From positions 7,088 through 71,087 of the forward strand of contig JAZDKE010000008.1 of the NCBI GenBank assembly GCA_043803245.1: a DNA stretch of 64,000 bases, read 5' to 3'. The position numbers and the translations under genes were made by a program. Source of the stretch: Chloroflexota bacterium. Lineage in GTDB: Bacteria; Chloroflexota; Dehalococcoidia; Dehalococcoidales; SURF-40. The notes below the pieces were generated by a model, which saw nothing but the letters and a program-made list of their open reading frames with translations, ran no database searches and had not been told where the DNA came from. Positions 1 to 64,000 of the stretch are shown piece by piece. Numbering within the stretch: the first letter of the stretch is position 1; each line of letters begins with the position of its first letter.

Positions 1-1356
1 GTTGTTTAAGGCAAGGTGCCAGGTGAGGTATTGGGCACGCTGCGGCTTGAGACGCTGCACGTCGCGTACAAAGTTATCGGGGAGCTGAGCATCAGGGGTC
101 ATCATCGGGAATATCTGTTTTATATTAAGACCAAGCACCACACCCTTGCGGGCCCGGATGGTCTCCCCGTTCTCCAAAATAACACCTTCGGCCTTATTCC
201 CACTGATGAGGACCTGTTTTACTTTGGCATTCAGACGGATTTCCCCGCCGAAGTCTTTAATTGCTTTCCCCAGGCACTCGGTGAAACGCCCGGCGCCGCC
301 CTCGATTGGTTTGGCGCCGTAGAGCACGGAGTAGGGCGCCATGAACTCGACGCCCTCGGCAGTCCCGGACTCATAGGGACTGATGCGCGTCTGAGCGGCC
401 CAGCGAGTGGCCACAATCTTCATTTCATCGCTTACGAACCACTCGTTAACGGCGTCTACGGCACTCATAAAGGTGGTTCGTATTAGCTCCAGGCCTTTGG
501 ACGAGCCAGATAGCATCGTGATGAAGTTGCCAAAGGGAGCCGGCGGCATATTCGAACCGCGCAATACCGGTTTCAAGAAAGGCGTCGCCCATTCTACGTA
601 TTTTCGGAACTGCTCGGCGTCCTTCTCACTAATCTTAGCAATCGAAGCGCAGGTCTTATCGAGGTCATGGTAGATGCATATCGCACGGTCGTCCGGGAAG
701 ATGATGACTTCCTGGACTTCGGGCACCGGAAGGAATTTAAGGCCGTATTTCTTGACCAGACCCAGTTCATCGTTTTTAATAATAGGGTTCAGGTCTACCC
801 AGAGCGCGGCGGTGGCACCCAGGTCATGCTTAAAACCCGGGACGGTTGCTTCCAGGGTAACTACGCCGCCACCGATAAAGCTCCGGGATTCGACCACACA
901 GGTCTTTAAGCCCGCTTTTGTAAGGTAGGCGGCTACGATGAGGCCGTTATTGCCAGCGCCAACGATGACTAAATCATACTCGCCGGGAGCGAGCGGCCTT
1001 TCGTCTTTGGCAACCGGTCTGGGCGCAGGCGCTGCCACTTTCGGCGGCGCGGCGGCAGCCCTGGGAGCTTCGCCTGGTTTGGTCTCTGTTTTCGGCCTGG
1101 CGGTTCCTTCCTTTACCGGCGGCTTCCCGGCGACTTGAGCGTGTTTTCGCCATGCTTTCCAGACAAACGCAGGCAGGTAGGAAACAATCCCCCATTTCAG
1201 GGCAAGCCCGAAAAATTTCCATGCTTCCGCTGGCTTGATGTAGACATCTTCCGGCATGCTCTCCAGGAGAGTAGTCTGCAATACGAGGTCTTCACCCCGG
1301 CGCTCCAGTTTGTAGACTTCCACCATCGTGTTCCCGTTCTTGTCGTATAATTTCAT
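1..1356 (-). CDS. FAD/NAD(P)-binding oxidoreductase, phytoene-desaturase (CrtI/COG1233)-like. The C-terminus lies outside the window. It has an N-terminal ~125-aa extension with one hydrophobic helix and a Pro/Ala-rich linker.
   Basis: This ORF is not in the supplied track because it is open at the left edge. My minus-strand translation from ATG 1356..1354 stays open to base 1 (452 codons): MKLYDKNGNTMVEVYKLE... It contains the Rossmann motif EYDLVIVGAGNNGLIVAAYLTKAGLKTCVVESRSFIGGG. An SD-like AAAGGGG lies upstream. Confidence 0.75.
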   Translation of the reverse strand, partial: MKLYDKNGNTMVEVYKLERRGEDLVLQTTLLESMPEDVYIKPAEAWKFFGLALKWGIVSYLPAFVWKAWRKHAQVAGKPPVKEGTARPKTETKPGEAPRAAAAPPKVAAPAPRPVAKDERPLAPGEYDLVIVGAGNNGLIVAAYLTKAGLKTCVVESRSFIGGGVVTLEATVPGFKHDLGATAALWVDLNPIIKNDELGLVKKYGLKFLPVPEVQEVIIFPDDRAICIYHDLDKTCASIAKISEKDAEQFRKYVEWATPFLKPVLRGSNMPPAPFGNFITMLSGSSKGLELIRTTFMSAVDAVNEWFVSDEMKIVATRWAAQTRISPYESGTAEGVEFMAPYSVLYGAKPIEGGAGRFTECLGKAIKDFGGEIRLNAKVKQVLISGNKAEGVILENGETIRARKGVVLGLNIKQIFPMMTPDAQLPDNFVRDVQRLKPQRAQYLTWHLALNN

Positions 1357-1599
1357 TTCTCTTACCCCTTTATATTTAGGGATACGAAAGGAAACCAAAC
1401 CCTGCCTGATTTTATCAAACTCCAGGCCGCTTGACAAGCACAAAACTTACTAAAATCCACCATCATAAAAATTGCTGGAGTCCGGGGTTAGTGCCGCGAC
1501 CCCGACCTCGCCAATCCGTTACCTGGCAGAGGGCATACGATGGATAACCCGAAATCAATTGGTCATTACCAGAAACTGGCCCGGTGGTAGCGAGCTAAT

Positions 1600-1626
1600 A
1601 AAAAGCGGGCCCGCCCACCCGGGCAC
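1600..1626 (-). terminator. putative intrinsic terminator after the ferredoxin gene
   Basis: The minus strand reads a GC-rich hairpin, GCCCGGGTGGGCGGGCCCGC, followed by TTTTTATT. It lies about 36 nt after the stop of 1662..1928. Confidence 0.35.
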
Positions 1627-1661
1627 CCCGGCTGGAGAACCGGTTACGCGGGAAATAGGCT

Positions 1662-1928
1662 TTAGACCTCTTTCAGGGTTTTACCGGGATGCAGCTTATG
1701 CCACTTCGCCAGGAGCTGTTCTTTGGTCTCTTTGCGCTCCGTGTCGGGCTCAGGGGCCGCTACCGGGCAGATTTCAAAGCACCTCGGGGACTCAAAGTTG
1801 CCGAGGCACTCGGAGCACCGCTCCGGGTCAATAACGTAGATTTCCTCACCTTCGCTGATTGCCTGGTTTTCACACTCCGGTTCGCAACTGCCGCACTTCT
1901 CGCAATCTTCGCTTATTCGGTAGGCCAT
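1662..1928 (-). CDS. YfhL-type 2x[4Fe-4S] ferredoxin
   Basis: 88 aa. It has the motifs CEKCGSCEPEC and CSECLGNFESPRCFEICP, plus a C-terminal tail (KEQLLAKWHKLHP) laid out as in E. coli YfhL. Confidence 0.85.
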   Translation of the reverse strand: MAYRISEDCEKCGSCEPECENQAISEGEEIYVIDPERCSECLGNFESPRCFEICPVAAPEPDTERKETKEQLLAKWHKLHPGKTLKEV

Positions 1929-1940
1929 AAAATCTCCTCT

Positions 1941-3221
1941 CTAGCCGCTTGCCATATTCGCTTTGAGCTTCTGGTAAAGCTCCGGACGGCCCTTTTTCAC
2001 CATTTCCAGGTTGGCGGTAACCAGCAGAGCGGGAATACCCACCTTGTCCTGGAAGAGATGGAAAAGGTAATCTATCTCATTATCGTTACAGACCCGGTTC
2101 AAGGGGTAAACCCGGGTCAGGAGCTTCTGGTAGGCTGAATAGTTAAAGGCAAAGGCCTGCTGCCACCAGCTAATATAGTCCCGGTAGCCCGTATGGCCAG
2201 TAAGCTCTTTCTCAATGGCTTTCACCGCCTGGTAGCCGCTGGCCACGGCACCCTGTACCCAGGCTTCCGTCGAGGCCCCGGCATCACCGACGATGACCAC
2301 GTTGCCGGCGACCGGCTCCCGGATGGAAGCCCGCGCCGTAACCGCGGTGGCCTTTTTCTCGACCAGCTTTGCCCCGCCAAACCAATCCCGGAAAGCGGGC
2401 AGCTTAAGGAAATTGTCCAGGATAACCGCCGGTGGCACATCTGCCGAAGAGCCGACGCCGAGCAGGTGCCGCCCGCCGGCGACCAGTCCCATCCAGACAT
2501 TGCCCCCGCCGCTGATACTGGGAATAGTCCATGAGAAAAAGGACGTGTCGTGTGAGGGTGCGGCCACTCCATCCAGGGTATAGGTCAGGATGTGGCGCGT
2601 TGGCCGGGCTTTGCGGTTTTCATTTAAGCCCAGGCTCTGCACGATGCGGGAACTCAGGCCATCAGCGGCGATGGCATGCCGTCCCTTGATGGTCTCGTCC
2701 GTCTGGTTCCTTCTTATCTTGACCTCGACCCCGCTAGCGGTGTTTTCCGCACCGATGGCCAGTGTCTCGGTAAGCACCTCCACTCCGGCCTTTTCAACCT
2801 GCGCCAGGAGGCTGGCCACGAAGGCTTCTTTCTGGTAGTAAAAACCCCAGGCCTTTTCGTTAGGCGGGTAACGGTGGATTTGGTGGCCGCCGGGCGATAT
2901 CTGCACCCAGTTGTAATATGCCCTCACGGGGCCTTCAAAATCAAGCTCGAAGCCAGGTACCGGAAAATGACAACGGCAATTTCCGGGCAGTATTTCGGCT
3001 GAAACCGGGTCAATGTAGCCGTCCATTCGGGGCTCACCCCGGCCGGTTTCGGGATTGGGCGTTATCTTGTTAATGTAGAATATCTGGAGGCAGGCCCGGT
3101 TGATTTCGGCGACATTTTTCTTACGCTCTACCAGCACCACCTTGAGGCCGTCTTCCGCGGCGGTCTTTGCCGACATCAGGCCGCCCGGGCCGCCGCCAAC
3201 CACAATCAGGTCGTACTTCAT
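1941..3221 (-). CDS. FAD-dependent oxidoreductase (geranylgeranyl-reductase/FixC-like flavoprotein)
   Basis: 426 aa. N-terminal motif MKYDLIVVGGGPGGLMSAKTAAEDGLKVVLVERKK, and AIAADGLSSRI. It sits 12 nt upstream of the ferredoxin gene, so the two are probably an operon. Confidence 0.8.
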   Translation of the reverse strand: MKYDLIVVGGGPGGLMSAKTAAEDGLKVVLVERKKNVAEINRACLQIFYINKITPNPETGRGEPRMDGYIDPVSAEILPGNCRCHFPVPGFELDFEGPVRAYYNWVQISPGGHQIHRYPPNEKAWGFYYQKEAFVASLLAQVEKAGVEVLTETLAIGAENTASGVEVKIRRNQTDETIKGRHAIAADGLSSRIVQSLGLNENRKARPTRHILTYTLDGVAAPSHDTSFFSWTIPSISGGGNVWMGLVAGGRHLLGVGSSADVPPAVILDNFLKLPAFRDWFGGAKLVEKKATAVTARASIREPVAGNVVIVGDAGASTEAWVQGAVASGYQAVKAIEKELTGHTGYRDYISWWQQAFAFNYSAYQKLLTRVYPLNRVCNDNEIDYLFHLFQDKVGIPALLVTANLEMVKKGRPELYQKLKANMASG

Positions 3222-3338
3222 ACCGACTCCTTCCGGCTACCCCGGACATCATCATCATCATCCGGTTGCAGTAGTCGCCGGGGGATTTCCCGGTGATGTC
3301 GCGACGTAGCGTATCGGATGAGATATTTTTCCGACTTC

Positions 3339-3367
3339 ATAATATTATTTTTACCTTGACGAGTCAA
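3339..3367 (-). promoter_or_regulatory. sigma70-like promoter for the flavoprotein-ferredoxin operon
   Basis: The minus strand reads TTGACT-N17-TATTAT (-35 at 3367..3362, -10 at 3344..3339). The -35 lies inside the palindrome CTTGACGAGTCAAG (3355..3368). Confidence 0.5.
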
Positions 3368-3514
3368 GCGAGTGAGCGACCTTGTGAAATAGCAACCATC
3401 GGTTAAACGGACAAGGTCGCACAGTGCTTGGGCAGACCCCGCTAATTTCTGCGGCTAACTCGCCCTGGCCTTTTCACTTCCTAAAGCTAGCCCCACATTA
3501 CTTGGGGCAAACAT

Positions 3515-3925
3515 CTAGATATCGAAAATGACCCGGACCTGGTTTTTCGCCCGGTCAACCTTGAGCTGGTGGTAGGTTGCCGCTTTTACTTCTTTTTTGA
3601 GATGGTGGCGGGCCGGGTCATACCGCTCACCGTAAGCGGTAGCTTTTAGCGCGGCTTCGCCGGTCATAACGACGTTAAATCGCTTGAAAAGCAGTCCCTC
3701 GGTGTCGAAGAGATAAATGAGGCGGTTCAGCCATTCGAAAAGCAGGTCCTCAGGGTTCGCTTCGCGGATTTCAATCTCCCTGGACGCTACCTCCCTGAGT
3801 GCTGCCGGCTCGCAAATGATAGCAAAGAGTCCCGAGGCGGCGTTGGCAAAGGCCCCGGCTAAATCGCCGCCGTAGGCCACCAAGCCGATGTCAGCGGTAT
3901 GCTCGATGAACTTAAATCTTCTCAC
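3515..3925 (-). CDS. archease
   Basis: 136 aa. It has FIEHTADIGLVAYG, EVKAATYHQLKV and a C-terminal VIFDI, which is the typical archease signature. Confidence 0.85.
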   Translation of the reverse strand: MRRFKFIEHTADIGLVAYGGDLAGAFANAASGLFAIICEPAALREVASREIEIREANPEDLLFEWLNRLIYLFDTEGLLFKRFNVVMTGEAALKATAYGERYDPARHHLKKEVKAATYHQLKVDRAKNQVRVIFDI

Positions 3926-3946
3926 ATGACCACCACGAAGGACGGT

Positions 3947-4480
3947 TTAGTCCGGGGTAAAAAGTTGGCGTAATGTCTTGAGGTTTGAAGCATAACCGGC
4001 GCCGAGCAATGGGGAACAACGCTCCAGAGTGGTGGCGCCCGTTCTTAAATCAGCGGCGAAGGCCAGGCAGGTTGGGTAGCCGCACGCCTGGCAGTTTGTC
4101 CGCGGCAGGGGCTTGAAGATGGCCATCACCCCGGGCAGGGCTTTTTCACTGAAGTCGGGGGTAATCTCATTCCGCTTAGCCCACGTGCGGTTTATCAGCT
4201 CGACCACATCGCCGATAACCTGCCGGGCGTGTTCTAAGTCACGCACCGAGGCCACCCGGATTTCAAGCGGCCGGAGGGCGTAGGTCTGCTGGTCATCCCG
4301 CCAGATGAGTACTAGGTTGGTGTGGTCGTACTGGCATTTTGGCAGGCTTGCGTTGAGATAGGGGAAGACGGGGCTGATGTCGGACTTTAGCCGCGCCAGG
4401 CCGCCCCACCGTCCCATCCCCGGCGCACAACCCGGCTCCGCCAGCTCCCCACGGTATTCGCTAACCAGCTTATCCGCCAC
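3947..4480 (-). CDS. (Fe-S)-binding protein with an RnfB/CFeSP-type C-terminal cluster motif
   Basis: 177 aa. CQACGYPTCLAFAADLRTGATTLERC gives C-x2-C-x4-C-x16-C, the spacing of the 'putative Fe-S cluster' domain found at the N-termini of RnfB and AcsC. Confidence 0.6.
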   Translation of the reverse strand: MADKLVSEYRGELAEPGCAPGMGRWGGLARLKSDISPVFPYLNASLPKCQYDHTNLVLIWRDDQQTYALRPLEIRVASVRDLEHARQVIGDVVELINRTWAKRNEITPDFSEKALPGVMAIFKPLPRTNCQACGYPTCLAFAADLRTGATTLERCSPLLGAGYASNLKTLRQLFTPD

Positions 4481-4550
4481 TACCGCATGTTACTACGGAC
4501 GGCGCAAACGGGGCAAACGACGTGATATGGGGCCAAGCGCCGAAACGGAC

Positions 4551-4647
4551 TGGCGGGAGCGTATGGGAGTCGAACCCACCGAAGACGTTATTAGCGCCCC
4601 CCGACGGATTTGAAGTCCGCGAAGCCCACCGGGACTTAAACGCCCCC
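4551..4647 (-). tRNA. selC: tRNA-Sec (anticodon UCA)
   Basis: The 97-nt minus-strand RNA is GGGGGCGT-TT-AAGTCC-CGGT-GGGCTT-C-GCGGA-CUUCAAA-UCCGU-(long variable arm)-GTGGG-TTCGACT-CCCAT-ACGCTCCC-G-CCA. It has an 8-bp acceptor stem, a 6-bp D stem with a 4-nt loop, a 5-bp T stem, and an encoded CCA. Confidence 0.9.
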
Positions 4648-4694
4648 GCGCTAATTTGAGTATATCAGGCAGAGCTTAAAGCGGCAACGGTCGG

Positions 4695-5516
4695 TTAGTT
4701 CTCGCCCGCTGGGATATCGGAGTCGGCCTTAGCCGCGACGGCCGCCGATTTTTTCTTCTCAACCAGCTTGGCCAGCCAGATGCTCATCTCGTAGAGGACA
4801 ACTAGGGGCACTGCCACCAGGAGCTGGTTGATGGGGTCAAAGGTGGGGGTGATGATGGCGGCAACAACGAAGGCGACGATGATGGCTGGCCGCCGCTGTT
4901 TTGCCAGCCAATTCGAGCTGACCACCCCCAGACGCGCCAGGAAGGTGATTACCACCGGCATTTCGAAGACGAGGCCGATGGCGAGAAGCAGCCGGGTGAC
5001 GAAGCTGACATAATCACTGATTCTAATCTGCGGGCTGGCGACTTCGGCGCTGATACCGAGCATAATCTTGATGGCCGGTGGTATCAGCACGAAGTAACTG
5101 AAAGCAACCCCGCCGGCGAACATCAGGGTAATCCAGGGTAACATCAGGAGCACCGTTCTTTTCTCACGGGGGGTGAGGGCCGGCAGGATGAACATGAGGA
5201 GCTGATAAATCAGGTAGGGCATAGCTATAATCAGACCGGCTGCCAAACACACCTTCATAATGGTGCCAAACCCCTCGGTCATCGTGATTACAATGACGTT
5301 AATATCCCCGGGTGGGGGGAAAAGGTGTATTTTGGTTGTGAGGAAGTCGAATACCGGTTTGAGGAGTGGTAGCTTGTATTCCAGTAAATCGAATATCTGC
5401 TTGTAGTAGAAGAAGCTGATGGTGGTGGTGATTACTACCGCAACCGAAGCTTTTATCAGGCGCTGCCTCAGTTCCCTGAGGTGCCCGAGGAGAGTGATTT
5501 TTTGTTCCTGGCTCAT
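4695..5516 (-). CDS. tatC: twin-arginine translocase subunit TatC
   Basis: 273 aa, polytopic. It begins LGHLRELRQRLIK, and its length and topology are typical of TatC. Confidence 0.9.
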   Translation of the reverse strand: MSQEQKITLLGHLRELRQRLIKASVAVVITTTISFFYYKQIFDLLEYKLPLLKPVFDFLTTKIHLFPPPGDINVIVITMTEGFGTIMKVCLAAGLIIAMPYLIYQLLMFILPALTPREKRTVLLMLPWITLMFAGGVAFSYFVLIPPAIKIMLGISAEVASPQIRISDYVSFVTRLLLAIGLVFEMPVVITFLARLGVVSSNWLAKQRRPAIIVAFVVAAIITPTFDPINQLLVAVPLVVLYEMSIWLAKLVEKKKSAAVAAKADSDIPAGEN

Positions 5517-5568
5517 CTACCTGCCACTACCACCGGTGCGCCGACTGGCCAGCCCGGCTTGCCGTTCC

Positions 5569-5781
5569 CTAGTCCTTCTTTTCGGCTCCGGGGGAATGGC
5601 TCTTTTCTTCTTCCAACTCCTTAGTCACGGTTGATGTCAAGTCGAAGGAGGCCTTCTTAATATTGCGCACCACTTTACCCGCGCTACGCCCTAATTCGAC
5701 AACCCGGTTGGGGCCCACTACCAGAAGCGCCACCAGGAGAATCATCAAAATTTCGCCGGTGCCGATGCCAAAAAAGTCCAT
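5569..5781 (-). CDS. Tat translocase TatA/TatB-family protein
   Basis: 70 aa. MDFFGIGTGEILMILLVALLVVGPNRVVELGRSAGKVVRNIKKA: an N-terminal TM helix, then an amphipathic helix. Confidence 0.8.
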   Translation of the reverse strand: MDFFGIGTGEILMILLVALLVVGPNRVVELGRSAGKVVRNIKKASFDLTSTVTKELEEEKSHSPGAEKKD

Positions 5782-5860
5782 CCTGTCCCCCCCCCCTCAC
5801 CCGACGGTGACTGCGCCAGGGATAACGGCTGGCCGATGACAAAAACCAATAGGCTGACGG

Positions 5861-6061
5861 CTAGCTTTGTTTCTCTTTGGTCTGCTTGCTTTCTAAGGGT
5901 TTGGCTGGCGCTTTATCATCGTCATCGCTGTTCTGTGCGTGGCGGAAGGACCGAATACCCTTTCCCAGAGCATTGCCTATCTCTGGCAGCTTGCCAACGC
6001 CAAAGAAAATCAGGACGATGAGCAATATGAGGCCAATTTCCCAGGGACCAATACGCGGCAT
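5861..6061 (-). CDS. tatA: Tat translocase TatA/E-family protein
   Basis: 66 aa. [34 protein letters not shown]. Confidence 0.85.
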
Positions 6062-6333
6062 AGCTGCACCTCCTCCATCAGGTTCCCACTAACCAAGGTC
6101 ACAACCAGTATTATACCACTTTGCGCAACCGGAGCGACAACCGGTGTGGTAAGGGACATCGGGTTTTGAAACCGGTGATGGCTTTACGGGGCACGGTGTT
6201 TTGATAAAACCATCGCCCCAGTGCTTTATGCTCGGGCAGCGGGCCATCCGCCATACCCGGGCCATAAAGCTGGGCATGGCCATGGCGCGTCATAATGAAC
6301 GGATACTTGGTCTTCTCCGGGTCAGGGGAGGTT

Positions 6334-6948
6334 CTATTTCTCGATAATACGGACGGTCTTGATTACATCCCCGTCCTTAATTTGCTTGAGGACGTCCATG
6401 CCCCCGGCCAGCTGGCCGAAGACGGAGTGTTTGCCGTCGAGATGAGGCTGGGGCGCGTAGGTGATGAAAAACTGGGAGCCGTTGGTGTTGGGGCCGGCGT
6501 TGGCCATGGAGAGGGTGCCGGTAGTGTGGCGGTGCTCGGTAAACTCATCCTTAAATTCATAGCCGGGGCCGCCGGCGCCGGTGCCGGTCGGGTCGCCGCC
6601 CTGGGCCATAAAGCCGGCTATCACCCGGTGGAAAGTGGTGCCGTTGTAGAAGCCGTCCCGTGCCAGAAAGACGAAGTTGTTGACCGTGACTGGCACGTCC
6701 CTGGCGAACAACTCGAGCACCAGGTCGCCTTTCGCAGTCTCGATGACCGCGGTGTAGAGCTTACTGGTATCAATGGTCATGGCCGGCGGTGCGGCGTAAG
6801 TCTTGGGACCAGGCGGTCCTCCGGGTTGGGAATCGGGAACCGGAACGCCGCCGCCGGGAAAGGGAGTACGGCCGGCGCAGCCCGCCAGCAGGAAACCGAG
6901 CGTCAATATTGCGAGTGACGCCAACCGCAAAAACCGGGTGATGGGCAT
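6334..6948 (-). CDS. cyclophilin-type peptidyl-prolyl cis-trans isomerase, lipoprotein
   Basis: 204 aa. It has the lipobox LLAGCAG and the cyclophilin core [25 protein letters not shown]...[16 protein letters not shown]. Confidence 0.9.
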
Positions 6949-7033
6949 AAATTACCTCCAATTCTAACGCTAGCGATGGGATAGGAGATTACCGTAAGTG
7001 CTTGAATCCCATTATAACACAGGAGCTCAAAGA

Positions 7034-7321
7034 CTAAATCTGGGGTTCTTCATCGCGCACCAGGCAGAGGCCGCCCCGGCCGGCCTGGCAGTCGATGGTC
7101 ACGCCGCTAAGGGACGCCGCCAGTTCGCGGTCAACCAGGAGCACCGTTTTGCCTTCATCAGTGATGACCTGGTCACGGCTAAAGTCCTGGTCGCAATCCG
7201 TGACGAACTGGAGCCTGCCGAAATGACCGGCCACCAGCCGCAGCACGCCGCCCGGTTTTTCGCCGGGGCCCCCGGCCAGCTTTTTAATCTCGGCGATTGC
7301 CCGCCCGGTTACCTTTATCAT
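7034..7321 (-). CDS. small HesB/IscA-fold-like protein lacking the cluster-ligand cysteines (function unknown)
   Basis: 95 aa. The IKVTGRAIAEIKKL...GVLRLV...VLLVDRELAASLSGVTIDC pattern resembles the IscA fold, but there is no C-terminal CGC motif. Confidence 0.4.
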   Translation of the reverse strand: MIKVTGRAIAEIKKLAGGPGEKPGGVLRLVAGHFGRLQFVTDCDQDFSRDQVITDEGKTVLLVDRELAASLSGVTIDCQAGRGGLCLVRDEEPQI

Positions 7322-7383
7322 CCCGTATTCCGAGACTATTATCCGCTAAAGCGCTTCCCCCTGGCAAATAAGTTGCGGCACTT

Positions 7384-8469
7384 TTAAGATAACCGGGGAG
7401 TTACGTGGGCGGCGGTAGCTTTGAAACTGGCGAAGATTTTTTTGCCGGTATGGAGGTCAAGCTCCTGGGCTGAGCTTCTGGTCAGGACTCCGAACAGGCT
7501 GAAACCGCAGTCCAGCTCGATGCGCACCAGCGGTCCCATGGTATGGAAGCTGGTCACGGTGCCCTCGAAAGTGTTCCGGGCGCTGCTTTTGCCCGGGGAC
7601 AGCGATAATACCACGTCCTCAGGCCGGACTAAGACCGACACTTCTTCGGCCACCTCCCGGCTGGCAACCGCCTGGACGGGGCGGCCGTTCACCTTCACGG
7701 TGAGCAGGTTAGCCTCCCGACCGACGGTTATCCCGGGCAGGATGTTACCGATTTCGACAAACTCGGCTACCTCCTGGCTTTCGGGCGAGGAGAAAATTTC
7801 GCCCGGCGTCCCGACCTGCCTTATCTGCCCGTTTAGCAGCACCGCGACCCGGCTGGCCAGGCGCTGGCCCTGTACCATGTCGTGGGTCGCCATCACCACG
7901 GCCGTCGTCTTGCCGTGCAGCACCGAGGCCACCGCCGCCTCTATTCTTGACGTAGAAAGCGGGTCGAGGTTGGCGGTGGGCTCGTCCAGGAAAAGCACCT
8001 CCGGCGCAGTCACCAGCGCCCGGGCAATTGCCACCCGCTGGGTCTCGCCGCCGGACAGGGTCTTGGCCTGCCGGTTGCGGTAGTCCTCCAGTCCCACCAG
8101 GGACAGAGCGTCATCAACTTTGCGGCGCACCTCGGCGTCTTTCTGGTGCCGCCATCTCAGCCCGGAAGCGACGTTATCGAAAACACTCATGGTGAACACT
8201 ATGGGCTTCTGTTGCACAAAAGCCATCCGCCGCCTGGCCGCCTGACGCTGGTGCTGATTACGGGTAACATCAATCCCGTCGAAGCGGATTTTGCCGGAGG
8301 AGGGAAAGTCCAGCAGGTCCATCAGCCTTAACATAGTCGTTTTACCGCTGCCGGTCGGGCCGATTAAAGCCAGGGCTTCCCCCCGGCTAACTTCGAGGCT
8401 GGTCTCTTTTAAGACCTTTTTGCCTCCGAACTCCCTGGTTATTCCCTCAAGCTCAATCAAGGCCATCAT
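7384..8469 (-). CDS. tupC: tungstate/molybdate ABC transporter ATP-binding protein with a C-terminal TOBE/Mop-like domain
   Basis: 361 aa. Walker A GPTGSGKTT, signature LSGGETQRV, Walker B LFLDEP, and a ~120-aa C-terminal beta-rich extension. It is coupled to the permease, with a 2-nt gap. Confidence 0.75.
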   Translation of the reverse strand: MMALIELEGITREFGGKKVLKETSLEVSRGEALALIGPTGSGKTTMLRLMDLLDFPSSGKIRFDGIDVTRNQHQRQAARRRMAFVQQKPIVFTMSVFDNVASGLRWRHQKDAEVRRKVDDALSLVGLEDYRNRQAKTLSGGETQRVAIARALVTAPEVLFLDEPTANLDPLSTSRIEAAVASVLHGKTTAVVMATHDMVQGQRLASRVAVLLNGQIRQVGTPGEIFSSPESQEVAEFVEIGNILPGITVGREANLLTVKVNGRPVQAVASREVAEEVSVLVRPEDVVLSLSPGKSSARNTFEGTVTSFHTMGPLVRIELDCGFSLFGVLTRSSAQELDLHTGKKIFASFKATAAHVTPRLS

Positions 8470-8471
8470 TT

Positions 8472-9158
8472 TTACCTCTGCTGGAGCCGGTTCAGCAAGA
8501 TATTGACCGCAAGCCCCAGGAAAATCAGTATCATGCCCAGGGCGAGCGATAGCTCAAGGTCGCCTCTTGAGGTCTCGAGCGAGATGGCGGTGGTGATGGT
8601 CCGGGTAAATCCCCGGATATTGCCGCCCACCATCAGGGAAATGCCAAGCTCGGAGAAAGTGCGGCCAAAGGCCATAATAATCACCGCCAGGATGGCAAAC
8701 CTCGCCTCCCGGAGAACGAGCCAGGTCATCTGAAAGCGCCCGGCGCCAAGCGAGACGGCGGTCTCGGACACCGCTTTATCAATCCCGCTGAGCGCCGATA
8801 TGGTGAGACCGGTGACTACCGGCGCTACCAGGACCACCTGTCCGAGGATGATTGCCGCCGGGGTAAACATCAGCCCCAGACCGCCCAGGGGCCCGGCCCG
8901 GGAAATTAACACGAAGACGAAGAGGCCGACCGCGACCGTGGGCAGGCTGTAAAGGGTCTGGACGATATTGACGAGGAACCTCTTACCCGGGAAGCGGTTG
9001 AAATGGATGGCGCTGCCCAGGGGTATGAAGAGTAAAATAGCGATAACGCAGGAGGCCGCCGCCAGTGACAGCGACCTCCCGGCGATCTCCATCACCTCCG
9101 GGTCCAGCGATGTTATCAACTGGACTGCTTTAAGCAGTGCTTGCCAGAGTTCCGTCAA
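8472..9158 (-). CDS. tupB: tungstate/molybdate ABC transporter permease
   Basis: 228 aa with about 5 TM helices. It sits between the binding-protein and ATPase genes. Confidence 0.75.
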   Translation of the reverse strand: MTELWQALLKAVQLITSLDPEVMEIAGRSLSLAAASCVIAILLFIPLGSAIHFNRFPGKRFLVNIVQTLYSLPTVAVGLFVFVLISRAGPLGGLGLMFTPAAIILGQVVLVAPVVTGLTISALSGIDKAVSETAVSLGAGRFQMTWLVLREARFAILAVIIMAFGRTFSELGISLMVGGNIRGFTRTITTAISLETSRGDLELSLALGMILIFLGLAVNILLNRLQQR

Positions 9159-9185
9159 ATGGTGATTACCGCCATCCCGCTATTT

Positions 9186-10064
9186 TTATGAAGAAGGCTC
9201 TAGGCCGGTACAGGGAACAAAGAGCTTGAGCCCGTACTCTTTAACGCCGTATTTACCCAAAAGCGCCTGTATCTCGGGAGAGGTCAGGAAGTCCACCATA
9301 TTTTGGGCCATCGGAGCATTTATGCCCGGGTTCTTTTCGGGATTACCGGCGATCACCGAATAGACGTTAAGCAAAATACTCCCCTTATCAACGATGGGCA
9401 CCAGCGTGGTCTGGCCTTTGTAGGCGACAAAAGTCCCCATATCGGTAAGGGTGTAGGCCCGCTTCTCACTGGCCATCAGGATGGTTGGCCCCATACCGCG
9501 ACCACTTTCGATGTACCAGCTTCCCGCCCGCCGCACCGTCTCGTAGTCGTAGCCGGCGGCCTTCCAGATGGCCTTTTCTTTGACGTGGGTGCCCGAATCG
9601 TCCCCCCGGGAAATGAAGCTGCCCGCACCCGTCTCGTAGAGTTTCTTCGAGGCAATTTCGGGCGTCATGCCCTTGATGCCGGCCGGGTCATCGGGCGGCC
9701 CGACAATCAGGAAATAGTTGTAGGCAAAGGGGACGCGTTCGAGGCCGTAGCCATCTTTGACAAAGGCTTGCTCGCTTGCTTTGGAGTGCACCGTGATAAC
9801 ATCGACATCGCCCCTTTTCCCGTACTCGAAGGCGATGCCGGAACCGACACTTAAAACATCCACCTCGACGCCGTATTTCTTCTCGAACATCGGCTCAAGG
9901 TAGCTCCAGAGGCCGGTGTCGTAGAGGCTGGTGGTGGTGGCCACGCGGAGCCTATCCTGCTTGGTTAGCGGCGGCACCCCGGCCGAAGTCCCGCCACAGC
10001 CGGCCAGCAACAGCAGTAGTCCCGCCATCAGGAGCGGTAACGTTTTTACTTTTCCACCAATCAT
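9186..10064 (-). CDS. tupA: tungstate (TupA-type) ABC transporter substrate-binding lipoprotein
   Basis: 292 aa. Lipobox LLAGCGG. LRVATTTSLYDTGLWSYLEPMFEKKYG is a TupA-like TTTS anion-binding motif. A Moco/Tuco riboswitch lies upstream. Confidence 0.7.
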   Translation of the reverse strand: MIGGKVKTLPLLMAGLLLLLAGCGGTSAGVPPLTKQDRLRVATTTSLYDTGLWSYLEPMFEKKYGVEVDVLSVGSGIAFEYGKRGDVDVITVHSKASEQAFVKDGYGLERVPFAYNYFLIVGPPDDPAGIKGMTPEIASKKLYETGAGSFISRGDDSGTHVKEKAIWKAAGYDYETVRRAGSWYIESGRGMGPTILMASEKRAYTLTDMGTFVAYKGQTTLVPIVDKGSILLNVYSVIAGNPEKNPGINAPMAQNMVDFLTSPEIQALLGKYGVKEYGLKLFVPCTGLEPSS

Positions 10065-10157
10065 CAGTTCTACCTTTCTTCGCCACTATTTTAGGTTGAT
10101 TTCAACCGCGGGTACGGCTTTAGTGGCGGAGGGCGGGGGTAGAGAAAGCAAACCGCA

Positions 10158-10193
10158 TAATAAAGAATAAGCGCCTCACTATTTAGTAGGCGC
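10158..10193 (-). terminator. intrinsic terminator; expression platform of the upstream riboswitch
   Basis: The minus strand reads GCGCCTAC-TAAATA-GTGAGGCGC followed by TTATTCTTTATT. It lies between the aptamer and the tupA start. Confidence 0.55.
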
Positions 10194-10210
10194 TCGGAAA
10201 TAGAGAACAA

Positions 10211-10313
10211 GGCCATCTCCTTTCCAAGCACGGGAGGCACCACCGTTTCCAGTGATACCCTAACGGCCCGCCCGCCATAGGTCTCCCCTCAGGCGAACAG
10301 GCTCGGAGATTCT
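10211..10313 (-). promoter_or_regulatory. Moco/Tuco (molybdenum/tungsten cofactor) riboswitch aptamer
   Basis: The minus strand reads AUCUCCGAGCC...CACUG-GAAA-CGGUG...GUGCCUCCCG...UGGAAAGGAGAU. The conserved blocks CUCCGAGCC, GCCUCCC and GGAAAGGAG match the Moco RNA motif as I recall it. P1 pairs AUCUCC with GGAGAU. Confidence 0.7.
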
Positions 10314-10518
10314 ACCGGGTTCACTATAACACAGCCCCCGAGCACTGTCAATTCGAACGGAGATTGGTATCGTTCCCAATTAGTTGAATTACCTTCTCAC
10401 GGAGAGTCAGATGTCAGCTAACGTAGATTTGACAATCCTGCCAGTGGTGCTATACTGTCCCATAGTGGTTATCTCACCTTTAAGCAGTTTCAAACACGGC
10501 GACAGGAAGCGGGGGACA

Positions 10519-11151
10519 ATGACCGAAGACAGACTTGCCATCTTTATTGACGGCAGTAACCTTTATCACGCTCTGAGGAGCAATTTCCAGCGTTATGACC
10601 TCAACTTCGACGGCTTCACCGCCAAGCTCTGCGGCTCCCGCCGCCTCTTCCGCACCTATTACTACAACGCTCTCCAGGACCCGGCGCTGCGGCCCGAGGG
10701 CTACCGGGAGCAGCAGGAGTTCCTGGACATCTTGAGCAAGACCCCGCGCCTGGAAGTCCGCCTGGGCGGCACCAAGACGGCGCAGGGAGTGCCGGTGGAA
10801 AAGGGCGTTGACATTATGCTGGCCACCGACCTGCTCAATTTCGCCTGGCTCGACTTCTACGACGTGGCGATACTGGTGAGCGGCGACGCCGATTTTGCCT
10901 ATGCGCTCCAGTCGGTGAAGAATATGGGCAAGCACGTCGAGGTGGCTTACTTCGAAAGCGGTATCTCGCGGGACCTTTTGAACGTGGCCGACCATCACCA
11001 GCTGCTCGACCGCAGCTTCTTTGACGGTCTCTGGGCCAGGCAACGCCGGGTAAGACGCCGCCGGGGGACACCCGCCGTCGTCCGCGAGCGGCCACTGCCG
11101 CCGCACCCTCCGGGCGAAATTGATCACGGGGCGGCGGCCACTTTCCAGTAA
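10519..11151 (+). CDS. NYN-domain (LabA/DUF88-like) protein
   Basis: LAIFIDGSNLYHAL, VEKGVDIMLATDLL and YDVAILVSGDADFAYAL. I prefer ATG 10519 (SD AGGAAGCGGGGG upstream) over the track start at 10384. Confidence 0.75.
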   Translation: MTEDRLAIFIDGSNLYHALRSNFQRYDLNFDGFTAKLCGSRRLFRTYYYNALQDPALRPEGYREQQEFLDILSKTPRLEVRLGGTKTAQGVPVEKGVDIMLATDLLNFAWLDFYDVAILVSGDADFAYALQSVKNMGKHVEVAYFESGISRDLLNVADHHQLLDRSFFDGLWARQRRVRRRRGTPAVVRERPLPPHPPGEIDHGAAATFQ

Positions 11152-11163
11152 GGGAGGCTTTCG

Positions 11164-11652
11164 ATGGCCGATGAAACCAGGCCTGAGCTCACACCGATGC
11201 CTGCCGAGCAGCTTGAAAAGCACCTGACCCAGTTCATCAACGCCCATAATGTCTGCGTCCTGGCTACCGCCCGGGATAATATTCCCCGTGCCACGCCGCT
11301 GGAATACGAGGCCGAAGGGACGACGCTCTACATTATGGCCGGCCCGGGCCAAAAGCTGGAAAACTTGAAAGCCAACCCGCTGGTGGGCGCCGCCATCCAC
11401 GACCCGCTCAAGGGCTGGCAGACGGTGAAAGGCATCCAGATTACCGGCCGGGCCAGCTTGATTACCGACCAGAGCTCGGAATACCAGGGTGCCTGGAAGG
11501 TCTTTAACCGCGCCAACGCCGACAAAGACGGCTGGGACGTACCGCCTCCCGGGCGCACCCTCCTCAAAATCGAAGCGGACAAAATCGAACTGATGGAAAC
11601 CAGCCTTAAGAAAAAGGGATTCAAAATCAGGCAGACCTGGGGGAAGGCTTAA
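11164..11652 (+). CDS. pyridoxamine 5'-phosphate oxidase-family (FMN-binding split-barrel) protein
   Basis: 162 aa. NVCVLATARDNIPRATPLEYEAEGTTLYIMAGPGQKLENLKANP. Confidence 0.75.
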   Translation: MADETRPELTPMPAEQLEKHLTQFINAHNVCVLATARDNIPRATPLEYEAEGTTLYIMAGPGQKLENLKANPLVGAAIHDPLKGWQTVKGIQITGRASLITDQSSEYQGAWKVFNRANADKDGWDVPPPGRTLLKIEADKIELMETSLKKKGFKIRQTWGKA

Positions 11653-11815
11653 CTTTTAGGGTATGGTCTCAGAAATGTTAAGCCCCCTCTTTGAGAAGGG
11701 CCTGAAAATTCGGCAGAGCCGGGGGAAGGCTTAACTTTAAAACGTGGCCGTAGTAATTTAAGCCCTTCCTTGAAAAAAACATAAAAGTTCGCCGGACGCG
11801 GGGAAAGGTTTAACG
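11623..11815. repeat. degenerate tandem repeat: about 2.4 copies of a 78-82 bp unit, each full unit containing a long imperfect hairpin
   Basis: Units start at 11623, 11705 and 11783 (AAAATCAGGCAGACCTGGGGGAAGGCTTAAC / AAAATTCGGCAGAGCCGGGGGAAGGCTTAAC / AAAAGTTCGCCGGACGCGGGGAAAGGTTTAAC). The hairpin arms are GGCTTAAC...GTTAAGCC. Confidence 0.8.
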
Positions 11816-11820
11816 ACAAA

Positions 11821-12639
11821 ATGACCGGTGAAATATTAACCTTCTTTCGCTCATTCTTCCACCTGACACCGTGGGGAGTTGGCCTCGCCGTAGCCTTCGG
11901 GGTAGTCTGGCTGGCGGGATTTTTGCCGCCATTTCACCGAAAGCCCTGGCTGGGGGCGGTACTGGTCGCAAGCGCCATATTAACCCTGGCCGCCATCACT
12001 TTCATCCAGATACCGCTCCAATTATTTATCGGCGACACGCTCTCCCGCTTTTTCAGCTGGCCGACCGTGCTGGACTGGATGCTCCTTGCGAGCATACCGG
12101 GTATCTCTGTCAGCGGTCTCGTCCAGGAAGGTGCTAAAATGGTGCCCCAGATGTTCTTCTGGTGGCGACAGGGAAGAAAGCTTAATCCCAAACTGGGGCT
12201 TTGTCTCGGGGCGGTAGCCGGTGCCGGCTTCGGCATCTTCGAAGCTAACTGGATACACAGTCTCGTCCTGTCCTCTGGTTGGAGCTGGTCGGTCGTTAAT
12301 GATAACGGTCTTATCGGGCTGGCACCGTTCATAGAACGCTTCTTCGTGGTCGCTTTTCATATCGGGACTTCGGCGCTGGTCGGTTACGGGCTGGCCCGGG
12401 GCTGGGGCTGGCAGTTCTACCTTATCGCCTCGCTGCTGCACGCCATCCTGAACTACGCGACAATTATGCTGCAGGCCGGGGTTATTTCGGGCCTGTGGGT
12501 AGAAATTTTTACCGTCGTCTGGGCGGTTGCGGTTATTGGCAGCGCTCTCTGGCTGCGCTGGAGGAGGGAGCAACCTGCGGCTGAACCGGTTGCTGAGCCG
12601 GTCATGCCGGAAACTAGCCCAGGCCAACCCTCTCCTTGA
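11821..12639 (+). CDS. polytopic membrane protein of unknown function (possibly a YhfC/CPBP-like intramembrane protease)
   Basis: 272 aa with about 7 hydrophobic helices. It has conserved-looking E (LVQEGAKM) and H (VVAFHIGTSAL) residues. The family assignment is a guess. Confidence 0.5.
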   Translation: MTGEILTFFRSFFHLTPWGVGLAVAFGVVWLAGFLPPFHRKPWLGAVLVASAILTLAAITFIQIPLQLFIGDTLSRFFSWPTVLDWMLLASIPGISVSGLVQEGAKMVPQMFFWWRQGRKLNPKLGLCLGAVAGAGFGIFEANWIHSLVLSSGWSWSVVNDNGLIGLAPFIERFFVVAFHIGTSALVGYGLARGWGWQFYLIASLLHAILNYATIMLQAGVISGLWVEIFTVVWAVAVIGSALWLRWRREQPAAEPVAEPVMPETSPGQPSP

Positions 12640-13597
12640 CACGGGTGAGGATACCCTCGGCGATGGGGCGGAGCCTGTCGGCGCCGGCGGCGAGCAGATT
12701 GTCGAGGCAGGCCGGGTCGGCGACGAGTTCCCGATAGCGGGTCTGGAGCGGGCTTAAGCCGGCGACCACGACCTCGGCCAGTTCCCGTTTCAAATCAGCG
12801 TAACCCTTGCCTTCAAAGCGGGCTTCTATCTCCGGCCGGGGAAGCTTGCTGAACAGCTCGTAGATGACCAGAAGGTTGTTCACGCCGGGGCGGTTTGGGT
12901 CGAAGCGGATTTCCCGCTGCGAGTCGGTGGTAGCCCGCATAATCTTGGCCCGGATAGTGTCGGGCGGGTCAAGCAGATTGATGGCGTGGCCGGAACCTTC
13001 CCCGCTCTTGCTCATTTTCGAATTCGGGTCGTCAAACCCCATGATGCGGGCGCCAACTTCGGGGATTACCGGCCTGGGCAGCTTGAAAGTCGGGCCGTAG
13101 ATGGTGTTGAACCGCTGGGCGGTGTCCCGCGCCAGCTCGACGTGCTGCTTCTGGTCTTCACCCACCGGTACCAAATCGGTGTCGTAGAGCAGTATGTCGG
13201 CGGCCATCAGCGCCGGGTAGTCGAAAAGGCCGACGCTCACCGGCTCCTTCTGCCCCTGCGACTTGTCCTTGAACTGGGTCATCCGCTGCATCCAGCCCAT
13301 GGGGATGACGCAGTTTAGAATCCAGGTCAGTTCGGCGTGGGCGCTGATATGTGACTGGACGAAGATGGTTGATACCTCGGGGTCGATGCCGCTGGCCAGC
13401 AAAAGGCCGGCCACCTCGCGGGTCTTGGCTTTCAGCGCCGCCGGGTCCTGGAAGACGGTGATGGCGTGCAGGTCAACGATACAGAAGATGCTCTCATAGG
13501 CTGCCTGGCCGGCGACCCACTGCCGGATGGCGGCCAGGTAGTTGCCGATGTGGATGTTGCCGGTGGGCTGAATGCCCGAGAAGACCCGCTTTTTCAC
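12614..13597 (-). CDS. trpS: tryptophan--tRNA ligase
   Basis: 327 aa. SGIQPTGNIHIGNYLAA (HIGH-type motif) and KMSKS. GTG start. Confidence 0.95.
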   Translation of the reverse strand: MKKRVFSGIQPTGNIHIGNYLAAIRQWVAGQAAYESIFCIVDLHAITVFQDPAALKAKTREVAGLLLASGIDPEVSTIFVQSHISAHAELTWILNCVIPMGWMQRMTQFKDKSQGQKEPVSVGLFDYPALMAADILLYDTDLVPVGEDQKQHVELARDTAQRFNTIYGPTFKLPRPVIPEVGARIMGFDDPNSKMSKSGEGSGHAINLLDPPDTIRAKIMRATTDSQREIRFDPNRPGVNNLLVIYELFSKLPRPEIEARFEGKGYADLKRELAEVVVAGLSPLQTRYRELVADPACLDNLLAAGADRLRPIAEGILTRVKERVGLG

Positions 13598-13638
13598 GCT
13601 TTCCTTTACCCCCAGAAAATGGCAAATTACCGAAATTG

Positions 13639-13647
13639 ATTATATCA
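13639..13647 (-). promoter_or_regulatory. extended -10 promoter element upstream of trpS
   Basis: The minus strand reads TGATATAAT (TGnTATAAT), about 42 nt upstream of the trpS GTG. Confidence 0.35.
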
Positions 13648-13870
13648 CCAGTGACGGGTTACGTGTCCAGCCCGGGGCCGCATAAAATTGACGGCTCCGC
13701 ATCGGGGAGATAACCCTGATTGCGCTGGCCAGGACGGAAATAGGCCAGTGGCCCATGCGGAAGGGATTTACCTTCATCGGCTATAAAAGTCCTATGGCGG
13801 TGGTCGTGGTCTCCCCGGGGGGCAAATGCGCCTTAAGCCCGGACGGGCAGGCAGTCGCCACCAGAGCGGC

Positions 13871-14683
13871 TTATTGAGGAAGCCCCGGAGCTTGGGGAGC
13901 TGCTCCGGAGGGTCTCCTCTGGGACTGGCGCCGCCGGTAATGGCGATAGACCATCACCGCCAGCGCAATGATGATACCGAGGCCGCTAATCCAGCGCGCG
14001 GTGGGGATGCCGCCCAGAGTCCAGACATTAATCTTGAGCCCTTCCAGGAAAAAGCGCCCGATGCCGTAGTAGATGACGTACAGGTAAAAGATGTCGCCGG
14101 CCAGGAGACGGTCTTTCAGCTTGCGGCCCACCAGCAGCAGCAGCACGCAGCCGAGGGCGTCCCAGAGCGATTCGTAGAGAAAGAGGGGCTGGAAATGGGT
14201 CGCGTTTTCAAAGCCGGGCAGCCGGTGCTGCGGGTCGATGTATATTCCCCAGGGCAGACTGGTGGGGTAGCCGTAAAGCTCCTGGTTGAAGAAATTGCCC
14301 CAGCGCCCGATGGCCTGCGCTAAAATCACACCGGGGGCGGCGATGTCCAGCCAGCGCAGGGTGGATATTTTCCGCCACCGGGTGTAGATAATGAAGCCGA
14401 TGACCCCGCCGATAACCGCGCCGTAAATGCCCAGCCCATCCCCGCCGATAATCAGGGAGGGATTCTTTGAGTAATAAGCCCACTGGTCAATCACGTGGTA
14501 GAGGCGGGCGCCGATGATGCCCAGCGGCAGGCCCACCAGCGCCAGGTTGATGACGTGGTCGGTTGCCTCACCCCGCCGCCTGGCCTCGACGAACGATAGC
14601 AGCACCGCCGCGATAACCCCGGTCATAATCATGATGCCGTACCAGGCAACGGTGATGGGCCCGAGACGAAAAGCGATTCCCAA
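13871..14683 (-). CDS. lgt: prolipoprotein diacylglyceryl transferase
   Basis: 270 aa. WYGIMIMTGVIAA, GARLYHV and GRWGNFFNQELYG. Confidence 0.95.
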   Translation of the reverse strand: MGIAFRLGPITVAWYGIMIMTGVIAAVLLSFVEARRRGEATDHVINLALVGLPLGIIGARLYHVIDQWAYYSKNPSLIIGGDGLGIYGAVIGGVIGFIIYTRWRKISTLRWLDIAAPGVILAQAIGRWGNFFNQELYGYPTSLPWGIYIDPQHRLPGFENATHFQPLFLYESLWDALGCVLLLLVGRKLKDRLLAGDIFYLYVIYYGIGRFFLEGLKINVWTLGGIPTARWISGLGIIIALAVMVYRHYRRRQSQRRPSGAAPQAPGLPQ

Positions 14684-14709
14684 AGTACTTCCTCCAGGTC
14701 GGTGCCGGA

Positions 14710-15588
14710 TTACTTTTTAGCTAGTTTCCGGGTGGGGTTCCGGGCCTCGCAGGGCACCCGCGTCTGGCACAGGCCGCACCCCGGCATCCTGACCCCGTAC
14801 TTTTCCTTCAAATGGTGGTGCTTTAAGTTATACGCGCGGCATTTTGCCCGGTCGCGGCTGCTTGCCGATATGGCGCCGGCGGGGCAGCGACCGATGCAGG
14901 CCCGGCAGTCTACGCCGGCGTAAAAAAGGCAGTTGGCGTAGAGGCTACCCGCCCTGGGGCCGGGCGGCAATACCAGGTCGGTGATGACGCTGCCGGTACT
15001 GGGGCTAATCCCCCGCTCGGTGATGAACTGGTCGGACAGGCCGAAGGTGCCGAGGCCGGTGGCGTAGGCCACGTGCCTTTCTGACCAGTTTGAATAACCG
15101 CCCGGAGAGTGAGTGTCGGCGATGAAGTAGGCCTCCCTCAGCGGGGCTACCGCCAGGTGCCCCCGCCGCTTGAGAAAAGCGACCAGGTGCTCGCGCAGAG
15201 CGTTGTTGAACCGGCCTCCGTGCTCGCGGGCCAGCGCCGCGATGCGAGCGGTGATTTTGCTGCGGCGGCGGTTTGAGTTCCGGACCTGCCTGGTGAAAAT
15301 CAGCGCCCAGCCGATGACGGAGAGGCGGGGCGGCACCTTCCCGGAACTTTTTTTCAAAGTCCTTGCCATGGCTTCCCGGGGTGTCAGGTGCTTTGGACCA
15401 ATCATCGTCTTGAACTCGGTGAAGATGGCGTCATCACCGCTAGCGAACCCTACCAGCGGCTCCTCAAAGATGGGGATATTGTCCGGCTCCGGCAGGCGGT
15501 TTAAGGGGCTTTCGTGCCAGAACGCCAGGATTTCTTTTTCGACCAGCCCGGCCATCTCATCCGGCTTGGCCACTTTTTCGGCTGACAT
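14710..15588 (-). CDS. QueG/RdhA-superfamily Fe-S protein (epoxyqueuosine-reductase-like)
   Basis: SERHVAYATGLGTFGLS, CRACIGRCPAGAI and CGLCQTRVPCEARNP. I prefer ATG 15588 because it does not overlap the upstream gene; the track ORF extends to 15702. Confidence 0.6.
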   Translation of the reverse strand: MSAEKVAKPDEMAGLVEKEILAFWHESPLNRLPEPDNIPIFEEPLVGFASGDDAIFTEFKTMIGPKHLTPREAMARTLKKSSGKVPPRLSVIGWALIFTRQVRNSNRRRSKITARIAALAREHGGRFNNALREHLVAFLKRRGHLAVAPLREAYFIADTHSPGGYSNWSERHVAYATGLGTFGLSDQFITERGISPSTGSVITDLVLPPGPRAGSLYANCLFYAGVDCRACIGRCPAGAISASSRDRAKCRAYNLKHHHLKEKYGVRMPGCGLCQTRVPCEARNPTRKLAKK

Positions 15589-15608
15589 TATCTGCCCCGT
15601 ACCTCTTT

Positions 15609-16559
15609 TCAAGTGGACCTGATTTCCTGCCGCATGAAGATTAGGTAGCTTACCCCGAAGCTCACGATAGTCAGTCCCAGGATGGTGGCGAGGTGTGGCC
15701 AAACCAAAAGCAGGGTCTGGCCCAGCGAGAGAGGCGTCGGAATCATCCAGGACGCCAGCCCAGAGGCAATTATCCCGATGATACCCATGAGACTGCCGGC
15801 CAGCGGCGGTTGCAGGAGCACGTTTGAGACCTCCAGGAATACGTAGTTGGGGGAAAAGCGCAGGAGCGCCTGTTGCGTGCTGATGTTATTGATGGCCGCC
15901 TCCACCGTGCCCGCACTGGTGGGGGCGAGGACATTGGCTATGCTTGGCGCAATCAGGAAGATATAGAAAAACCCGAAGAAAAGCCACAGGGCCACCGAGC
16001 TGAGCAGCGAGGTCGCGGTGTGCCGGAACACCACCGAAAACAGTATCGCCATGCCCATCCAGAAAGCGCCGTAACCGATGGTGAAGAAGCCGTAGAGGAA
16101 AAGCCGGTAGACCTCTTCCTGGGTCGGCGGGACACCGATGAGACGAAGGCCGAAACCGGCGATGAGCAGCATGGTGGTTGCCACCATCACCGAAAGGGTC
16201 ACCAGCCCTGCCAAAAACTTGGCGTTGATAACGCTATCGCGGTAAATCGGCTGGGACAGGATGCGGCCTAAAGTGCCGCTGGCGCGCTCACCTACGATGG
16301 CGTCAAAACCGAGGGCGATACCGATGACCGGGATGAAAAATAGCGCCATGAAGTTCATAAAGGAAAAGAGTTGCGGGACGTCCGCCGTCTGGGTGGTATA
16401 AAGCCGCAGGAAGATAAGCTCGCTACCGGCGCTCGCCCGGATGCCCTTATAGTCGGCGTAAAGGGTGGCGGCGCTCACCAGTATCGCCAGTAAAAGCAGT
16501 ATCAGGAAGCGGAAGCTGTTAAAGTTGTCGGCCAGTTCTTTGCGGAAGATGGTCCTCAT
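15609..16559 (-). CDS. ABC-2-type exporter permease
   Basis: 316 aa with about 6 TM helices. It overlaps the ATPase gene by 4 nt. Confidence 0.75.
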   Translation of the reverse strand: MRTIFRKELADNFNSFRFLILLLLAILVSAATLYADYKGIRASAGSELIFLRLYTTQTADVPQLFSFMNFMALFFIPVIGIALGFDAIVGERASGTLGRILSQPIYRDSVINAKFLAGLVTLSVMVATTMLLIAGFGLRLIGVPPTQEEVYRLFLYGFFTIGYGAFWMGMAILFSVVFRHTATSLLSSVALWLFFGFFYIFLIAPSIANVLAPTSAGTVEAAINNISTQQALLRFSPNYVFLEVSNVLLQPPLAGSLMGIIGIIASGLASWMIPTPLSLGQTLLLVWPHLATILGLTIVSFGVSYLIFMRQEIRST

Positions 16560-17503
16560 TTGCCGGTCTCACCTTCACGGAAGTACTTCATATAGATGTC
16601 GTCAAGGGTGAGTTCCTGGATTTTAATTTCGACCAGGGGGATGTTGTTGGCCACCACGGTTTTGGCGATTTCCGACCTGATGTCGGTATCGGTGTTTATC
16701 ACCAGGCGGTTGTCCTTCGCCGACACGTTGCTCACCCCGCTGATGCTTTTTATAATGTCCGCCAGGCCGGCGGCTCCCTCACCGGTGGCCACCTCAATGC
16801 GGTAGCGGCTCTCACCTTGAGCTCGCTGGCTGAGTTCGTCGAGGGAACCCTCGACCACCAGTTTACCCCGGGCCAGGATGCCCACCCGGTGGCAGACGCG
16901 CTGTACCTCGTAGAGACGGTGGCTGGACATCATCACCGTGGTGCCCTCCGCCGGCAGCCCGGCGATAATGTCGAGCACCTGGCTGATGCCTTCGGGGTCA
17001 AGCCCGGCGGTCGGCTCGTCAAAAATGGCGACTTTGGGGTTCTTAATCAGGACATCGGCGATGCCCAGGCGCTGCTTCATCCCCTTGGAGAACTTACCCA
17101 CCGCCAGGTCCGCCGCCCGCGCGATGCCGACCTTTTCCAGAAGCTCGTCGCCGCGCCGTCGTGAGTCCCCAGCGCTGATGCCGTTGAACTGGGCGATGAG
17201 GTCGAGGTTCTCACGCGCGGTGAGATTATCGTAGAAACCCAGCTTCTCAGGCATGTAGCCCACCAGGCGCTTTACTTTGAGGGGCTCCCGGGCCGGGTCA
17301 AAACCCCCGATTTGGGCGCTGCCCGAAGTTGGCTCGGTGAGCCCGAGGAGCATCAGGATGGTCGTGGTCTTACCGGCGCCGTTGGGACCCAGCAGACCAA
17401 AGGCCTGGTTTTCCCCGATTGCCAGGTTCAACCGGTCAACCACGGTGACACCGTCATAGCGTTTGGAAAGGTCTCTGGTCTCAACGGCTACTCCCCGGCT
17501 CAT
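16556..17503 (-). CDS. ABC transporter ATP-binding protein
   Basis: Walker A GPNGAGKTT, signature FSKGMKQRL, Walker B AIFDEPTAGLD. I prefer ATG 17503 (SD GAGGTG; it follows the stop of the upstream gene). Confidence 0.85.
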   Translation of the reverse strand: MSRGVAVETRDLSKRYDGVTVVDRLNLAIGENQAFGLLGPNGAGKTTTILMLLGLTEPTSGSAQIGGFDPAREPLKVKRLVGYMPEKLGFYDNLTARENLDLIAQFNGISAGDSRRRGDELLEKVGIARAADLAVGKFSKGMKQRLGIADVLIKNPKVAIFDEPTAGLDPEGISQVLDIIAGLPAEGTTVMMSSHRLYEVQRVCHRVGILARGKLVVEGSLDELSQRAQGESRYRIEVATGEGAAGLADIIKSISGVSNVSAKDNRLVINTDTDIRSEIAKTVVANNIPLVEIKIQELTLDDIYMKYFREGETGK

Positions 17504-17507
17504 CACC

Positions 17508-18389
17508 TCACCGCCTGCCCAGGCGCATGATGACAAAACCCAGGCCAATCACCACCAGGACGATGACCCCCACGCCGACCCAGCCCCAGAGGCTGGGAGT
17601 TTCCACCGTGACCCGGACGTCAATGCTGCTCGCGCGGGCTTCGCTGCCAGTGCTGCCCAGGGTAATCTGGTAGTCGCCGGCGATGGCGTTTTGCGGCGGC
17701 TTGAGATTCACTTTCACCGTCCGTTCCTCGCCCGCCGCCAGGGTATCTATTTTTTCAGGATTGAATTGTATTGTCCAATCCGAGGGCTTGGACCGGGAGA
17801 AAGTGAGGTTGTTGATGGTGGCAGTGCTCTGGTTTTTTACCGTAAGCGTGTAGAAATTGTCCCGGCCGGCCTGTACCCTGATGTTGAGCCGCCCGTCAGC
17901 CGGTCCCACCCAGAGGTCGTATCGCGCGGTGATGACGACCTCCAGCAATATGGAGGCCCTCAAATCGGGGTCGCTTACTTCAAGTTTGATGTCGTAGGTG
18001 CCCGGCTCGGCGGTGAGCCAGTACGGCGTCGAAGTTTGTACCACGACCGTTTCCCCTAATCCGGATGCGAGCCGGATGTTCTTGATTTTTTTGTCCCGGG
18101 GATAGCTCGGAGTAACGCTGACCGACCAGTCCTTCGGGCTGACGGCGGCCAGGTCAAAAGTGCGGGCTGCCTGCCCGACATATTTGATAAAGACCTCAAA
18201 TTCAAAGCTGCCCCCGGAAATGCCTTCCAGCCGGGTGTGTTCGGCGGTGATTTCCAGTGTCCCATTCTGGGATGTTGGCGTCAGCTCCGCTGTCTGGGCG
18301 CTAGCCGCCGCGGTCAGTAACGCCGTGAGCCCACCGGCCATAAGAAGACCGGCCGCTACGGTTCTCAACGTTTTCATAAACCTTATCAT
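17508..18389 (-). CDS. secreted NEW3/CARDB-like repeat protein with a C-terminal membrane anchor (COG1470-like)
   Basis: 293 aa. It has a signal peptide, two beta-sandwich-like repeats (GTYDIKLEVS..., GDYQITLGST...), and the C-terminal TM segment WGWVGVGVIVLVVIGLGFVIM. Confidence 0.6.
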   Translation of the reverse strand: MIRFMKTLRTVAAGLLMAGGLTALLTAAASAQTAELTPTSQNGTLEITAEHTRLEGISGGSFEFEVFIKYVGQAARTFDLAAVSPKDWSVSVTPSYPRDKKIKNIRLASGLGETVVVQTSTPYWLTAEPGTYDIKLEVSDPDLRASILLEVVITARYDLWVGPADGRLNIRVQAGRDNFYTLTVKNQSTATINNLTFSRSKPSDWTIQFNPEKIDTLAAGEERTVKVNLKPPQNAIAGDYQITLGSTGSEARASSIDVRVTVETPSLWGWVGVGVIVLVVIGLGFVIMRLGRR

Positions 18390-18564
18390 CTCACTTTACC
18401 CTTCGGGACAAGCCCCTGAATAAAACGTATTACCTTTACCCTTTGCCCGAGCCTTTAGCCCGGTAGCGACGAGTAACGCTAATTCTAGCGCGTGTTTTTG
18501 CCGGTGTCAACGAAAAAGCGTGCTTCTAACCCGGTGATGATGAGAAGCTGATGCCCCGCCGCAC

Positions 18565-19491
18565 CTACTGGACGCGGCCGATGGCCAGCATGCGGTCAAC
18601 CGCCCGCCGGGCCTTAAGACGGACTGGCTCCGGAACGGTTACCCGCGGAGACATTGACTCAAGCGACCAGAGCACTTTCTCCAGGGTAATCTTTTTCATG
18701 TTGGGGCAAACGGCCTGTTCCGAGGCGGGGATAAACTGCTTCCCGGGGTTTTCTTTCTTGAGACGGTGGATGATGCCTATTTCAGTGCCGACGATAATTT
18801 CCCGGGCATCGGTCTGGGCGGCGTAGCGGAGCATGCCGCTGGTGCTCAAGACCTCATCCGCCAGGGCAATCACCTCCGGCCGGCACTCCGGGTGCACCAT
18901 GGCCCTGGCCTTCGGGTACGCCCGCTTCAGGCGGCTGATATCTTCGGGCTGAATCCTTAAGTGGGTCGGGCAGAAACCGGGCCACAGTATCAGTTTCTTG
19001 TTTACTTTGGTGGAAATGTAGTGGCCGAGGTACTGGTCGGGCACGAAGATGATTTCCGGGGCGTCGACGGCTTCGACCACCTTAACGCCGTTAGCCGAAG
19101 TGCAGCAGATGTCCGATTCCGCCTTGACCTCAGCGGTCGAGTTGACATAGCAGACCACCGGCACGCCCGGCAGTTCTGCCTTGCGCTCCCGGAGCTTCTC
19201 CGCGGTAATCATGTTAGCCATGGGGCAGCCGGCATTAAAATCGGGCAGGAGCACGGTTTTGTCCGGGCAGAGGATGGCCGCCGTCTCGGCCATAAAATGG
19301 ACGCCGCAGAAAACGATGACCTCGGCCTCGGTGGCGGCCGCTTTCTGGCTCAAGTCCAATGAGTCTCCCACGAAGTCCGAGATGTCCTGCACCTCGCCAA
19401 GCTGGTAGTTGTGCCCTAAAATCACCGCCCGGCGCGTGCGCTTTAAGCGGAGAATTTTATCCCGGAGTTCGGCGTCACCGTTAACCGCCAC
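18565..19491 (-). CDS. nadA: quinolinate synthase
   Basis: 308 aa. AVILGHNYQLGEVQDISDFVGDSL and GCPMANMI; a NadA-type sequence throughout. Confidence 0.9.
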   Translation of the reverse strand: MAVNGDAELRDKILRLKRTRRAVILGHNYQLGEVQDISDFVGDSLDLSQKAAATEAEVIVFCGVHFMAETAAILCPDKTVLLPDFNAGCPMANMITAEKLRERKAELPGVPVVCYVNSTAEVKAESDICCTSANGVKVVEAVDAPEIIFVPDQYLGHYISTKVNKKLILWPGFCPTHLRIQPEDISRLKRAYPKARAMVHPECRPEVIALADEVLSTSGMLRYAAQTDAREIIVGTEIGIIHRLKKENPGKQFIPASEQAVCPNMKKITLEKVLWSLESMSPRVTVPEPVRLKARRAVDRMLAIGRVQ

Positions 19492-19990
19492 CGGTTAGCC
19501 TCCCGCCGTCTGGCTCCAGTACGGTAATTTCATCACCGGCGCTCACCGTGCCCCCCCTGATGACCCGGGCGAAGACGCCTTCCTTGGGCATGATGCACTT
19601 GCCCGTCTGGAGAAAAACGGAGCAGCCGGTGTGACATTCCTTACCAATCTGGCTTATCTCCAAAATCACACGCTCGCCAACCGCTACCCGGGTTCCCACC
19701 GGCAGGGCGACCAGGTCGATGCCCTCGCAGGTGAGGTTTTCCGCGAAATCTCCCGGCCCGACTTTATAGCCCTGGCGGCGCATCTTCTCGATGCTTTCCC
19801 GGGCCAGCAGGCTGACCTGCCGGTGAGTTGAGCTATCGGCGTGGGCGTCCCCGACCAGGCCGTAGCTCTTACGGACCTCGCCCCGGGCGATGGCGTCTTT
19901 CCGGACGCCCTTTGTTTTGCTGATACCTACCGCAATTACTTTAGCCACTGAAACCCCCTGGGGTCTATCGCTGGGGTTGACCCCGACCAT
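19481..19990 (-). CDS. MOSC domain-containing protein
   Basis: 169 aa. HRQVSLLARESIEKM, PGDFAENLTCEGIDL and a conserved Cys (ECHTGC). Confidence 0.75.
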   Translation of the reverse strand: MVGVNPSDRPQGVSVAKVIAVGISKTKGVRKDAIARGEVRKSYGLVGDAHADSSTHRQVSLLARESIEKMRRQGYKVGPGDFAENLTCEGIDLVALPVGTRVAVGERVILEISQIGKECHTGCSVFLQTGKCIMPKEGVFARVIRGGTVSAGDEITVLEPDGGRLTGGG

Positions 19991-20041
19991 GGCACCGCCT
20001 TATTTTGCCACATCCGGGGAAAAGAGGGAAGACCGCCGGCT

Positions 20042-21097
20042 CTAGGCGGGTTTCGCCAACGCGCCGTAGAAAGCACGCCAGAACGGGTCAACGATGGGGT
20101 GCTCCAGTTTGCCCTCGACCCCGTTGCGGACCAGTACCATGCCCTTCTCGGGCCGGGTGAATTCCCCCACGATGGCCGACCGGATGCCTTTGCTGGCAAG
20201 GGCGCTCACCACCGCCTCGGCCTTGCGCTCGCGGCAGGCGATAATCAGGGTGCCCTCACTGATAGAGGCGTAGGGGTCAATGTCAAAGTGACGGCATATC
20301 TCGGTGACGCCGTCCTCGACCACAATCCGCGCCTGCTCGACCCTCGCCCCCAGTCCGGCCGCCTGCGCAATTTCGTAGAGGCCTCCCCAGACGCCACACT
20401 CGGTGGCATCGTGCAGGGCGGTAACGCCGTCCTGGCGCACGCCGACGCTGACCGCAGTGAGCGCGTCCTCGACGGTGCTCATTTTGTAGAAAATTTTTTG
20501 CGCCCGCTCGCTGAACGCCTTGCCGAACTTTTTTTCAATCAGCCGGGGGAACATGGTCGCCAGGATGCCGGTCGCCTCGATAGCCGGCCCCTTGGTGATG
20601 ATTATCCGGTCGCCGGCGGAAATAAATCTCGGGGAAACGTACTTGTCCAAATCGCCGATGCCGACGATGGTGGCGCCGCCCACCATGGGGTACTGGCAGT
20701 TCTCATAGCGGGCGGTATGGCCGGTAATCACCGCGATGCCGAGCTTTTCGCACTCCCGGTGCATGGTATCCCACATCAGGCTGAGCTGCTCTCTGGTAAT
20801 CGCCATCGGGAGGTTTAAGTCGATGGCCATATAAACTGGTTTAAGGCCGCTGGTCACCGAGTCGGAGGCGAGGATATGGATGGCAAACCAGGCGGCCCTT
20901 TCCCAGCCGTACTCCGGGACGATGAACACCGGGTCAGTGGTGAAAGAGACCGCCTGACCGCCAATCTCCACGATACCGACATCAACCCCGTGCTGGGGCC
21001 CCACTAAAATCTTGCGGTTTTTAGCCCCCAGGCGGGGGAATATCAGCTCATTAAATATCTGGGGGGAGATTTTGCCAATCTCGGGCATCTCGCTCAT
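20042..21097 (-). CDS. AIR-synthase-related (PurM-fold) protein of unknown specificity
   Basis: 351 aa. The N-terminus is GKISPQIFNELIFPRLG...DVGIVEIGG. The two-domain PurM/HypE/SelD-like layout is present, but neither the SelD Cys/Sec-x-x-Lys loop nor the HypE C-terminal Cys is. Confidence 0.65.
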   Translation of the reverse strand: MSEMPEIGKISPQIFNELIFPRLGAKNRKILVGPQHGVDVGIVEIGGQAVSFTTDPVFIVPEYGWERAAWFAIHILASDSVTSGLKPVYMAIDLNLPMAITREQLSLMWDTMHRECEKLGIAVITGHTARYENCQYPMVGGATIVGIGDLDKYVSPRFISAGDRIIITKGPAIEATGILATMFPRLIEKKFGKAFSERAQKIFYKMSTVEDALTAVSVGVRQDGVTALHDATECGVWGGLYEIAQAAGLGARVEQARIVVEDGVTEICRHFDIDPYASISEGTLIIACRERKAEAVVSALASKGIRSAIVGEFTRPEKGMVLVRNGVEGKLEHPIVDPFWRAFYGALAKPA

Positions 21098-21280
21098 TGG
21101 TTGTCTTCCTTATCATTATCCTTATCATTCAGTTTTTGTTTTTAACCGGTAAAGGCGCGCGATTTCGATGGCGACGGCGGCAGCTTCTTGGTTCAAGTTA
21201 CTTCTCCAAGTACCCGAAGCCCATCGTTTCCCGGCGCAGGCGCTCCCATTAACTCCAGCATCGCGCTGCCCCGCGTGGGA

Positions 21281-22446
21281 CTAGCCGGACTTCGTCAGGG
21301 GCGACATTGCTCTCAGTTTGGCCACGATGCGAGGCAGCGCCTCAAGCACGCGGTCAATATCGGCAGCCGTTGTCCATTTTCCCAGGCTGAACCTGATGGA
21401 GCAGTGGGCCTTTTCCGGTGCCATCCCCATGGCCAGGAGCACGTGGGATGGTTCCAGACTCGAAGAGCTGCAGGCCGAGCCGGTGGAGGCGCAGATACCT
21501 TCCAGGTCGAGGTTGAGCAGCACCGACTCACCTTCGACAAAGTCAATGCTGACGTTGGCATTACCGGCGAGCCGTCTGGTGGGGTGACCGTTCAGGTAAG
21601 TGTTTTTGATACTACTCAGAATCCCGGTAATCAGGCGGTCGCGCAACCTGGTGAGGCTGGCCATCTCCTCGTCCACCGACCCGCGCGCTATCTCCGCGGC
21701 TTTGCCAGCCCGACGATGCCCGGCACGTTATGCGTCCCGGCGCGGAGCTGCCTCTCCTGCTCACCGCCATGTATGAAGGGCAGCAGCCTGGTGCCTTTCC
21801 TGATGTAGAGCGCCCCGACCCCTTTGGGACCGAAGAACTTATGCGCCGAAAGGGAAAGCAGGTCTATCCCCAGCTCTCTCACCCCGAGCGGCCGGTGGCC
21901 CACCGTCTGCACGGCATCGGTGTGGCAATAAACGCCGGCTTCACGGGCAATTTTCGCGATTTCGGTTATCGGCTGGATGGTGCCCATCTCGTTGTTGGCG
22001 TGCATCACGGAAATCAGGATAGTACCCGGGGTGATGGCTTTCTTAACATCGTCCGGGTCGACCATGCCGTAGCGGTCTACCGGCAGGTAGGTCACCAGGT
22101 ACCCCTGTTTTGCCAGGAACCTGGCGGTCTCGATTATGGCGTGGTGTTCCACCGGCGTGGTGATGATGTGGTTGCCCTTGTCTTTTAAGGCGTAGACCAC
22201 CCCCTTGAGGGCGGTGTTGTCGCTCTCGGTGCCGCCGCTGGTGAAGATGACCTCTTCGCTACGGGCGCCGATGAGCGCCGCGATCTGGTCCCGCGCCTCC
22301 TCTACGGCCTCCCTGGCTTCCTGACCGAAAGAGTGGATGCTGGAGGGATTACCGTAGAAGTCGGTGAAATAAGGCAGCATGGCCGCCAGCACTTCGGGAC
22401 TGGTCGGAGTGGTGGCGGCGTTATCCAGGTAAATGCGCTTTTTCAA
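21281..22446 (-). pseudogene. nifS: cysteine desulfurase (NifS/IscS family) interrupted by a 1-nt deletion
   Basis: The N-terminal ORF ([11 protein letters not shown]...[10 protein letters not shown]...[16 protein letters not shown]) and the C-terminal ORF (...STGSACSS...) lie in frames offset by -1. The expected [13 protein letters not shown] reading is restored by adding one G in CTGG^CAAA (plus 21701..21708). The probable start is TTG 22446. Confidence 0.8.
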
Positions 22447-22447
22447 A

Positions 22448-22690
22448 TCAACCCTCCACGATGTCACCGATGACCGGGTCAACCCTGACACCTTTCCCCA
22501 TCACCCAGGCGATGCCCCGTTCTATTTCTCCCTCCGCCCCGACCATCTCCAGCACCACCCAGCCGCGGTTTTCGGTAACGTCGGCGCGGCGGATATTGGT
22601 CACGATTTTGAACTGGTGGCTTAAATCATAGATAATCGGTTCCCTGACTAGCTGTTCCGGAAAAGTGAACATAACCTGCTTTTTGGCCAT
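22448..22690 (-). CDS. stand-alone NIL-domain protein
   Basis: 80 aa from ATG 22690 (SD GGAGGG). [36 protein letters not shown] resembles the NIL domain at the MetN C-terminus. Confidence 0.6.
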
Positions 22691-22742
22691 CTTGCCCTCC
22701 GTAGCCACGGTTGCTAGAGCCAACCGCGCCGGCTTTTATTTT

Positions 22743-23966
22743 TTAGGCCCGGGACCCGAGTACTTCCGCCACTGATTCCGTGGTGGGCTGCACCCGGTAG
22801 GCCTGCACAATGTCGCTCAAAATTTCCTGCGTCCTCGGCCCCGCGCCGGTAATAAAGGCGACCACAAGCTCGTCCTTCTTGATAGTTCCCTGGGCCGCCA
22901 GCTTGGCCAGGGAGCCGATGACCACCCCGCCGGCCGGCTCCGCGAAAATACCCTCGGTCTCCGCGAGCAGCTTAACGCCGCTAATCGCTTCCTCATCGGT
23001 TACCGCGCAGGCGCCGCCGCCCGACTGCCGGGCCACCATCAGGGCATAGTAGCCGTCCGCCGGGTTGCCCACCGCAATCGAGCGGGCGATGGTGTTGGGC
23101 TTTACCGGATGCACGTGGACGCTGCCAGCTTCGTAAGCCTTGACGATGGGCGAACTGCCGGCCGCCTGAGCGACGTACATATGAGTGTTGACCGGCTCGA
23201 TGAGGCCGAGCATCGAAAATTCCTGCAGTCCCTTCCAGATGCGGGTAAATAGCAGTCCCGAGGCGGCCGGGCTGATAATACAGTCCGGGGCACGCCATCC
23301 CAGTTGCTGGCAGACTTCGAAGCCCAGGGTCTTGCTGCCCTCGGCGTAATAGGGCCTCAGATTGATGTTGATGAAGCCCCAGTGGTATTTCTGCAACAGC
23401 TCGGCACAGAGCCGGTTGGTGTCGTCGTAGCTACCATCGACGGTGACCAGGGTCGGGCGGTAGATGGCGGCGCTCACCAGTTTACCCAATTCCAGGTCAG
23501 ACGGCACGAAGACGCAAGCCCTGATATTGGCCTTGGCGGCGTGGGCGGCGACGCTGGCCGCCAGGTTGCCGGTCGAAGCGCAGGCGACAGTCTCGAAGCC
23601 GAACTCCAGGGCCTTGGTCACCGCCACCGAGACGACGCGGTCTTTGAAGGAGTAGGTGGGATTTAAGCAGTCGTTCTTGATATAGAGATGGTTCAATCCC
23701 AGCTTGCGCCCCAGGTTGTCGGCTTTGACCAGCGGCGTGTAGCCGGTGCCCAGGTCAATCTCCCGGCCTTCGGCCGGCAGGAGGTCCCGGTAGCGCCACA
23801 TGCTCAAAGGGCCGCTGTCCAGCTTCTCGCGGCTGAGTCCCTTGGCCATCGCCTGGTAATCGTAGCTCACTTCGAGGGGGCTCAGGCAAAAATCACAGAG
23901 GTTCAGCGGCTCAAGCGGGTACTCGCGGCCGCATTTGCGACAGCGCAGCGCTCTTGCGTAAGACAC
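22743..23966 (-). CDS. thrC: threonine synthase with an N-terminal Zn-ribbon
   Basis: CRKCGREYPLEPLNLCDFC, then the PLP-fold core (YSFKDR lysine motif). I prefer GTG 23966 (SD GGAGG 9 nt upstream); the track start is TTG 23984. Confidence 0.85.
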   Translation of the reverse strand: MSYARALRCRKCGREYPLEPLNLCDFCLSPLEVSYDYQAMAKGLSREKLDSGPLSMWRYRDLLPAEGREIDLGTGYTPLVKADNLGRKLGLNHLYIKNDCLNPTYSFKDRVVSVAVTKALEFGFETVACASTGNLAASVAAHAAKANIRACVFVPSDLELGKLVSAAIYRPTLVTVDGSYDDTNRLCAELLQKYHWGFININLRPYYAEGSKTLGFEVCQQLGWRAPDCIISPAASGLLFTRIWKGLQEFSMLGLIEPVNTHMYVAQAAGSSPIVKAYEAGSVHVHPVKPNTIARSIAVGNPADGYYALMVARQSGGGACAVTDEEAISGVKLLAETEGIFAEPAGGVVIGSLAKLAAQGTIKKDELVVAFITGAGPRTQEILSDIVQAYRVQPTTESVAEVLGSRA

Positions 23967-24102
23967 TTTTCCCTGCCTCCGCAACTTAAAGAGATTCGAA
24001 CTTTAAAGTGGCCTGGTTTCTCTAATTAAGGCCGTACTCTTAATCTCTACGGTAGGCCCATTCTACAACTTAATGCGTTTCGGCCTTCCCGGGCTCTGGC
24101 TC

Positions 24103-25281
24103 CTAGACGGCTTTCAGAGCCTGGGCGAGGTCGCCGGTCAAATCCCCGATGTTTTCCAGACCGACGGACAGGCGCACCAGTCCTCCGGTAATACCCACCT
24201 TGAGCCGGTGCTCCTCGGGCATCGCGGCGTGGGTCATAGTCGCCGGGTGCGCCGCCAGCGAAGAGACCCCCCCAAGCGACTCGGCCAGGGTGAAAATCTC
24301 CAGGTTTTGCAAGAGCCGGGTCGCCCCACTGGCGTCGGCCAGCTCGAAGGCGACCATGCCCCCGAAGCCCTTCATCTGCCTTTTGGCGGTTTCGTGGCCG
24401 GGATGGGAGGGCAGGCCGGGGTAGAACACCTTCTTCACCTTGGGGTGGCCACTGAGATAATCGGCCACAACCCGGGCGTTCTCCTGGTGCTTTTGCATCC
24501 GTACCGGCAGGGTCTCGATGCCGCGCAGCACCAGCCAGCAGTCAAAGGGCGAGGCGCAGGTGCCCATACTGTTAACCAGGAACTGCACCTGCTCGGTGAG
24601 CTCATCGGTGGTGGTCACGATGGCCCCGCCGACGACATCGCAGTGGCCGTTAAGATATTTGGTCGTCGAGTGGACTACCAGGTCAATGCCGAACTCGATT
24701 GGTCTTAAAAAATACGGGCTGGAGAAAGTGTTGTCAATCACGGTGAGCAGCCGGTGCTTTTTGGCCACGCCAGTCACCATTTCAAGGTCGATGATATTGA
24801 GTAGCGGGTTGGACGGCGTCTCCAGCCAGAGCATGCGGGTGTTGGGCCTGACCGCCGCTTCGAGTTTTGCCCGGTTGTCCAGGCGCAGGAAGGTAAACTC
24901 CACCCCGAAACGGCTCATCACGTTCTGGAAAAGCCGGTAGGTGCCGCCGTAGACATCGTCCCCGGAAATCACGTGGTCGCCGGCTTTGAGCAGGTGCATA
25001 ACGGTGGCCTCGGCGGCCATGCCGGTGGCACAGGCGAAGCCTGCCTTGCCCCCCTCCAGCCGGGCGATGGTCTCTTCCAAAACCTTCCGTGTCGGGTTGG
25101 CGGTGCGGGAATAGTCAAAGCCCCGGGTCTTGCCCACAGCCTCGAAAGCGAAGGTCGAGGTTTGGTAGATAGGCGTCGAGACCGCGCCGTAGGTGCCCTC
25201 CGGCCGCCCACCGGCGTGGATGGCCAGCGTTTCAAACTCCGGCTCTTTCTGGTTACGGGATTTTTTTACCATTTGACCCAC
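24103..25281 (-). CDS. Cys/Met-metabolism PLP enzyme (cystathionine gamma-synthase / beta-lyase / sulfhydrylase family)
   Basis: 392 aa. STTKYLNGHCDVVGG (PLP-lysine motif). The exact specificity cannot be told from the sequence alone. Confidence 0.85.
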   Translation of the reverse strand: MGQMVKKSRNQKEPEFETLAIHAGGRPEGTYGAVSTPIYQTSTFAFEAVGKTRGFDYSRTANPTRKVLEETIARLEGGKAGFACATGMAAEATVMHLLKAGDHVISGDDVYGGTYRLFQNVMSRFGVEFTFLRLDNRAKLEAAVRPNTRMLWLETPSNPLLNIIDLEMVTGVAKKHRLLTVIDNTFSSPYFLRPIEFGIDLVVHSTTKYLNGHCDVVGGAIVTTTDELTEQVQFLVNSMGTCASPFDCWLVLRGIETLPVRMQKHQENARVVADYLSGHPKVKKVFYPGLPSHPGHETAKRQMKGFGGMVAFELADASGATRLLQNLEIFTLAESLGGVSSLAAHPATMTHAAMPEEHRLKVGITGGLVRLSVGLENIGDLTGDLAQALKAV

Positions 25282-25393
25282 GTCCCCCTCGGCTAAAACA
25301 CCGTACCGCCCACCCTGAAGACTTAAATACTACCCCTCAGTAATCTTTTGCCATCTAAGGAGTTATGAATCGGCAACCGCCCCACCTGGACCC

Positions 25394-26389
25394 TTAGATT
25401 TTGGCGCTGTTACCAGCCTCCTGGAAAAGCCAGGTGGAAAGGTAACGCTCGCCGGTATCCGGCAGGACGACCACAATCAGCTTGCCCTGATTTTCTTTTC
25501 TTTTGGCCACTTCCAGGGCCGCCCAGGCAGCCGCCCCGGAAGAGATGCCGGCCAGGATACCTTCCTCTTTGGCCAGTCGGCGGGCGGTGATGCCAGCGTT
25601 CTCGTTGCTGACCTTGATTATATCATCAATCAGGTCCCGCCTCAAAACATCGGGCACAAAACCAGCCCCGATACCCTGAATCTTGTGCGGCCCGGGCTTG
25701 CCGCCGGAAAGGATCGGCGAAGCCTCTGGCTCAACCGCGATGGCCTTAAACCCCGGTTTTCTCTTTTTAAGGGCTTCGGCAACGCCGGTGATGGTGCCGC
25801 CGGTGCCCACGCCGCTCACCAGAATATCGACTTTGCCCGCCGTGTCCCGCCAGATTTCCTCGGCGGTGGTCAGGCGGTGTATCTCCGGGTTGGCCGGGTT
25901 CTTGAACTGCTGGGGCATAAAATACCCGGGATTTTGCTTGACCAGCTCTTCGGCCCGGCGCACCGCGCCCGGCATGCCCTCGGCCCCGGGCGTCAGTATC
26001 AGCTCAGCGCCGAAAACGGCCAGGAGCTGCCGCCGTTCCATAGACATGGTATCGGGCATGGTCAGGATGAGCCGGTAGCCCCGGGCGGCGCAGACAAAAG
26101 CCAGCGCGATGCCGGTATTGCCGCTGGTCGGCTCCACGATGACGGTGTCTTTCCCGATGAGACCCTTCTCCTCGGCATCGGTAATCATCGCGACGCCGAT
26201 GCGGTCCTTAACGCTGCTTAAGGGATTGAAGGACTCCAGTTTGGCCACCACCTCGGCTTTTAACCCCGCAGTGACGCGGTTCAATCTGACCAGAGGGGTG
26301 TTCCCTATCAGTTCGGTTGAGTCCCGGGCGATGCCCCTTTCCAGTTTGGGGATTTCAACGGTCTTGTAACGCAGCTTTTCAACGGCCAT
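25394..26389 (-). CDS. cysK: cysteine synthase A (O-acetylserine sulfhydrylase)
   Basis: 331 aa. [23 protein letters not shown] and GTGGTITG. Confidence 0.9.
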
Positions 26390-26416
26390 CCAAAATACCT
26401 CCTTAGCAAAATACCG

Positions 26417-26860
26417 TTAGATGAAATACATTTCCGCTTTCAGCGACTCTTTTTTCTTCTGACGCTCGACCAGGTCCGCGAGCGTGTGCGACTCCATTAC
26501 GCCATCAATGGCGTCTTTCATCTCAGACCAGAGGTCACGGGTGGCACAGGTTGCTGAGCGGGAGCAGACTTCGGGATTAGTTATGCACTCTACCGGCGCC
26601 GTGGAGCCTTCTAAAATCCCGACCAGCTGGCTCAGCTTTATCTCTTCGGCGCGTTTTACCAGCGCCAGCCCGCCGCGGGGCCCGCGGGTGCTGCTTACCA
26701 GCCCGGCCGCAATTAATGGCGCGACCAGATGCTCCAGGTACTGAAGGGGTACCTCCTGTCGCTGGGCGATATCTTTGAGCCGCACCGGGCCCTGGTCAGT
26801 GTGCAGCGCCAGGTCAAGAATCGCTCTGGTGCCATACCTGGCCCTGGTTGATAGCTTCAT
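26417..26860 (-). CDS. Rrf2-family transcriptional regulator (IscR/CymR-like)
   Basis: 147 aa. MKLSTRARYGTRAILDLA... It has three Cys residues (CITNPEVCSRSATC) that may ligate a cluster. Confidence 0.85.
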   Translation of the reverse strand: MKLSTRARYGTRAILDLALHTDQGPVRLKDIAQRQEVPLQYLEHLVAPLIAAGLVSSTRGPRGGLALVKRAEEIKLSQLVGILEGSTAPVECITNPEVCSRSATCATRDLWSEMKDAIDGVMESHTLADLVERQKKKESLKAEMYFI

Positions 26861-26968
26861 CTGGCGCTCCCACCGATATTGTTGACTATTTTTATATACT
26901 TAGAGGAGAATAGCATGGCGGAAAACGGTTTGTCAATAGTTCGGGCTGGCTATTTTGAGGCTTGGCGG

Positions 26969-27469
26969 TCAGGGAAGGTACTTTGCCCGGGCCAGGCTTT
27001 TACCGCTTTCGGTGAGGAAAACGCGTTCGATGATGCGCTCCAGTTTAACGGTATCCCGGACATCACACTCGTCTTTCAAATTGACCAGCCAGTCGGCGTC
27101 ATATAAAACGCCGAAATTATGGCTGGTGATGGCACCGGGACGGTGGTGGTGGGCGATGATGTCGCAGATTTCCGTAATCTCTTCCGGGGTAAAGCCGAGA
27201 CGTGCCAGTATGGGACGGGCGATGGGCGGCCCCTCAATTTCCTGGTACCGGCCGGCGGTGCTGCGGTATTTTGTCTCGGCCTGGTGAATGCCGATGTCGT
27301 GGAGCACCGCCGCCCCGATGATAATCCGGTAGTCGCCGCCTTCCCGCCGCCAGATTTCCTCGGCGTATTCGGTCACTTTACGGGCGTGGCGGGTTCTCCG
27401 GGCATCGGCCCCGAAGTAGGCCGCCATCTCCCCGAGCAGCGCCTCTTTGATGTCGTTCATCGCCCTCAC
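26969..27469 (-). CDS. HD-domain phosphohydrolase
   Basis: 166 aa. AAVLHDIGI and IIAHHH. Confidence 0.75.
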   Translation of the reverse strand: MRAMNDIKEALLGEMAAYFGADARRTRHARKVTEYAEEIWRREGGDYRIIIGAAVLHDIGIHQAETKYRSTAGRYQEIEGPPIARPILARLGFTPEEITEICDIIAHHHRPGAITSHNFGVLYDADWLVNLKDECDVRDTVKLERIIERVFLTESGKSLARAKYLP

Positions 27470-27503
27470 CCTGGACTGATTTTGGTGCCTACCACCTTCC
27501 GGT

Positions 27504-28298
27504 CTAGACCGGGGTCAGGGACTTGATATCGCCCCGGACGCCGATGGTAATCTCGGTCAGGGGGATATCCTTACCGCTGGCGGTTATCGCCTGGCGGGCG
27601 ATATTAGCCAGACCGAAGCAGCAGGGCACTTCCATATGGAGCACCGAAAGGCTCCTGATATCTGTCCGGCGCAGGACCTCGGTGAGTTTCTGAAGGTGAG
27701 CGCCGGAGTCATCCAGCTTGGGACAGGCCACCAGTACGGCGTGGTCTTTCAGGAAGTCGCGGTGGAAGCTGCCGTAGGCGAAGGGCACGCAGTCACCGAC
27801 CAGGAGCACGTCGGCTCCCCGCAGGAAAGGCGCTCCCGGAGGGATCAGGGCAAGTTGTAAGGGCCAATGGGTCAGCGTTGAAGGCTGGGTTGCGGTGGGG
27901 ACAGCCATCTCCCGCTCAAAATGGGTTACGGTGGTCGAGGGGCAGCCGCATGGCAGCTTCTCCTCCTCTGGCCGGGCTTCTCTCCCGAACTGCATGATAC
28001 TGGCTGACGGGCAAGCCCTGGGTGTGCCCCCGGTCTTAGCTGCTCTGGCCCGTGCCAGATGGTGCTCGGTGGCAGTTTCATCGAAACCTTGCGCCTCTCG
28101 CTCCTCAACGGTGATGGCATCCTGGGGACATTTACCCAGGCAGGCCCCCAGACCGTCACAGTATATCTCGCTCACCAGGCGCGCCTTGCCATTAATAATC
28201 TGGAGGGCACCTTCGGCGCAGGCGGGCACACAGTCCCCACAACCGTTGCATTTTTCCTCGTCAATCGTGACGATTTTCCTCATAACTTTAGCTGACAT
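27504..28298 (-). CDS. 2x[4Fe-4S] ferredoxin domain fused to a Cys-containing C-terminal domain of unknown function
   Basis: 264 aa. CNGCGDCVPACAEGAL and CDGLGACLGKCPQDAI. The C-terminal half has HWPLQLALIPP...VGDCVPFA...ACPKLDD...MEVPCCFGL. Confidence 0.7.
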   Translation of the reverse strand: MSAKVMRKIVTIDEEKCNGCGDCVPACAEGALQIINGKARLVSEIYCDGLGACLGKCPQDAITVEEREAQGFDETATEHHLARARAAKTGGTPRACPSASIMQFGREARPEEEKLPCGCPSTTVTHFEREMAVPTATQPSTLTHWPLQLALIPPGAPFLRGADVLLVGDCVPFAYGSFHRDFLKDHAVLVACPKLDDSGAHLQKLTEVLRRTDIRSLSVLHMEVPCCFGLANIARQAITASGKDIPLTEITIGVRGDIKSLTPV

Positions 28299-28316
28299 CT
28301 GAAACCTCCTAATAAT

Positions 28317-28550
28317 TTATTTACGGTCACCCGCTAACTGCCGCCATCTTTCCTCGCCGAGGCACTGGCGGGCCGAAGCGCACCAGTCAATGCAGGCGGG
28401 CATTCGCTCGCGGTAGACTGGTTTGAGGCACCTGGGGCAGCGCATCTTTATCTCGTCGGAGAAGATTTCCACTTCTTCGCCGCAGTTGGGGCACTTGTAA
28501 AGCTCAACTCTCAGGTTCCGGGTATCCTGTCCGGGACATTTCGTCGGCAT
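28317..28550 (-). CDS. small Cys-rich zinc-ribbon protein
   Basis: CPGQ...CPNCGEEVEIF...RCPRCLKPV...CIDWC. I prefer ATG 28550 (SD GGAGGAGG 8 nt upstream). Confidence 0.6.
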   Translation of the reverse strand: MPTKCPGQDTRNLRVELYKCPNCGEEVEIFSDEIKMRCPRCLKPVYRERMPACIDWCASARQCLGEERWRQLAGDRK

Positions 28551-28611
28551 TTTAATCACCTCCTCCGTTCCGCTTCACAAGACCATGATAAAGGATTAAC
28601 CGGCACGGCAC

Positions 28612-28627
28612 TATGATGTAAATCATA
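28612..28627. promoter_or_regulatory. FNR/CRP-like palindromic operator
   Basis: TATGAT-GTAA-ATCATA is a perfect 6-4-6 palindrome with the same geometry as TTGAT-N4-ATCAA. It lies about 70 nt upstream of the Zn-ribbon/Fe-S/HD operon and just downstream of the Crp/Fnr gene. Confidence 0.55.
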
Positions 28628-28657
28628 TTGATTGAAGATGGGGATAAGCTGCCCAGG

Positions 28658-29335
28658 CTAGATCTGCGGGGGGCCTTCAGCCAGAAGTCTCAGTCTGGTC
28701 TCGTCGAGGATGGTGATGTGGCCGCGCACCGAGCGGATGATTTTACCCTGTCCCAGGCGGGCGAGGACGCGGATGGCGGTTTCGGTGGTGGTGCCGGTCA
28801 TATCGGCGATTTCCCGGCGGGTGAAGGGCAGGTCGGGGCCCAGCCGGGCGGCGAGCATCAGCAGCACCCGGCAAATACGCTGCTGGACCCGGCCAGCCGC
28901 CAAATCCCCAAGACGCGCCTGGGCGTCCCGCAGACGCCCGCCGAGCACGCTGATAATCCTGAGAGCAATCTCGGGGTGGGCCGCTAAAAAGGCCAGGAAC
29001 GCCGCCCGTCTGATGGCGATAACCACCGTCGCCTCGGCTGCCTGCGCCGAGGCCGGGTAGGGCTTATTTTCGAAGACGGCCACCTCGCCGAACATTTCCC
29101 CGGGACCGAAGAAGGCTACGATGAACTCCTTGCCGCTCGGTGCTTGTTTTACCACCTTGACCCGCCCCCGCACCACCAGGTAGAAAAATTCCGGCGCATC
29201 ACCCTCCCAGAAGACGAACTCCTCGGGCGCAAGATGGCGTTCATTGGCCAGGCGGGTCAGCTCCCCGAGCTCCGCCTCGCCGAGGCCGGAGAAGATAAGT
29301 GAGCTTGTGAGAATACGGCTAGCTTCTTGCGGCAA
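28658..29335 (-). CDS. Crp/Fnr-family transcriptional regulator
   Basis: 225 aa, with a cNMP-binding-like beta-barrel (FVFWEGDAPEFFYLVVRGRVKV) and a C-terminal HTH (TRREIADMTGTTTETAIRVL). Confidence 0.85.
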   Translation of the reverse strand: MPQEASRILTSSLIFSGLGEAELGELTRLANERHLAPEEFVFWEGDAPEFFYLVVRGRVKVVKQAPSGKEFIVAFFGPGEMFGEVAVFENKPYPASAQAAEATVVIAIRRAAFLAFLAAHPEIALRIISVLGGRLRDAQARLGDLAAGRVQQRICRVLLMLAARLGPDLPFTRREIADMTGTTTETAIRVLARLGQGKIIRSVRGHITILDETRLRLLAEGPPQI

Positions 29336-29409
29336 GTGTTTTTACCTTTCCCGGAAATCTTACGATTATGTAGCAACCAGGTACCCAGGTTAATTTTATA
29401 GGGCAGGCC

Positions 29410-29462
29410 GGTCTTTTTCAACCGGGGCCATAGACCAGTTTCTGAAATGGTTGAAAAAGACC
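29410..29462. repeat. 14-bp perfect inverted repeat with a 25-nt spacer
   Basis: GGTCTTTTTCAACC-N25-GGTTGAAAAAGACC, in the divergent crp/fnr-tkt intergenic region. Confidence 0.8.
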
Positions 29463-29511
29463 GCCCACAAGATTAAAATGGGGCTGGTGGCTAACTTGAA
29501 TATAGGAGTGT

Positions 29512-31548
29512 ATGCCCATGACCACCCCGTCCATCGATGAACTCAGCATCAACACCATGAGGTTCCTGGCCGTCGATGCCGTGGAGAAAGCCAGGTCCGG
29601 TCACCCCGGTATGCCTATGGGCGCCGCGACCATCGCCTACGTCCTCTGGGACCGCTTTCTAAAACACAACCCCGCCGACCCCAGGTGGCCCGACCGCGAC
29701 CGCTTCATTCTGTCGGCGGGACACGCCTCGGCCATGCTTTACGCCCTGCTCCACCTTACCGGCTACGACCTTACTCTGGAGGAACTGAAGCAGTTCCGGC
29801 AGTGGCAGAGCCGTACCCCGGGACACATCGAGTACGGGCTCACCCCTGGCGTCGAGGTGACCACCGGCCCCCTGGGCCAGGGCTTCGCCTGCGGGGTGGG
29901 CATGGCCATGGCGGAAAGATGGCTCGCCAGCCGCTACAATACCCCCGATAACGAGATTATCGACCACCACACCTATGTCCTTGCCTCCGACGGTGATATG
30001 GAAGAAGGCGTCGTCGCGGAAGCAGCTTCTCTGGCGGGCACGCTGTGCCTGGGTAAGCTGATTTGCCTCTACGATAAAAACGATATCTCCATTGAGGGGG
30101 ACACTGCCATCGCTTTCACCGAAGATGTGGGACCGCGCTTCCGGGGCTACCACTGGCATGTCATTGGGCCGGTTGATGGCTTCGACATCGCTGCCCTGGA
30201 AAAGGCGGTTAAGGAGGCCAGAGCCGAGAGGGCGCGTTCCAGCCTGATTATCTGCAAGACCACCATCGGGTACGGCAGCCCCCACAAGCAGGGGACCGGC
30301 GCCGCCCACGGTGAGCCGCTGGGTGAGGCCGAAGTCCGCTTCAGCAAAGAGTGCCTGGGTTGGCATTGTCCCGATGCTTTTACCGTGCCCCCGGAGGTGC
30401 TCGACCACTTCCGCAAGGCGCGGACAAGGGGCCAGCGTGCCCAGCAGGAGTGGCAGACCAGGCTGGCGGACTACCGCCGCCGGCACCCCGAACAGGCCGG
30501 CGATTTGGAGCGGGAGCTTAGCGGTGAGCTGCCGCCGGGCTGGGACGCCGACCTGGAGCGGGTCTTTGCCCGCGACGAAAACCCGCTGGCTACCCGCGAG
30601 GCCTCGGGCCGGGTGTTGAACGCCATCGCCCCGAAGGTGCCCGCCTTAATCGGCGGCTCGGCTGACCTTGCGCCCTCAACCAAGACCGTCCTGAACGGCG
30701 CCGGCGATTTCTCTTTCAGCAACTACCGTGGCCGTAACCTGCACTTCGGTGTCCGGGAGCATGCCATGGGCTGCGTTGCCAGCGGACTCGCACTTCATGG
30801 CGGGGCCATCCCCTACACCGCCACCTTTTTAATCTTCTACGACTACATGCGGCCGCCGGTGCGCCTGGCGGCGATGATGGGTATCCGGGTAATTTACATC
30901 TTTACCCACGACTCCATCGGTCTGGGGGAGGACGGCCCCACCCACCAGCCCGTCGAACAGCTAATGGGACTGCGCCTGGTGCCCGACCTGGTGACGCTCC
31001 GCCCCGCCGACGCCACCGAAACGGCTGAGGCCTGGAGAATTGCCCTGGAGCGGCACGGCGGCCCCACGGCGCTGGTCTTGAGCCGCCAGAAACTGCCGGT
31101 GCTGGACCGTTCGGCGCTGTCTCCGGCCAGCGGTACCCGGCAGGGCGGGTATATCCTCTGGGAAGCTGGGCCGGAGCCGCAGGTCATTTTGATAGCTACC
31201 GGCTCGGAAGTGGCTATCGCCCTCGAAGCGGGCAGACTGCTCAAGGAAGAGAGTCGGGTTTCCGCCCGGGTGGTCTCGCTGCCCTCCTGGGAGCTGTTCG
31301 ACGCCCAGCCGCAGGCTTATCGGGATAACGTCCTGCCCCCGGATATCACCGCCCGGGTCGCCATGGAAGCGGGGACGACCCGTGGCTGGGAACGCTATGC
31401 CGGCTGCGGCGGGGCTATCATCGGCTTGAACCGCTTCGGCATGTCCGCCCCGGGTGGGGTACTATACGAACGTTTCGGCTTCACCGCCCGCCGCATGGCG
31501 GATGAGGCCCTGGGCCAGCTCAAAAAAGGAGGTAAAGCGTGGGCTTAA
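29512..31548 (+). CDS. tkt: transketolase
   Basis: 678 aa. [11 protein letters not shown] and [19 protein letters not shown]. The start could instead be ATG 29518. Confidence 0.95.
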
Positions 31549-32012
31549 GCGTGGCCATTGCCGCCGACCACGGCGGCTTTGATTTGAAATCGGAACTACT
31601 GCCCTGGCTTAAAGAGCAGGGCTTTGAGGTGCTTGACCTCGGGGCGGCGAGCTACGACGCGCTTGACGACTACCCGGACTTCGCCGTGGCGGTAGCCCGG
31701 GCGGTAGCCGGCGGGCGGGTGGCGCGGGGCATCATTATCTGCGGCAGCGGAGTCGGTGCCGGCATCGTCGCCAACAAAATAGCCGGCGTCCGCGCCGCTA
31801 TCTGCCACGACACCTATTCCGCTCGCCAGGGCACAGAGCACGACGATATGAACGTGCTCTGCCTCGGGGCGCGGGTCATCGGGCCGGCGCTTGCCCGGGA
31901 ACTGGTGCTGGCTTTCCTGGGTGCCCGTTTTTCGAGCTCCGAGAAGTATCGCCGCCGCCTGGCAAAAGTCCTTGCCCTCGAAGCTCGGACGCCGGTCTCC
32001 GGCAAAGGCTAG
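31539..32012 (+). CDS. rpiB: ribose-5-phosphate isomerase B
   Basis: 157 aa. [11 protein letters not shown] and [17 protein letters not shown]. It overlaps the tkt stop. Confidence 0.9.
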
Positions 32013-32076
32013 CTCAGACTGCCGGTAGCCGGGCAATAAATGTAACGGGACGCGATGCTCCTGGGCATCGTTGGCT

Positions 32077-32727
32077 TTAAGCCTGTGGCTGGAATTGCTC
32101 GGCCAGGGACTGGAGGCGGCGGAAGCAAGCGGCGGGCTCCGGGTTTCGGAAGATGGCGCTACCAACGCAAATGTAGCTCGCACCGGTGCGGGCAATCGCC
32201 GCGATGTTGCTCTCTTTGACACCGCCGTCGATGCCGGTCACCACCCCAGGCTGGAGTTTCTTAAACTCCGTTATCTTGTCCAGCACCCCGGGGATGAATT
32301 CGCTGCCGTAAAACCCGGGATTAACCGAGAGAAAGAGAACGCTGTCCACCTCGCTGGCCAGGGGCAGGATGGCCGAGACCGGCGTCCCGGGGTTAATTGC
32401 CAGTCCCACCTCGAGACCGTAGCCTCTGGCGAGGCCGATGACTTCCCGCGGTGATGAGGTCGTCTCGTAGTGGAAGACGATTCGGCTGGCCCCGGCCTTG
32501 TGGAAACCGGCCAGGTGCTCCTCGGGGTGAGCTACCATAAGATGGGCTTCCCAGGTGACCTTAAGCGGGATAGCGGCCAGGTGCTGCCAGGTTACGCTGT
32601 ACGACGGCACGAACTGGCCGTCCATGATGTCAATCTGGACATAGTCGGTGAAGGTCGCCGCCTGGCGGGCCATAGACTCCAGGGCTTTTGGGTCATCGGT
32701 CAGTATCGCCGGTACGATGCGGCTCAA
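32077..32727 (-). CDS. rpe: ribulose-phosphate 3-epimerase
   Basis: 216 aa. VQIDIMDGQFVP, HLMV and GIDGGV. Confidence 0.8.
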   Translation of the reverse strand: MSRIVPAILTDDPKALESMARQAATFTDYVQIDIMDGQFVPSYSVTWQHLAAIPLKVTWEAHLMVAHPEEHLAGFHKAGASRIVFHYETTSSPREVIGLARGYGLEVGLAINPGTPVSAILPLASEVDSVLFLSVNPGFYGSEFIPGVLDKITEFKKLQPGVVTGIDGGVKESNIAAIARTGASYICVGSAIFRNPEPAACFRRLQSLAEQFQPQA

Positions 32728-32894
32728 TTGGTGTATCTCCCGAAAACCGCCTTCGCTAACTTATATTGAAAAAGCACGATATTCCAGATTGGCAGCAAGC
32801 TAGTGGTGTATTTTCACAAATGCGCCTCCGCTAGCCTGGTGGCTTTCTATTCTAGGTTCCGGGACGGCAGGGTGTCAAGGGAACCGGCGCGCAG

Positions 32895-33869
32895 TCACGC
32901 CAGCGAGTACCGGTCCTGCCCGCAGCCGGTGTGGCGGCGCACCTTACCCTGGCGCTCCAAAAACCTGAGGTGGGCCATCGCCTCGCCGGTGGCGAACCAC
33001 CTCTGTACCACCGGGAACTCCTGCCATGATGGGTAGTTTGAGTCCCAGCCTATCCGCGAGGCCACCTGATAAGCGTGCTGGCTTTCACCGTCACCCAGGA
33101 TGCCCAGGACTTCCCTGGTCCTTGCCCGGTGGTGACGCTTTAGCTCGCGAACCCTTCCCCGGAAATTCCGGAAGGGCTGGCGGTGGCCCGGCAGCACCAG
33201 CCTCACCTCAAGGGGTAAGACCTTGTCCAGGCTTGACAGGTAGTCATGCAGGGGGCTGCCGTTGTTGAACCAGGCGGAGACGTTAGGGGAGATTTCCGCC
33301 ATGATGTGGTCGCCGGCCACCAGCAGCTTTTTCTCCGGTTCGTAGAGGCAGAGGTGGCCCGGGCTGTGGCCGGGTGTCTCAAGACAGCGGAAACGGTAGC
33401 CGCCGACACTCAAAACGTTGCCTTCCTTAAGAGGCCGGTAATTCAGGCTGGCCGTTGAAGTATCAGGGCTGCCCTGGGGATTACGGAAGGTCTTTTCGAT
33501 ATCATGCCGGGAGAAACCGTTGCGGCTGGCCTCGTCAGGGATGCGGCGTTCCCCGTAGCCAGACGTCCTGATGAAGTCTATCTCAGCCTGCCCGATATAG
33601 ACCTTCGATGCCGCTCCGGCGAGATTGGAAACCAGGCCGCGGTGGTCGCCGTGGCGGTGCGTTAAAAAAAAATCTGCCCCGGCCGGGTCAACCCCTAGCG
33701 CCCCAAGCTCTCCCAGGAGCCAGTCCCGGCATTCAGGGCGGTTTAAGGCAGTGTCAATAATCAGCGGCCGCTCCCCTGACCGGACAAGATAAGAGTTCAC
33801 CGATTTTAAGGGATTACCGGCTAGCGGCACCTCAATGCGGTAAAGGCCGGGCATTATTTCCTGGCTCAC
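32895..33869 (-). CDS. MBL-fold metallo-hydrolase
   Basis: 324 aa. FLTHRHGDHRG and ETPGHSPGH. Confidence 0.8.
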   Translation of the reverse strand: MSQEIMPGLYRIEVPLAGNPLKSVNSYLVRSGERPLIIDTALNRPECRDWLLGELGALGVDPAGADFFLTHRHGDHRGLVSNLAGAASKVYIGQAEIDFIRTSGYGERRIPDEASRNGFSRHDIEKTFRNPQGSPDTSTASLNYRPLKEGNVLSVGGYRFRCLETPGHSPGHLCLYEPEKKLLVAGDHIMAEISPNVSAWFNNGSPLHDYLSSLDKVLPLEVRLVLPGHRQPFRNFRGRVRELKRHHRARTREVLGILGDGESQHAYQVASRIGWDSNYPSWQEFPVVQRWFATGEAMAHLRFLERQGKVRRHTGCGQDRYSLA

Positions 33870-33933
33870 GGGCTATCGTTACCTTCCTCGAAAAAAATGG
33901 CAGCTTTAATTATAGCGCATCGGGGAGGCCGCC

Positions 33934-35139
33934 GTGTTGACAGCCGCTGGGACGGCCACTATCATTAATGCAGGCTATTTGGAGTATTCGGGAGGTCTGG
34001 TGCGCGGTTCTTTTCGCCTGGGACGCATTGCCGGGATTGAAATCGGCGTAAATTATACCTGGCTGGCGGCCTTCGCCATCATCTCCTGGTCGCAAGCCGA
34101 ATATTTTTTCCCGCAACAAGTCCCGGGGTATAGCCCGGTAATTTACTGGCTTTTGGGCATGCTCTCGGCGATACTTCTTTTTGCCGCGGTACTTTTGCAT
34201 GAACTGGCCCACTCCCTCTATGCCCGCTCCCGGGGAATACCGGTTAACAGCATCGTCTTTTTCATCTTCGGCGGGGTGAGCAACATCAGCCAGGAGGCGC
34301 AGCGGCCCCGGGACGAGTTCCTGATGGCGCTATTCGGCCCGCTGACCAGCCTGGCGATAGCGGCTATTGCCTGGGGAATATGGCAGTTTGCCGGTAAAAC
34401 CCCAGGCCCTCTGGGGGCCACTCTCTACTACCTGGCGTTCATAAACTTACTGCTGGCTATTTTCAACCTGCTGCCCGGCTATCCCCTGGACGGCGGCCGC
34501 GTCCTGCGGGCCATCATCTGGGGGGCTACCGGCAGCATCACCAGGGCGACCAACGTCGCCGCCACGGTGGGGCAGGTTTTCGGCTGGTTACTGGTGGGCT
34601 ACGGCGTGTTTGCCATCTTCAGCGGCAATTTTCTCGGGGGCATCTGGATTGCCTTCATCGGCTGGTTCCTGGGCGGTGCGGCCACGAGCAGCAAGCAGGA
34701 AACGACGCTCAAGGAACACCTCAAGGGGGTGCGAGTGCGGGACGTGATGGAAGCCAACCCCGAGACGGTTAGCCCCCGGATGCTGGTGGCCGACCTGGTG
34801 CGGGATTTCTTTTTTCAGCGTGGCCGCCGCGCCGTGGTCGTCGCCGAAGACGGTAAGGCGCTGGGCATCATCACCCCGACCGATGTTAAGGGCATCCCCC
34901 AGGAGAAGTGGCCCGGTACTCAGGTGGCCGGGATTATGACCCGCAGCCCGCTTTACAGCGTGGCCAAAGACGACGAACTACAGTCCGCCTTCAACCTCAT
35001 CGCCGAGCACGACTTAAACCAGGTGCTGGTGCTGGAAGACGGCCGGGTGGCCGGTCTCCTGAGCCGCGCCGATATCATGCGCTACCTTCACTTGAGCCGG
35101 GAGCTGCGTTTCCCCGCCAGGCCATCCGCCCCCCGGTAG
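33934..35139 (+). CDS. site-2 protease (M50) family protein with tandem CBS domains
   Basis: 401 aa. HELAHSL (HExxH) and NLLPGYPLDGGR, with a C-terminal CBS pair. GTG start with SD GGGGAGG. Confidence 0.85.
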   Translation: MLTAAGTATIINAGYLEYSGGLVRGSFRLGRIAGIEIGVNYTWLAAFAIISWSQAEYFFPQQVPGYSPVIYWLLGMLSAILLFAAVLLHELAHSLYARSRGIPVNSIVFFIFGGVSNISQEAQRPRDEFLMALFGPLTSLAIAAIAWGIWQFAGKTPGPLGATLYYLAFINLLLAIFNLLPGYPLDGGRVLRAIIWGATGSITRATNVAATVGQVFGWLLVGYGVFAIFSGNFLGGIWIAFIGWFLGGAATSSKQETTLKEHLKGVRVRDVMEANPETVSPRMLVADLVRDFFFQRGRRAVVVAEDGKALGIITPTDVKGIPQEKWPGTQVAGIMTRSPLYSVAKDDELQSAFNLIAEHDLNQVLVLEDGRVAGLLSRADIMRYLHLSRELRFPARPSAPR

Positions 35140-35204
35140 CGTAGGCGCTTGCCGGGTCACCCGGTAAGGGTATTATCAGTGTCGTAATCTAGTGGTGGGC
35201 TTCC

Positions 35205-36107
35205 TCAAGCGGCGCTTTTTTGCGCGAGGCCGGCGGCGGCCATGATGTCCGGGACGACCTCCTCGCGACCGATGGCCATGATGTGCACGCCGTCGCAAAC
35301 CCGGTCGCGCTTTAGCTCGGCAATCATCCGGCCGGCAATCTCGATGCCCTTTTTCAAGCCTTCACCTTTGGGCGCCTGTGCCATCTCGCTGATTAAGGCC
35401 TGGGGCACGAAGATGCCGGGCACGTTATCGGTCATGTACTGGGCCATCTTGGCCCCGGTGAGCAGCACGATGCCCGCCAGAATCTTCACCGGGAACTGTC
35501 GGGCGTACTCCATGAATTTTCGGAAATTCTCCAGGTCATAGATGGCCTGGGTCTGGATGAACTCGGCGCCCGCCTCGACCTTTTTCTCGAACTTGATGAG
35601 CTGGGGCTCGATAGGCCGGGCCTCGGGAGTGACGATGGCGCCGGCGCAGAACTTGACCGCGCCGTCAAGGTCATTACCGCCCAGGTCCTTGCCGGTCTCC
35701 AGGAGGCGCACCGTCCGCAGCAGCTGGCTCGAATCCATCTCAAAGACGCCGCAGGCGGTCTTGTGGTCGCCCACCGTGGTCGCGTCGCCGGTGAGACAGA
35801 GGACATTACGCACGCCCCGGGTATAAGCGAAGAGCAGGTCAGCCTGGAGGGCCAGCTGGTTACGGTCGCGGCAGGTCATCTGGAGAATCGGTTCGCCGCC
35901 CCGCTCTTTTATATGAAGGCAGCCGCCGAGGGAGGGGAACCGCATCACCGAACTCTGGTGGTCGGTGATATTAAGGCCGTCAACCTTGTCCTTCAGGAGG
36001 TCGATGTGGTGCAGCATTTTCTCGATATTGGTCCCCTTGGGCGGCGCGATTTCGCTGGTGACAACGAATTTGCCGGAGTCTAAAGCCTCTTTGAAGCTCG
36101 GTGCCAT
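35205..36107 (-). CDS. metF: methylenetetrahydrofolate reductase (MetF, anaerobe type)
   Basis: 300 aa. FVVTSEIAPPKG and DGLNITDHQSSVMR, a TIM-barrel MTHFR pattern. It directly follows metV. Confidence 0.85.
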   Translation of the reverse strand: MAPSFKEALDSGKFVVTSEIAPPKGTNIEKMLHHIDLLKDKVDGLNITDHQSSVMRFPSLGGCLHIKERGGEPILQMTCRDRNQLALQADLLFAYTRGVRNVLCLTGDATTVGDHKTACGVFEMDSSQLLRTVRLLETGKDLGGNDLDGAVKFCAGAIVTPEARPIEPQLIKFEKKVEAGAEFIQTQAIYDLENFRKFMEYARQFPVKILAGIVLLTGAKMAQYMTDNVPGIFVPQALISEMAQAPKGEGLKKGIEIAGRMIAELKRDRVCDGVHIMAIGREEVVPDIMAAAGLAQKSAA

Positions 36108-36123
36108 TGGTCTCCTCCTCGCT

Positions 36124-36768
36124 CTAGGTAACTAGCGTGACGCGTGGCCTGGGGGTCACCTGCGCGTTCTGGATGGGCCGGTAGCGGCGCATTAAGTCGA
36201 GCCGGCCTATCTCCTTGAGGCGCTGGTAAATCAGCGTCCAGGCGCAGTCCTTTTCTTTGCTGACTTCGCACTTGCCGTTGTTGGTGCCGCCGCAGGGGCC
36301 GTTCACCATGTGCTTGTGGCAGTAAGTAATGGGACAGATGCCGCCCGTCCAGCCGATGACGCACTGGCCGCACTGGGCGCAGACTTCGTGGAAATCACCC
36401 GGGCGAAACTCCAGGCCGATGAACAGGGTGTCCAGGGCGGGGATGACCGGCTTCATGAGGTATGAGTTTATCTTCTGGACTCCCAGGGCGCAGGGCATGG
36501 CCAGGATGGCGTCCGCCGACTGGATGGCATCCTGGTTTTCGCGGAGGTTCACCTCGGTCATGTCGTCGCAGGCCACCGGGACTACCGAGACGCCGGTGAC
36601 CATTTTGCCCGCCTGCTTGAGGCGCTCCCTCATCTCGATAACTTCGTCAATGCCGCCGGTGCGGGTCATGGTGGTGCAGGTGCCGCAACCGATGATGAAG
36701 ATACTCCCCAGCCCGTTAAGCTGCTCCAGTATCTCCGCGGTCGGCTTCTGCCTGGTGATTGATTTCAT
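36124..36768 (-). CDS. metV: MTHFR C-terminal-domain protein (MetV)
   Basis: 214 aa. It has the Cys-rich motifs CAQCGQC and CPITYCHKHMVNGPCGG. Confidence 0.8.
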   Translation of the reverse strand: MKSITRQKPTAEILEQLNGLGSIFIIGCGTCTTMTRTGGIDEVIEMRERLKQAGKMVTGVSVVPVACDDMTEVNLRENQDAIQSADAILAMPCALGVQKINSYLMKPVIPALDTLFIGLEFRPGDFHEVCAQCGQCVIGWTGGICPITYCHKHMVNGPCGGTNNGKCEVSKEKDCAWTLIYQRLKEIGRLDLMRRYRPIQNAQVTPRPRVTLVT

Positions 36769-36814
36769 CCTCGTCCTCCCGCTGGAAAACCTCTATTTGG
36801 CGCTGGCTTTCCTA

Positions 36815-39800
36815 TCATTTTTCTAGGTCGCAGCGCAGGCAGCGCTTGGCCTCGTACCGGGCCTGCTCCTCGCTGAAACCCATCTCGATTTCGTAAAAGC
36901 TCTTCTTGCGTTCCGGGACCGCCCGGGTGGGCATCTTTGCCCTGGGCTGCTCTCCGGGCGTGGCCGCTTCTTCCTCAGCCGCCTTTTCCGTGACCACCGG
37001 CACCCTTAAATCGTAGAGGTCTACCCGGGAAGTATCACCCCGTAGATATTTGTCAATGGCGGTAGCCCCCCGCCGGCCGGCGGCCACCGCCGCTACCACC
37101 ATACCCGGGCCGCTCACGAAATCTCCCCCGGCGAAGACCCCCGGCACGTTGGTGGCGAGCGAGTTAGTGTCCACCACCAGCGTCTCCCAGCGGGTGCGTT
37201 CCAGGGCGCTATCGCGGGGCAGGAAGGAGAGGTCCGGGGCCTGGCCCACCGCGGCAATCACGGTGTCGGCGGGGACAAAGAACTCGGAGCCCGTGACGGG
37301 GATAGGCCGGCGGCGGCCACTCTCATCACGCTCCCCGAGCTGCATGCGGGTGCACTGGAGTCCGGTGACCCGCCAGTTATCGTTTTCCACCCGGGTGGGG
37401 CTGACCAGGAAATTCATGTTGATGCCCTCGGCGACGGCTTCATCATATTCCACTTCGGTGACCGGCATCTCTTCGAGCGAACGCCGGTAGTAGATATTCA
37501 CTTCCTCTGCACCCAGGCGCAGGGCGGTGCGGGCTGAGTCTAAGGCCACATTGCCGCCGCCGATAACCGCCACGCGCTTACCGACGCTTACCGGACGGCC
37601 CACCTTGACATCTCTCAGGAACCGCAGCCCGTAGTAGAAGCTCTCGATGTCCTCCAGCTCGCCGGGGATACCCACGCGCTGGCTGGTCTGCGCCCCGGCG
37701 GCGATGAAGACCGCCTTAAAGCCTTCTTTTTTCAGGTCGTCAACGGTGTAATTGATGTTAATCGGCGTGTTGTACCTGATTTCCACGCCGCGCTTGATGA
37801 TGTAATCGATGTCCTGCTGGATGGCCTCGCGGGGCAGCCGGAACTCCGGCAGGGCTATTGCCAGCATGCCGCCGGCTACCGGCAGGGCTTCAAAGACGGT
37901 TACGGGATAGCCTATCTGAGCCAGAAAGTAGGCACAGCTTAAGCCGGTGGGCCCGCCGCCCACCACCGCCACTCTATGGGAATGGGTACGTGGGAAAGGC
38001 TCGGGTTCCGGCAGCGGGTGGCCGGCGTACCAGTCGGCGGCAAAGCGTTTCAGCTCCCGGATGGCAATCGGCGCTTCCAGTTCGCCCCGCCGGCAGCGTC
38101 CCTCGCAGGGATGGTGACAGATGCGGCCACAGATGGCGGCGAAGGGGTTGCGCTCTCTTATGGTGTTAATCGAGGCCAGGTAATCGCCCTCGGCGATGGC
38201 CGCCACGTACCTCGGGACATTGATGCCTACCGGGCAGGTGTGCTGGCAGGGTGATATCATCAGGGCGTCGCAGACCGCCGCCGGGCACTTCTTGTCCCGG
38301 ATGTGGGCGTCATATTCGGCGCGGAAATACTTGATGGTGGAGAGCACCGGATTGGGCGCCGTCTGCCCGAGACCGCAGAGGGAAGTCTCCTTCACCCCCC
38401 GGGCGATGATTTCCAGAAGTTCTATGTCGCCGGTTTGCCCCTTCCCCTCGGTGATTCGGGTCAGGATTTCCAGCATCTGCCGGGTGCCCAGACGGCAGGG
38501 GGTGCACTTGCCGCAGGACTCGCTCTGGGTAAAGCTGATAAAGAAGCGGGCTACGTCAACGATGCAGGTGTTTTCGTCCATGACCACCATGCCGCCCGAG
38601 CCCATAATCGAGCCCAGCTTCGCCAGGCTATCGTAATCAACCGGGGTATCGATTAGCTGGGCGGGGATGCAGCCGCCCGAAGGCCCGCCGGTCTGCACCG
38701 CCTTGAGCTGCTTGCCGCGCGGGATGCCGCCCCCGATATCGTAGATGATGTGGGACAGGGGCGTGCCCATGGGCACTTCCACCAGGCCGCTGTTGGCAAT
38801 CTTGCCGGTAAGCGCAAAAACTGCCGTCCCCTTGCTTTTTTCGGTGCCGTAGCCGGCGAACCAGTCGGCGCCGCGCTCGATGATAACCGGGATGGTGGCC
38901 AGTGTCTTGGTGTTGTTGATATTACTCGGTTTACCGTTGATGCCGGACTGGGCCGGGAAAGGCGGGCGGGGGCGCGGCATGCCCCGATGGCTTTCAATCG
39001 AAGCCATTAAAGCCGTCTCCTCGCCGCAGACGAAAGCCCCGGCCCCCTCCTTGAGGTGTATCTCAAAGCCGAAGCCGCTACCCAGGATATTCCGCCCGGA
39101 AAAACCGCGCGAGCGGGCCTGCTCCAGGGCCGTAATAAGCCGCTTAACCGCCAGGGGGTACTCGGCGCGCACGTAGATAAAGCCTTCGCTGGCGCCGATG
39201 GCGTAGGCGGCGATGGTCAGCCCTTCGATGACGGCGTGGGGGTCGGCTTCCAGAATGGAGCGGTCCATAAAAGCGCCCGGGTCGCCTTCGTCGGCGTTGC
39301 AGATGACGTACTTGGGCTCACCCGGCGCTTTACGGCAGAAGTCCCACTTTGTGCCGGTGGGAAAACCGGCGCCGCCGCGCCCGCGCAGCCCCGACCTCTT
39401 CACTTCCTCGATAACCGCTTCCGGCTTCATCCCAAAAGCCTTGCGTAGCGCCCGATAGCCGCCCCGCGCCAGGTAATCATCAATCTTCTCCGGGTCGATG
39501 TAGCCGCAGTTACGCAGGACGATGCGTTCCTGTCGCTGGTAGAACTTGATGTCCGGGTAGTGGGGCACCACCTGGCCGGTCATGGGGTCGGTGTAAAGCA
39601 GGCGCTCCACCAGCTCGTGGCCTTTTAAGTGCCGCTCGGCGATTTCGTCGGCGTCGTCGGCCGAAACCTGGCAGTAGAAGACCCCTTCCGGCTCTACAAT
39701 GACGGTGGGGCCCTGCTGGCAGAAGCCGTGACAGCCGGTCGATTTAACTTTCACCCTGAGCCCCAGCCGGCTAATCGCCTCTTCCAGGCGCTGGCGGACC

Positions 39801-39919
39801 TGCTCGGAACCGGGGCAGCCCGAACCGCAGCAGATACGCAGCTCCCGCGCTTCCCCTTTGGTCCCGGGGGCTTTTTTGCGTTCCAGGGTTAGAAGGGCAG
39901 CCGCTTCCCTGCGTGCCAT
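36815..39919 (-). CDS. fusion protein: Trx-like [2Fe-2S] domain + NuoF/HydB-like NADH:FMN module + GltD/NfnB-like NAD(P)H:FAD module
   Basis: 1034 aa. CCGSGC...CHGFCQQGP; GLRGRGGAGFPTGTKW; NADEGDPGAFMDR; ESCGKCTPCRLGT; GRICHHPCEGRC; VAVVGGGPTGLS and VAVIGGGNVALD. Confidence 0.85.
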   Translation of the reverse strand: MARREAAALLTLERKKAPGTKGEARELRICCGSGCPGSEQVRQRLEEAISRLGLRVKVKSTGCHGFCQQGPTVIVEPEGVFYCQVSADDADEIAERHLKGHELVERLLYTDPMTGQVVPHYPDIKFYQRQERIVLRNCGYIDPEKIDDYLARGGYRALRKAFGMKPEAVIEEVKRSGLRGRGGAGFPTGTKWDFCRKAPGEPKYVICNADEGDPGAFMDRSILEADPHAVIEGLTIAAYAIGASEGFIYVRAEYPLAVKRLITALEQARSRGFSGRNILGSGFGFEIHLKEGAGAFVCGEETALMASIESHRGMPRPRPPFPAQSGINGKPSNINNTKTLATIPVIIERGADWFAGYGTEKSKGTAVFALTGKIANSGLVEVPMGTPLSHIIYDIGGGIPRGKQLKAVQTGGPSGGCIPAQLIDTPVDYDSLAKLGSIMGSGGMVVMDENTCIVDVARFFISFTQSESCGKCTPCRLGTRQMLEILTRITEGKGQTGDIELLEIIARGVKETSLCGLGQTAPNPVLSTIKYFRAEYDAHIRDKKCPAAVCDALMISPCQHTCPVGINVPRYVAAIAEGDYLASINTIRERNPFAAICGRICHHPCEGRCRRGELEAPIAIRELKRFAADWYAGHPLPEPEPFPRTHSHRVAVVGGGPTGLSCAYFLAQIGYPVTVFEALPVAGGMLAIALPEFRLPREAIQQDIDYIIKRGVEIRYNTPININYTVDDLKKEGFKAVFIAAGAQTSQRVGIPGELEDIESFYYGLRFLRDVKVGRPVSVGKRVAVIGGGNVALDSARTALRLGAEEVNIYYRRSLEEMPVTEVEYDEAVAEGINMNFLVSPTRVENDNWRVTGLQCTRMQLGERDESGRRRPIPVTGSEFFVPADTVIAAVGQAPDLSFLPRDSALERTRWETLVVDTNSLATNVPGVFAGGDFVSGPGMVVAAVAAGRRGATAIDKYLRGDTSRVDLYDLRVPVVTEKAAEEEAATPGEQPRAKMPTRAVPERKKSFYEIEMGFSEEQARYEAKRCLRCDLEK

Positions 39920-39920
39920 C

Positions 39921-40406
39921 TCATCGCTCCTCGTACTGGTCGAATATCGCGGTAAGTTTTTTGGGGTTCAGCTTGCCGTAGATGGTATTGCCGACGACCA
40001 TGTTGGGCGCCAGGGCGCAACAGCCGATGCAGGCCACCGTTTCCAGGCTGTACTTATAGTCCGGCGTGGTCTCGTTTTCCTTAATACCCAGACGTTGCCT
40101 GGCCAGTTTCAGTATCGTTTTACTGCCTCTCACGTGGCAGGCGGTACCCCGGCAGACCCTCACGATATGCTGGCCGCGCGGCGTGGTGTAAAACTGCGAA
40201 TAGAAGGTAATCACGCCCTGCACCTGGGAAGGGAAAAGCCCCAGGCTCGCGGCGATGGGACGGACGGCACCGGCAGGAATGTAGCCGAATGCCTCCTGGA
40301 TTTTTTGCAGCAGCGGTATCAGGGCCCACTTCTGGCCCCGGTGCCGGTCGATAATTTCCTGGACCTGCCCGGGTCCAGGCTCGGCGATGGTCTTCGTCTC
40401 AATCAT
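39921..40406 (-). CDS. NuoE/HydC-like [2Fe-2S] thioredoxin-fold subunit
   Basis: 161 aa. RVCRGTACHVRGS and CIGCCALAPNMVV. The gap to the next gene is 1 nt. Confidence 0.85.
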   Translation of the reverse strand: MIETKTIAEPGPGQVQEIIDRHRGQKWALIPLLQKIQEAFGYIPAGAVRPIAASLGLFPSQVQGVITFYSQFYTTPRGQHIVRVCRGTACHVRGSKTILKLARQRLGIKENETTPDYKYSLETVACIGCCALAPNMVVGNTIYGKLNPKKLTAIFDQYEER

Positions 40407-40474
40407 CAGTTTTCATCTTACTCGACTATTGTCAGAGACTTGGACGATAGCATCGCTCAGCCAAGTCTTTAACT

Positions 40475-43075
40475 TCACACATCGGCTTTTAGCTTTTCAA
40501 TCTTCACCCTGACGTTCCCAAGCGCCGGACTCCGGGAAACCGGGTCAAGAACCGTGTCAAAAAGCCCGGCGACCGGCGTACCGGGGAAGGAATCAGCGAT
40601 AAAGAGGACCCCCGGCTCAAGCTCGTGGCTAAAGCGGACCGAGGTATTGAGTTCCCCCGAGAGGGAGATGAGGCGCACCCGGTCGCCGGAACTCAGTCCC
40701 GCGGCCCGGCCGTCAGACTCGGTCATCTCCAGAAAAGCCTCAGGGCACCATTTACCCAGGCGCGCCGAGCGGGAGCTCCGGGTGCCGGAACTCTGGTGGA
40801 ACTGGCTTGCGCCGGTGAGCAGGGTAAAGGGATATTCACCGCTACTCGGAGTTGGCGCTCGCGGCGCCACCGGCTGAAAGCTTGCTTTACCCGGGGCCGG
40901 TCGGGCGACTGCCCCAGACCGGACGCGGTAGGCGGGCACCATCTCCTTAATTTCAGCCATAACTTCAGCCGGGGAGGCATAAGGCATCGGCCTGCCCATC
41001 TTCTCTGCCAGCTTGAGTATTATCTCCCAGTCGGGCAGGGCTTGGCCCGGGCTTTCAAACGCCCGGTTTAAGGGCTGCACCCGGCCTTCGAAATTGGTGA
41101 AGGTGCCCTCCTTTTCGGCAAAACTGGCCGCGGGCAAAACCACGCTGGCAAGCTTGGCCGTCTCGTTCAAGAACAGGTCCTGGACGACCAGGAACTCCAG
41201 CGACTCAAGTGCCTTTCGGGTGCGGGTCGGCGCCGGGAAGCTCAAAACCGGGTTCTCCCCGACGATGTACATTGCCTTGAGTTTTCCCCCGGCCGCAGCC
41301 GCAATCATCTCCAGAGCGGTGAGACCGGGCTTTGCCGGTAACTTAGCGCCCCAGCGCTCCTCGAATATTTTCCGGGGACGTGCCGCAAGTTCCTGGTAGC
41401 CGGGTAGATAGTCGGGCAGAACGCCCATGTCGGCGGCGCCCCGGCCGTTACAGTCCGTCTGGGGGGCATAGACCGCCTCACGGTTACCGGTAAGCAGCGC
41501 CAGGTTGGCCAGCGCCATTACGGCATCGGTGGCGTTCGCCTCGCGGCTAAGACTGTTGCCAGCGATGAAGGCCACCCGCCCGGCGCTGCCGATAAGCTCC
41601 GCCGCGGTCGCAAGCTCTTCCTCGGGGACGCCGGTGAAAGCGGCCACGTAGTCCGCCGGGTACTCTTCCAGTCCCTTAAGGAACTCTTCATAGCCACTGA
41701 TGGCGCTAACTTTCTCCCGGTCATACCAGCTCCCGTTAACGATTGCCCGGGCCAGGCCGCTGAGCAAGGCGGCGTCAGTGCCGGGGCGGGGCCGAAGGTG
41801 GAGCTGGGCAAAGGGGCCAAGCCGGGTCTCACGCGGGTCAATGATAATCAAGCGGCGCCCCTGGAATTTGGCGGCGCGTTTTACCGTGTAGCTCAGGATG
41901 GGCGCGCTGGCCTCAAGGTCAGCACCGCAGGCCAGTATCACCGGCGAACTTTCCAGCTCCGTCATGAGGCCGGTGGCCACCGGTGAGCCGAGGACTCTCT
42001 CGAACGCCGCGCGGCTGGCCTCGTTTTGGAGACGTCCGCCATTATCGAGGTTGTTGGTGCCCAGCAGGCCGCGCCCCAGCCTCTGGAGCAGGTAGTTTTC
42101 CTCGTTGGTCAGGCGGCTACCGCCCAGGATGGCCAGGCTGTCCGGTCCAGCGGTATCGCGGATGCGGCCAAACTCCCCGGCCACGAGCTTCAGGGCTTCA
42201 TCCCAGGAAATTTCTTCGAATCCGGTCGCCGTTTTCTTGAGGGGGTGTTTCAGCCGCTCCGGGCTGTTAACGAAATCGCAGCCGTAGCTTCCCCGGACAC
42301 AGAGGGCACCCCGGTTGGCGCCGTGGGCGGTGGGCAGAACGCGCACCAGTCGGTTAGCTTTATAGCCCAGGGAAAGGGTGCAACCGCAGCCGCAGTAGGG
42401 GCACACCGAGCCCACCGAGGTTACCGTGGTCCCCCGGGCGATTTTATCTTTCTCCATGATGGCGCCGGTGGGACAGGCGGCCAGGCAGGTGCCGCAGAAA
42501 GTACATTCCGACTTTTCCAGGGGCAGGTCGCCCAGCGTGGCGGGCCTGGCGCTGAAGCCCCGGTGGAGATAGTCGATGGCCCCGACCACTACCAGTTCCT
42601 GGTCGGCGCGAATACACCGGGCGCACAGGATACACTTGCTCAAATCCCTTTCCAGGAAGGGGTTCAACTCCTGGATTACCGCCGGCTGCGGGATTCTCTC
42701 CAGGTCGATGAAACCGACGCCCAGGTCGGCGGCAATCTGCCGCAGCGAGCAGCGGTTGCCCTTGTCGCAGACCATGCAGCTGTCGGGGTGGCTGGCCAGC
42801 AGGAGCTTGAGCAATAGCCGCCGACGCTCCAGCACCCGGGGCGACACCGTATTGATGACCATGCCCGGCGCGATGGGTGTGACGCAGCTGGCCAGCAGCG
42901 TCCCATTAGCCTCGTTCTCCACGATGCAGACGCGGCAGGCGCCATAGGGTTTCAGATTGGGGTCGTCGCACAGGGTGGGTATGTCCACGCCGGCTTCCCG
43001 CGCCAGCTCCAGCACGGTCATGGCGGGGCGGCCGCTCACTTCCCGACCATTAAGCGTGATGGTAATCGTTTCCAA
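40475..43075 (-). CDS. NuoG/FdhA-like molybdopterin-fold protein with N-terminal [2Fe-2S] and [4Fe-4S] domains. The catalytic Cys/Sec-His pair is replaced.
   Basis: 866 aa. CDDPNLKPYGACRVC, CILCARC, CTFCGTCLAACP and CPYCGCGC. Where formate dehydrogenases have ...DHCARL(C/U)HS..., this protein has TNNLDNGGRLQNEAS. TTG start. Confidence 0.8.
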   Translation of the reverse strand: METITITLNGREVSGRPAMTVLELAREAGVDIPTLCDDPNLKPYGACRVCIVENEANGTLLASCVTPIAPGMVINTVSPRVLERRRLLLKLLLASHPDSCMVCDKGNRCSLRQIAADLGVGFIDLERIPQPAVIQELNPFLERDLSKCILCARCIRADQELVVVGAIDYLHRGFSARPATLGDLPLEKSECTFCGTCLAACPTGAIMEKDKIARGTTVTSVGSVCPYCGCGCTLSLGYKANRLVRVLPTAHGANRGALCVRGSYGCDFVNSPERLKHPLKKTATGFEEISWDEALKLVAGEFGRIRDTAGPDSLAILGGSRLTNEENYLLQRLGRGLLGTNNLDNGGRLQNEASRAAFERVLGSPVATGLMTELESSPVILACGADLEASAPILSYTVKRAAKFQGRRLIIIDPRETRLGPFAQLHLRPRPGTDAALLSGLARAIVNGSWYDREKVSAISGYEEFLKGLEEYPADYVAAFTGVPEEELATAAELIGSAGRVAFIAGNSLSREANATDAVMALANLALLTGNREAVYAPQTDCNGRGAADMGVLPDYLPGYQELAARPRKIFEERWGAKLPAKPGLTALEMIAAAAGGKLKAMYIVGENPVLSFPAPTRTRKALESLEFLVVQDLFLNETAKLASVVLPAASFAEKEGTFTNFEGRVQPLNRAFESPGQALPDWEIILKLAEKMGRPMPYASPAEVMAEIKEMVPAYRVRSGAVARPAPGKASFQPVAPRAPTPSSGEYPFTLLTGASQFHQSSGTRSSRSARLGKWCPEAFLEMTESDGRAAGLSSGDRVRLISLSGELNTSVRFSHELEPGVLFIADSFPGTPVAGLFDTVLDPVSRSPALGNVRVKIEKLKADV

Positions 43076-43242
43076 ATCCGCCTCTCTTTAAGCCGATGAT
43101 GCTAGTGTCTAGTTTCTGAAGTAGCTTTCATTTTGGGGAAGACGGGATGGCTCTGAAAACACCCGTTTTTCGACTCTACTCTGCCCGCGGTTCATGAAAC
43201 TTATTTACGGGACTGCACACTGGGGCGGCCTGCCCCCGAGAG

Positions 43243-43626
43243 CTAGACGTACCTTCCAACTGCCTTGAGCAGTTCCGCCGGGCTTACCGGCTTGTCGAGA
43301 TAGTCCTCGGTATCCAGGTCGAAACCCCGGCTCCTCGGTATCGCCGTCCCCTGCCCTTTCTGGGCAAAGCTGGTGAGCATGATGACCGGGATTTTGGCCA
43401 GTGCCGGGTCTTTCTTGAGCTGTTCCGCCGCGGTAAAGCCGTCCTTTACCGGCATAATCACGTCCAGTATTATGAGGTCAGGTTTTTCCTTCCTGGCCAT
43501 TATCAGTCCTGCTTCACCATCATCGGCGGTAATAATCTCGTAGTGCCGGCTTTCCAGGATAGTCCTGGTGGCGCTAACGAAGTCCGGGTCGTCATCGACC
43601 AGCAGAATCTTGGCTTTTTTGTCCAT
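43243..43626 (-). CDS. response regulator (receiver domain only)
   Basis: 127 aa. KILLVDDDPD, PDLIILDVIMP and a conserved K (YLDKP). Confidence 0.85.
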   Translation of the reverse strand: MDKKAKILLVDDDPDFVSATRTILESRHYEIITADDGEAGLIMARKEKPDLIILDVIMPVKDGFTAAEQLKKDPALAKIPVIMLTSFAQKGQGTAIPRSRGFDLDTEDYLDKPVSPAELLKAVGRYV

Positions 43627-43658
43627 TCTCTAAACTCCTCTCTAAAACTAAAGCCCGG

Positions 43659-44129
43659 TCACTTCTTGGACGGCTGGTTCTTTTCGAGAAGCTTTGTCAC
43701 CTTCCGCAGGATGATATCGGGGGAAAAGGGTTTTTCCACCAGGTCGTCGACCAGGACATCGGGAGAAGTCTTTTTCTCCACGTAGCCGGCCACGTCCAGA
43801 CTGACACCGGTCTCCAGCTCGTAGCGGCGGCGGCTGGCTTCTTCCCTGATTGAGCTTAAAATCATGATGGGCGTGTTACGGAATTCCGACCATTTCGAAT
43901 CCCGGAGTTCCCGCAACACCGCAAAACCGTCCATTTTCGGCATCATCAGGTCCATAATCATCAGGTCGGGCTTCTGGGCCTTGAGACAGGCCAGTCCCTC
44001 GATGCCGTCCCAGGCTGAAATCACCTGGTAGCCATTCGATTCTAAAATCATGCTGAGGGCTTCGTGAATATCCGGGTCATCATCGACCACCAGGATTTTC
44101 TTCGGCGCCTTTTCTCCCCTGGACTTCAT
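43659..44129 (-). CDS. response regulator (receiver domain only, with a C-terminal tail)
   Basis: 156 aa. KILVVDDDPDI, PDLMIMDLMMP and YVEKKTSP. Confidence 0.85.
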   Translation of the reverse strand: MKSRGEKAPKKILVVDDDPDIHEALSMILESNGYQVISAWDGIEGLACLKAQKPDLMIMDLMMPKMDGFAVLRELRDSKWSEFRNTPIMILSSIREEASRRRYELETGVSLDVAGYVEKKTSPDVLVDDLVEKPFSPDIILRKVTKLLEKNQPSKK

Positions 44130-44203
44130 ACCGCTTACCGCCGGCTCCTTTCTATCCGTCCCGAACGATACCGGCCCCGTTAATCCGGCAACATCGCCCG
44201 GGA

Positions 44204-45433
44204 TTAATTTTTGGGCAGGGTAAAAACAAACTTGCTCCCCTGGCCGCTTTCCGGGCAGGGACTCTCAACCCAGATGCGCCCACCGTGAGCTTCGATGACC
44301 CTCTTGGCGATGGCCAGTCCCAGGCCGGTACCTTTGGTATGACGGGCGTTGCTTGCCCGGAAAAACTCATGGAAAATATTGGGCAGTTCCTCCGGGGGAA
44401 TGCCAATCCCGGTGTCGAGACATTCGAACTGGAAGCACTCTGACCCATTGACCACCCTGAGCTTCACCGAACCACCCGGCTCGGTATAGGTTATGGCGTT
44501 GGAGAGCAGATGGGTGATGACGTGCTGCAGGCGGCTGCCGCAGGCGTTCAAAGGAGGCAGCTCGTCCGGTATCTCGCTGCTCAAGACGATGCTTCTCTTC
44601 TCCGCAAGGTTGCCCGCGGTTTCCAGGCAGGTGTCGAGCAGCCCCCGCAGGTTAATCAGCTCCATCTCGGTAACGACGTTGCCCACCGTGATTTTGGACA
44701 TGTCCAGCAGGTCGCTGATTAACTCCAGCAGCTCCCTGACCCTGGTAGAGCACCTTCCCAGGATGTTCTGCTGCTTTTCGTTAAGCCCTCCGGCATAACC
44801 ATCGAGCAACACGCTAAAATAGGTCTGGACGGCGCTGAGCGGCGCTTTGAGGTCGTGGGCTGCCATGGAGAGGAATCGAAAGAGATTCTGGCGTTCATCC
44901 CCCAGATGGGCGAGGTCAATATTACACTGCTGTAGATTCTGGCTTACCTGCTCGTGTAGTCGAGCTTTCTCCAAAGCCAGAGCACCCAGGCTGGCGACAC
45001 CATCGACAAAATTGATTTCCTCGGCTGTGAAAACGCGGGGCTTGGCGGTGTAGACTCTGATTACGCCCAGCAATTTATCGTCAATCTTGACTGGCACCGA
45101 GAGTATCGAGGCGATGCCCTCCTCAACTCTTAGTTGGCGGTACTTGACGGTTTCGTCTTTTGTGGCGTTCAGGATTTGGGCCGGTTTGCCGGCCATCGCC
45201 TGGGCGATGCTTTTATCGGACAGCAGCGGTCCCTCTTTCATGTAGCGGTCACTGAGACCGTAGGTGGCACTGGGTACCAATCTTTTTTTGTCTTCGCTAA
45301 TGAGTAGCAGGCAGCAACCCTTGGCATCTACGATGCGGGCGGTGCTTTCCACAACCGCCCGCAGGACTTCATCGGCCGAAAGCGAGGAGCTTATCCGCTT
45401 GGTAACTTCAAACAGAATCTGCGGGTACTGCAT
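44204..45433 (-). CDS. GAF-domain sensor histidine kinase
   Basis: H-box MAAHDLKAPLSAV and ATPase motifs GTGLGLAIAKRVIEAHGG. I prefer ATG 45433 (SD GGGGGAG); the track ORF extends to 45511. Confidence 0.85.
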   Translation of the reverse strand: MQYPQILFEVTKRISSSLSADEVLRAVVESTARIVDAKGCCLLLISEDKKRLVPSATYGLSDRYMKEGPLLSDKSIAQAMAGKPAQILNATKDETVKYRQLRVEEGIASILSVPVKIDDKLLGVIRVYTAKPRVFTAEEINFVDGVASLGALALEKARLHEQVSQNLQQCNIDLAHLGDERQNLFRFLSMAAHDLKAPLSAVQTYFSVLLDGYAGGLNEKQQNILGRCSTRVRELLELISDLLDMSKITVGNVVTEMELINLRGLLDTCLETAGNLAEKRSIVLSSEIPDELPPLNACGSRLQHVITHLLSNAITYTEPGGSVKLRVVNGSECFQFECLDTGIGIPPEELPNIFHEFFRASNARHTKGTGLGLAIAKRVIEAHGGRIWVESPCPESGQGSKFVFTLPKN

Positions 45434-45743
45434 GCCGCTCCCCCGGTTTGCGGGATACCGGCTTAATCTAGCGCCGCTAAACCACCAATTCCCCGGATGC
45501 CAAAATACCAAAATCGCTGGCGTTTAAAGGTGCGGTAATTTTACGGTGTCTTCCGGCTTAAGAGTTGGAACAAATACCCCCGGGCTGATAAAAGCTGGGG
45601 CATAACGGATTTTGCTCCTTTCTCGCCGAAATGAGGCCAGCCGAGATAGCAGGACTCGGTGAACAGGCTAAATTGTAGTATCTGTTACCGGCTTTGTCAA
45701 GCGGGGTTTGCACTTGGGATTTAGAACTGGAATAATGGCCGTG

Positions 45744-46448
45744 CTAGCTCTCCCTGGTCGCCACGCAGACCGTCGCCGCGCCGAGAAAGAGGCGATAAAT
45801 CTCGACTCTGGCCAGCCCCGCCCTTCGCATAATTTCGGCCACTTTTTCCGGTGGCGGAAATTCCAGGATGGAATCCGGGAGATAGGTGTAGGCGGCCCGA
45901 TTCCCCGATACCAGGCCACCGATTAGAGGTGCCAGGTGGCAAAGATGGAGATAGTATATCCGGCGCACCAGGGGCGACTTCGGGCGGGTTAGCTCCAGGG
46001 AAACCGCCCGCCCGCCTGGTTTTATTACCCGGGCCATCTCCTGAAATAGGCGTTCGAGGCTGGTGACCTTGCGCAGGGCATAGCCGATGGCAACGCTATC
46101 GAAGGTACCGTCGGGGAAGGGAAGGTTCAGGGCGTCCCCCAGCACCAGCTCAATAGGCTCGTCAGGGTGTTTGGCCAGTTTCCTCCGGGCCTGGGCCAGC
46201 ATTTCGGGGCTGAAGTCTAGGCCGACCACCCTCTGTGGACGGTGCTTGCGGACGATGTCCCGCGCCATTTCTCCGGTACCGGTGGCCAGGTCGAGCACCA
46301 GCCCGCCGGCTCTGGGGCAGCATTTTGCGACGGCAAAAGCCCGCCAGCTCCGGTCCATGCCAAAGCTGAGAGCGTGGTTCAGAAGGTCATAGCGGGCGGC
46401 GATGGCGGCGAACATCTTTCGCACCCTGGCCCTTTTATCGCGGGACAT
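45744..46448 (-). CDS. ubiE: UbiE/MenG-family (demethylmenaquinone) SAM-dependent methyltransferase
   Basis: 234 aa. FAAIAARYDLLNHALSFGMDRSWR and VLDLATGTG. Confidence 0.8.
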   Translation of the reverse strand: MSRDKRARVRKMFAAIAARYDLLNHALSFGMDRSWRAFAVAKCCPRAGGLVLDLATGTGEMARDIVRKHRPQRVVGLDFSPEMLAQARRKLAKHPDEPIELVLGDALNLPFPDGTFDSVAIGYALRKVTSLERLFQEMARVIKPGGRAVSLELTRPKSPLVRRIYYLHLCHLAPLIGGLVSGNRAAYTYLPDSILEFPPPEKVAEIMRRAGLARVEIYRLFLGAATVCVATRES

Positions 46449-46471
46449 GCTGGCTCCTTTACTTTCCGGTT

Positions 46472-47083
46472 TTACGGCGGCGTATCCCGGGTAAAAGTGA
46501 TACGGACATTGTCCAGGAAGTAATGGCGCTGGGCTTCCCCGTTCCCCCGGATGCCGATGGCGGCGTAGACGTGACCATCGGCATTGGCCTGGACCACAAA
46601 ATCATAAGCCTTTCCCAGCCACTGGTAGCCGGCCGCCGAACCGGGGCCATTACCGGTGTCGCCCTGGTAGACCAGGTCATCGCTGCCCCCGAACGGCGCC
46701 GGGGCCACGCCGGTAATCAGCCGCCAGGGATTTACCCCACTCCGGTCGGCGCTGGCGAAGTCGTAGGCCACCTGCACCCGGTAGCGCTGGCCGGGCTCAA
46801 GGGGGAATGACCGCTCCAGCCAGATATTCGCCTGGGTGTTCAAGTTTGTGAGGTCGAAAATAACGGCTGACTTACCGCCCTTGACCATCTCTCCCGAACG
46901 GGTAATTGACCAGGTCACCGGCGGCTTGCCCAGGTCGACGCCCTTTGCCGCCCAGCCTTCCAAATCGTTCTCGAAGGGGAATAAATAGTAGTCCCCTTTT
47001 CCTGCGGGCGACCTCAGGCTGGTGCACCCGCCGAGGGCAATTATCAGTGGCAGGAGCCAGACGAGCCACCTTTTCGCCATCAA
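46472..47083 (-). CDS. lipoprotein of unknown function
   Basis: 203 aa. Signal peptide and lipobox IIALGGCTS. No family recognised. Confidence 0.6.
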   Translation of the reverse strand: MMAKRWLVWLLPLIIALGGCTSLRSPAGKGDYYLFPFENDLEGWAAKGVDLGKPPVTWSITRSGEMVKGGKSAVIFDLTNLNTQANIWLERSFPLEPGQRYRVQVAYDFASADRSGVNPWRLITGVAPAPFGGSDDLVYQGDTGNGPGSAAGYQWLGKAYDFVVQANADGHVYAAIGIRGNGEAQRHYFLDNVRITFTRDTPP

Positions 47084-47144
47084 GATTCCGGCTTTCTTTC
47101 GCAGAGGGTTGCCCCACCGTGTGGCGGTTGCGGCATCACTTGGA

Positions 47145-48074
47145 TTATACTTTCGCGCCGCAGTTGGTGCAGAACTTATCGGTGCTTTTTAAGGGGCGGC
47201 CACAATTGCGGCAGAACCCCGCCCCGGGTTGGGCTTTTGCCCGGAACGCGGCGGAGCTTTTCGCCTGAGGCCGCCGGGCGGCTTTCTTCCCCGGTCTTGA
47301 TTTTAATATCCATAAAACTCCCACCACCAGGAGAGCGGCAAGAATTACCCCCACCCACAGCAGGTCTGCCGGTGAATTGGGGGAACTGGGCGACTTTCCC
47401 GAGTCCGGAGTGGGCAGCGCTGGCTCTGAGTCTGACTTGTGATAGGCAATCTCGAAGCTGAGTGGCGAGCCGCTGGCCAGCACGGGGTAGAGGTATTGTA
47501 TGACTCGGAATCCCTCAGTATCCACCAGGGGAGAACCGGTGGCGTTGCCGGCGGGCTGAACGCGGAAGTCGGTGGCCCGGCGCGGCTGCTGGACGGTAAC
47601 CGTAAGGCCGGAAATGGGGTAGCGTGAGCGAAATTCGTACGAGATTGTCTTGGCCGGCTGCCCGGTGATGATGGGGTCATAGTATTCCATGCGGAAGGTG
47701 TCGGTTTTCACCATGTAGCTGATTTCGTCCCAGCCGGGTATTCCGGAAGCTTGACGTTCCGGGGGTCCCCCGGTATATTTCCCCTGGGCATCCTTGGAGC
47801 CCGCCGAGTACATCTCGGCGGCCTGCGGCACCAAAAACCTCACTCTGGCCGGGGCGGTCACCCCGTCTATCTTACCCTCCAGCATCACCAGAAGCCGTGG
47901 GTCATCGTATTCAGGGTTCAACCATAGCCGAACGTTTTTGAAACCGGCCGGCTCTAGTTCACCCTGGGCTAAAACTGAAGGCCCGTCTGCGATGGAGAAA
48001 AGACTTACGGCAAATAGCAGCAGGATGAGACTGAGTTTTTTCATTAGAAAAAATCGAAACCCCCGTAATATCAA
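47145..48074 (-). CDS. membrane-anchored protein with a C-terminal cytoplasmic zinc-ribbon
   Basis: Signal peptide KKLSLILLLFAVSLFS (the start may be ATG 48044), TM segment LLWVGVILAALLVVGVLWIL, and C-terminal CRNCGRPLKSTDKFCTNCGAKV. Confidence 0.65.
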   Translation of the reverse strand: MILRGFRFFLMKKLSLILLLFAVSLFSIADGPSVLAQGELEPAGFKNVRLWLNPEYDDPRLLVMLEGKIDGVTAPARVRFLVPQAAEMYSAGSKDAQGKYTGGPPERQASGIPGWDEISYMVKTDTFRMEYYDPIITGQPAKTISYEFRSRYPISGLTVTVQQPRRATDFRVQPAGNATGSPLVDTEGFRVIQYLYPVLASGSPLSFEIAYHKSDSEPALPTPDSGKSPSSPNSPADLLWVGVILAALLVVGVLWILKSRPGKKAARRPQAKSSAAFRAKAQPGAGFCRNCGRPLKSTDKFCTNCGAKV

Positions 48075-48309
48075 ATTCCCTGACCCGGTTGCTACTCACC
48101 ATTCTACCCAATTTCAGTAATAGACGGCAAACCGGAAGCCAACCGTTCGTTTGCGGGGCGCTCTTTATACTGCCAAACTTAATACCCCGACCATCGGGTC
48201 GAGGGGAAGTTTATCTCCCAACTTTTCGCCCGGTGCTTGCTATGTCTCTGAGATGGGTGGGGTGCGCATCATCGCCGCCAAAGTCTGCTAAAAATCCGCA
48301 AAAAAGACA

Positions 48310-48338
48310 TTGACTTAAAGCTGGCAAGTGCTTACAAT
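48310..48338 (+). promoter_or_regulatory. sigma70-like promoter upstream of, and overlapping, the BNR-protein start
   Basis: TTGACT (48310..48315)-N17-TACAAT (48333..48338). Confidence 0.45.
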
Positions 48339-51300
48339 TCGCCATGTGGCAAAAACGGTTTCGCGTCTGGCGGTTCTGGGGCTGGTCATACTGGTTAGCC
48401 TCGTCTACCGCCCCCTGGAGGCGAAGACAGCCGACCCCGTTGAGCCGCTGCGGTGGTCCCGGCTGGCCATCCCCGCGCAGGGAGCGGCCGGTGGCTGGGT
48501 ACTGGCCAGTGGCGCTGATGTTCCCCTGCTCACCCTGGCCAGCGACGGCACGCTCTACGCCTACGGCAAGGGGCTTGGCCAGACCCTGCTCAAGTCCACC
48601 GACGGCGGTTACCGCTGGCAGCCGGTGGGCCAGGTGAGCGACATCATCGTGGCGATGGCCATCACCCCCGGTGACGCCCGAAGGGTCTATTACGCCACCA
48701 GCTCGCGCGTTTTCCGTTCCACCGATGGCGGCGATAGCTTTGCCCAGTTGCCCCCGTCTCCCGGCGCCGGTAGCGGCAATGTCGAAATTACTTCGCTAGC
48801 TATCGGCGGGGCGAACCCGTTCACCCTGGTCGTCGCCACCAGGGACACCGACGGCGGGCAATACGGCGGGGTCTATACCCTGGACGATAGCCTGCCGGTT
48901 GTCTGGACGGATACCGGTCTCTCGGGTTACGATGTCTACGCGGTGGCCTTCTCGCCTTATTTTCCGGAAAACCGGGAACTGGTGGCGGTGGCGACCGACG
49001 AGACAAGTACTTTGGTGACTACCCGGGCAGGTGATGCTGCCTGGGGCACCAACATCGCCGACGCCAGGCTGGACAAAGGCAACTCCCGGCTGCCGACCGC
49101 GGTGGCGGTGGCAAATTCCGCCGCCATTGCTTTCCCCGAAGATGGTAATAACGGCGAGATTTTCGGGCTATCCCCGCTTTTTGTGGCCATCAATGCCGGT
49201 GGCGACCAGGGTGATGTCTACCGGATTGACCGCGCCATGGTAACCGGCACTTCAGATACGACCGACTTAAATCTCGTCACCGGTTACGGGCAGGCCAACC
49301 TCGACGTTACCTCCCTGGCGGTAAGTGGCTACGCTGACCGTGCCAGCCTGCTCGCGGGGGCGGCGAACAGCGCTCAGGTCTATTTCAGCCGCGACGGCGG
49401 TCGCACTTGGCGCAGGTCGAACCGGGCGCCCACCGGCCAGCAGGCGACCCGGGTGGTGATGGCCGCCGACTTCTCGGGCAGCCGCCAGGCTTACGCCGCC
49501 ACCAGCGGGGCTGAGAGCGCGGTATCACGCACGGTTGACGGCGGCCTTACCTGGAACCAGACCGGCCTGATTGACACTGCGGTTGCCAGCATCGTTGACC
49601 TGGGAGCGTCAGCGGGCTATCAGGATGACGGGACAGCCTTTCTCCTCACCTGGGGTGGTGAGCACAGTCTCTGGCGGCGGGACGTTGCGGCCAGGTGGGA
49701 AAGAATCTTCTCCAGCGCGCTGCCTGGTGTTGACAGCTTGGGCGGCGTCAGGCTGGCACCGGCTTACGGCCAGAGCAGCCGTACCGTCTTCGTTGCCGGC
49801 ACTTCGTCGGGCAGTGGCGCCACCTGGCGCGCCAAGGACGGGGGGCAGAATTTCGAGAGCGCCCGCCTCACCATTGACCCGACCACCGGTAGTGGTTTTC
49901 CCATTGATGCCTGGGCGGTAACCGGGGACGATACCCTGCTCATTGCCGGCTTAAACGGCACCTCGAAGTTCTATCGCTCAACCGATGGCGGCTGGAGCTA
50001 CCGCCCGGGTACCGTGGTCGGCACGCACCAGGTAAAATCAATCGCGGTATCGCCGGGCTACCCCGGTGACCCGACCATTCTGGTGGGCAGTGCCGCCGGC
50101 TGGGTCTATATCTCGCGCGATGACGGTAGAACTTTTCAGCCGCTACCGGACGATGCCGCTTCGGCCCCTCTGGCCGGCAGCCTGAGCGTCGCCTTCGCGC
50201 CTAGTTTCGAGCGGAGCGGTACGGTCTACGCCGCTTCGAGCAGCCTGGACAAGGGCATTTACCGGTTGGTTATCGGGCGCGACTCCAGATGGCAGAGCAT
50301 TGACGGTACCCTGCCGCTGAGTAGCAGCCTGTCGAAAATCTGTCTTTCGGCGGAAGGGGTCCTCTACGCTGGCAATCTTAAAGCCGGCGGCGGCCTGGAG
50401 CGAAGCCTTGCCCCCGATTATAGCCTGGGGCCGGCTTTTGAAACCGTGACCCGGGGTCTGGAGAATAACGCCAAGCTGGACGGCCTGTGGCTGGCCGGTG
50501 GTCGCCTCTGGTCGGTGGATACCGCTAACAAGTGGGTGGTCTTTTACCGGGATACCATGACCACCGCCGTCGTTCTCACCACGCCCGATGACGGAGCTCC
50601 GGGCCTCGGTACTCTGCTCAACTACCAGATAAGCAACCTCTCACTTGACTGGGCGACGTTGGAGGGTGCCAGTGAGTACCGCTGGCAGATTGATGCCGAT
50701 ACTGATTTCTCCAGCGTACCCGATGGCTTCGAGAGCACTACCAGGGCTACCCAGGTCAGGTTGCCCAGATTAGAGCCGGCGACCAGGTATCACTGGCGGG
50801 TGAGGGCCACTTCGCCGGTGCTGAGCCCCTGGTCAGAGAAGCGTTCTTTCACCACCAGCCTCGGCTCAAACTATGCCGCGCCCAGGCTGGTATCCCCGGC
50901 GGCCGGTGACCAGCAGGTAATGTCCCGGCCGGTTTTCCAGTGGGACGAAGTCGCCGGCTCGTCGAGCTACGAGCTGATGGTATCTGATGAGGTCGCTTTT
51001 GCCCGTCCCACACTGCTAAAGGCTGGGGAGGCGGCCATAGCCAGTACCGCCTGGCAAACTGACCTTGAGCTTGCTCCCGGAGTGACCTACTACTGGCGGG
51101 TGAGGGCAGTCGGCGAGGGTACTAACAGCGCCTGGAGCGCCACCCGTGCCTTTACTACGGCACCGGCACTGCCCCAGCCAGTGCCCGTTATTGCACCGCC
51201 ACCAGCCCCGGCCCAACCAGTTTCACCCCTATCGCCGGCTGAGACAGCTAACCGGCTGCCATCGGGACTGGACGGGCTGGTCACCGAGAGGGAACCAGTG

Positions 51301-51456
51301 CCGCCGCCGCTATTACCGGCACAAGCGGATGTCCCCTACTGGGCCAGATGGTTTTTGTATTTCGGAGGGGCGTTATTGCTGATTGCCGCCGCTGGACTGG
51401 TCACGCTCATTATCCTCACCTGGAAAATCAGCCGGCTGGGCCATTTCTGGCGATAG
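48328..51456 (+). CDS. large secreted BNR/Asp-box beta-propeller protein with two Fn3-like domains and a C-terminal TM anchor
   Basis: It has 7 Asp-box motifs: STDGGYRW, STDGGDSF, SRDGGRTW, TVDGGLTW, AKDGGQNF, STDGGWSY and SRDDGRTF. C-terminal TM segment WFLYFGGALLLIAAAGLVTLIIL. The real start may be GTG 48346 (see findings). Confidence 0.75.
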   Translation: MLTIRHVAKTVSRLAVLGLVILVSLVYRPLEAKTADPVEPLRWSRLAIPAQGAAGGWVLASGADVPLLTLASDGTLYAYGKGLGQTLLKSTDGGYRWQPVGQVSDIIVAMAITPGDARRVYYATSSRVFRSTDGGDSFAQLPPSPGAGSGNVEITSLAIGGANPFTLVVATRDTDGGQYGGVYTLDDSLPVVWTDTGLSGYDVYAVAFSPYFPENRELVAVATDETSTLVTTRAGDAAWGTNIADARLDKGNSRLPTAVAVANSAAIAFPEDGNNGEIFGLSPLFVAINAGGDQGDVYRIDRAMVTGTSDTTDLNLVTGYGQANLDVTSLAVSGYADRASLLAGAANSAQVYFSRDGGRTWRRSNRAPTGQQATRVVMAADFSGSRQAYAATSGAESAVSRTVDGGLTWNQTGLIDTAVASIVDLGASAGYQDDGTAFLLTWGGEHSLWRRDVAARWERIFSSALPGVDSLGGVRLAPAYGQSSRTVFVAGTSSGSGATWRAKDGGQNFESARLTIDPTTGSGFPIDAWAVTGDDTLLIAGLNGTSKFYRSTDGGWSYRPGTVVGTHQVKSIAVSPGYPGDPTILVGSAAGWVYISRDDGRTFQPLPDDAASAPLAGSLSVAFAPSFERSGTVYAASSSLDKGIYRLVIGRDSRWQSIDGTLPLSSSLSKICLSAEGVLYAGNLKAGGGLERSLAPDYSLGPAFETVTRGLENNAKLDGLWLAGGRLWSVDTANKWVVFYRDTMTTAVVLTTPDDGAPGLGTLLNYQISNLSLDWATLEGASEYRWQIDADTDFSSVPDGFESTTRATQVRLPRLEPATRYHWRVRATSPVLSPWSEKRSFTTSLGSNYAAPRLVSPAAGDQQVMSRPVFQWDEVAGSSSYELMVSDEVAFARPTLLKAGEAAIASTAWQTDLELAPGVTYYWRVRAVGEGTNSAWSATRAFTTAPALPQPVPVIAPPPAPAQPVSPLSPAETANRLPSGLDGLVTEREPVPPPLLPAQADVPYWARWFLYFGGALLLIAAAGLVTLIILTWKISRLGHFWR

Positions 51457-51486
51457 TCCGCGGAAAATTAAGGGAAGATGGCGTTA

Positions 51487-52116
51487 TCAGTAGCTGAGCA
51501 AGCGGACCTGGAGGCTTTCGGGCAGGTTTGACTTTGTCACGGAGAGCTTTGGGCTGGGCTCGAGCTGGCCAACGCCGAGTTCCTTAAGGAACCGGTCAAC
51601 CGGCTCAAGCGCCGCTTTCTCCACCGGCGTCTTGTAGTGCATGGGGATGACGAACTTGGGCTCGAGCTGGCGCACTACTTTTGCCGCCTGAGGGGCGTCA
51701 ATGGTGTAAACGCCGCCGACCGGGATGAGCAGGACATCAATATTACCCAGTCCTCCGGCCTGCTCCGAGGTGAGGAGGTGCCCCAGGTCACCCAGGTGGC
51801 AGATGGTGACCTCGTCCATCTCGATGAGATAGACCGTATTCTTTCCCCTTTTCTCGCCTCCGGCATCATCGTGGTAGGTAGCCACCCCGATAATCAGGAT
51901 ATTCCCGAATTCGTACTCACCGGGGCCGCTGATTACCCGGGCGCCGCTAACCGCCTGGACATAGTTGTGGTCGGCGTGCTGGTGGCTGACGGTGACGATG
52001 TTGGCGGTGGGCTTGCCCAGATTATAGCCGTAGTCAGGCCCGTAGGGGTCGGTGAGCACGGTGGCTTCACTGCCTTTGAGCCGGAAACAGGAGCGGCCCA
52101 GCCAGGTAATTTCCAT
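51487..52116 (-). CDS. MBL-fold metal-dependent hydrolase (UPF0173-like)
   Basis: MEITWLGRSCFRLKG...VSHQHADHN. I prefer ATG 52116; the track ORF extends to 52185. Confidence 0.75.
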   Translation of the reverse strand: MEITWLGRSCFRLKGSEATVLTDPYGPDYGYNLGKPTANIVTVSHQHADHNYVQAVSGARVISGPGEYEFGNILIIGVATYHDDAGGEKRGKNTVYLIEMDEVTICHLGDLGHLLTSEQAGGLGNIDVLLIPVGGVYTIDAPQAAKVVRQLEPKFVIPMHYKTPVEKAALEPVDRFLKELGVGQLEPSPKLSVTKSNLPESLQVRLLSY

Positions 52117-52212
52117 CGACCTCAATATATCACAGTCATATTTCGGGGTCAACGTCGCTAAAATGCCGACTGACTGTCTTGACAAACGAGGATTAAAAAT
52201 GCTAACTTAGAG

Positions 52213-52239
52213 TTAGCAGTCTCAGGTTGGGACTGCTAA
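52213..52239. promoter_or_regulatory. CIRCE operator (HrcA binding site)
   Basis: TTAGCAGTC-N9-GACTGCTAA is a perfect inverted repeat matching the CIRCE consensus TTAGCACTC-N9-GAGTGCTAA at 16 of 18 positions. It lies 41 nt upstream of hrcA. Confidence 0.9.
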
Positions 52240-52279
52240 TATTTTCCGCGAGCGTTAGCCCGGGTCTATGGAGGTAAAG

Positions 52280-53332
52280 ATGTTATCTCCGAGAGCGGAT
52301 AGAGTACTCAAGTCAATCATTGATAAATACATCACCAGGGCGCAGCCGGTGCCATCGCAGAGCCTGATTGGGGAGTTCGAACTTGAGGTCAGTTCCGCCA
52401 CTATCAGGAATGAGGTCGCCCGTTTAGAGCAGGACGGTTACGTTACCCGTCCCCACCTCTCGGCGGGGAGCATCCCCTCCGATAAAGGCTACCGCTACTA
52501 CGTGGCATCGCTTAAGGAAGTTGAGCTGCCGATGTCGGAACAACGCCTCATCAGCCACCTCTTCCACCAGGTTGAGGATGACCTCGAGGCCTGGCTCCGG
52601 CTCTCGGCGACCATGCTTGCCCGCCTTCTGGGGAATATGGCGGTGGTCAGTCTGCCCCGGCCGCCGAACTGCCGTCTGATGATGGTGGAGATGGTTGCCA
52701 TTCAGGAGAACCTGGTGCTGATGGTACTCATTCTCTACGGTGGCCGGATAAGAGAACAGCTGGTGAACTTCGAAAGTCCCGTTTCTCAGCCGGAACTGTC
52801 GGCCATAGCCGGCAAATTGAGCCAGCATTATGGCGGACTAACCAGCCAGCAGATACTGGACAAGAAGGCCGAGCTTTCTCCGGCGGAAGAGCCGGCGGTA
52901 TCGGTTATCGCCAGGACCATGCAGACCGAGGACGCTCAGGCCTACCAGGAGCCGTACCTTGACGGTCTGCATCTGATGCTGAGTCAACCGGAGTTCACTT
53001 TAAGCCAGCGGGTACGGGGTCTGCTGGAGCTTATCGAGCACCGCAGCCTGCTCAAGGCGATTGTCCCGCCAAGGCCGGCGGGTAAGACACTCCAGGTAAT
53101 TATCGGCCGGGAAAATCTGGCCGAGACCTTCCAGGATTACAGCGTGGTTATCGGCTGCTACGGGCTGCGGGAAGGGGCGGTGGGTAATCTGGCGGTGGTC
53201 GGGCCGACCCGGATGGCCTATGCCCATGCCATCGCCGCGGTAAGCTACCTGACCTCGGTGCTGAGCGAGCTGGTGACCGAACTTTACGGTAAGAGCACCA
53301 GCGAGGCACTGGGCAGAAACGAGACCGGATAA
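52280..53332 (+). CDS. hrcA: heat-inducible transcription repressor HrcA
   Basis: LSPRADRVLKSIIDKYI...IRNEVARLEQDGYVTRPHLSAGSIPSDKGYRYYV. I prefer ATG 52280 (SD GGAGG 5 nt upstream). Confidence 0.9.
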   Translation: MLSPRADRVLKSIIDKYITRAQPVPSQSLIGEFELEVSSATIRNEVARLEQDGYVTRPHLSAGSIPSDKGYRYYVASLKEVELPMSEQRLISHLFHQVEDDLEAWLRLSATMLARLLGNMAVVSLPRPPNCRLMMVEMVAIQENLVLMVLILYGGRIREQLVNFESPVSQPELSAIAGKLSQHYGGLTSQQILDKKAELSPAEEPAVSVIARTMQTEDAQAYQEPYLDGLHLMLSQPEFTLSQRVRGLLELIEHRSLLKAIVPPRPAGKTLQVIIGRENLAETFQDYSVVIGCYGLREGAVGNLAVVGPTRMAYAHAIAAVSYLTSVLSELVTELYGKSTSEALGRNETG

Positions 53333-53341
53333 GGGGCAACT

Positions 53342-53917
53342 ATGATATCACGGGGACCAGAGGAAAGCTGGGAACCAGAAGAAAGCCCGGTTAACGGGCC
53401 GGCGGCCGTTGACCCGGCGGCGCTTGGCCAGGTACTGGCCAGCGAGAAAGAGAAGGCCGAAGGCAACCTGGCTGGCTGGCAGCGGGCCCAGGCCGACTTC
53501 GCGAACTACAAGCGGCGCGCCGAACAGGAATTGGCCGAGTGCGGCAATCTGGCCAGGTCCGGTATTATCCTGGCGCTGCTGCCGGTCCTGGACGACCTGG
53601 AACGTGCCTTTAGTGCTCTGCCAAAGGACATCGCTGGCTCAGGCTGGCCGGAAGGTTTCCGCCTCATCGAGCGTAAGCTGCGCACCACATTTGAAGCGCA
53701 GGGGCTGTCCCCCATCAGGGCGCTGGGCGAGCCTTTCGACCCGCGGCTCCACGAGGCGGCCATGCAGGGCGCAGGCCCCGATGGCATCGTGGTGGGTGAG
53801 ATGGTGAAAGGCTATCGTTTCGATGGCCGGGTTATACGTCCCAGCAAGGTGGTGGTGGGTAATGGCTCAAAGGGTGATACCTCCGTCAGCGATACGGAGC
53901 AGCAATCAGGTGATTAA
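53342..53917 (+). CDS. grpE: nucleotide exchange factor GrpE
   Basis: 191 aa. RAQADFANYKRRAEQE, LLPVLDDLERA and KGYRFDGRVIRPSKVVV. Confidence 0.9.
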   Translation: MISRGPEESWEPEESPVNGPAAVDPAALGQVLASEKEKAEGNLAGWQRAQADFANYKRRAEQELAECGNLARSGIILALLPVLDDLERAFSALPKDIAGSGWPEGFRLIERKLRTTFEAQGLSPIRALGEPFDPRLHEAAMQGAGPDGIVVGEMVKGYRFDGRVIRPSKVVVGNGSKGDTSVSDTEQQSGD

Positions 53918-53940
53918 CCTCATATTTTAGGAGACGATAG

Positions 53941-55866
53941 ATGGCTAAAGCAGTGGGTATTGACCTGGGAACAACCAACAGTGAAGTCGCGGTGATGCAG
54001 GGTGGCGAACCGGTAGTCATCCCCTCCGCCGAGGGCAGTACTCTTGTCCCCTCGGTGGTGGCGGTCAGTAAAAACGGGGAGCGGCTGGTGGGGCAAATCG
54101 CCAAGCGTCAGTCAATCACCAACCCTGATAACACCATATACAGCATCAAGCGGTTCATGGGCCGCAAATGGGGCGAGCCGGCCGGCCGGGAGCTGCCGAT
54201 TGAGGAAGATGCCAAGCGTAAGACCTACAAGGTGACACGGGCGGCTAACAACGAGGTGCGGGTGGTGATGGGCAGCAAGGAGTACAGCCCCCCCGAAATC
54301 TCGGCCATGATACTGCAAAAGTTGAAGGCGGATGCCGAAGCCTACCTCGGGGAGAAGGTCACGGAAGCGGTAATTACCGTGCCCGCCTACTTTAACGACG
54401 CCCAGCGGCAGGCGACCAAAGACGCCGGCACCATCGCCGGTCTCAACGTGCTGCGCATCATCAACGAACCGACCGCGGCCTCTCTGGCCTACGGTTTGGA
54501 CAAAAAGGGGGAGGAGACCATTGCCGTCTATGACCTGGGTGGTGGCACCTTTGATATCTCGGTCCTGGAAATTGGCGAGGGTACTTTCCACGTCAAGTCA
54601 ACCAGCGGCGACACCCATCTCGGCGGCGACGATTTCGACCAGAGGATCATCGACTGGCTCTGTGACGAGTTCAAGCGGGAGCAGGGGATTGACTTGAGAA
54701 AGGACAAGATGGCCGTCCAGCGCCTCAAAGAGTCCGGGGAGAAGGCCAAAATCGACCTTTCCACCGTCCAGCAGAGCGAGATAAACCTGCCCTTCATCAC
54801 CGCCGATGCCAGCGGGCCCAAGCACCTGGCCATTACCCTTACCCGGGCCAAGCTGGAACAACTGGTGATGGACCTGGTGGAAAAGACCATCGAGCCCTGC
54901 CGCCAGGCGCTCAAGGATGCCGGCAAGGCTTCGGCCCAGATTGACGAAGTCATCCTGGTGGGGGGGCAGACCCGCATGCCTTTAGTACAGGAGAAGGTAA
55001 AACAGTTTTTCGGCAAAGACCCGAATAAAGGCGTTAATCCCGACGAGGTGGTGGCCATCGGCGCCGCCATCCAGGCCGGGGTGCTTAAAGGTGAGGTCAA
55101 GGAAATCCTGCTCCTGGACGTGATACCGCTGACCCTGGGCATCGAGACCCTGGGAGGGGTGGCCACTCCCCTGATTCCGCGAAACACCACCATTCCCACC
55201 TCCAAGAGCCAGGTTTTCAGCACCGCGGCGGACAACCAGCCCGGCGTCGAGGTCCACGTGCTCCAGGGAGAGAGGCCCATGGCGGCTGACAACCGTACCC
55301 TGGGGCGGTTCACGCTGGACGGCATTCTGCCGGCGCCCCGGGGCATGCCCCAGATTGAAGTTGCCTTCGATATCGATGCCAACGGTATCTTAAACGTCTC
55401 GGCGCGGGACAAGGGCACCGGCCGCGAGCAGAAAATAACCATCACCGCCTCAAGCGGTCTCTCCAAGGAAGAGGTGGCCAAGATGCAGCGGGAGGCGGAA
55501 GCTCACGCCAGCGAAGACGCCCGGCGCAAGGATGAGGTGGAGGCACGCAACACCGCCGACACTTTAGCCTATAACGCCGAGAAGATGCTGCGCGACAACA
55601 AGGACAAGATACCGGCCGACTTGAACCAGGAGATTGAGAGCAAGGTAGCGGCGGTGCGCTCGGCGCTCGGGGGCTCCGATATCGAGGCTATCAAACGCAC
55701 CACCCGGGAACTCTCCGAGGCAACCCAGAAGGTCGGCAGCGCCGTTTACGGCCAGCCGGGGCCGGGTGGCGCGCCGCCGCCGGGCGGTGAAGCTCCGGGT
55801 GGCCAGGGCCCGTCGGAAGGCGGCGGTGATGAAGGCGCAGTTGAAGGCGAGTTTCGCGAGGTCTAG
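53941..55866 (+). CDS. dnaK: molecular chaperone DnaK
   Basis: 641 aa. [19 protein letters not shown] and [11 protein letters not shown]. Confidence 0.98.
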
Positions 55867-55925
55867 AATAATTTGTCAGGCTTCCCTTTTCCGGGTATTT
55901 AGGGAGCCTTCGAGGGAGTGATTTT

Positions 55926-57002
55926 GTGCCGTCCAAGCGGGACTATTACGAAGTTCTCGGCCTACCCCGGAATGCGACTGATGAGGAGATAAAAAAGGCC
56001 TTCCGTAAGATGGCCTTTAAGTATCACCCCGACCATAATCCGGACAAGGACGCGGCGGAGAAGTTCAAGGAGTGCAATGAGGCCTATCAGGTCCTCTGCG
56101 AACCCCCCAGGCGCGAGGCTTATGACCGTTTCGGCCATCGCGACGGCGAGGGGGTTTACGGACGCGGCTTCGAGGGCTTCGAGTTCAGCGGCTTCGGTGA
56201 TATTTTCGACGCGTTCTTCGGCGGGGCAACCGCCGCTAACCGGCAGGCGCCGCAGCGGGGTTCTCACCTCCGCAGCCAGGTAACGGTCTCTTTTGAGGAA
56301 GCTGCCCGCAGTACCGAACAAGAGGTGGAGGTGACGCGCATCGAGAACTGCGCCACCTGCCAGGGCACCGGCTCGAAGCCGGGCTCGAAGCCCAGCCGGT
56401 GTCCCAACTGTAACGGCACCGGAAAGGTGCGCCGGGTCGAGCAGAGCATTTTCGGCCGCTTCAGCAGTGTCAGCACTTGCCGCCAGTGCCGCGGCGAGGG
56501 CGCGATAATCACCGAGCCGTGTCCGCAGTGTAAGAGTACCGGGCAGGAAAGTAAGCGGCGTCACATCATGGTTAAAATCCCGGCCGGCATCTCGGATGGA
56601 CTCCAGATTCGTCTGAGCGGGGAAGGCAATGCCGGTTCCAGGGGTGGTCCGGCGGGAGACCTGTACGTGGCCGTATCGGTAAGCCCACACCCGTTTTTCA
56701 GCCGCGATGGCGACGATATCCACTATCAGATGGTGCTCAACTTCGCCCAGGCGGCCCTGGGGGTTGAGCTTGAGGTGCCCACCCTTAACGGCGAAACCAG
56801 GCTAAAGGTACCGGCCGGCAGCCAGACGGGCACCGTGTTCCGTATCAAGGGGCAGGGTATGCCTCACCTGGAACGGAGCGGGCGGGGCGACGAACTGGTC
56901 AGCCTTTTCGTGGCGGTGCCCGAAAAGCTGAGCCGGGAGCAGCGGGTATTGCTGGAAAAGCTGTCTTCGAGCCTGGATGCGAAAAACCTGCCCCAAAAAT
57001 AG
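55926..57002 (+). CDS. dnaJ: molecular chaperone DnaJ
   Basis: 358 aa. J-domain KYHPDHNP, a G/F region, and four CxxCxGxG zinc motifs. GTG start. Confidence 0.95.
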
Positions 57003-57003
57003 A

Positions 57004-58059
57004 CTAGGGCTTTTTCTTCAGATGGTGGAAGAGTGAGAAGAGCCGCCACTTCCTCCCTACCAGCTCGTGTCTGCCTCGGGCACCCAGCAGTTTTGCCATA
57101 ACTTCGCTGGCGGCAACGCCGTCGTAGAGCACCTGGTAAATCTTCTCGGTGATCGGCATCTCAAGGCCCAGCTTTCTGGCCAGCTGCCAGGCGGCCACGG
57201 TGGTGGTCACGCCCTCGGCGACACTATCGAGTGAGGCCAGTATCTCCTGCAGACCGCGGCCACGCGCCAGTTCCTCACCGACGTGGTGGTTACGGCTTAA
57301 AGGGCTGGCGCAGGTGGCGATTAAGTCTCCCAGTCCCGCCAGCCCCGAGAAGGTGAGCGGGTTGGCGCCCAGGGCAACCCCGAGCGCGCTGATTTCGGTT
57401 AGTCCCCTGGTAATCAGGGCGGCTTTGGCATTATCACCGTAGCTCAGGCCATCTACCATGCCCGCCCCCAGGGCGATGATGTTTTTCAGCGCCCCGCCAA
57501 GCTCAACGCCGATAATATCGCTGTTGGTGTAGACACAGAAATTGGGGGCGTTCAGCAGTTTCTGGGCCTTTTTAACGGCGGCGTCATTAAAGCCGGCTAC
57601 CACCGAGACGGCTGGTAAATCACGCACGACTTCCGCGTAGAGATTCGGGCCGGAAAGGGCGCAGATATTGTTATGGAAGACCGGGTCGATTTCCTCGCTG
57701 ATTACCTCGGACATGCGCTGGCCGGTCTCAATCTCCAGTCCCTTGGAAGCACTGATGACCAGCGCGCCGTCATTCAGGTGGGCCTTAAGCAGCTTGATAT
57801 TCTGCCGCATGGTTTGAGAGGGCACTACCAGGATGACGGCACTGGCGTCGTCCAGCGCCTCCTCGATAGAGCTCGTGATGGTTACCTGCTCGGGAATGGT
57901 GACCCCGCCCAGCTTACCGGGTCGCGTCTCGTCGCGGGCCAGCCGGTGGGCCTCTTCCTTGGAGCGTGCCCACAAACTGACCGCCAGTTCCTTGCGGGCC
58001 AGTACCAGGGATAGGGTAATCCCCCAGGTGGTGGTGCCGATAATAGCGACTTTAGTCAT
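57004..58059 (-). CDS. gpsA: NAD(P)H-dependent glycerol-3-phosphate dehydrogenase
   Basis: 351 aa. VAIIGTTTWGITLSLVLA, GALKNIIALGAG and LSRNHHVGEELARG. Confidence 0.9.
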   Translation of the reverse strand: MTKVAIIGTTTWGITLSLVLARKELAVSLWARSKEEAHRLARDETRPGKLGGVTIPEQVTITSSIEEALDDASAVILVVPSQTMRQNIKLLKAHLNDGALVISASKGLEIETGQRMSEVISEEIDPVFHNNICALSGPNLYAEVVRDLPAVSVVAGFNDAAVKKAQKLLNAPNFCVYTNSDIIGVELGGALKNIIALGAGMVDGLSYGDNAKAALITRGLTEISALGVALGANPLTFSGLAGLGDLIATCASPLSRNHHVGEELARGRGLQEILASLDSVAEGVTTTVAAWQLARKLGLEMPITEKIYQVLYDGVAASEVMAKLLGARGRHELVGRKWRLFSLFHHLKKKP

Positions 58060-58124
58060 ATTATCTCTAAATCGGTAAGACGGCCGGTTGCGGAAAGCCG
58101 CTCGGTGGGATGGACTTCGGGCCT

Positions 58125-58772
58125 TTAGCCTTTTTCACCCAGCCGGCGTTCGGTGCCCTGCAGCAGGCGGCTGATGTTGTCCCGGTGCAACGCGATGATG
58201 GTGATGCCGCCTAACATCACGTAAAGAATGTATCCCAGAGGGGAACCGTTGAAAATGTAAAATGCGGCCATGGTGGCGTAGACGACCACTACCGCCACGA
58301 TGGAACCGAGGGAAGCAAATCTCGTCAGGGCGGCGACAATAATCAGGGCCTCCCCGCCCAGGATAGCTGCCGGGAGACTCATGACCAGCAACCCGCCGAA
58401 GAAAGTGGCCACCCCCCGCCCGCCGCGAAATTTGTAGAAGACCGGCCAGACGTGCCCGGCGATAGCGGCAAGTCCCGCCAGCACCTGAATGAGCGTAATA
58501 TCCAGGTGAAAGCCGGCCACCGCGAGCGAGCCGTGTCCGACAATCAGCCCGGCGGAAACCACCGCCAGGGCGCCCTTGGATACATCCAGCACGACCGCAA
58601 CGGCCGCCGCTTTTTTACCCATGGTACGCAGCACGTTGGTGGCCCCGGTCTTGCCGCTGCCGTATTGCCGGATATCACCTTTCCCCCAGTAACGGCTAAG
58701 CAGCAGGCCGAATGGTATCGAGCCCAGACAATAGGCCAGCACCAGGGCGGCGACCATCTCGAATATTATCAA
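58125..58772 (-). CDS. plsY: glycerol-3-phosphate acyltransferase PlsY
   Basis: 215 aa. YCLGSIPFGLLLS, GSGKTGATNVLR and FRGGRGVAT. Confidence 0.9.
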   Translation of the reverse strand: MIIFEMVAALVLAYCLGSIPFGLLLSRYWGKGDIRQYGSGKTGATNVLRTMGKKAAAVAVVLDVSKGALAVVSAGLIVGHGSLAVAGFHLDITLIQVLAGLAAIAGHVWPVFYKFRGGRGVATFFGGLLVMSLPAAILGGEALIIVAALTRFASLGSIVAVVVVYATMAAFYIFNGSPLGYILYVMLGGITIIALHRDNISRLLQGTERRLGEKG

Positions 58773-60085
58773 GGCTTGCCTCCCGCGGACTTAAAAGTCA
58801 GGCGGAGCGGCGTGCCTGTAAAACCGAAAGCATCGCGCAGTCTATTTTCCAGATAACGCCGGTAGGAGAAGTGTACCAGAGTGTGGTCGTTGACGAAGAA
58901 GACGAAGGTGGGGGGGTTTGTCTCTGCCTGGGTAGCGTAGCGCACTTTGAGCTGTCGGCCCCCGCGCCGGGGCAGGTTATGGGCCGCCAGAGCCTCTTGG
59001 ACGACCTTGTTCACCTCGGACGTGGTCAGGCGTTTGGCACGCTCCTGGCACACCAGTTGGGCCTGCGGCAGAATCCGCTCGGTACCCCGGGCGAGTTTGG
59101 CGGAAACGAAGAGTACCGGCGCGTAGGCCATAAACTTGAGCTCATTCTTAAGGTTGCGGGTGGTCGTAGCGGTGTCATTATCGCTCACCAGGTCCCATTT
59201 ATTCACAACCAGTATCGCTCCTTTGGCGGCCTGCTGGATGTACCCCGCAACGTGTTTATCCTGGGCGGTCACCATCTCGGTGGCGTCGAGCACCAGTATC
59301 ACGACATCCGCCCGGTCAATGGCCCTGAGAGCGCGGATGACGCCGTAGCGCTCGATACCCACATCCTGCCGGCCCCGCCGTCTTATACCGGCGGTATCAA
59401 TAAGTAACACATTTTGCCCCTTAAAGTCAAGGTTCGTATCTACGGCGTCACGGGTTGTGCCCGGCTGGGAGTCCACGATGGCGCGCTCTTCTCCCAGCAG
59501 GCTGTTGAGCAGTGTTGATTTGCCGACATTAGCCCGCCCGATGATGGCTATTTTCATTGCTTCCGGCTCAGGCGGGGCAGTCGCCGCCGGCGGTAACAGG
59601 GCGATAATCCGGTCCAGCAAGGTTTCGGTGCCGCGTCCGTGATGGGCGCTTATCGGCAACGGTTCACCCAGCCCCAGCCGGTAGAAATCAGCCGCATTTG
59701 ATTCAAGGCGGGCATTGTCGGCTTTGTTGGCTACCAGGATTATCGGTTTACCCGCCCGGCGCAGCCCGTCAGCAATTTCCTGGTCATCGGCCATTAACCC
59801 TTCTTCGACACTCACCACGAAAAGCATGAGGTCGGCCTCAGCGATGGCGACCTCGGCCTGTGCCTTCACCATCCGGGCCAGGTCTGACCCCGGCCTTATT
59901 TCGAGGCCGCCGGTATCAACCAGGGCGAAAAGCGTTCCCTGCCAGCTGACCTTGGCCATAATCCGGTCACGGGTGGTGCCGGGCAGGTCTTCGACAATCG
60001 CCAGCTGTCGGCCAACCAGCCGGTTTAAGAGCGTGGACTTACCGACATTCTGCCGCCCTAAAATAGCGACTACGGGCAAAGCCAA
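58769..60085 (-). CDS. der: ribosome-biogenesis GTPase Der (EngA)
   Basis: 438 aa with two G domains (GRQNVGKST and GRANVGKST) and a KH-like C-terminus. Confidence 0.95.
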   Translation of the reverse strand: MALPVVAILGRQNVGKSTLLNRLVGRQLAIVEDLPGTTRDRIMAKVSWQGTLFALVDTGGLEIRPGSDLARMVKAQAEVAIAEADLMLFVVSVEEGLMADDQEIADGLRRAGKPIILVANKADNARLESNAADFYRLGLGEPLPISAHHGRGTETLLDRIIALLPPAATAPPEPEAMKIAIIGRANVGKSTLLNSLLGEERAIVDSQPGTTRDAVDTNLDFKGQNVLLIDTAGIRRRGRQDVGIERYGVIRALRAIDRADVVILVLDATEMVTAQDKHVAGYIQQAAKGAILVVNKWDLVSDNDTATTTRNLKNELKFMAYAPVLFVSAKLARGTERILPQAQLVCQERAKRLTTSEVNKVVQEALAAHNLPRRGGRQLKVRYATQAETNPPTFVFFVNDHTLVHFSYRRYLENRLRDAFGFTGTPLRLTFKSAGGKP

Positions 60086-60194
60086 TACTAACCTCCAGTT
60101 CTACCGTGACTGATACTCTTTAAAAATCTTTCACTAGTCGGGAGAAATTTTCGGGGATAAAGGGCCAGGGTAATGCTGGTTGGCAGGCCACCAC

Positions 60195-61139
60195 CTAGCG
60201 GTAAGCCGAGAGCGGCATTTCCAGTCCCCCCAGCATCACCCCGAGCAGCGTCTTGGCCAGGTGCATGCGGTTCTCCGCCTGGTCAAAAATCACCGACTTG
60301 GGGCCATAGAGCACATCCTCGGTTACCTCTTCCCCCAGGTGCGCCGGCAGGGGGTGCATCACCATGGCGTCCGGCCGGGCCATCGAAAGGCGTTCGGGGT
60401 TCAACTGGTAGCCTTTGAAGTCAATTCGGCGCTGCTCCCGCGCCGCCTCCTGTCCCATGCTGGTCCAGACGTCGGTATAAACGATGTCGGCGTCCGCGAG
60501 CGCCACCTCAGGCTGCTCGGTAACCAGTATCTCGGCGCCGCTGCCCGCGGCGAAATCCCGGGCGAGTGCCATCACCTCGCCGGCGATAGCATAGCTTGTC
60601 GGAACGGCGATGCGAAAATTCATGCCCACCAGCGAAGCTCCCAGCAGCAGGCTTGAGGCCACGTTGTTCCCGTCACCGAGGTAAGCCAGGTTCAACCCCG
60701 CCAGGGTTTCTTTCTTTTCGTAGATGGTCACCAGGTCGGCAAGCGCCTGGCAGGGGTGCTCGGCATCGGAGAGGGCGTTGATTACCGGTATGCCGGCGCT
60801 GGCCGCCATAACTTCAAGGGTCTTGTGGGAAAAGGTGCGGGCGGCAATGGCGCTAACGTAGCGGCTGAGCACCTGGGCGACGTCGGCCACCGGTTCCCGC
60901 TTGCCCAGGCCGACTTCCTCCGGCGAGAGGTAGAGGCAATGGCCGCCCAGCTGCCGCATGGCGACCTCGAAGCTGACCCGGGTCCGGAGCGAGGGTTTTT
61001 CAAAGACCAGCGCCAGAATTTTCCGGTCGAGCAGGGAAAGCCAGCGGCCGGTCTGTTTTAAGTTAACGGTCTCGCTAACCAGCCAGAGGATATCCTCGCT
61101 GCTTAAGTCAGCGATGGAGAGCAGGTCTTTACCCTTCAA
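60195..61139 (-). CDS. argF: ornithine carbamoyltransferase
   Basis: 314 aa. FEKPSLRTRVSFE, YLGDGNNVASS and MHPLPAHLGEEV. TTG start. Confidence 0.9.
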   Translation of the reverse strand: MKGKDLLSIADLSSEDILWLVSETVNLKQTGRWLSLLDRKILALVFEKPSLRTRVSFEVAMRQLGGHCLYLSPEEVGLGKREPVADVAQVLSRYVSAIAARTFSHKTLEVMAASAGIPVINALSDAEHPCQALADLVTIYEKKETLAGLNLAYLGDGNNVASSLLLGASLVGMNFRIAVPTSYAIAGEVMALARDFAAGSGAEILVTEQPEVALADADIVYTDVWTSMGQEAAREQRRIDFKGYQLNPERLSMARPDAMVMHPLPAHLGEEVTEDVLYGPKSVIFDQAENRMHLAKTLLGVMLGGLEMPLSAYR

Positions 61140-61348
61140 TCCGGTCTCCTCATCGGCTACAGTATATCACGAAAAGACGCCGCCAAGTAACGGCCGATAA
61201 CCCGCGCGCCTACTTCCTGAGCGATGCGGCGAAGCCGTCGGCGCAGTTCCTTGCCTTGGTTCAGCTCGGGCTCAGTGTCGTGAACTTCCTGAGGCGGAAG
61301 AAAGGAACTGAAGGTGGGGGAGACAAGTAAGAATTTCGGCTTAGCCCG

Positions 61349-61579
61349 CTAGCTGCCGCAGGTGGTACAAGTGCTTGAGCCGCAGCCCGAGCAGGGGCTG
61401 CCCATAACCGGAGTGCTCTGCCCGCTTGAGTCTTTGGAAACGGCGGCGAAGGTGGAAAGGACGCGTTTTGCCTCGCTGTGGCAGACCGAACAGCGAGCGC
61501 TCGCCTCGGCTTCGCTGAGAGGCCGCAACCGCTCGAACTTCTTTTTACAGGCGGTGCAGACGTACTCGTAGATTGGCAT
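61349..61579 (-). CDS. FmdB-family zinc-ribbon protein
   Basis: MPIYEYVCTACKKKFE...CSVCHS, with a C-terminal Cys-rich tail. I prefer ATG 61579. Confidence 0.8.
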   Translation of the reverse strand: MPIYEYVCTACKKKFERLRPLSEAEASARCSVCHSEAKRVLSTFAAVSKDSSGQSTPVMGSPCSGCGSSTCTTCGS

Positions 61580-61641
61580 CGTAAACTCCTCTATCATGTT
61601 AGGCCGTTTTCCGGCAGCCCGTCAAATATGCGCCGCGATGT

Positions 61642-61670
61642 TTGGCCTTAGACCGGTAGTTAGCTATAAT
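61642..61670 (+). promoter_or_regulatory. sigma70-like promoter positioned for a leaderless methyltransferase mRNA
   Basis: TTGGCC (61642..61647)-N17-TATAAT (61665..61670). The ATG at 61678 is only 7 nt after the -10, and there is no usable SD. Confidence 0.5.
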
Positions 61671-61677
61671 AGGGGTA

Positions 61678-62508
61678 ATGAACCCGAAAAAGAAGCCGAC
61701 TCAGAGCATAAACGACCTCGACTTAAGCCGCTGGAAGGAATACGGCGATATCATCACCGACAGCCTCTGGCTTTTTCCCAAGCGGGACGATAGTGGCGTG
61801 CACTCACCTGAATACTGGGGGAACTTCATCCCCCAGATCGTGACCCAGGCGGTACTGCGGTTTACCAAAAAGGGCGAGACGGTGCTCGACGGCTTCCTGG
61901 GGCTGGGCACCACTCTCATCGAGTGCCGGCGTCTGGGCCGTAACGGCGTCGGCGTGGAACTGGTGCCCTGGGTGGCCAGCCGGGCTAACTGGTTTGTTAA
62001 CCTCGAGCCTAACGATGCGGGGGTGACGGCGCGGGTTATCGAGGGTGACAGCCGGCTTGCCGAAACCGGGGACAAAGTCCGCCTGGCCTTAAAGGAGTGC
62101 GGCACGGAGCAGGCCCATCTCCTGGTGCTCCACCCTCCCTACCACGACATTATCCGTTTCAGTGACCTCGAAGGCGACCTGTCGGGAGCGGCTTCCGAGG
62201 CGGATTTCTACGACATGTTCGAGCGGGTGGTGGCTAACTATAGCCCGTTTCTGGCACCGGACCGCTACCTGGTGCTGGTCATCGGCGATAAATATGCCGG
62301 CGGCGAGTGGCTGCCCCTGGGATTCCGGAGCATGGAGCGGGTCTATAAGTACGGCTATACTCTGAAAAGCATTTGCGTGAAAGACATCCAGGAAAACCGG
62401 GGTAAAAGGAATAAACTTAGTTTGTGGCGTTATCGGGCCTTAAAAGGCGGCTATTATATCTTCAAACACGAGTATATTATATTTTTCAAGAAGGATGGAA
62501 GAATATAA
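61678..62508 (+). CDS. SAM-dependent N6-adenine/N4-cytosine-type methyltransferase (motif I before motif IV)
   Basis: 276 aa. Motif I is VLDGFLGLGTTLIECRRLGRNGVGVEL. Motif IV-like is LLVLHPPYHDI, about 75 aa later. The last ~100 nt are AT-rich, like the downstream genes. Confidence 0.7.
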   Translation: MNPKKKPTQSINDLDLSRWKEYGDIITDSLWLFPKRDDSGVHSPEYWGNFIPQIVTQAVLRFTKKGETVLDGFLGLGTTLIECRRLGRNGVGVELVPWVASRANWFVNLEPNDAGVTARVIEGDSRLAETGDKVRLALKECGTEQAHLLVLHPPYHDIIRFSDLEGDLSGAASEADFYDMFERVVANYSPFLAPDRYLVLVIGDKYAGGEWLPLGFRSMERVYKYGYTLKSICVKDIQENRGKRNKLSLWRYRALKGGYYIFKHEYIIFFKKDGRI

Positions 62509-62550
62509 TAAGCACACTGACAAATCCCTTTTTATAGTTAGGAGGGTATT

Positions 62551-63634
62551 ATGCAAACCACTCACGTTTTCATAGTTGATACTATAACTTTTAAATATCA
62601 CCTGGAGTATAAGTTTGCAGGTACGGGTGCAACTCCTCCAAAAGGTAAGCCGGAATATTACATTGACTTCAATGCTTCGCCTTACTCAACCCTCGCTAGT
62701 GCCACTGAGAATAACCTAGTCAGAATGATGTCGGATTCGCAAAGGGTAAGAGTGGGTGATTACGTAATATTTTATTTACAACAAAGTAAATCTACCGGAA
62801 TCCGAGAAGGGAAATTCTACGGGATATTCAAGGTTAAGCAAGCTCCTTCATTTCTGGATAACCGTGACTCAAGCCAATTCCTTAAGTCCCAACTTAATAA
62901 ATCTCTGACTTACAGAACTTCGATTGAACCGTATGAGGTTTATGCTAAAGGTATAACTGAATGGGAAGCATTAGATGAGATAAAATGCGTGCCGTCACCG
63001 TGTCAAATGCTCTGGAGTTTAATCTACAGGAAGTTAAAAGCCAACAGGGGCAACACAATGATTACCGTTTATGAAAGTGAACGCCTTTTCAAACTTCTTA
63101 GAGATAAGAATGATCGCCAAACATTAGAAGGCGTAAACTTCACCTTTGATGTGCCAAGTCAGGAAATTCATCTTTCGACAACTCCCCAAGTTTATTCAGG
63201 TAGACAAGAACAAATAGATATACTGCCGAGGTTGATAGAAAAGCTTACAGAAGGCAAGGTTATTGGAATGGCTTGGCAATGAAGTGTCTTGCGGGGTCGG
63301 GATGCAAAGAATAGACATTCTCTTAGATACTATGCAAGATATAACAAAAATAATCATCCCGATAGAATTAAAAGCTACTCAAGCTAATCCTGATAATACA
63401 TTTCAATTACAGAGGTACGTTGATTGGCTTGAGCAGTACTACATACCCAGTAGGACTGGAGATATACAACCTGCTTTAGTTGCTTTACCTTCGAGCAGAA
63501 CGTCTCATAATTACATTCAGCTCATAAATGCGTTCCACAGATTTAATACGGGTAACCCTCGATGTTTACCTCTCAAATATATTGAATATATCGAATATCA
63601 AAATGGTTTAGCCTTCCAAGTTGTCCAATACTAA
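62551..63634 (+). pseudogene. frame-split nuclease: N-terminal PUA/EVE-like domain plus C-terminal PD-(D/E)xK (NucS/RecB-like) domain
   Basis: ORF 62551..63282 (VRVGDYVIFY...GKFYGIFKVK) and ORF 63263..63634 (GMQRIDILL...IIIPIELK...QLQRYVDWL) overlap with a +1 offset. Joined, they read ...LIEKLTEGKV/LEWLGNEVSCG... GC is far lower here than in the flanks. SD AGGAGG precedes ATG 62551. Confidence 0.55.
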
Positions 63635-63699
63635 CTAATTAATCACCGTAGCAGGAGGCAAACAGGTGGCCAAAACTCCAGGCGAAGTATTTAAAAACC

Positions 63700-64000
63700 A
63701 TGACCCGGTCAACAACCCGGTCAAAAGCTCGGCGATACGCAATCGCAAAACTCCTAGTGAATTATTTAAGAAACTTGACCCGGCGGTTTGCCCTGGAGAC
63801 CGATGGCGCGCTGCCCAGAAAATATAAGTATCTCATCGCCATGGCGATGGACAGCGCGAATGGCGCCGTCCACAGCGTCACCGGGCTGGCAAAGTCGGCA
63901 TTAGCCGCCGGGGCAACCAGGGAAGAAATCGCGGAAGCGCTGCGGGTCGCCTGCTATATCAGGAGCGCGGGCATCTTTAACACCGCCGGTAAGGCCCTGG
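63700..64000 (+). CDS. carboxymuconolactone decarboxylase (AhpD-like) family protein, partial at the window edge; the 5' end is ambiguous
   Basis: Frame B reads ...ALETDGALPRKYKYLIAMAMDSANGAVHSVTGLAKSALAAGATREEIAEALRVACYI. A better SD (AGGAGG) serves GTG 63666 in another frame (see findings). Confidence 0.6.
   Translation, partial: MTRSTTRSKARRYAIAKLLVNYLRNLTRRFALETDGALPRKYKYLIAMAMDSANGAVHSVTGLAKSALAAGATREEIAEALRVACYIRSAGIFNTAGKAL

What the first reader, a model, noticed from the sequence alone, without database searches (positions are those of the whole stretch)
35205..43075. MetV-MetF sits in one co-directional cluster with a NuoE / NuoF::GltD / NuoG(FdhA)-like module, a candidate undescribed NAD(P)H/ferredoxin-coupled MTHFR complex
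Five minus-strand genes are separated by only 68, 1, 46 and 16 nt.
- An 866-aa FdhA/NuoG-like protein with N-terminal 2Fe-2S and 4Fe-4S domains.
- A NuoE-like 2Fe-2S protein.
- A 1034-aa fusion of a Trx-like 2Fe-2S domain, a NuoF module (GRGGAGFPTG, ESCGKCTPCR) and a GltD/NfnB-like module with two GxGxxG sites.
- MetV, then MetF.

The MTHFR architectures I know are MetF alone, MetFV, MetFV+HdrABC+MvhD, and MetFV+RnfC2. I do not know of a described MetFV paired with a NuoEF-GltD/NuoG-like module. The module content (an NADH-FMN site, an NAD(P)H-FAD site and many Fe-S clusters) resembles the Sporomusa-type Nfn (Stn) transhydrogenase and Geobacter SfrAB. This cluster could therefore couple methylene-THF reduction to NADH/NADPH/ferredoxin, possibly by electron bifurcation. 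Alternatively, it is a transhydrogenase that merely neighbours metVF.
Basis: partly seen in the sequence, partly recalled or inferred. Interest (0 to 1): 0.6.

Follow-up and report, generated by a model that had tools for sequence, protein, structure and literature searches.

The report
Uncharacterised five-subunit methylene-tetrahydrofolate reductase operon

Summary
Five minus-strand genes (35205-43075), separated by 68, 1, 46 and 16 nt, encode an FdhA/NuoG-like protein, a NuoE-like protein, a 1034-aa NuoF::GltD fusion, MetV and MetF.

The linkage is not a chance neighbourhood:
- Among 80 species-representative genomes from several phyla that carry the fusion, NuoE lies upstream in 78/78, the FdhA-like gene in 63/64, MetV downstream in 73/74 and MetF in 58/60.
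- In a reverse search seeded with MetF, the fusion was found in 33/33 loci.

The trio belongs to the bifurcating Bfu/HydABC/Stn clade, with two differences:
- The formate-dehydrogenase catalytic residues (Sec/Cys, His, Arg) are lost across the family.
- The ferredoxin-reducing C-terminal domain of BfuB is replaced by the GltD/NfnB FAD-NAD(P)H module.

One Dehalococcoidia genome couples the same fused module to a NiFe hydrogenase instead, so the module is interchangeable.

"Undescribed" is only partly right. Yi et al. 2021 (PMC8515935) noted metFV with upstream NuoEFG homologues in Desulfobacterales and Chloroflexi as an unstudied "X-type" MTHFR.

My best reading is a single MTHFR complex (about 0.75). 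It possibly couples NADH, NADP(H) and methylene-THF without ferredoxin (about 0.35).

The parts
40475..43075 (-). BfuA/FdhA/NuoG-like subunit (866 aa). It has an N-terminal Fe-S wire and a catalytically degenerate molybdopterin-oxidoreductase-like domain.
   Evidence: Pfam. The Fe-S ligands C36/47/50/64, H96/C100/103/109, C148/151/154, C191/194/197/201 and C225/228/232/259 are conserved in 65-67 of 67 homologues. The best solved matches are formate dehydrogenases, but the catalytic residues are absent.
42266..43075 (-). Fe-S domain of the FdhA-like subunit (residues 1-270). It carries one [2Fe-2S], a His-ligated [4Fe-4S], a two-cluster ferredoxin-like domain (Asp158 replaces the fourth Cys of the first motif) and the Molybdop_Fe4S4 cluster.
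   Evidence: Mean identity to homologues is 55%, against 40% and 27% for the two later regions.
42023..42028 (-). Codons for Gln350-Asn351, at the position of the Mo/W-ligand Sec/Cys and the catalytic His of formate dehydrogenases.
   Evidence: Alignments to YjgC, HDCR FdhF, F420-FDH and W-FDH. The column is S/Y/R/L/H/Q and never consistently Cys in 67 homologues. The catalytic Arg is also replaced (Q539).
39921..40406 (-). BfuC/NuoE-like [2Fe-2S] subunit (161 aa).
   Evidence: PF01257. C85, C90, C126 and C130 are invariant in 81 homologues. The best solved matches are the C subunits of bifurcating enzymes (A. mobile HydC 162 bits, T. kivui HydC, NfnC, StnA), ahead of FdsG and NuoE.
39560..39919 (-). 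Fusion protein residues 1-120: N-terminal thioredoxin-like [2Fe-2S] domain (the 'B5' site of BfuB).
   Evidence: NCBIfam 2Fe-2S ferredoxin hit at residues 45-108. C30, C35, C63 and C67 are conserved in 82-84 of 84 homologues.
38255..39559 (-). Fusion protein residues 121-555: the NuoF/BfuB core. It holds the FMN/NADH site, the B1 [4Fe-4S] cluster and the Bfu-specific 3Cys-1His 'B2' metal site.
   Evidence: Complex1_51K, SLBB and NADH_4Fe-4S. GRGGAGF, NADEGDPGA and ESCGKC.PCR are invariant in 84/84. The motif 'EYxAHIRDKKCPAxxC' is shared with HydB/StnB/NfnB, and C452, H539, C545 and C550 are invariant. Best solved match is 7t2r_B at 786 bits.
36818..38254 (-). Fusion protein residues 556-1034: GltD/NfnB-like module with two [4Fe-4S] clusters, FAD and an NAD(P)H site. 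It occupies the place of the BfuB ferredoxin-reducing C-terminal domain.
   Evidence: Fer4_20 and Pyr_redox_2. It aligns to NfnA 104-594 and StnC 102-566. C558/562/597/601/605/609 and the C-terminal RCLRCD are invariant. The nucleotide-discriminating loop reads YRRS, the NADPH type, in the window.
36124..36768 (-). MetV (214 aa), the Fe-S/zinc subunit of MetFV-type MTHFR.
   Evidence: PF12225. NGPCGG is invariant in 75/75, and 12-13 Cys are invariant. It lies directly downstream of the fusion in 73/74 genomes, with a median gap of 19 nt. No homologue has a solved structure.
35205..36107 (-). MetF (300 aa), the flavin-containing methylene-THF reductase catalytic subunit.
   Evidence: PF02219 at 138 bits. 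It is 70-84% identical across phyla and is the slowest-evolving of the five proteins.
43243..45511 (-). Upstream two-component genes on the same strand: two receiver-only response regulators and a GAF histidine kinase. They are candidate regulators of the operon (tentative).
   Evidence: Pfam. Kinase and regulator genes flank the cluster in most related loci, although they are of varying types. An 11/12 sigma-70-like match lies at 45700-45672.

Best explanation
The five genes form one operon that encodes one soluble enzyme: a MetFV-type methylene-tetrahydrofolate reductase. Its redox partner is a modified Bfu-type module consisting of BfuA-like, BfuC-like and BfuB::GltD subunits.

Shown by computation:
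- the operon-like packing;
- the cofactor-binding motifs: FMN/NADH site, FAD/NAD(P)H site, about 11 Fe-S sites in the trio, and the MetV clusters;
- membership of the B and C subunits in the bifurcating Bfu clade;
- loss of the formate-dehydrogenase active site;
- replacement of the ferredoxin-reducing BfuB C-terminal domain by the GltD module;
- near-obligate synteny with metVF.

Inferred:
- MetV docks on the BfuA-like subunit. Electrons then pass between the MetF flavin (CH2-THF/CH3-THF, E0' about -200 mV) and the [B1-FMN-C1] centre of BfuBC along the Fe-S wire.
- The second exit of that centre is the swinging BfuC [2Fe-2S] cluster. In Stn, NfnABC and HydABC it feeds B3/B4 and then ferredoxin. 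Here it would feed the two GltD clusters, then FAD, then NADP(H).

Most likely reaction for this YRR-type enzyme: a ferredoxin-independent flavin-based bifurcation/confurcation, 2 NADH + NADP+ + CH2-THF <-> 2 NAD+ + NADPH + CH3-THF. This is close to equilibrium at physiological NAD(P)H ratios, so it could run in either direction of the Wood-Ljungdahl pathway.

Probabilities: one MTHFR complex about 0.75; this particular three-substrate coupling about 0.35 (the confidence given).
For: Anatomy.

Synteny across 80 GTDB species representatives (Dehalococcoidia, Syntrophomonadaceae, many Thermodesulfobacteriota, and MAGs labelled Spirochaetota, Acidobacteriota, Latescibacterota and Anaerolineales):
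- NuoE 78/78, FdhA-like 63/64, MetV 73/74, MetF 58/60.
- Reverse search from MetF in metagenomes: MetV 52/52, full fusion 33/33, NuoE 32/32, FdhA-like 23/23.

The distance matrices of all five proteins correlate at r = 0.78-0.92 over 55 loci, as strongly as MetV correlates with MetF.

Bfu-clade membership: the B and C subunits score far higher against bifurcating HydB/C, NfnB/C and StnB/A than against NuoF/E or FdsB/G. The Bfu-specific B2 motif is retained.

The BfuB alignments stop at ~528-544 of 584-630 residues, just before the C-terminal domain. The NfnA/StnC GltD alignments start there. That C-terminal domain is the ferredoxin-reducing site (PMC11829005; PMC10482914).

Modularity: in L072 the same fused module is followed by a BfuA-like gene and NiFe-hydrogenase small and large subunits in place of MetVF.

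Independent note of the arrangement, with the MetFV phylogeny forming a separate group III for it: PMC8515935.

The YRRS loop after the second Rossmann motif is the pattern of NADPH-using GltD/NfnB relatives. This specificity rule comes from my own knowledge; the motif itself is seen.
Against: - There is no direct evidence of a physical complex, of transcripts or of activity.
- Synteny could partly reflect horizontal transfer of the operon as a unit. MetF is 70-84% identical across phyla, and MAG taxonomic labels may be wrong.
- In 33 of 84 homologues the nucleotide loop reads C-L-E, with an acidic residue that suggests NADH or no 2'-phosphate binding. NADP(H) therefore cannot be the universal third partner.
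- In Stn the inactive FdhF-like domain and its clusters are dispensable for electron transfer and mediate tetramerisation (PMC10482914). A 'wire to nowhere' therefore does not prove that a partner docks.
- In published Bfu mechanisms electrons enter through BfuA from a mid-potential donor. Methyl-THF is higher in potential than both nicotinamides, so my scheme needs NADH at FMN to be the bifurcated donor. That has not been shown for any Bfu enzyme.
- With standard potentials the coupling gains little compared with ferredoxin.
- Ferredoxin could still bind elsewhere, for example on MetV, since two-subunit MetFV enzymes use reduced ferredoxin in vitro (PMC8515935, PMC8760232).
Confidence: 0.35

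Rival explanations
1. The five-subunit complex is the same, but ferredoxin (or flavodoxin) is still a substrate and binds somewhere other than the lost BfuB C-terminal domain, for example on MetV or the BfuA-like subunit. The reaction would then be the long-postulated 2 NAD(P)H + Fd_ox + CH2-THF <-> 2 NAD(P)+ + Fd_red + CH3-THF, with two nicotinamide sites.
For: - This is thermodynamically the most rewarding coupling. It is the one postulated for MetFV-HdrABC-MvhD (PMC5861303).
- Two-subunit MetFV enzymes accept reduced ferredoxin (PMC8515935; PMC8760232).
- It would accommodate both the YRR and the C-L-E nucleotide-loop variants.
- The Bfu-specific gating elements (BfuC cluster, B2 site, Trx-like domain) are retained.
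Against: - The only domain shown structurally to reduce ferredoxin in this enzyme family is missing.
- No ferredoxin gene is conserved in the cluster.
- No ferredoxin-binding site can be identified from sequence.
Confidence: 0.2
2. The five-subunit complex is the same, but it is not energy-coupled. It would be a simple NAD(P)H:methylene-THF oxidoreductase in which either NADH (FMN site) or NAD(P)H (FAD site) feeds the Fe-S wire to MetVF, analogous to the non-bifurcating NADH-dependent MetFV-RnfC2 enzyme of Acetobacterium woodii.
For: - The A. woodii type III enzyme shows that MetFV with an added NADH-binding Fe-S flavoprotein need not bifurcate (PMC8760232).
- The acceptor (-200 mV) lies above both donors, so no coupling is required in the reductive direction.
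- The same fused module also serves a NiFe hydrogenase, which suggests a general dual-nucleotide diaphorase.
Against: - Non-bifurcating NuoF homologues lack the extra Bfu sites (PMC9304861), whereas this protein keeps the B2 and Trx-like sites and a Bfu-type C subunit.
- Many hosts are complete-oxidising sulfate reducers and syntrophs that must run the step in the endergonic oxidative direction (titles). An uncoupled enzyme could not do that.
- Two separate nicotinamide sites are hard to rationalise without coupling.
Confidence: 0.2
3. The trio is an independent enzyme that is merely co-located or co-regulated with metVF. It could be a ferredoxin-independent NADH:NADP+ transhydrogenase, or an Stn/Sfr-like NAD(P)H oxidoreductase with another partner.
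For: - The trio contains both an NADH-FMN site and an NAD(P)H-FAD site joined by Fe-S clusters.
- Stn has an equally inactive FdhF-like domain that serves only in oligomerisation.
- Related fused modules occur in other contexts: a hydrogenase in L072, and ~650-aa proteins with the SfrB-like architecture.
Against: - Within this clade the trio is virtually never found without metVF, nor group-III MetF without the trio, in either search direction and in several phyla.
- Gaps are 1-68 nt with translational-coupling geometry.
- The MetFV sequences linked to this arrangement form their own phylogenetic group (PMC8515935).
Confidence: 0.1
4. The trio is an NAD(P)+-dependent formate dehydrogenase (FdsABG-like or Fdh-Bfu-like), the first enzyme of the methyl branch, clustered with the last enzyme, MetVF.
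For: - The best solved matches of the 866-aa protein are true formate dehydrogenases (E 1e-149 to 1e-91).
- TIGR01591 Fdh-alpha scores 515 bits.
- The organism has a tRNA-Sec.
Against: - The TIGR01591 score is below its cut-off of 666.
- Sec/Cys is replaced by Gln350, His by Asn351, and the catalytic Arg by Gln539.
- These columns are variable and never Cys in 67 homologues.
- The pterin domains are the fastest-evolving part (40% and 27% identity, against 55% for the Fe-S domain).
- There is no in-frame TGA.
Confidence: 0.02

Closest known systems
'X-type' MTHFR noted by Yi et al. 2021 (Microbiol Spectr 9:e00958-21, PMC8515935), exemplified by Dethiosulfatarculus sandiegensis
   Same: It has metFV with NuoEFG-homologue genes directly upstream and is stated to be widespread in Desulfobacterales and Chloroflexi. 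That is the distribution found here. The MetFV sequences form a separate phylogenetic group.
   Different: It was only a one-paragraph genomic remark with no biochemistry. It does not mention that 'NuoF' is fused to a GltD/NfnB module, that this module replaces the ferredoxin-reducing domain, or that the 'NuoG' is a dead formate-dehydrogenase homologue. I could not check the D. sandiegensis sequence itself.
Stn / NfnABC (Nfn-Bfu) electron-bifurcating transhydrogenase (Sporomusa ovata, Caldicellulosiruptor, Thermococcus; PDB 8oh5, 9bov, 9n5u)
   Same: It uses the same building blocks: NuoE-like C subunit, BfuB with FMN/B1/B2/Trx-like sites, a GltD/NfnB-like FAD-NADPH module with two [4Fe-4S] clusters, and a NuoG-like subunit with an inactive FdhF-like domain.
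   Different: In Stn the GltD module is inserted in the NuoG-like subunit (residues 102-565), and BfuB keeps its C-terminal B3/B4 ferredoxin site. Here GltD is fused to BfuB in place of that domain, the FdhA-like subunit has no GltD insert, and the operon always continues into metVF.
Acetomicrobium mobile NiFe-HydABCSL (PDB 7t2r) and other Type 2/3 Bfu enzymes with extra catalytic subunits (Schut et al. 2022, PMC9304861)
   Same: It is the best solved match for the B (786 bits) and C (162 bits) subunits. The logic is the same: a separate catalytic module (SL there, MetVF here) feeds a BfuA wire. A hydrogenase version of the fused module exists in L072.
   Different: The third substrate would be methylene/methyl-THF, which is not among the Bfu functionalities listed. 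The ferredoxin domain is absent.
MetFV-HdrABC-MvhD (Moorella thermoacetica type IV / '6S') and MetFV-RnfC2 (Acetobacterium woodii type III / '3S') MTHFRs
   Same: All have a MetF+MetV core extended by an NADH-binding Fe-S flavoprotein module. The type IV enzyme is also suspected, but not proven, to bifurcate.
   Different: The accessory module is unrelated (Hdr/Mvh or RnfC rather than Bfu/GltD). Window MetF is only ~35-44% identical to the second, non-linked metVF copies seen in some loci.
Geobacter SfrAB (NADPH-dependent soluble oxidoreductase)
   Same: SfrB is GltD-like and SfrA is NuoG/FdhA-like (PMC7483475). About 650-aa proteins with the same PF10589::Fer4_20::Pyr_redox_2 junction are common.
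   Different: SfrAB lacks the NuoE subunit and the FMN/NADH domain, and it is not linked to metVF. I did not have SfrAB sequences, so the link rests on domain architecture and on the literature.

Membership tests
MetFV-type methylenetetrahydrofolate reductase | MetF subunit with the MTHFR TIM-barrel domain (PF02219). | tested here: met
   PF02219 at 138.5 bits, covering residues 5-292. It matches solved MTHFRs distantly, at E about 1e-11.
MetFV-type methylenetetrahydrofolate reductase | MetV subunit (PF12225) with the NGPCGG motif and Cys clusters, encoded directly upstream of metF. | tested here: met
   PF12225 at 119 bits. NGPCGG is invariant in 75/75, and 12-13 Cys are invariant. The gap to metF is 16 nt.
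MetFV-type methylenetetrahydrofolate reductase | Methylene-THF reduction or methyl-THF oxidation activity. | not testable with these tools
   Needs an enzyme assay.
'X-type' MTHFR (Yi et al. 2021) | NuoE, NuoF and NuoG homologue genes directly upstream of metFV, in Desulfobacterales or Chloroflexi. | tested here: met
   Gene order in the window and in 160 related loci. Definition from PMC8515935.
Bfu (BfuABC) electron-bifurcating family | BfuB with an FMN/NADH site and the adjacent B1 [4Fe-4S] cluster, and BfuC with the C1 [2Fe-2S] cluster (the minimal 'flavobicluster'). | tested here: met
   The motifs are invariant in 84/84 and 81/81 homologues. The best solved matches are bifurcating B and C subunits. 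Definition from PMC11829005.
Bfu (BfuABC) electron-bifurcating family | Extra BfuB sites absent from non-bifurcating NuoF homologues: the B2 (3Cys-1His) site and the N-terminal thioredoxin-like site. | tested here: met
   'AHIRDKKCPAAVC' aligns identically to HydB/StnB/NfnB. C452, H539, C545 and C550 are invariant, and C30/35/63/67 are conserved.
Bfu (BfuABC) electron-bifurcating family | BfuB C-terminal domain with the B3 and B4 [4Fe-4S] clusters that reduce ferredoxin. | tested here: not met
   Alignments to seven solved BfuB chains end ~56-64 residues before their C-termini. From residue ~556 the sequence is GltD/NfnA-like.
Bfu (BfuABC) electron-bifurcating family | Tightly coupled three-substrate (NAD, ferredoxin, third substrate) bifurcating activity. 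| not testable with these tools
   Needs biochemistry.
Stn / NfnABC transhydrogenase | GltD/NfnB-like NADPH-FAD module inserted into the NuoG-like subunit (StnC/NfnA residues ~102-565). | tested here: not met
   The 866-aa protein has no Pyr_redox or Fer4_20 domain. The module is C-terminal on the NuoF-like protein.
Stn / NfnABC transhydrogenase | Stand-alone three-gene operon. | tested here: not met
   metV follows the fusion in 73/74 genomes.
NAD(P)+-dependent formate dehydrogenase (FdsABG / Fdh-Bfu) | Sec/Cys Mo/W ligand with the adjacent His, and the catalytic Arg, in the alpha subunit. | tested here: not met
   Q350, N351 and Q539 occupy these positions. The columns are variable in 67 homologues. 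The TIGR01591 score is below its cut-off.
SfrAB-like oxidoreductase | Two subunits: a GltD-like subunit carrying only the NuoF C-terminal Fe-S domain, and an FdhA-like subunit. No NuoE and no FMN domain. | tested here: inconclusive
   The junction architecture is shared with ~650-aa proteins. The window has the additional FMN domain and NuoE. No authentic SfrAB sequence was available for comparison.

The most novel reading that the evidence does not exclude
This would be the first ferredoxin-independent member of the Bfu family. NADP(H), bound to a GltD module that took over the position of the ferredoxin-reducing domain, would serve as the low-potential partner, and methylene-THF as the high-potential partner, of NADH-based electron bifurcation. 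The enzyme would be a reversible 'methylene-THF-driven transhydrogenase'. That would explain how complete-oxidising sulfate reducers, syntrophs and non-dehalogenating Dehalococcoidia drive methyl-THF oxidation, and how they conserve the energy of methylene-THF reduction without ferredoxin.
Probability: 0.3. Interest if true: 0.8.

Novelty: new variant of a known kind. Interest (0 to 1): 0.6.

Why it matters
The methylene-THF/methyl-THF couple (about -200 mV) is the most exergonic step of the reductive Wood-Ljungdahl pathway and the thermodynamic bottleneck of the oxidative one. Whether its energy is conserved, and how, has been debated for decades. Even the Moorella MetFV-HdrABC-MvhD enzyme still lacks an identified second acceptor.

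This operon is a fifth architecture:
- It is abundant. There were more than 120 clusters at 90% identity among close relatives alone, 539 genome hits and more than 574 metagenome hits.
- It is strictly conserved.
- It occurs in ecologically dominant subsurface and sediment lineages (Dehalococcoidia, Desulfobacterales and others).
- Some hits are assigned to cultured species (a MAG of Desulfosudis oleivorans here; Dethiosulfatarculus sandiegensis in Yi et al.), so strains may be available for biochemistry.

Replacement of the ferredoxin domain by an NAD(P)H module gives a concrete, falsifiable prediction about the partners of the reaction. If correct, it would add a new substrate class and a new wiring to the Bfu family of bifurcating enzymes. 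It would also change redox and ATP balances in metabolic models of these organisms.

Tried and rejected
1. Formate dehydrogenase reading: rejected, because the catalytic Sec/Cys, His and Arg are absent across the family.
2. Plain Stn/NfnABC membership: rejected, because the GltD module sits on the other subunit and the ferredoxin domain is missing.
3. Chance neighbourhood: rejected by two independent synteny surveys.
4. Other Wood-Ljungdahl genes in the window: none found. The flanks hold housekeeping genes (transketolase, rpe, rpiB, M50 protease, ubiE, hrcA-grpE-dnaK-dnaJ, Cys/Met biosynthesis), so the pathway context of this MAG could not be established.
5. Literature: ten full-text searches were run.
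   - Only Yi et al. 2021 mentions the arrangement.
   - The Bfu family survey (PMC9304861), the Müller-lab MTHFR typology (PMC8760232), the Chloroflexi/Actinobacteria Wood-Ljungdahl papers (PMC5736913, PMC7325909), the syntrophic-acetate-oxidiser papers (PMC6295475, PMC10608574, PMC10689502) and the ANME comparative paper (PMC9012536) do not.
   - The Desulfobacterium autotrophicum genome paper lists 'MetF-ABC' in a figure legend without explanation. This is an unverified lead.
   - Subscription-only papers were not searchable.
6. Promoter/terminator scan: uninformative apart from showing no terminator-like sites in the gaps.
7. Solved structures: none for MetV.
8. Structure prediction: not run. 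Only monomers can be predicted and no coordinates are returned, so the decisive inter-subunit geometry could not be addressed.
9. The argument that the BfuA-like wire must lead to a partner: weakened after reading that the equivalent Stn domain is purely structural.
10. A universal NADPH assignment for the FAD site: abandoned after finding the YRR versus C-L-E dimorphism.

Full report
**Observation**

- 40475-43075 (866 aa; TTG start with a GAGAGG Shine-Dalgarno sequence)
- 39921-40406 (161 aa)
- 36815-39919 (1034 aa)
- 36124-36768 (214 aa)
- 35205-36107 (300 aa)

The gaps are 68, 1, 46 and 16 nt. Pfam and NCBIfam confirm every domain call:
- an FdhA/NuoG-like protein with an N-terminal [2Fe-2S] domain, several [4Fe-4S] motifs and a molybdopterin-oxidoreductase-like body;
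- a NuoE-type thioredoxin-like [2Fe-2S] protein;
- a fusion of a Trx-like [2Fe-2S] domain, the NuoF FMN/SLBB/[4Fe-4S] module and a Fer4_20 + Pyr_redox_2 (GltD/NfnB/DPD-type) module;
- MetV (PF12225);
- MetF (PF02219).

MetV, MetF and the fusion each have a strong ribosome-binding site. The NuoE stop and the fusion start are 1 nt apart. No terminator-like hairpin lies in any gap. Downstream, a convergent M50 protease gene ends the unit. Upstream on the same strand lie two receiver-only response regulators and a GAF histidine kinase. The contig is a Chloroflexota MAG: an identical protein is named 'MAG... [Chloroflexota bacterium]', and its closest relatives are Dehalococcoidia.

**Is the neighbourhood meaningful?**

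Close relatives of the fusion (72-84% identity, more than 120 clusters at 90% identity) are abundant. Three look-ups in Dehalococcoidia contigs showed the same five genes in the same order, with unrelated downstream genes.

A scan of one genome per GTDB species returned 539 confirmed relatives. The best 80 are all full-length fusions at 55-73% identity. They come from Dehalococcoidales, Syntrophomonadaceae and many Thermodesulfobacteriota (Desulfobacterales, Desulfarculaceae, Desulfatiglandaceae, Desulfosudis oleivorans, the benzene degrader ORM2a, an Olavius symbiont), and from MAGs labelled Spirochaetota, Acidobacteriota, Latescibacterota and Anaerolineales.

Searching these loci with tblastn, using the window's proteins as queries, gave the following, counting only loci with enough flanking sequence:

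| Gene | Position relative to the fusion | Loci |
|---|---|---|
| NuoE-like | immediately upstream | 78/78 |
| FdhA-like | upstream of NuoE | 63/64 |
| MetV | immediately downstream (median gap 19 nt) | 73/74 |
| MetF | downstream of MetV | 58/60 |

The reverse experiment seeded a metagenome scan with MetF and returned 80 loci at 78-84% identity. MetV was found in 52/52, the full fusion in 33/33, NuoE in 32/32 and the FdhA-like gene in 23/23.

Pairwise distance matrices of the five proteins over 55 loci correlate at r = 0.78-0.92, as well as MetV correlates with MetF. The five genes therefore share one history. I had no unlinked marker as a control, so this result is consistent with the linkage rather than decisive.

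The result is clearly the opposite.

**What the trio is**

All three proteins group with the electron-bifurcating Bfu/HydABC/Stn enzymes rather than with complex I or NAD-dependent formate dehydrogenases.
- The N-half of the fusion scores 683-786 bits against HydB, NfnB and StnB, and about 400 bits against NuoF/FdsB.
- The NuoE-like protein scores 120-162 bits against HydC, NfnC and StnA, and about 96-105 bits against NuoE/FdsG.
- The fusion keeps the FMN/NADH motifs and the B1 cluster (invariant in 84 homologues) and the N-terminal Trx-like four-Cys site. It also keeps the motif 'EYxAHIRDKKCPAxxC', which is shared essentially unchanged with HydB/StnB/NfnB. I take this motif, together with the invariant C452, to be the Bfu-specific 3Cys-1His 'B2' site. 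That assignment is an inference from the description in PMC11829005.

Immediately after that motif the similarity to BfuB stops, 56-64 residues before the C-termini of all solved BfuB chains. Similarity to residues ~102-567 of StnC/NfnA then begins; this is the GltD/NfnB-like NADPH-FAD module with its two [4Fe-4S] clusters. The missing piece is the BfuB C-terminal domain that carries clusters B3 and B4. Structural and mutational work identifies this domain as the route of low-potential electrons to ferredoxin (PMC11829005; PMC10482914).

The protein is therefore BfuB(ΔCTD)::GltD. The GltD module appears complete:
- six invariant Cys;
- an invariant C-terminal RCLRCD that aligns to the end of the NfnA module;
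- both dinucleotide-binding glycine motifs.

The loop after the second Rossmann strand reads YRRS in the window. From my own knowledge of GltD/NfnB/DPD relatives, this is the NADPH-type pattern. However, 33 of 84 homologues have C-L-E there, so nucleotide preference probably differs between lineages.

**The FdhA-like protein is not a formate dehydrogenase**

Its best solved matches are genuine formate dehydrogenases, but residue-level alignments show that the catalytic residues are replaced:
- Gln350 sits at the Sec/Cys Mo-ligand position.
- Asn351 sits at the catalytic His position.
- 'APQTDCNGRG' stands where FDHs have 'PLRGQNNVQG', so the catalytic Arg is replaced.

Across 67 homologues these columns are variable and never consistently Cys, while all Fe-S ligands are conserved. 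Identity falls from 55% in the Fe-S domain to 40% and 27% in the pterin domains. The organism has a tRNA-Sec, but the ORF has no in-frame TGA. The domain is a scaffold, like the inactive FdhF-like domain of StnC.

**Modularity**

The single clear exception to the synteny is instructive. In Dehalococcoidia UBA5629 (L072), a NuoE gene and a 57%-identical BfuB::GltD fusion are followed by a 640-aa BfuA-like gene and NiFe-hydrogenase small and large subunits. This is the architecture of the A. mobile HydABCSL enzyme, but with the fused B subunit. The fused module is thus a cassette that serves different catalytic partners, and in the window's clade that partner is MetVF.

The junction PF10589::Fer4_20::Pyr_redox_2 is also found in several divergent ~1000-1130-aa fusions. 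It also occurs in ~650-aa proteins that lack the FMN domain, which is an SfrB-like architecture. SfrB is described as GltD-like in PMC7483475.

**Mechanism**

I consider it likely (about 0.75) that the five proteins form one methylene-THF reductase. What is shown is anatomy and linkage. The complex itself and its wiring are inferred.

By homology with Bfu enzymes, the [B1-FMN-C1] centre has two electron paths. One runs through B1 into the BfuA Fe-S wire. The other runs through the mobile BfuC cluster into whatever occupies the place of the BfuB C-terminal domain. Here the first path would end at MetV/MetF (CH2-THF/CH3-THF, about -200 mV) and the second at FAD/NADP(H).

The only assignment that makes thermodynamic use of three such sites is:
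- NADH as the bifurcated donor;
- CH2-THF as the high-potential acceptor;
- NADP+ as the low-potential acceptor.

The reaction would be 2 NADH + NADP+ + CH2-THF <-> 2 NAD+ + NADPH + CH3-THF. This has ΔE0' of about +60 mV. It would be close to equilibrium at the usual cellular ratios (NADH about -280 mV, NADPH about -370 mV; textbook values, my knowledge). It could therefore also run backwards in complete oxidisers. I commit to this as the single most likely scheme (about 0.35), but the objections are real:
- the C-L-E variants;
- no precedent for NADH as the bifurcated donor in a Bfu enzyme;
- the possibility that ferredoxin binds elsewhere, since two-subunit MetFV enzymes use it in vitro;
- the possibility that the enzyme is simply uncoupled, like A. 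woodii MetFV-RnfC2.

**Comparison with what is known, and novelty**

The Müller-lab typology has types I-IV, and the Bfu family survey lists no folate-linked member. Yi et al. [quoted passage not shown] (X type)'. They found that its MetFV sequences form a separate phylogenetic group.

The window is therefore a member of an arrangement already recorded in the literature but not characterised. What this analysis adds:
- quantitative synteny in both directions;
- placement of the trio in the bifurcating Bfu clade;
- the replacement of the ferredoxin domain by the GltD module;
- the family-wide loss of the FDH site;
- the hydrogenase-coupled sister system;
- the YRR versus C-L-E dimorphism.

I rate it a new variant of known kinds (MetFV MTHFRs and Bfu enzymes). 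Interest is 0.6. It is relevant to a long-standing bioenergetic question and may be testable in cultured strains of the species named above, but part of the idea has been published and the mechanism is unproven.

**Limits**
- The library of searchable papers excludes most subscription journals.
- MAG taxonomy may be unreliable.
- Only the best 80 of 539 genome hits, and the best 80 of more than 574 metagenome hits, were inspected.
- No transcript, protein or structural data for the complex exist here.

Noticed in passing
window 43243-45511 (-); promoter-like site 45700-45672 (-): Two receiver-only response regulators and a GAF histidine kinase lie directly upstream of the cluster on the same strand. 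Kinase and regulator genes of varying types (HisKA_3/LuxR in other Dehalococcoidia, HTH_17-REC in Desulfobacterota) flank the cluster in most phyla, which suggests a dedicated redox or C1 signal. The best sigma-70-like match (11/12) lies upstream of the kinase gene.
   Followed up: partly
L029:5922-6797 and 36 other loci (e.g. L014-L017, L026-L028, L056): A divergent MTHFR-family paralogue (PF02219 at 57 bits, ~30% identical to MetF) lies directly upstream of the FdhA-like gene in 37 of 51 loci with enough flank. These are mostly Thermodesulfobacteriota. It is absent from the window and from other Dehalococcoidia. It may be a sixth subunit or a second folate site.
   Followed up: partly
L072:9299-16924: In Dehalococcoidia UBA5629 a NuoE gene and a BfuB::GltD fusion are followed by a 640-aa BfuA-like gene and NiFe-hydrogenase small and large subunits. 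This looks like an undescribed hydrogenase variant in which the ferredoxin domain of the B subunit is replaced by an NAD(P)H-FAD module.
   Followed up: partly
fusion residues 810-814 (window ~37478-37492) and the homologous column in 84 sequences: The nucleotide-discriminating loop after the second Rossmann motif is dimorphic. It reads Y-R-R-(S/T) in 51 sequences, including the window, all Dehalococcoidia, Syntrophomonadaceae, Desulfarculaceae, ORM2a and D. oleivorans. It reads C-L-E in 33 sequences, including many Desulfobacterales and the Spirochaetota, Acidobacteriota and Latescibacterota MAGs. This hints at NADPH- and NADH-type versions of the same complex.
   Followed up: partly
window 4551-4647 (-) and 20042-21097 (-): A tRNA-Sec gene and an AIRS/AIRS_C (selenophosphate-synthetase-like) ORF are present. 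The organism appears able to use selenocysteine, although the FdhA-like protein of the cluster has Gln, not Sec, at the ligand position.
   Followed up: no
FdhA-like residue 158 (window ~42602-42604): Asp replaces the fourth Cys of the first ferredoxin-type CxxCxxCxxxC motif in 62 of 67 homologues (Cys in 5). This predicts an Asp-ligated or [3Fe-4S] cluster in the wire.
   Followed up: no
fusion residues 1026-1031 (window 36827-36844): The extreme C-terminus, R-C-L-R-C-D, is invariant in 84/84 homologues. It aligns to the end of the GltD-like module of NfnA/StnC and probably supplies two ligands to one of the two GltD-module [4Fe-4S] clusters.
   Followed up: partly
L019:2909-4470; also L031, L037, L047, L080, L083: A second metV-metF pair (35-44% identical to the window's pair), next to a response regulator, lies within 10 kb of the five-gene cluster in several Thermodesulfobacteriota. 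These organisms therefore carry two MTHFR types side by side.
   Followed up: no
window 62001-64000: GC content drops from ~0.60 to 0.46. An ORF with a partial N6/N4 DNA-methylase domain (61678-62508) and an unassigned ORF (62551-63282) lie here. This may be the edge of a restriction-modification or mobile island.
   Followed up: no
window 21688-26389 (-) and 7384-10064 (-): A run of Cys/Met-biosynthesis-type PLP enzymes (Aminotran_5, two PALP, Cys_Met_Meta_PP) lies ~9-13 kb from metF. An ABC transporter with a TOBE domain (molybdate/tungstate/sulfate type) lies further away. No Wood-Ljungdahl genes (acs, cooS, fhs, folD) occur anywhere in the 64 kb.
   Followed up: no
PMC2702500, figure legend: The 2009 Desulfobacterium autotrophicum HRM2 genome paper lists 'MetF-ABC, methylenetetrahydrofolate reductase' among its abbreviations, without explanation. 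It may be an early, unremarked drawing of MetF with three extra subunits.
   Followed up: partly

Follow-up and report, generated by a model that had tools for sequence, protein, structure and literature searches.

The 64,000-nucleotide stretch of DNA analysed here (the window) appears to carry a decayed, methylation-blocked Type II restriction-modification (R-M) system, the intact form of which was probably CATG-specific. We consider this explanation likely, jointly with an operon layout in which a promoter is followed by a methylase gene, M1, and a nuclease gene, R. In the intact system, M1 would methylate an exocyclic amino group in a short palindrome, most likely that of the adenine of CATG, and R would cut sites lacking M1's methyl group. 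R would recognise DNA through an EVE/YTH-like N-terminal domain together with a very conserved middle domain, and would cut with a RecB/NucS-type PD-(D/E)xK centre made up of a helix E followed by D, ExK and QxxxY. A Type II system has a methyltransferase with motif I and a catalytic motif IV, both of which M1 possesses, and an adjacent nuclease with an intact catalytic centre, which the window copy has lost; the window copy is thus a decayed member. The initial annotation had offered two readings, a Type II-like R-M system whose DNA-binding domain is uncharacterised, or a methylase that protects against, or is antagonised by, a modification-dependent nuclease. The linkage of the two genes across genomes and an allelic swap in Helicobacter favour the former.

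The methylase gene

The locus lies on the forward strand and begins with a promoter-like site at 61642..61670 (TTGGCC-17 nt-TATAAT, 10/12 matches). Position 61642, where the initial annotation started, belongs to the -35 hexamer and lies outside coding sequence. The -10 hexamer ends 7 nt 5' of the M1 ATG, so the M1 mRNA may be leaderless; an intact homologous locus, L001, also has TATAAT at the same spacing to its start codon.

M1 (61678..62508) is an intact open reading frame for a 276-aa DNA amino-methyltransferase of the permuted N6_N4 type. Its first description as a SAM methyltransferase is borne out by matches to Pfam N6_N4_Mtase (PF01555; 4e-15, 56.7 bits against a cut-off of 26.7) and to the PADLOC Type II MTase model (MTase_II; 6e-104). 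The nearest solved structure is TTHA0409, for which the two matched segments come in reversed order, and DpnA is among the weak solved-structure matches. Motif I (DGFLGLGTT, 61888-61914) precedes an HPPY motif IV (62131-62142), as had been noticed, and the unusual HPPY is real, being invariant across the M1 family. A literature search for an HPPY methylase motif gave nothing relevant, and HPPY might represent a variant of the catalytic motif not described before in N6-adenine methylases. Members of the M1 family have been published before without a name, within the Campylobacter jejuni "IceA1/NlaIII gene cluster" (PMC4202330).

M1 is a mosaic gene with two sources, a host-like solitary-methylase lineage of high GC and a cassette of low GC. 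The GC content is 0.36-0.42 over about 62300-63650 (0.389 in the nuclease region) versus 0.55-0.65 in the flanks and 0.595 in the whole window. The proposal that both genes form a low-GC insert holds for the nuclease and for ~110 nt at the 3' end of the methylase, which are AT-rich, but not for the methylase body. GC falls only inside the 3' end of M1, from 0.61 (GC3 0.78) over 61678-62330 to 0.39 over 62331-62508, so the gene is not low-GC as a whole. An insert comprising the whole R-M pair was therefore rejected: the body, at 61% GC, matches the resident solitary methylases of related genomes, with 82-96% identity at the DNA level. Where both GC and similarity switch, at approximately 62400..62405, there is a recombination or composition breakpoint within the gene. 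Sequence 5' of it resembles the high-GC solitary-methylase lineage of locus L081, and sequence 3' of it resembles the low-GC methylase-nuclease cassette of L001. The M1 relative in L081 is solitary, 86% identical, and has the same CMD gene directly downstream; those in L082 and L083 are also solitary. The dN/dS of M1 against solitary homologues is 0.11-0.14, by which measure the gene is under purifying selection, and the window M1 is probably an active solitary enzyme.

The nuclease gene and its 89-nt deletion

Judged by alignment to L001, the window R is a pseudogene and its nuclease is dead, because 89 nt that include the first catalytic helix are missing at 63261..63262 and the reading frame is shifted by their loss. 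In L001 these nucleotides encode about 29 residues (AFEAHLQTYIVQNIGRNTNTDLDACLLDTL), which make up the opening helix of the nuclease core. The helix carries FExHLQ, of which E, H and Q are invariant in 42 close homologues and nearly invariant or majority residues in a more diverged set; overall, the deletion removes conserved E/H/Q/N/G positions that are present in all ~385-aa homologues. What is left is a 5' fragment of 243 codons in frame 1 (62551..63282), the last 7 codons of which (63262-63282) are out-of-frame read-through to a TGA, and a 3' fragment of 123 aa in frame 2 (63263..63634).

The initial annotation had treated the nuclease as frame-correctable, but the two ORFs are not parted by a simple frameshift, and with 89 nt absent between them a simple or programmed frameshift was rejected. 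That R still works in split form, by programmed frameshifting or as two subunits, or that the break is an assembly error, has only the slimmest chance of being correct. In its favour, long open frames have been kept, the dN/dS of the two fragments against L001 is 0.07 and 0.14, and the deletion is read from a single contig; the loss, however, is no slip of 1-2 nt and takes conserved positions with it. The low dN/dS mostly reflects a long shared history before a recent inactivation. With R dead and an intact M1 that is still under purifying selection, the locus is heading to the solitary-methylase state of the related genomes. Asymmetric decay of this kind, in which R is lost and the methylase is kept, would be typical of a toxic nuclease and a protective methylase.

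Domain architecture of the nuclease

The 5' fragment comprises an EVE/YTH-like domain at roughly residues 1-135, with VRVGDYVIFY and GKFYGIFKVK within the fragment, and then a highly conserved middle domain (WSLIYRKLK..RGNTMIT). The fragment matches EVE (PF01878) at 8e-4 and 19.9 bits, and the intact nuclease P0001 does so at 14.5 bits, both below the cut-off of 23; the fragment also matches PRK00809 at 4e-6. A structural model of the N-terminal domain (pLDDT 90) matches PH1033 (E 7e-7, probability 1.0, TM 0.71), followed by MJECL36, a Leishmania EVE protein, THYN1 and then YTH domains. The model therefore supports an EVE/YTH-type fold of the PUA superfamily, in agreement with the PUA-fold, EVE/ASCH-like domain first suggested from the sequence pattern. 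The kinship with EVE lies in the modelled EVE/PUA-like pseudobarrel; the sequence stays below the Pfam gathering threshold. No Trp in this domain is invariant across the family.

The 3' fragment contains RIDILL, IPIELK and QLQRYVDWL, in which the D of RIDIL lies at 63314-63316, the E and K of IELK at 63365-63373, and QLQRY at 63404-63418. An E...D...ExK...QxxxY catalytic core is conserved across the diverged R family, which upholds the assignment of the C-terminus as a PD-(D/E)xK core of the RecB/NucS type. For the C-terminus, the best sequence match is the core of NucS/EndoMS (DUF91), and intact homologues are named "DUF91 domain-containing protein" or "endonuclease NucS" by NCBI. R nevertheless differs from NucS/EndoMS (PF01939, NF003270): the NucS N-terminal domain is absent and scores fall far below the family cut-offs. 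The 3' fragment matches NucS at a sub-threshold 1e-4, NucS_C scores 13.2-18.4 bits across the scanned proteins (cut-off 24), and NF003270 scores 21.5 bits against a cut-off of 216, with only the core motif region of ~50 residues aligning. In Pfam, NCBIfam and PADLOC scans, intact nucleases gave sub-threshold EVE and NucS matches only, with none from PADLOC. Against solved structures by sequence, a single R protein had no match and an R profile matched only NucS (E 0.17); the viral structure library held no significant match to R. The full-length R model matches MspJI, AspBHI and EndoMS.

Given the likeness to EndoMS, R could be a methyl-directed nicking or repair enzyme that discriminates strands by the methylation state at its partner's site, as MutH does with Dam, and that would unite a reader domain and a NucS-like core. 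We give this idea very little probability. In line with it, R has a catalytic core most similar to that of the mismatch endonuclease NucS/EndoMS, and the methylase lineage persists in solitary form, conserved and under purifying selection. The context of R is that of R-M rather than repair, however. The family is patchy and cross-phylum in its spread, found in 163 of 185,579 species genomes, and between-phyla identity is 51-59% among the 80 best loci, a pattern typical of mobile R-M genes; moreover, R can take the place of a true restriction enzyme (see below) and is readily lost while the methylase stays.

Linkage of the nuclease family to methylases

Intact R family members are ~385 aa long and make up >2,300 database clusters at 90% identity. 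They occur in bacterial phyla, candidate-phyla (CPR) lineages and some archaea, and the family is without a Pfam, PADLOC or PDB representative. No annotated phage record matched R, and viral contigs yielded one locus in 2.9 million; the system is therefore not phage-borne.

Linkage was counted in the 80 best R loci from GTDB species genomes. In 76 of these, R has an adjacent M1 homologue, almost always immediately upstream and on the same strand, with a gap of usually a few bases or an overlap. In three others only a D12-class methylase (M2) abuts R, and the remaining locus is cut at a contig end. Hence M1 and/or M2 abuts R in 79/80 loci, the linkage expected of a Type II system, and none of the 80 has R without a methylase. 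The initial annotation had called the pairing of such a nuclease with a methylase odd; it is in fact widespread and strictly conserved. Distant pairs co-diverge, with methylases ~59% identical to the window M1 being followed by nucleases 38-41% identical to the family profile.

An alternative is that R is unrelated to the methylases in function and that the two are adjacent because R-M loci act as insertion hotspots (a defence-island effect). In C. jejuni, GmrSD_N and HEPN genes occupy the position between M1 and IceA-M2, so this position can accept unrelated defence genes, and small unknown ORFs of other kinds lie between M1 and R in two loci (L021 and L049). Against this, adjacency is near-universal and extends to the 38-41% identical pairs, and the only relative found standing alone, in a search of annotated phage and plasmid records, is a weak, distant one (24% identity) on a Halobaculum plasmid. 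We regard a hotspot origin of the linkage as highly improbable.

There is also evidence in support of R being a modification-dependent enzyme (Type IV/IIM). Its reader domain would see a modified base, such as m6A or a hypermodified base, lying outside the host's own motif, and the methylase would mark or protect self unseen by R. The fold class is that of known readers (EVE, THYN1 for 5mC DNA, and YTH for m6A), the overall architecture is like that of MspJI and AspBHI, and EVE-PD(D/E)XK fusions have been listed as putative Type IV enzymes by Bell et al. (PMC7641849). In addition, having R and the restriction enzyme IceA in one operon, as described below, would be sensible if their targets differ. 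However, an enzyme that depends on modification has no use for a cognate methylase, and still a co-diverging one abuts R in all but one of the best loci; the asymmetric decay in the window likewise argues against it, as does the exchange of R for IceA before an hpyIM orthologue in Helicobacter. On balance, we consider modification dependence unlikely, and the methylation-blocked Type II system remains the preferred explanation.

A probable link to CATG

Larger systems of the R family connect it to CATG. M2 is an hpyIM orthologue with C. jejuni homologues that are 68-72% identical, and the C. jejuni M2 homologue has been identified as the hpyIM orthologue (PMC4202330); a Cm6ATG methylome has been reported and attributed to the D12 methylase (PMC8743553). 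Of the 80 best R loci, 11 also contain IceA (PF05315, E 1e-111), a CATG enzyme of the NlaIII family, placed between M1, R and M2 or alongside them. Conversely, M1 flanks IceA in 69/80 IceA loci, usually in the order M1-IceA-M2. The R family thus resembles NlaIII/HpyI (iceA1-hpyIM) systems in sharing operons with IceA and hpyIM orthologues, and in having the window type of M1 as a regular neighbour of IceA. It differs from them in that the window R is of the PD-(D/E)xK rather than the HNH type and carries an EVE-like domain, and in that M1 is a permuted N6_N4 methylase with HPPY, not a Dam-like D12 enzyme. The window also differs in gene content: ORFs and a family scan revealed neither IceA nor a D12-class methylase between the Zn-ribbon gene upstream and the CMD-type gene downstream of the pair, leaving the M1-type methylase as the sole component of the IceA/hpyIM cluster present, and the CATG specificity of M1 and R is suggested by homologous loci.

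A natural allelic swap in Helicobacter, as read from the two sequences, brings R and IceA into direct comparison. H. rodentium and H. typhlonius share the locus, its upstream gene and its promoter, and the gene abutting M2 is IceA in the former and that of a 376-aa EVE-nuclease in the latter. Their M2 proteins are 89% identical, so that R replaces IceA before the hpyIM orthologue. H. typhlonius DNA carries Cm6ATG (PMC4705304). Therefore, R coexists with that mark and cannot depend on it.

The gene context, together with the methylome of C. jejuni HS:19, in which there is no extra methylation motif although M1 might be silent in that strain, suggests that M1 is specific for CATG and that M1 and M2 share one specificity. 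Such an arrangement is familiar. DpnII/MboI-type systems have two methylases of one specificity, one D12-class and one N6_N4-class (e.g., DpnM and DpnA), and the larger R-family systems similarly carry one methylase of each class around the nuclease gene(s). The DpnII/MboI systems differ in recognising GATC and in having nucleases unrelated to R. A literature search on the sequence family of other known CATG enzymes (FatI and CviAII) gave nothing usable.

Functional implications

What would an EVE/YTH-like domain do in an enzyme blocked by methylation? To our knowledge, every characterised nuclease with a PUA-superfamily reader is modification-dependent. R shares its general plan, an N-terminal PUA-superfamily pseudobarrel and a C-terminal nuclease, with MspJI and AspBHI (SRA-like and PD-(D/E)xK) and with VcaM4I and TspA15I (EVE and HNH). 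Those enzymes have no cognate methylases and cut modified DNA (PMC6765204, PMC7897488), whereas R, although a reader-nuclease fusion, is obligately methylase-linked and coexists with its methylase's mark. PUA-reader nucleases are reported to adjoin DNA methylases only rarely, and PUA-superfamily domains (SRA, EVE and YTH) serve as a signature of modification-dependent restriction, with the absence of a nearby methylase cited as support (PMC6765204). The R family, large and uncatalogued, breaks this rule, in that it has a reader fold and yet the genetics of a classical restriction enzyme blocked by methylation.

Two more specific proposals, which together we consider fairly unlikely, are that the EVE/YTH-like domain has changed from reading modified bases to sensing that they are missing, or that the enzyme has two cutting modes. 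In the first, the CATG adenine would be flipped into the pocket of the domain and cutting would be licensed only in the absence of the N6-methyl group. In the second, unmethylated CATG would be cut and, in addition, phage DNA with adenine modifications outside the host motif would be attacked. About 11 of the R loci and 19 of the IceA loci have IceA and R within a single operon, a combination that looks redundant if both cut one site; two cutting modes would explain why R is kept alongside IceA. If confirmed, the methylation-blocked Type II reading has three consequences. First, R would add a structural class to the known Type II enzymes, one that probably cuts CATG through a PD-(D/E)xK centre. 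Second, it would put a reader fold to use in verifying that a mark is absent. Third, it would caution against the automatic annotation of PUA-reader/nuclease fusions as Type IV.

Site representation

The window has only slightly fewer CATG sites than expected (O/E 0.71), and some hosts of the family show no such deficit. GATC was also considered as the target, the window being near-devoid of it, and was rejected: this depletion is a lineage trait that is not found in all hosts, and the context evidence (IceA and hpyIM orthologues) all points to CATG instead.

An R-M locus with an intact methylase and a disrupted nuclease

The locus is a decayed member of a widespread Type II R-M family, one uncatalogued in Pfam, PADLOC and the PDB. 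The methylase, M1, is a 276-aa ORF on the forward strand (61678–62508). As the initial annotation had read it, DGFLGLGTT (motif I; 61888–61914) precedes HPPY (motif IV; 62131–62142), both on the forward strand. M1 passes the Pfam N6_N4_Mtase cut-off (56.7 bits; cut-off 26.7) and matches the PADLOC Type II methylase model (6e-104). Among solved structures, TTHA0409 (2zie), a beta-class enzyme, is closest to M1; because the two matching segments run in swapped order, M1 is a circular permutation with motif I ahead of motif IV. HPPY is family-wide: none of 26 aligned homologues, the most distant at 56% identity, departs from it, and LHPPY occurs in a Campylobacter jejuni homologue that is 40% identical. 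A promoter-like site, TTGGCC-17-TATAAT (10/12 consensus match), lies at 61642–61670 on the forward strand. Because the TATAAT box ends 7 nt ahead of the ATG, the M1 transcript may be leaderless; the spacing is the same in L001 (160–178), a locus with an intact methylase–nuclease cassette.

The nuclease, R, follows as two forward-strand ORFs, a 5′ fragment in frame 1 (62551–63282; 243 aa) and a 3′ fragment in frame 2 (63263–63634; 123 aa), with AGGAGG between M1 and the first. Searching with the two fragments joined gave >2,300 clusters, and full-length members are nearly all 384–391 aa. Aligned to these, R in the window lacks ~29 residues exactly where the frame changes. At the DNA level, 89 nt of the closest intact homologue (L001, from a Dehalococcoidia MAG; 75% protein identity) are gone between 63261 and 63262. 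The lesion is therefore a deletion with a frameshift; a 1- or 2-base slip is ruled out by the missing 89 nt. The deletion removes AFEAHLQTYIVQNIGRNTNTDLDACLLDTL, which forms the first helix of the core of R; 42 close homologues all keep the E, H and Q of this helix, and the E is nearly invariant even in a set reaching 30% identity. Judged by this sequence, R in the window is a pseudogene, and the split gene is unlikely to be functional. An assembly error is formally possible because only one contig carries the deletion.

A reader-like domain fused to a nuclease core

The initial annotation assigned R an EVE-like N-terminal domain and a PD-(D/E)xK core. Both calls are supported at the level of fold, by structural models and conserved core residues. 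Pfam family membership did not hold up: the EVE model scores 19.9 bits on R, under its cut-off, as do the NucS models under theirs. A full-length AlphaFold model of an intact homologue, P0001 (pLDDT 77, pTM 0.79), best matches the EVE protein PH1033 (E 2.7e-5, probability 1.0), followed by MspJI, PaqCI, AspBHI and EndoMS. For the 243-aa fragment from the window, the model (pLDDT 90, pTM 0.89) also matches PH1033 (E 7e-7, TM 0.71), as well as MJECL36, a Leishmania EVE protein and human THYN1 bound to 5mC DNA; many YTH m6A readers rank after the EVE/THYN1 matches. R is thus predicted to carry an EVE/YTH-like domain, which is unusual for a Type II nuclease. Residues kept across the diverged family, E (FExHLQ), D (RIDIL), ExK (IELK) and QxxxY (QLQRY), mark the core as the RecB/NucS flavour of PD-(D/E)xK. 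The stretch that separates the EVE/YTH-like domain from this core, QMLWSLIYRKLKGNRGNTMIT, is exceptionally conserved and is a candidate sequence-recognition element.

M1 and R form an obligate pair

A census that sampled each GTDB species with one genome found an R relative at 163 loci, and the best 80 of the 163 were examined. An M1 homologue adjoins R in 76 of these 80, nearly always directly upstream on the same strand. In three more, a D12-class methylase, M2, abuts R downstream in place of M1, and one locus ends at a contig edge. The partners also diverge together: where methylases are 59% identical to the window's, nucleases are 38–41% identical to the family profile. The pairing is obligate. 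A MutH-like repair role for R is unlikely. An alternative is that R sits beside methylases merely because both collect in defence hotspots. Indeed, C. jejuni has GmrSD_N (DUF262) and HEPN genes (L091/L092, 2633–4328) in the slot usual for R, between the HPPY methylase and IceA-hpyIM; the M1-R adjacency, near-universal and co-diverging, argues against this reading. The system was found once in 2.9 million viral contigs and was not found in annotated phage and plasmid records. A distant R relative on the Halobaculum limi plasmid NZ_CP120469.1 (L084, 4995–6167) is solitary, lacking a DNA methylase within 5 kb; it shows 24% identity across 86% of its length. Two loci (L021, 5446–5988; L049, 3825–4391) have a 180–188-aa ORF without a family match between methylase and R; the copies are 44% identical.

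The target is probably CATG

The CATG enzyme NlaIII has a Helicobacter pylori homologue, IceA1, whose partner is hpyIM. M2 also occurs in 28 of the 80 best R loci; in 11 of the 80, IceA-family genes (PF05315, E about 1e-111) or related HNH enzymes are present. Orders at larger loci include M1-R-M2, M1-IceA-R-M2 and M1-R-IceA-M2. Conversely, M1 adjoins IceA in 69 of 80 metagenomic IceA loci, usually as M1-IceA-M2. M2 is the hpyIM orthologue: C. jejuni homologues are 68–72% identical to it, and the C. jejuni gene has been named as such (PMC4202330). In C. jejuni HS:19, Cm6ATG has been reported and assigned to the D12 methylase (PMC8743553); an M1-type gene is also in that cluster, and a further motif assignable to it was not seen in the HS:19 methylome.

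The most telling case is an allelic swap in Helicobacter. M2 is abutted by IceA in H. rodentium and by a 376-aa EVE-nuclease family member (59% identical to P0001) in H. typhlonius. The alleles occupy one locus, with a common upstream aldo-keto-reductase gene and promoter, and the M2 proteins are 89% identical. H. typhlonius DNA carries Cm6ATG (PMC4705304). R would fill the same job as IceA, CATG adenine methylation would block R rather than activate it, and M1 would be a second CATG methylase. By gene class, M1 and M2 parallel the D12 and N6_N4 methylases paired in DpnII-type GATC systems. A 47-codon Zn-ribbon ORF precedes the H. typhlonius nuclease; judged by its N-terminal sequence, it is a remnant of a type of HNH enzyme whose N-terminus is a zinc ribbon. 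Enzymes of this type (PADLOC REase_II PDLC03537, distantly IceA-like) occur together with the M1-R pair in L073 (5072–6000), L058, L066 and L055; L073 additionally has an HTH controller-type protein.

It is improbable that R instead cuts in a modification-dependent way, with the methylase serving for protection, although all characterised nucleases with the reader fold are modification-dependent, and R and IceA in one operon otherwise look redundant. PUA-superfamily nucleases are rarely near DNA methylases, a rarity cited as evidence of modification dependence (PMC6765204); in contrast, the R family is methylase-linked. R in the window is dead, yet with its family one could test cheaply and clearly whether a restriction enzyme blocked by methylation can make use of a reader fold.

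History of the window copy

GC content is 0.36–0.42 from about 62300 to 63650 and about 0.6 on both sides. What the initial annotation described is real, and its fold predictions were good. The 5′ ~720 nt of M1 (61678 to about 62400) are 61% GC, with GC3 of 0.78, and share 82–96% DNA identity with L081, from a related genome. From about 62400 onward, the 3′ ~110 nt of M1 and R are 39% GC, and L001 is nearest (76–90% identity). By this composition and similarity, M1 is a mosaic gene with a breakpoint at about 62400. An FmdB-type zinc-ribbon gene (PF09723; 61349–61597, reverse strand) flanks the locus upstream; the downstream gene (63666 onward, forward strand) belongs, judging by synteny with L001 and L081, to the carboxymuconolactone-decarboxylase family. 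The insertion locus is shared, because this downstream gene follows the intact low-GC cassette of L001 and, directly, the solitary methylase of L081, where the nuclease is absent. The simplest reading is that cassette alleles recombined there and R was lost afterwards; nuclease loss is the usual route of R-M decay to a solitary methylase. L082 and L083 have another solitary methylase (81% identical in protein), in L083 a few kb from OTCase and Der genes. Purifying selection acts on the solitary methylases (dN/dS 0.11–0.14). Because dN/dS of the R fragments against L001 is still low (0.07 and 0.14), the sequences are consistent with recent inactivation of R.

GATC is nearly absent from the window, with 11 sites (9084, 9351, 11122, 22282, 25712, 27843, 28661, 54645, 57151, 61836 and 63112) where a second-order Markov estimate predicts 259 (O/E 0.04). 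O/E is also low in related Dehalococcoidia loci (L001, 0.06; L081, 0.13; L082, 0.11; L083, 0.09; L012, 0.13), and among other hosts of the R family it ranges from 0.0 to 0.9. This pattern suggests that GATC is under strong pressure across the lineage, unrelated to the M1-R system.
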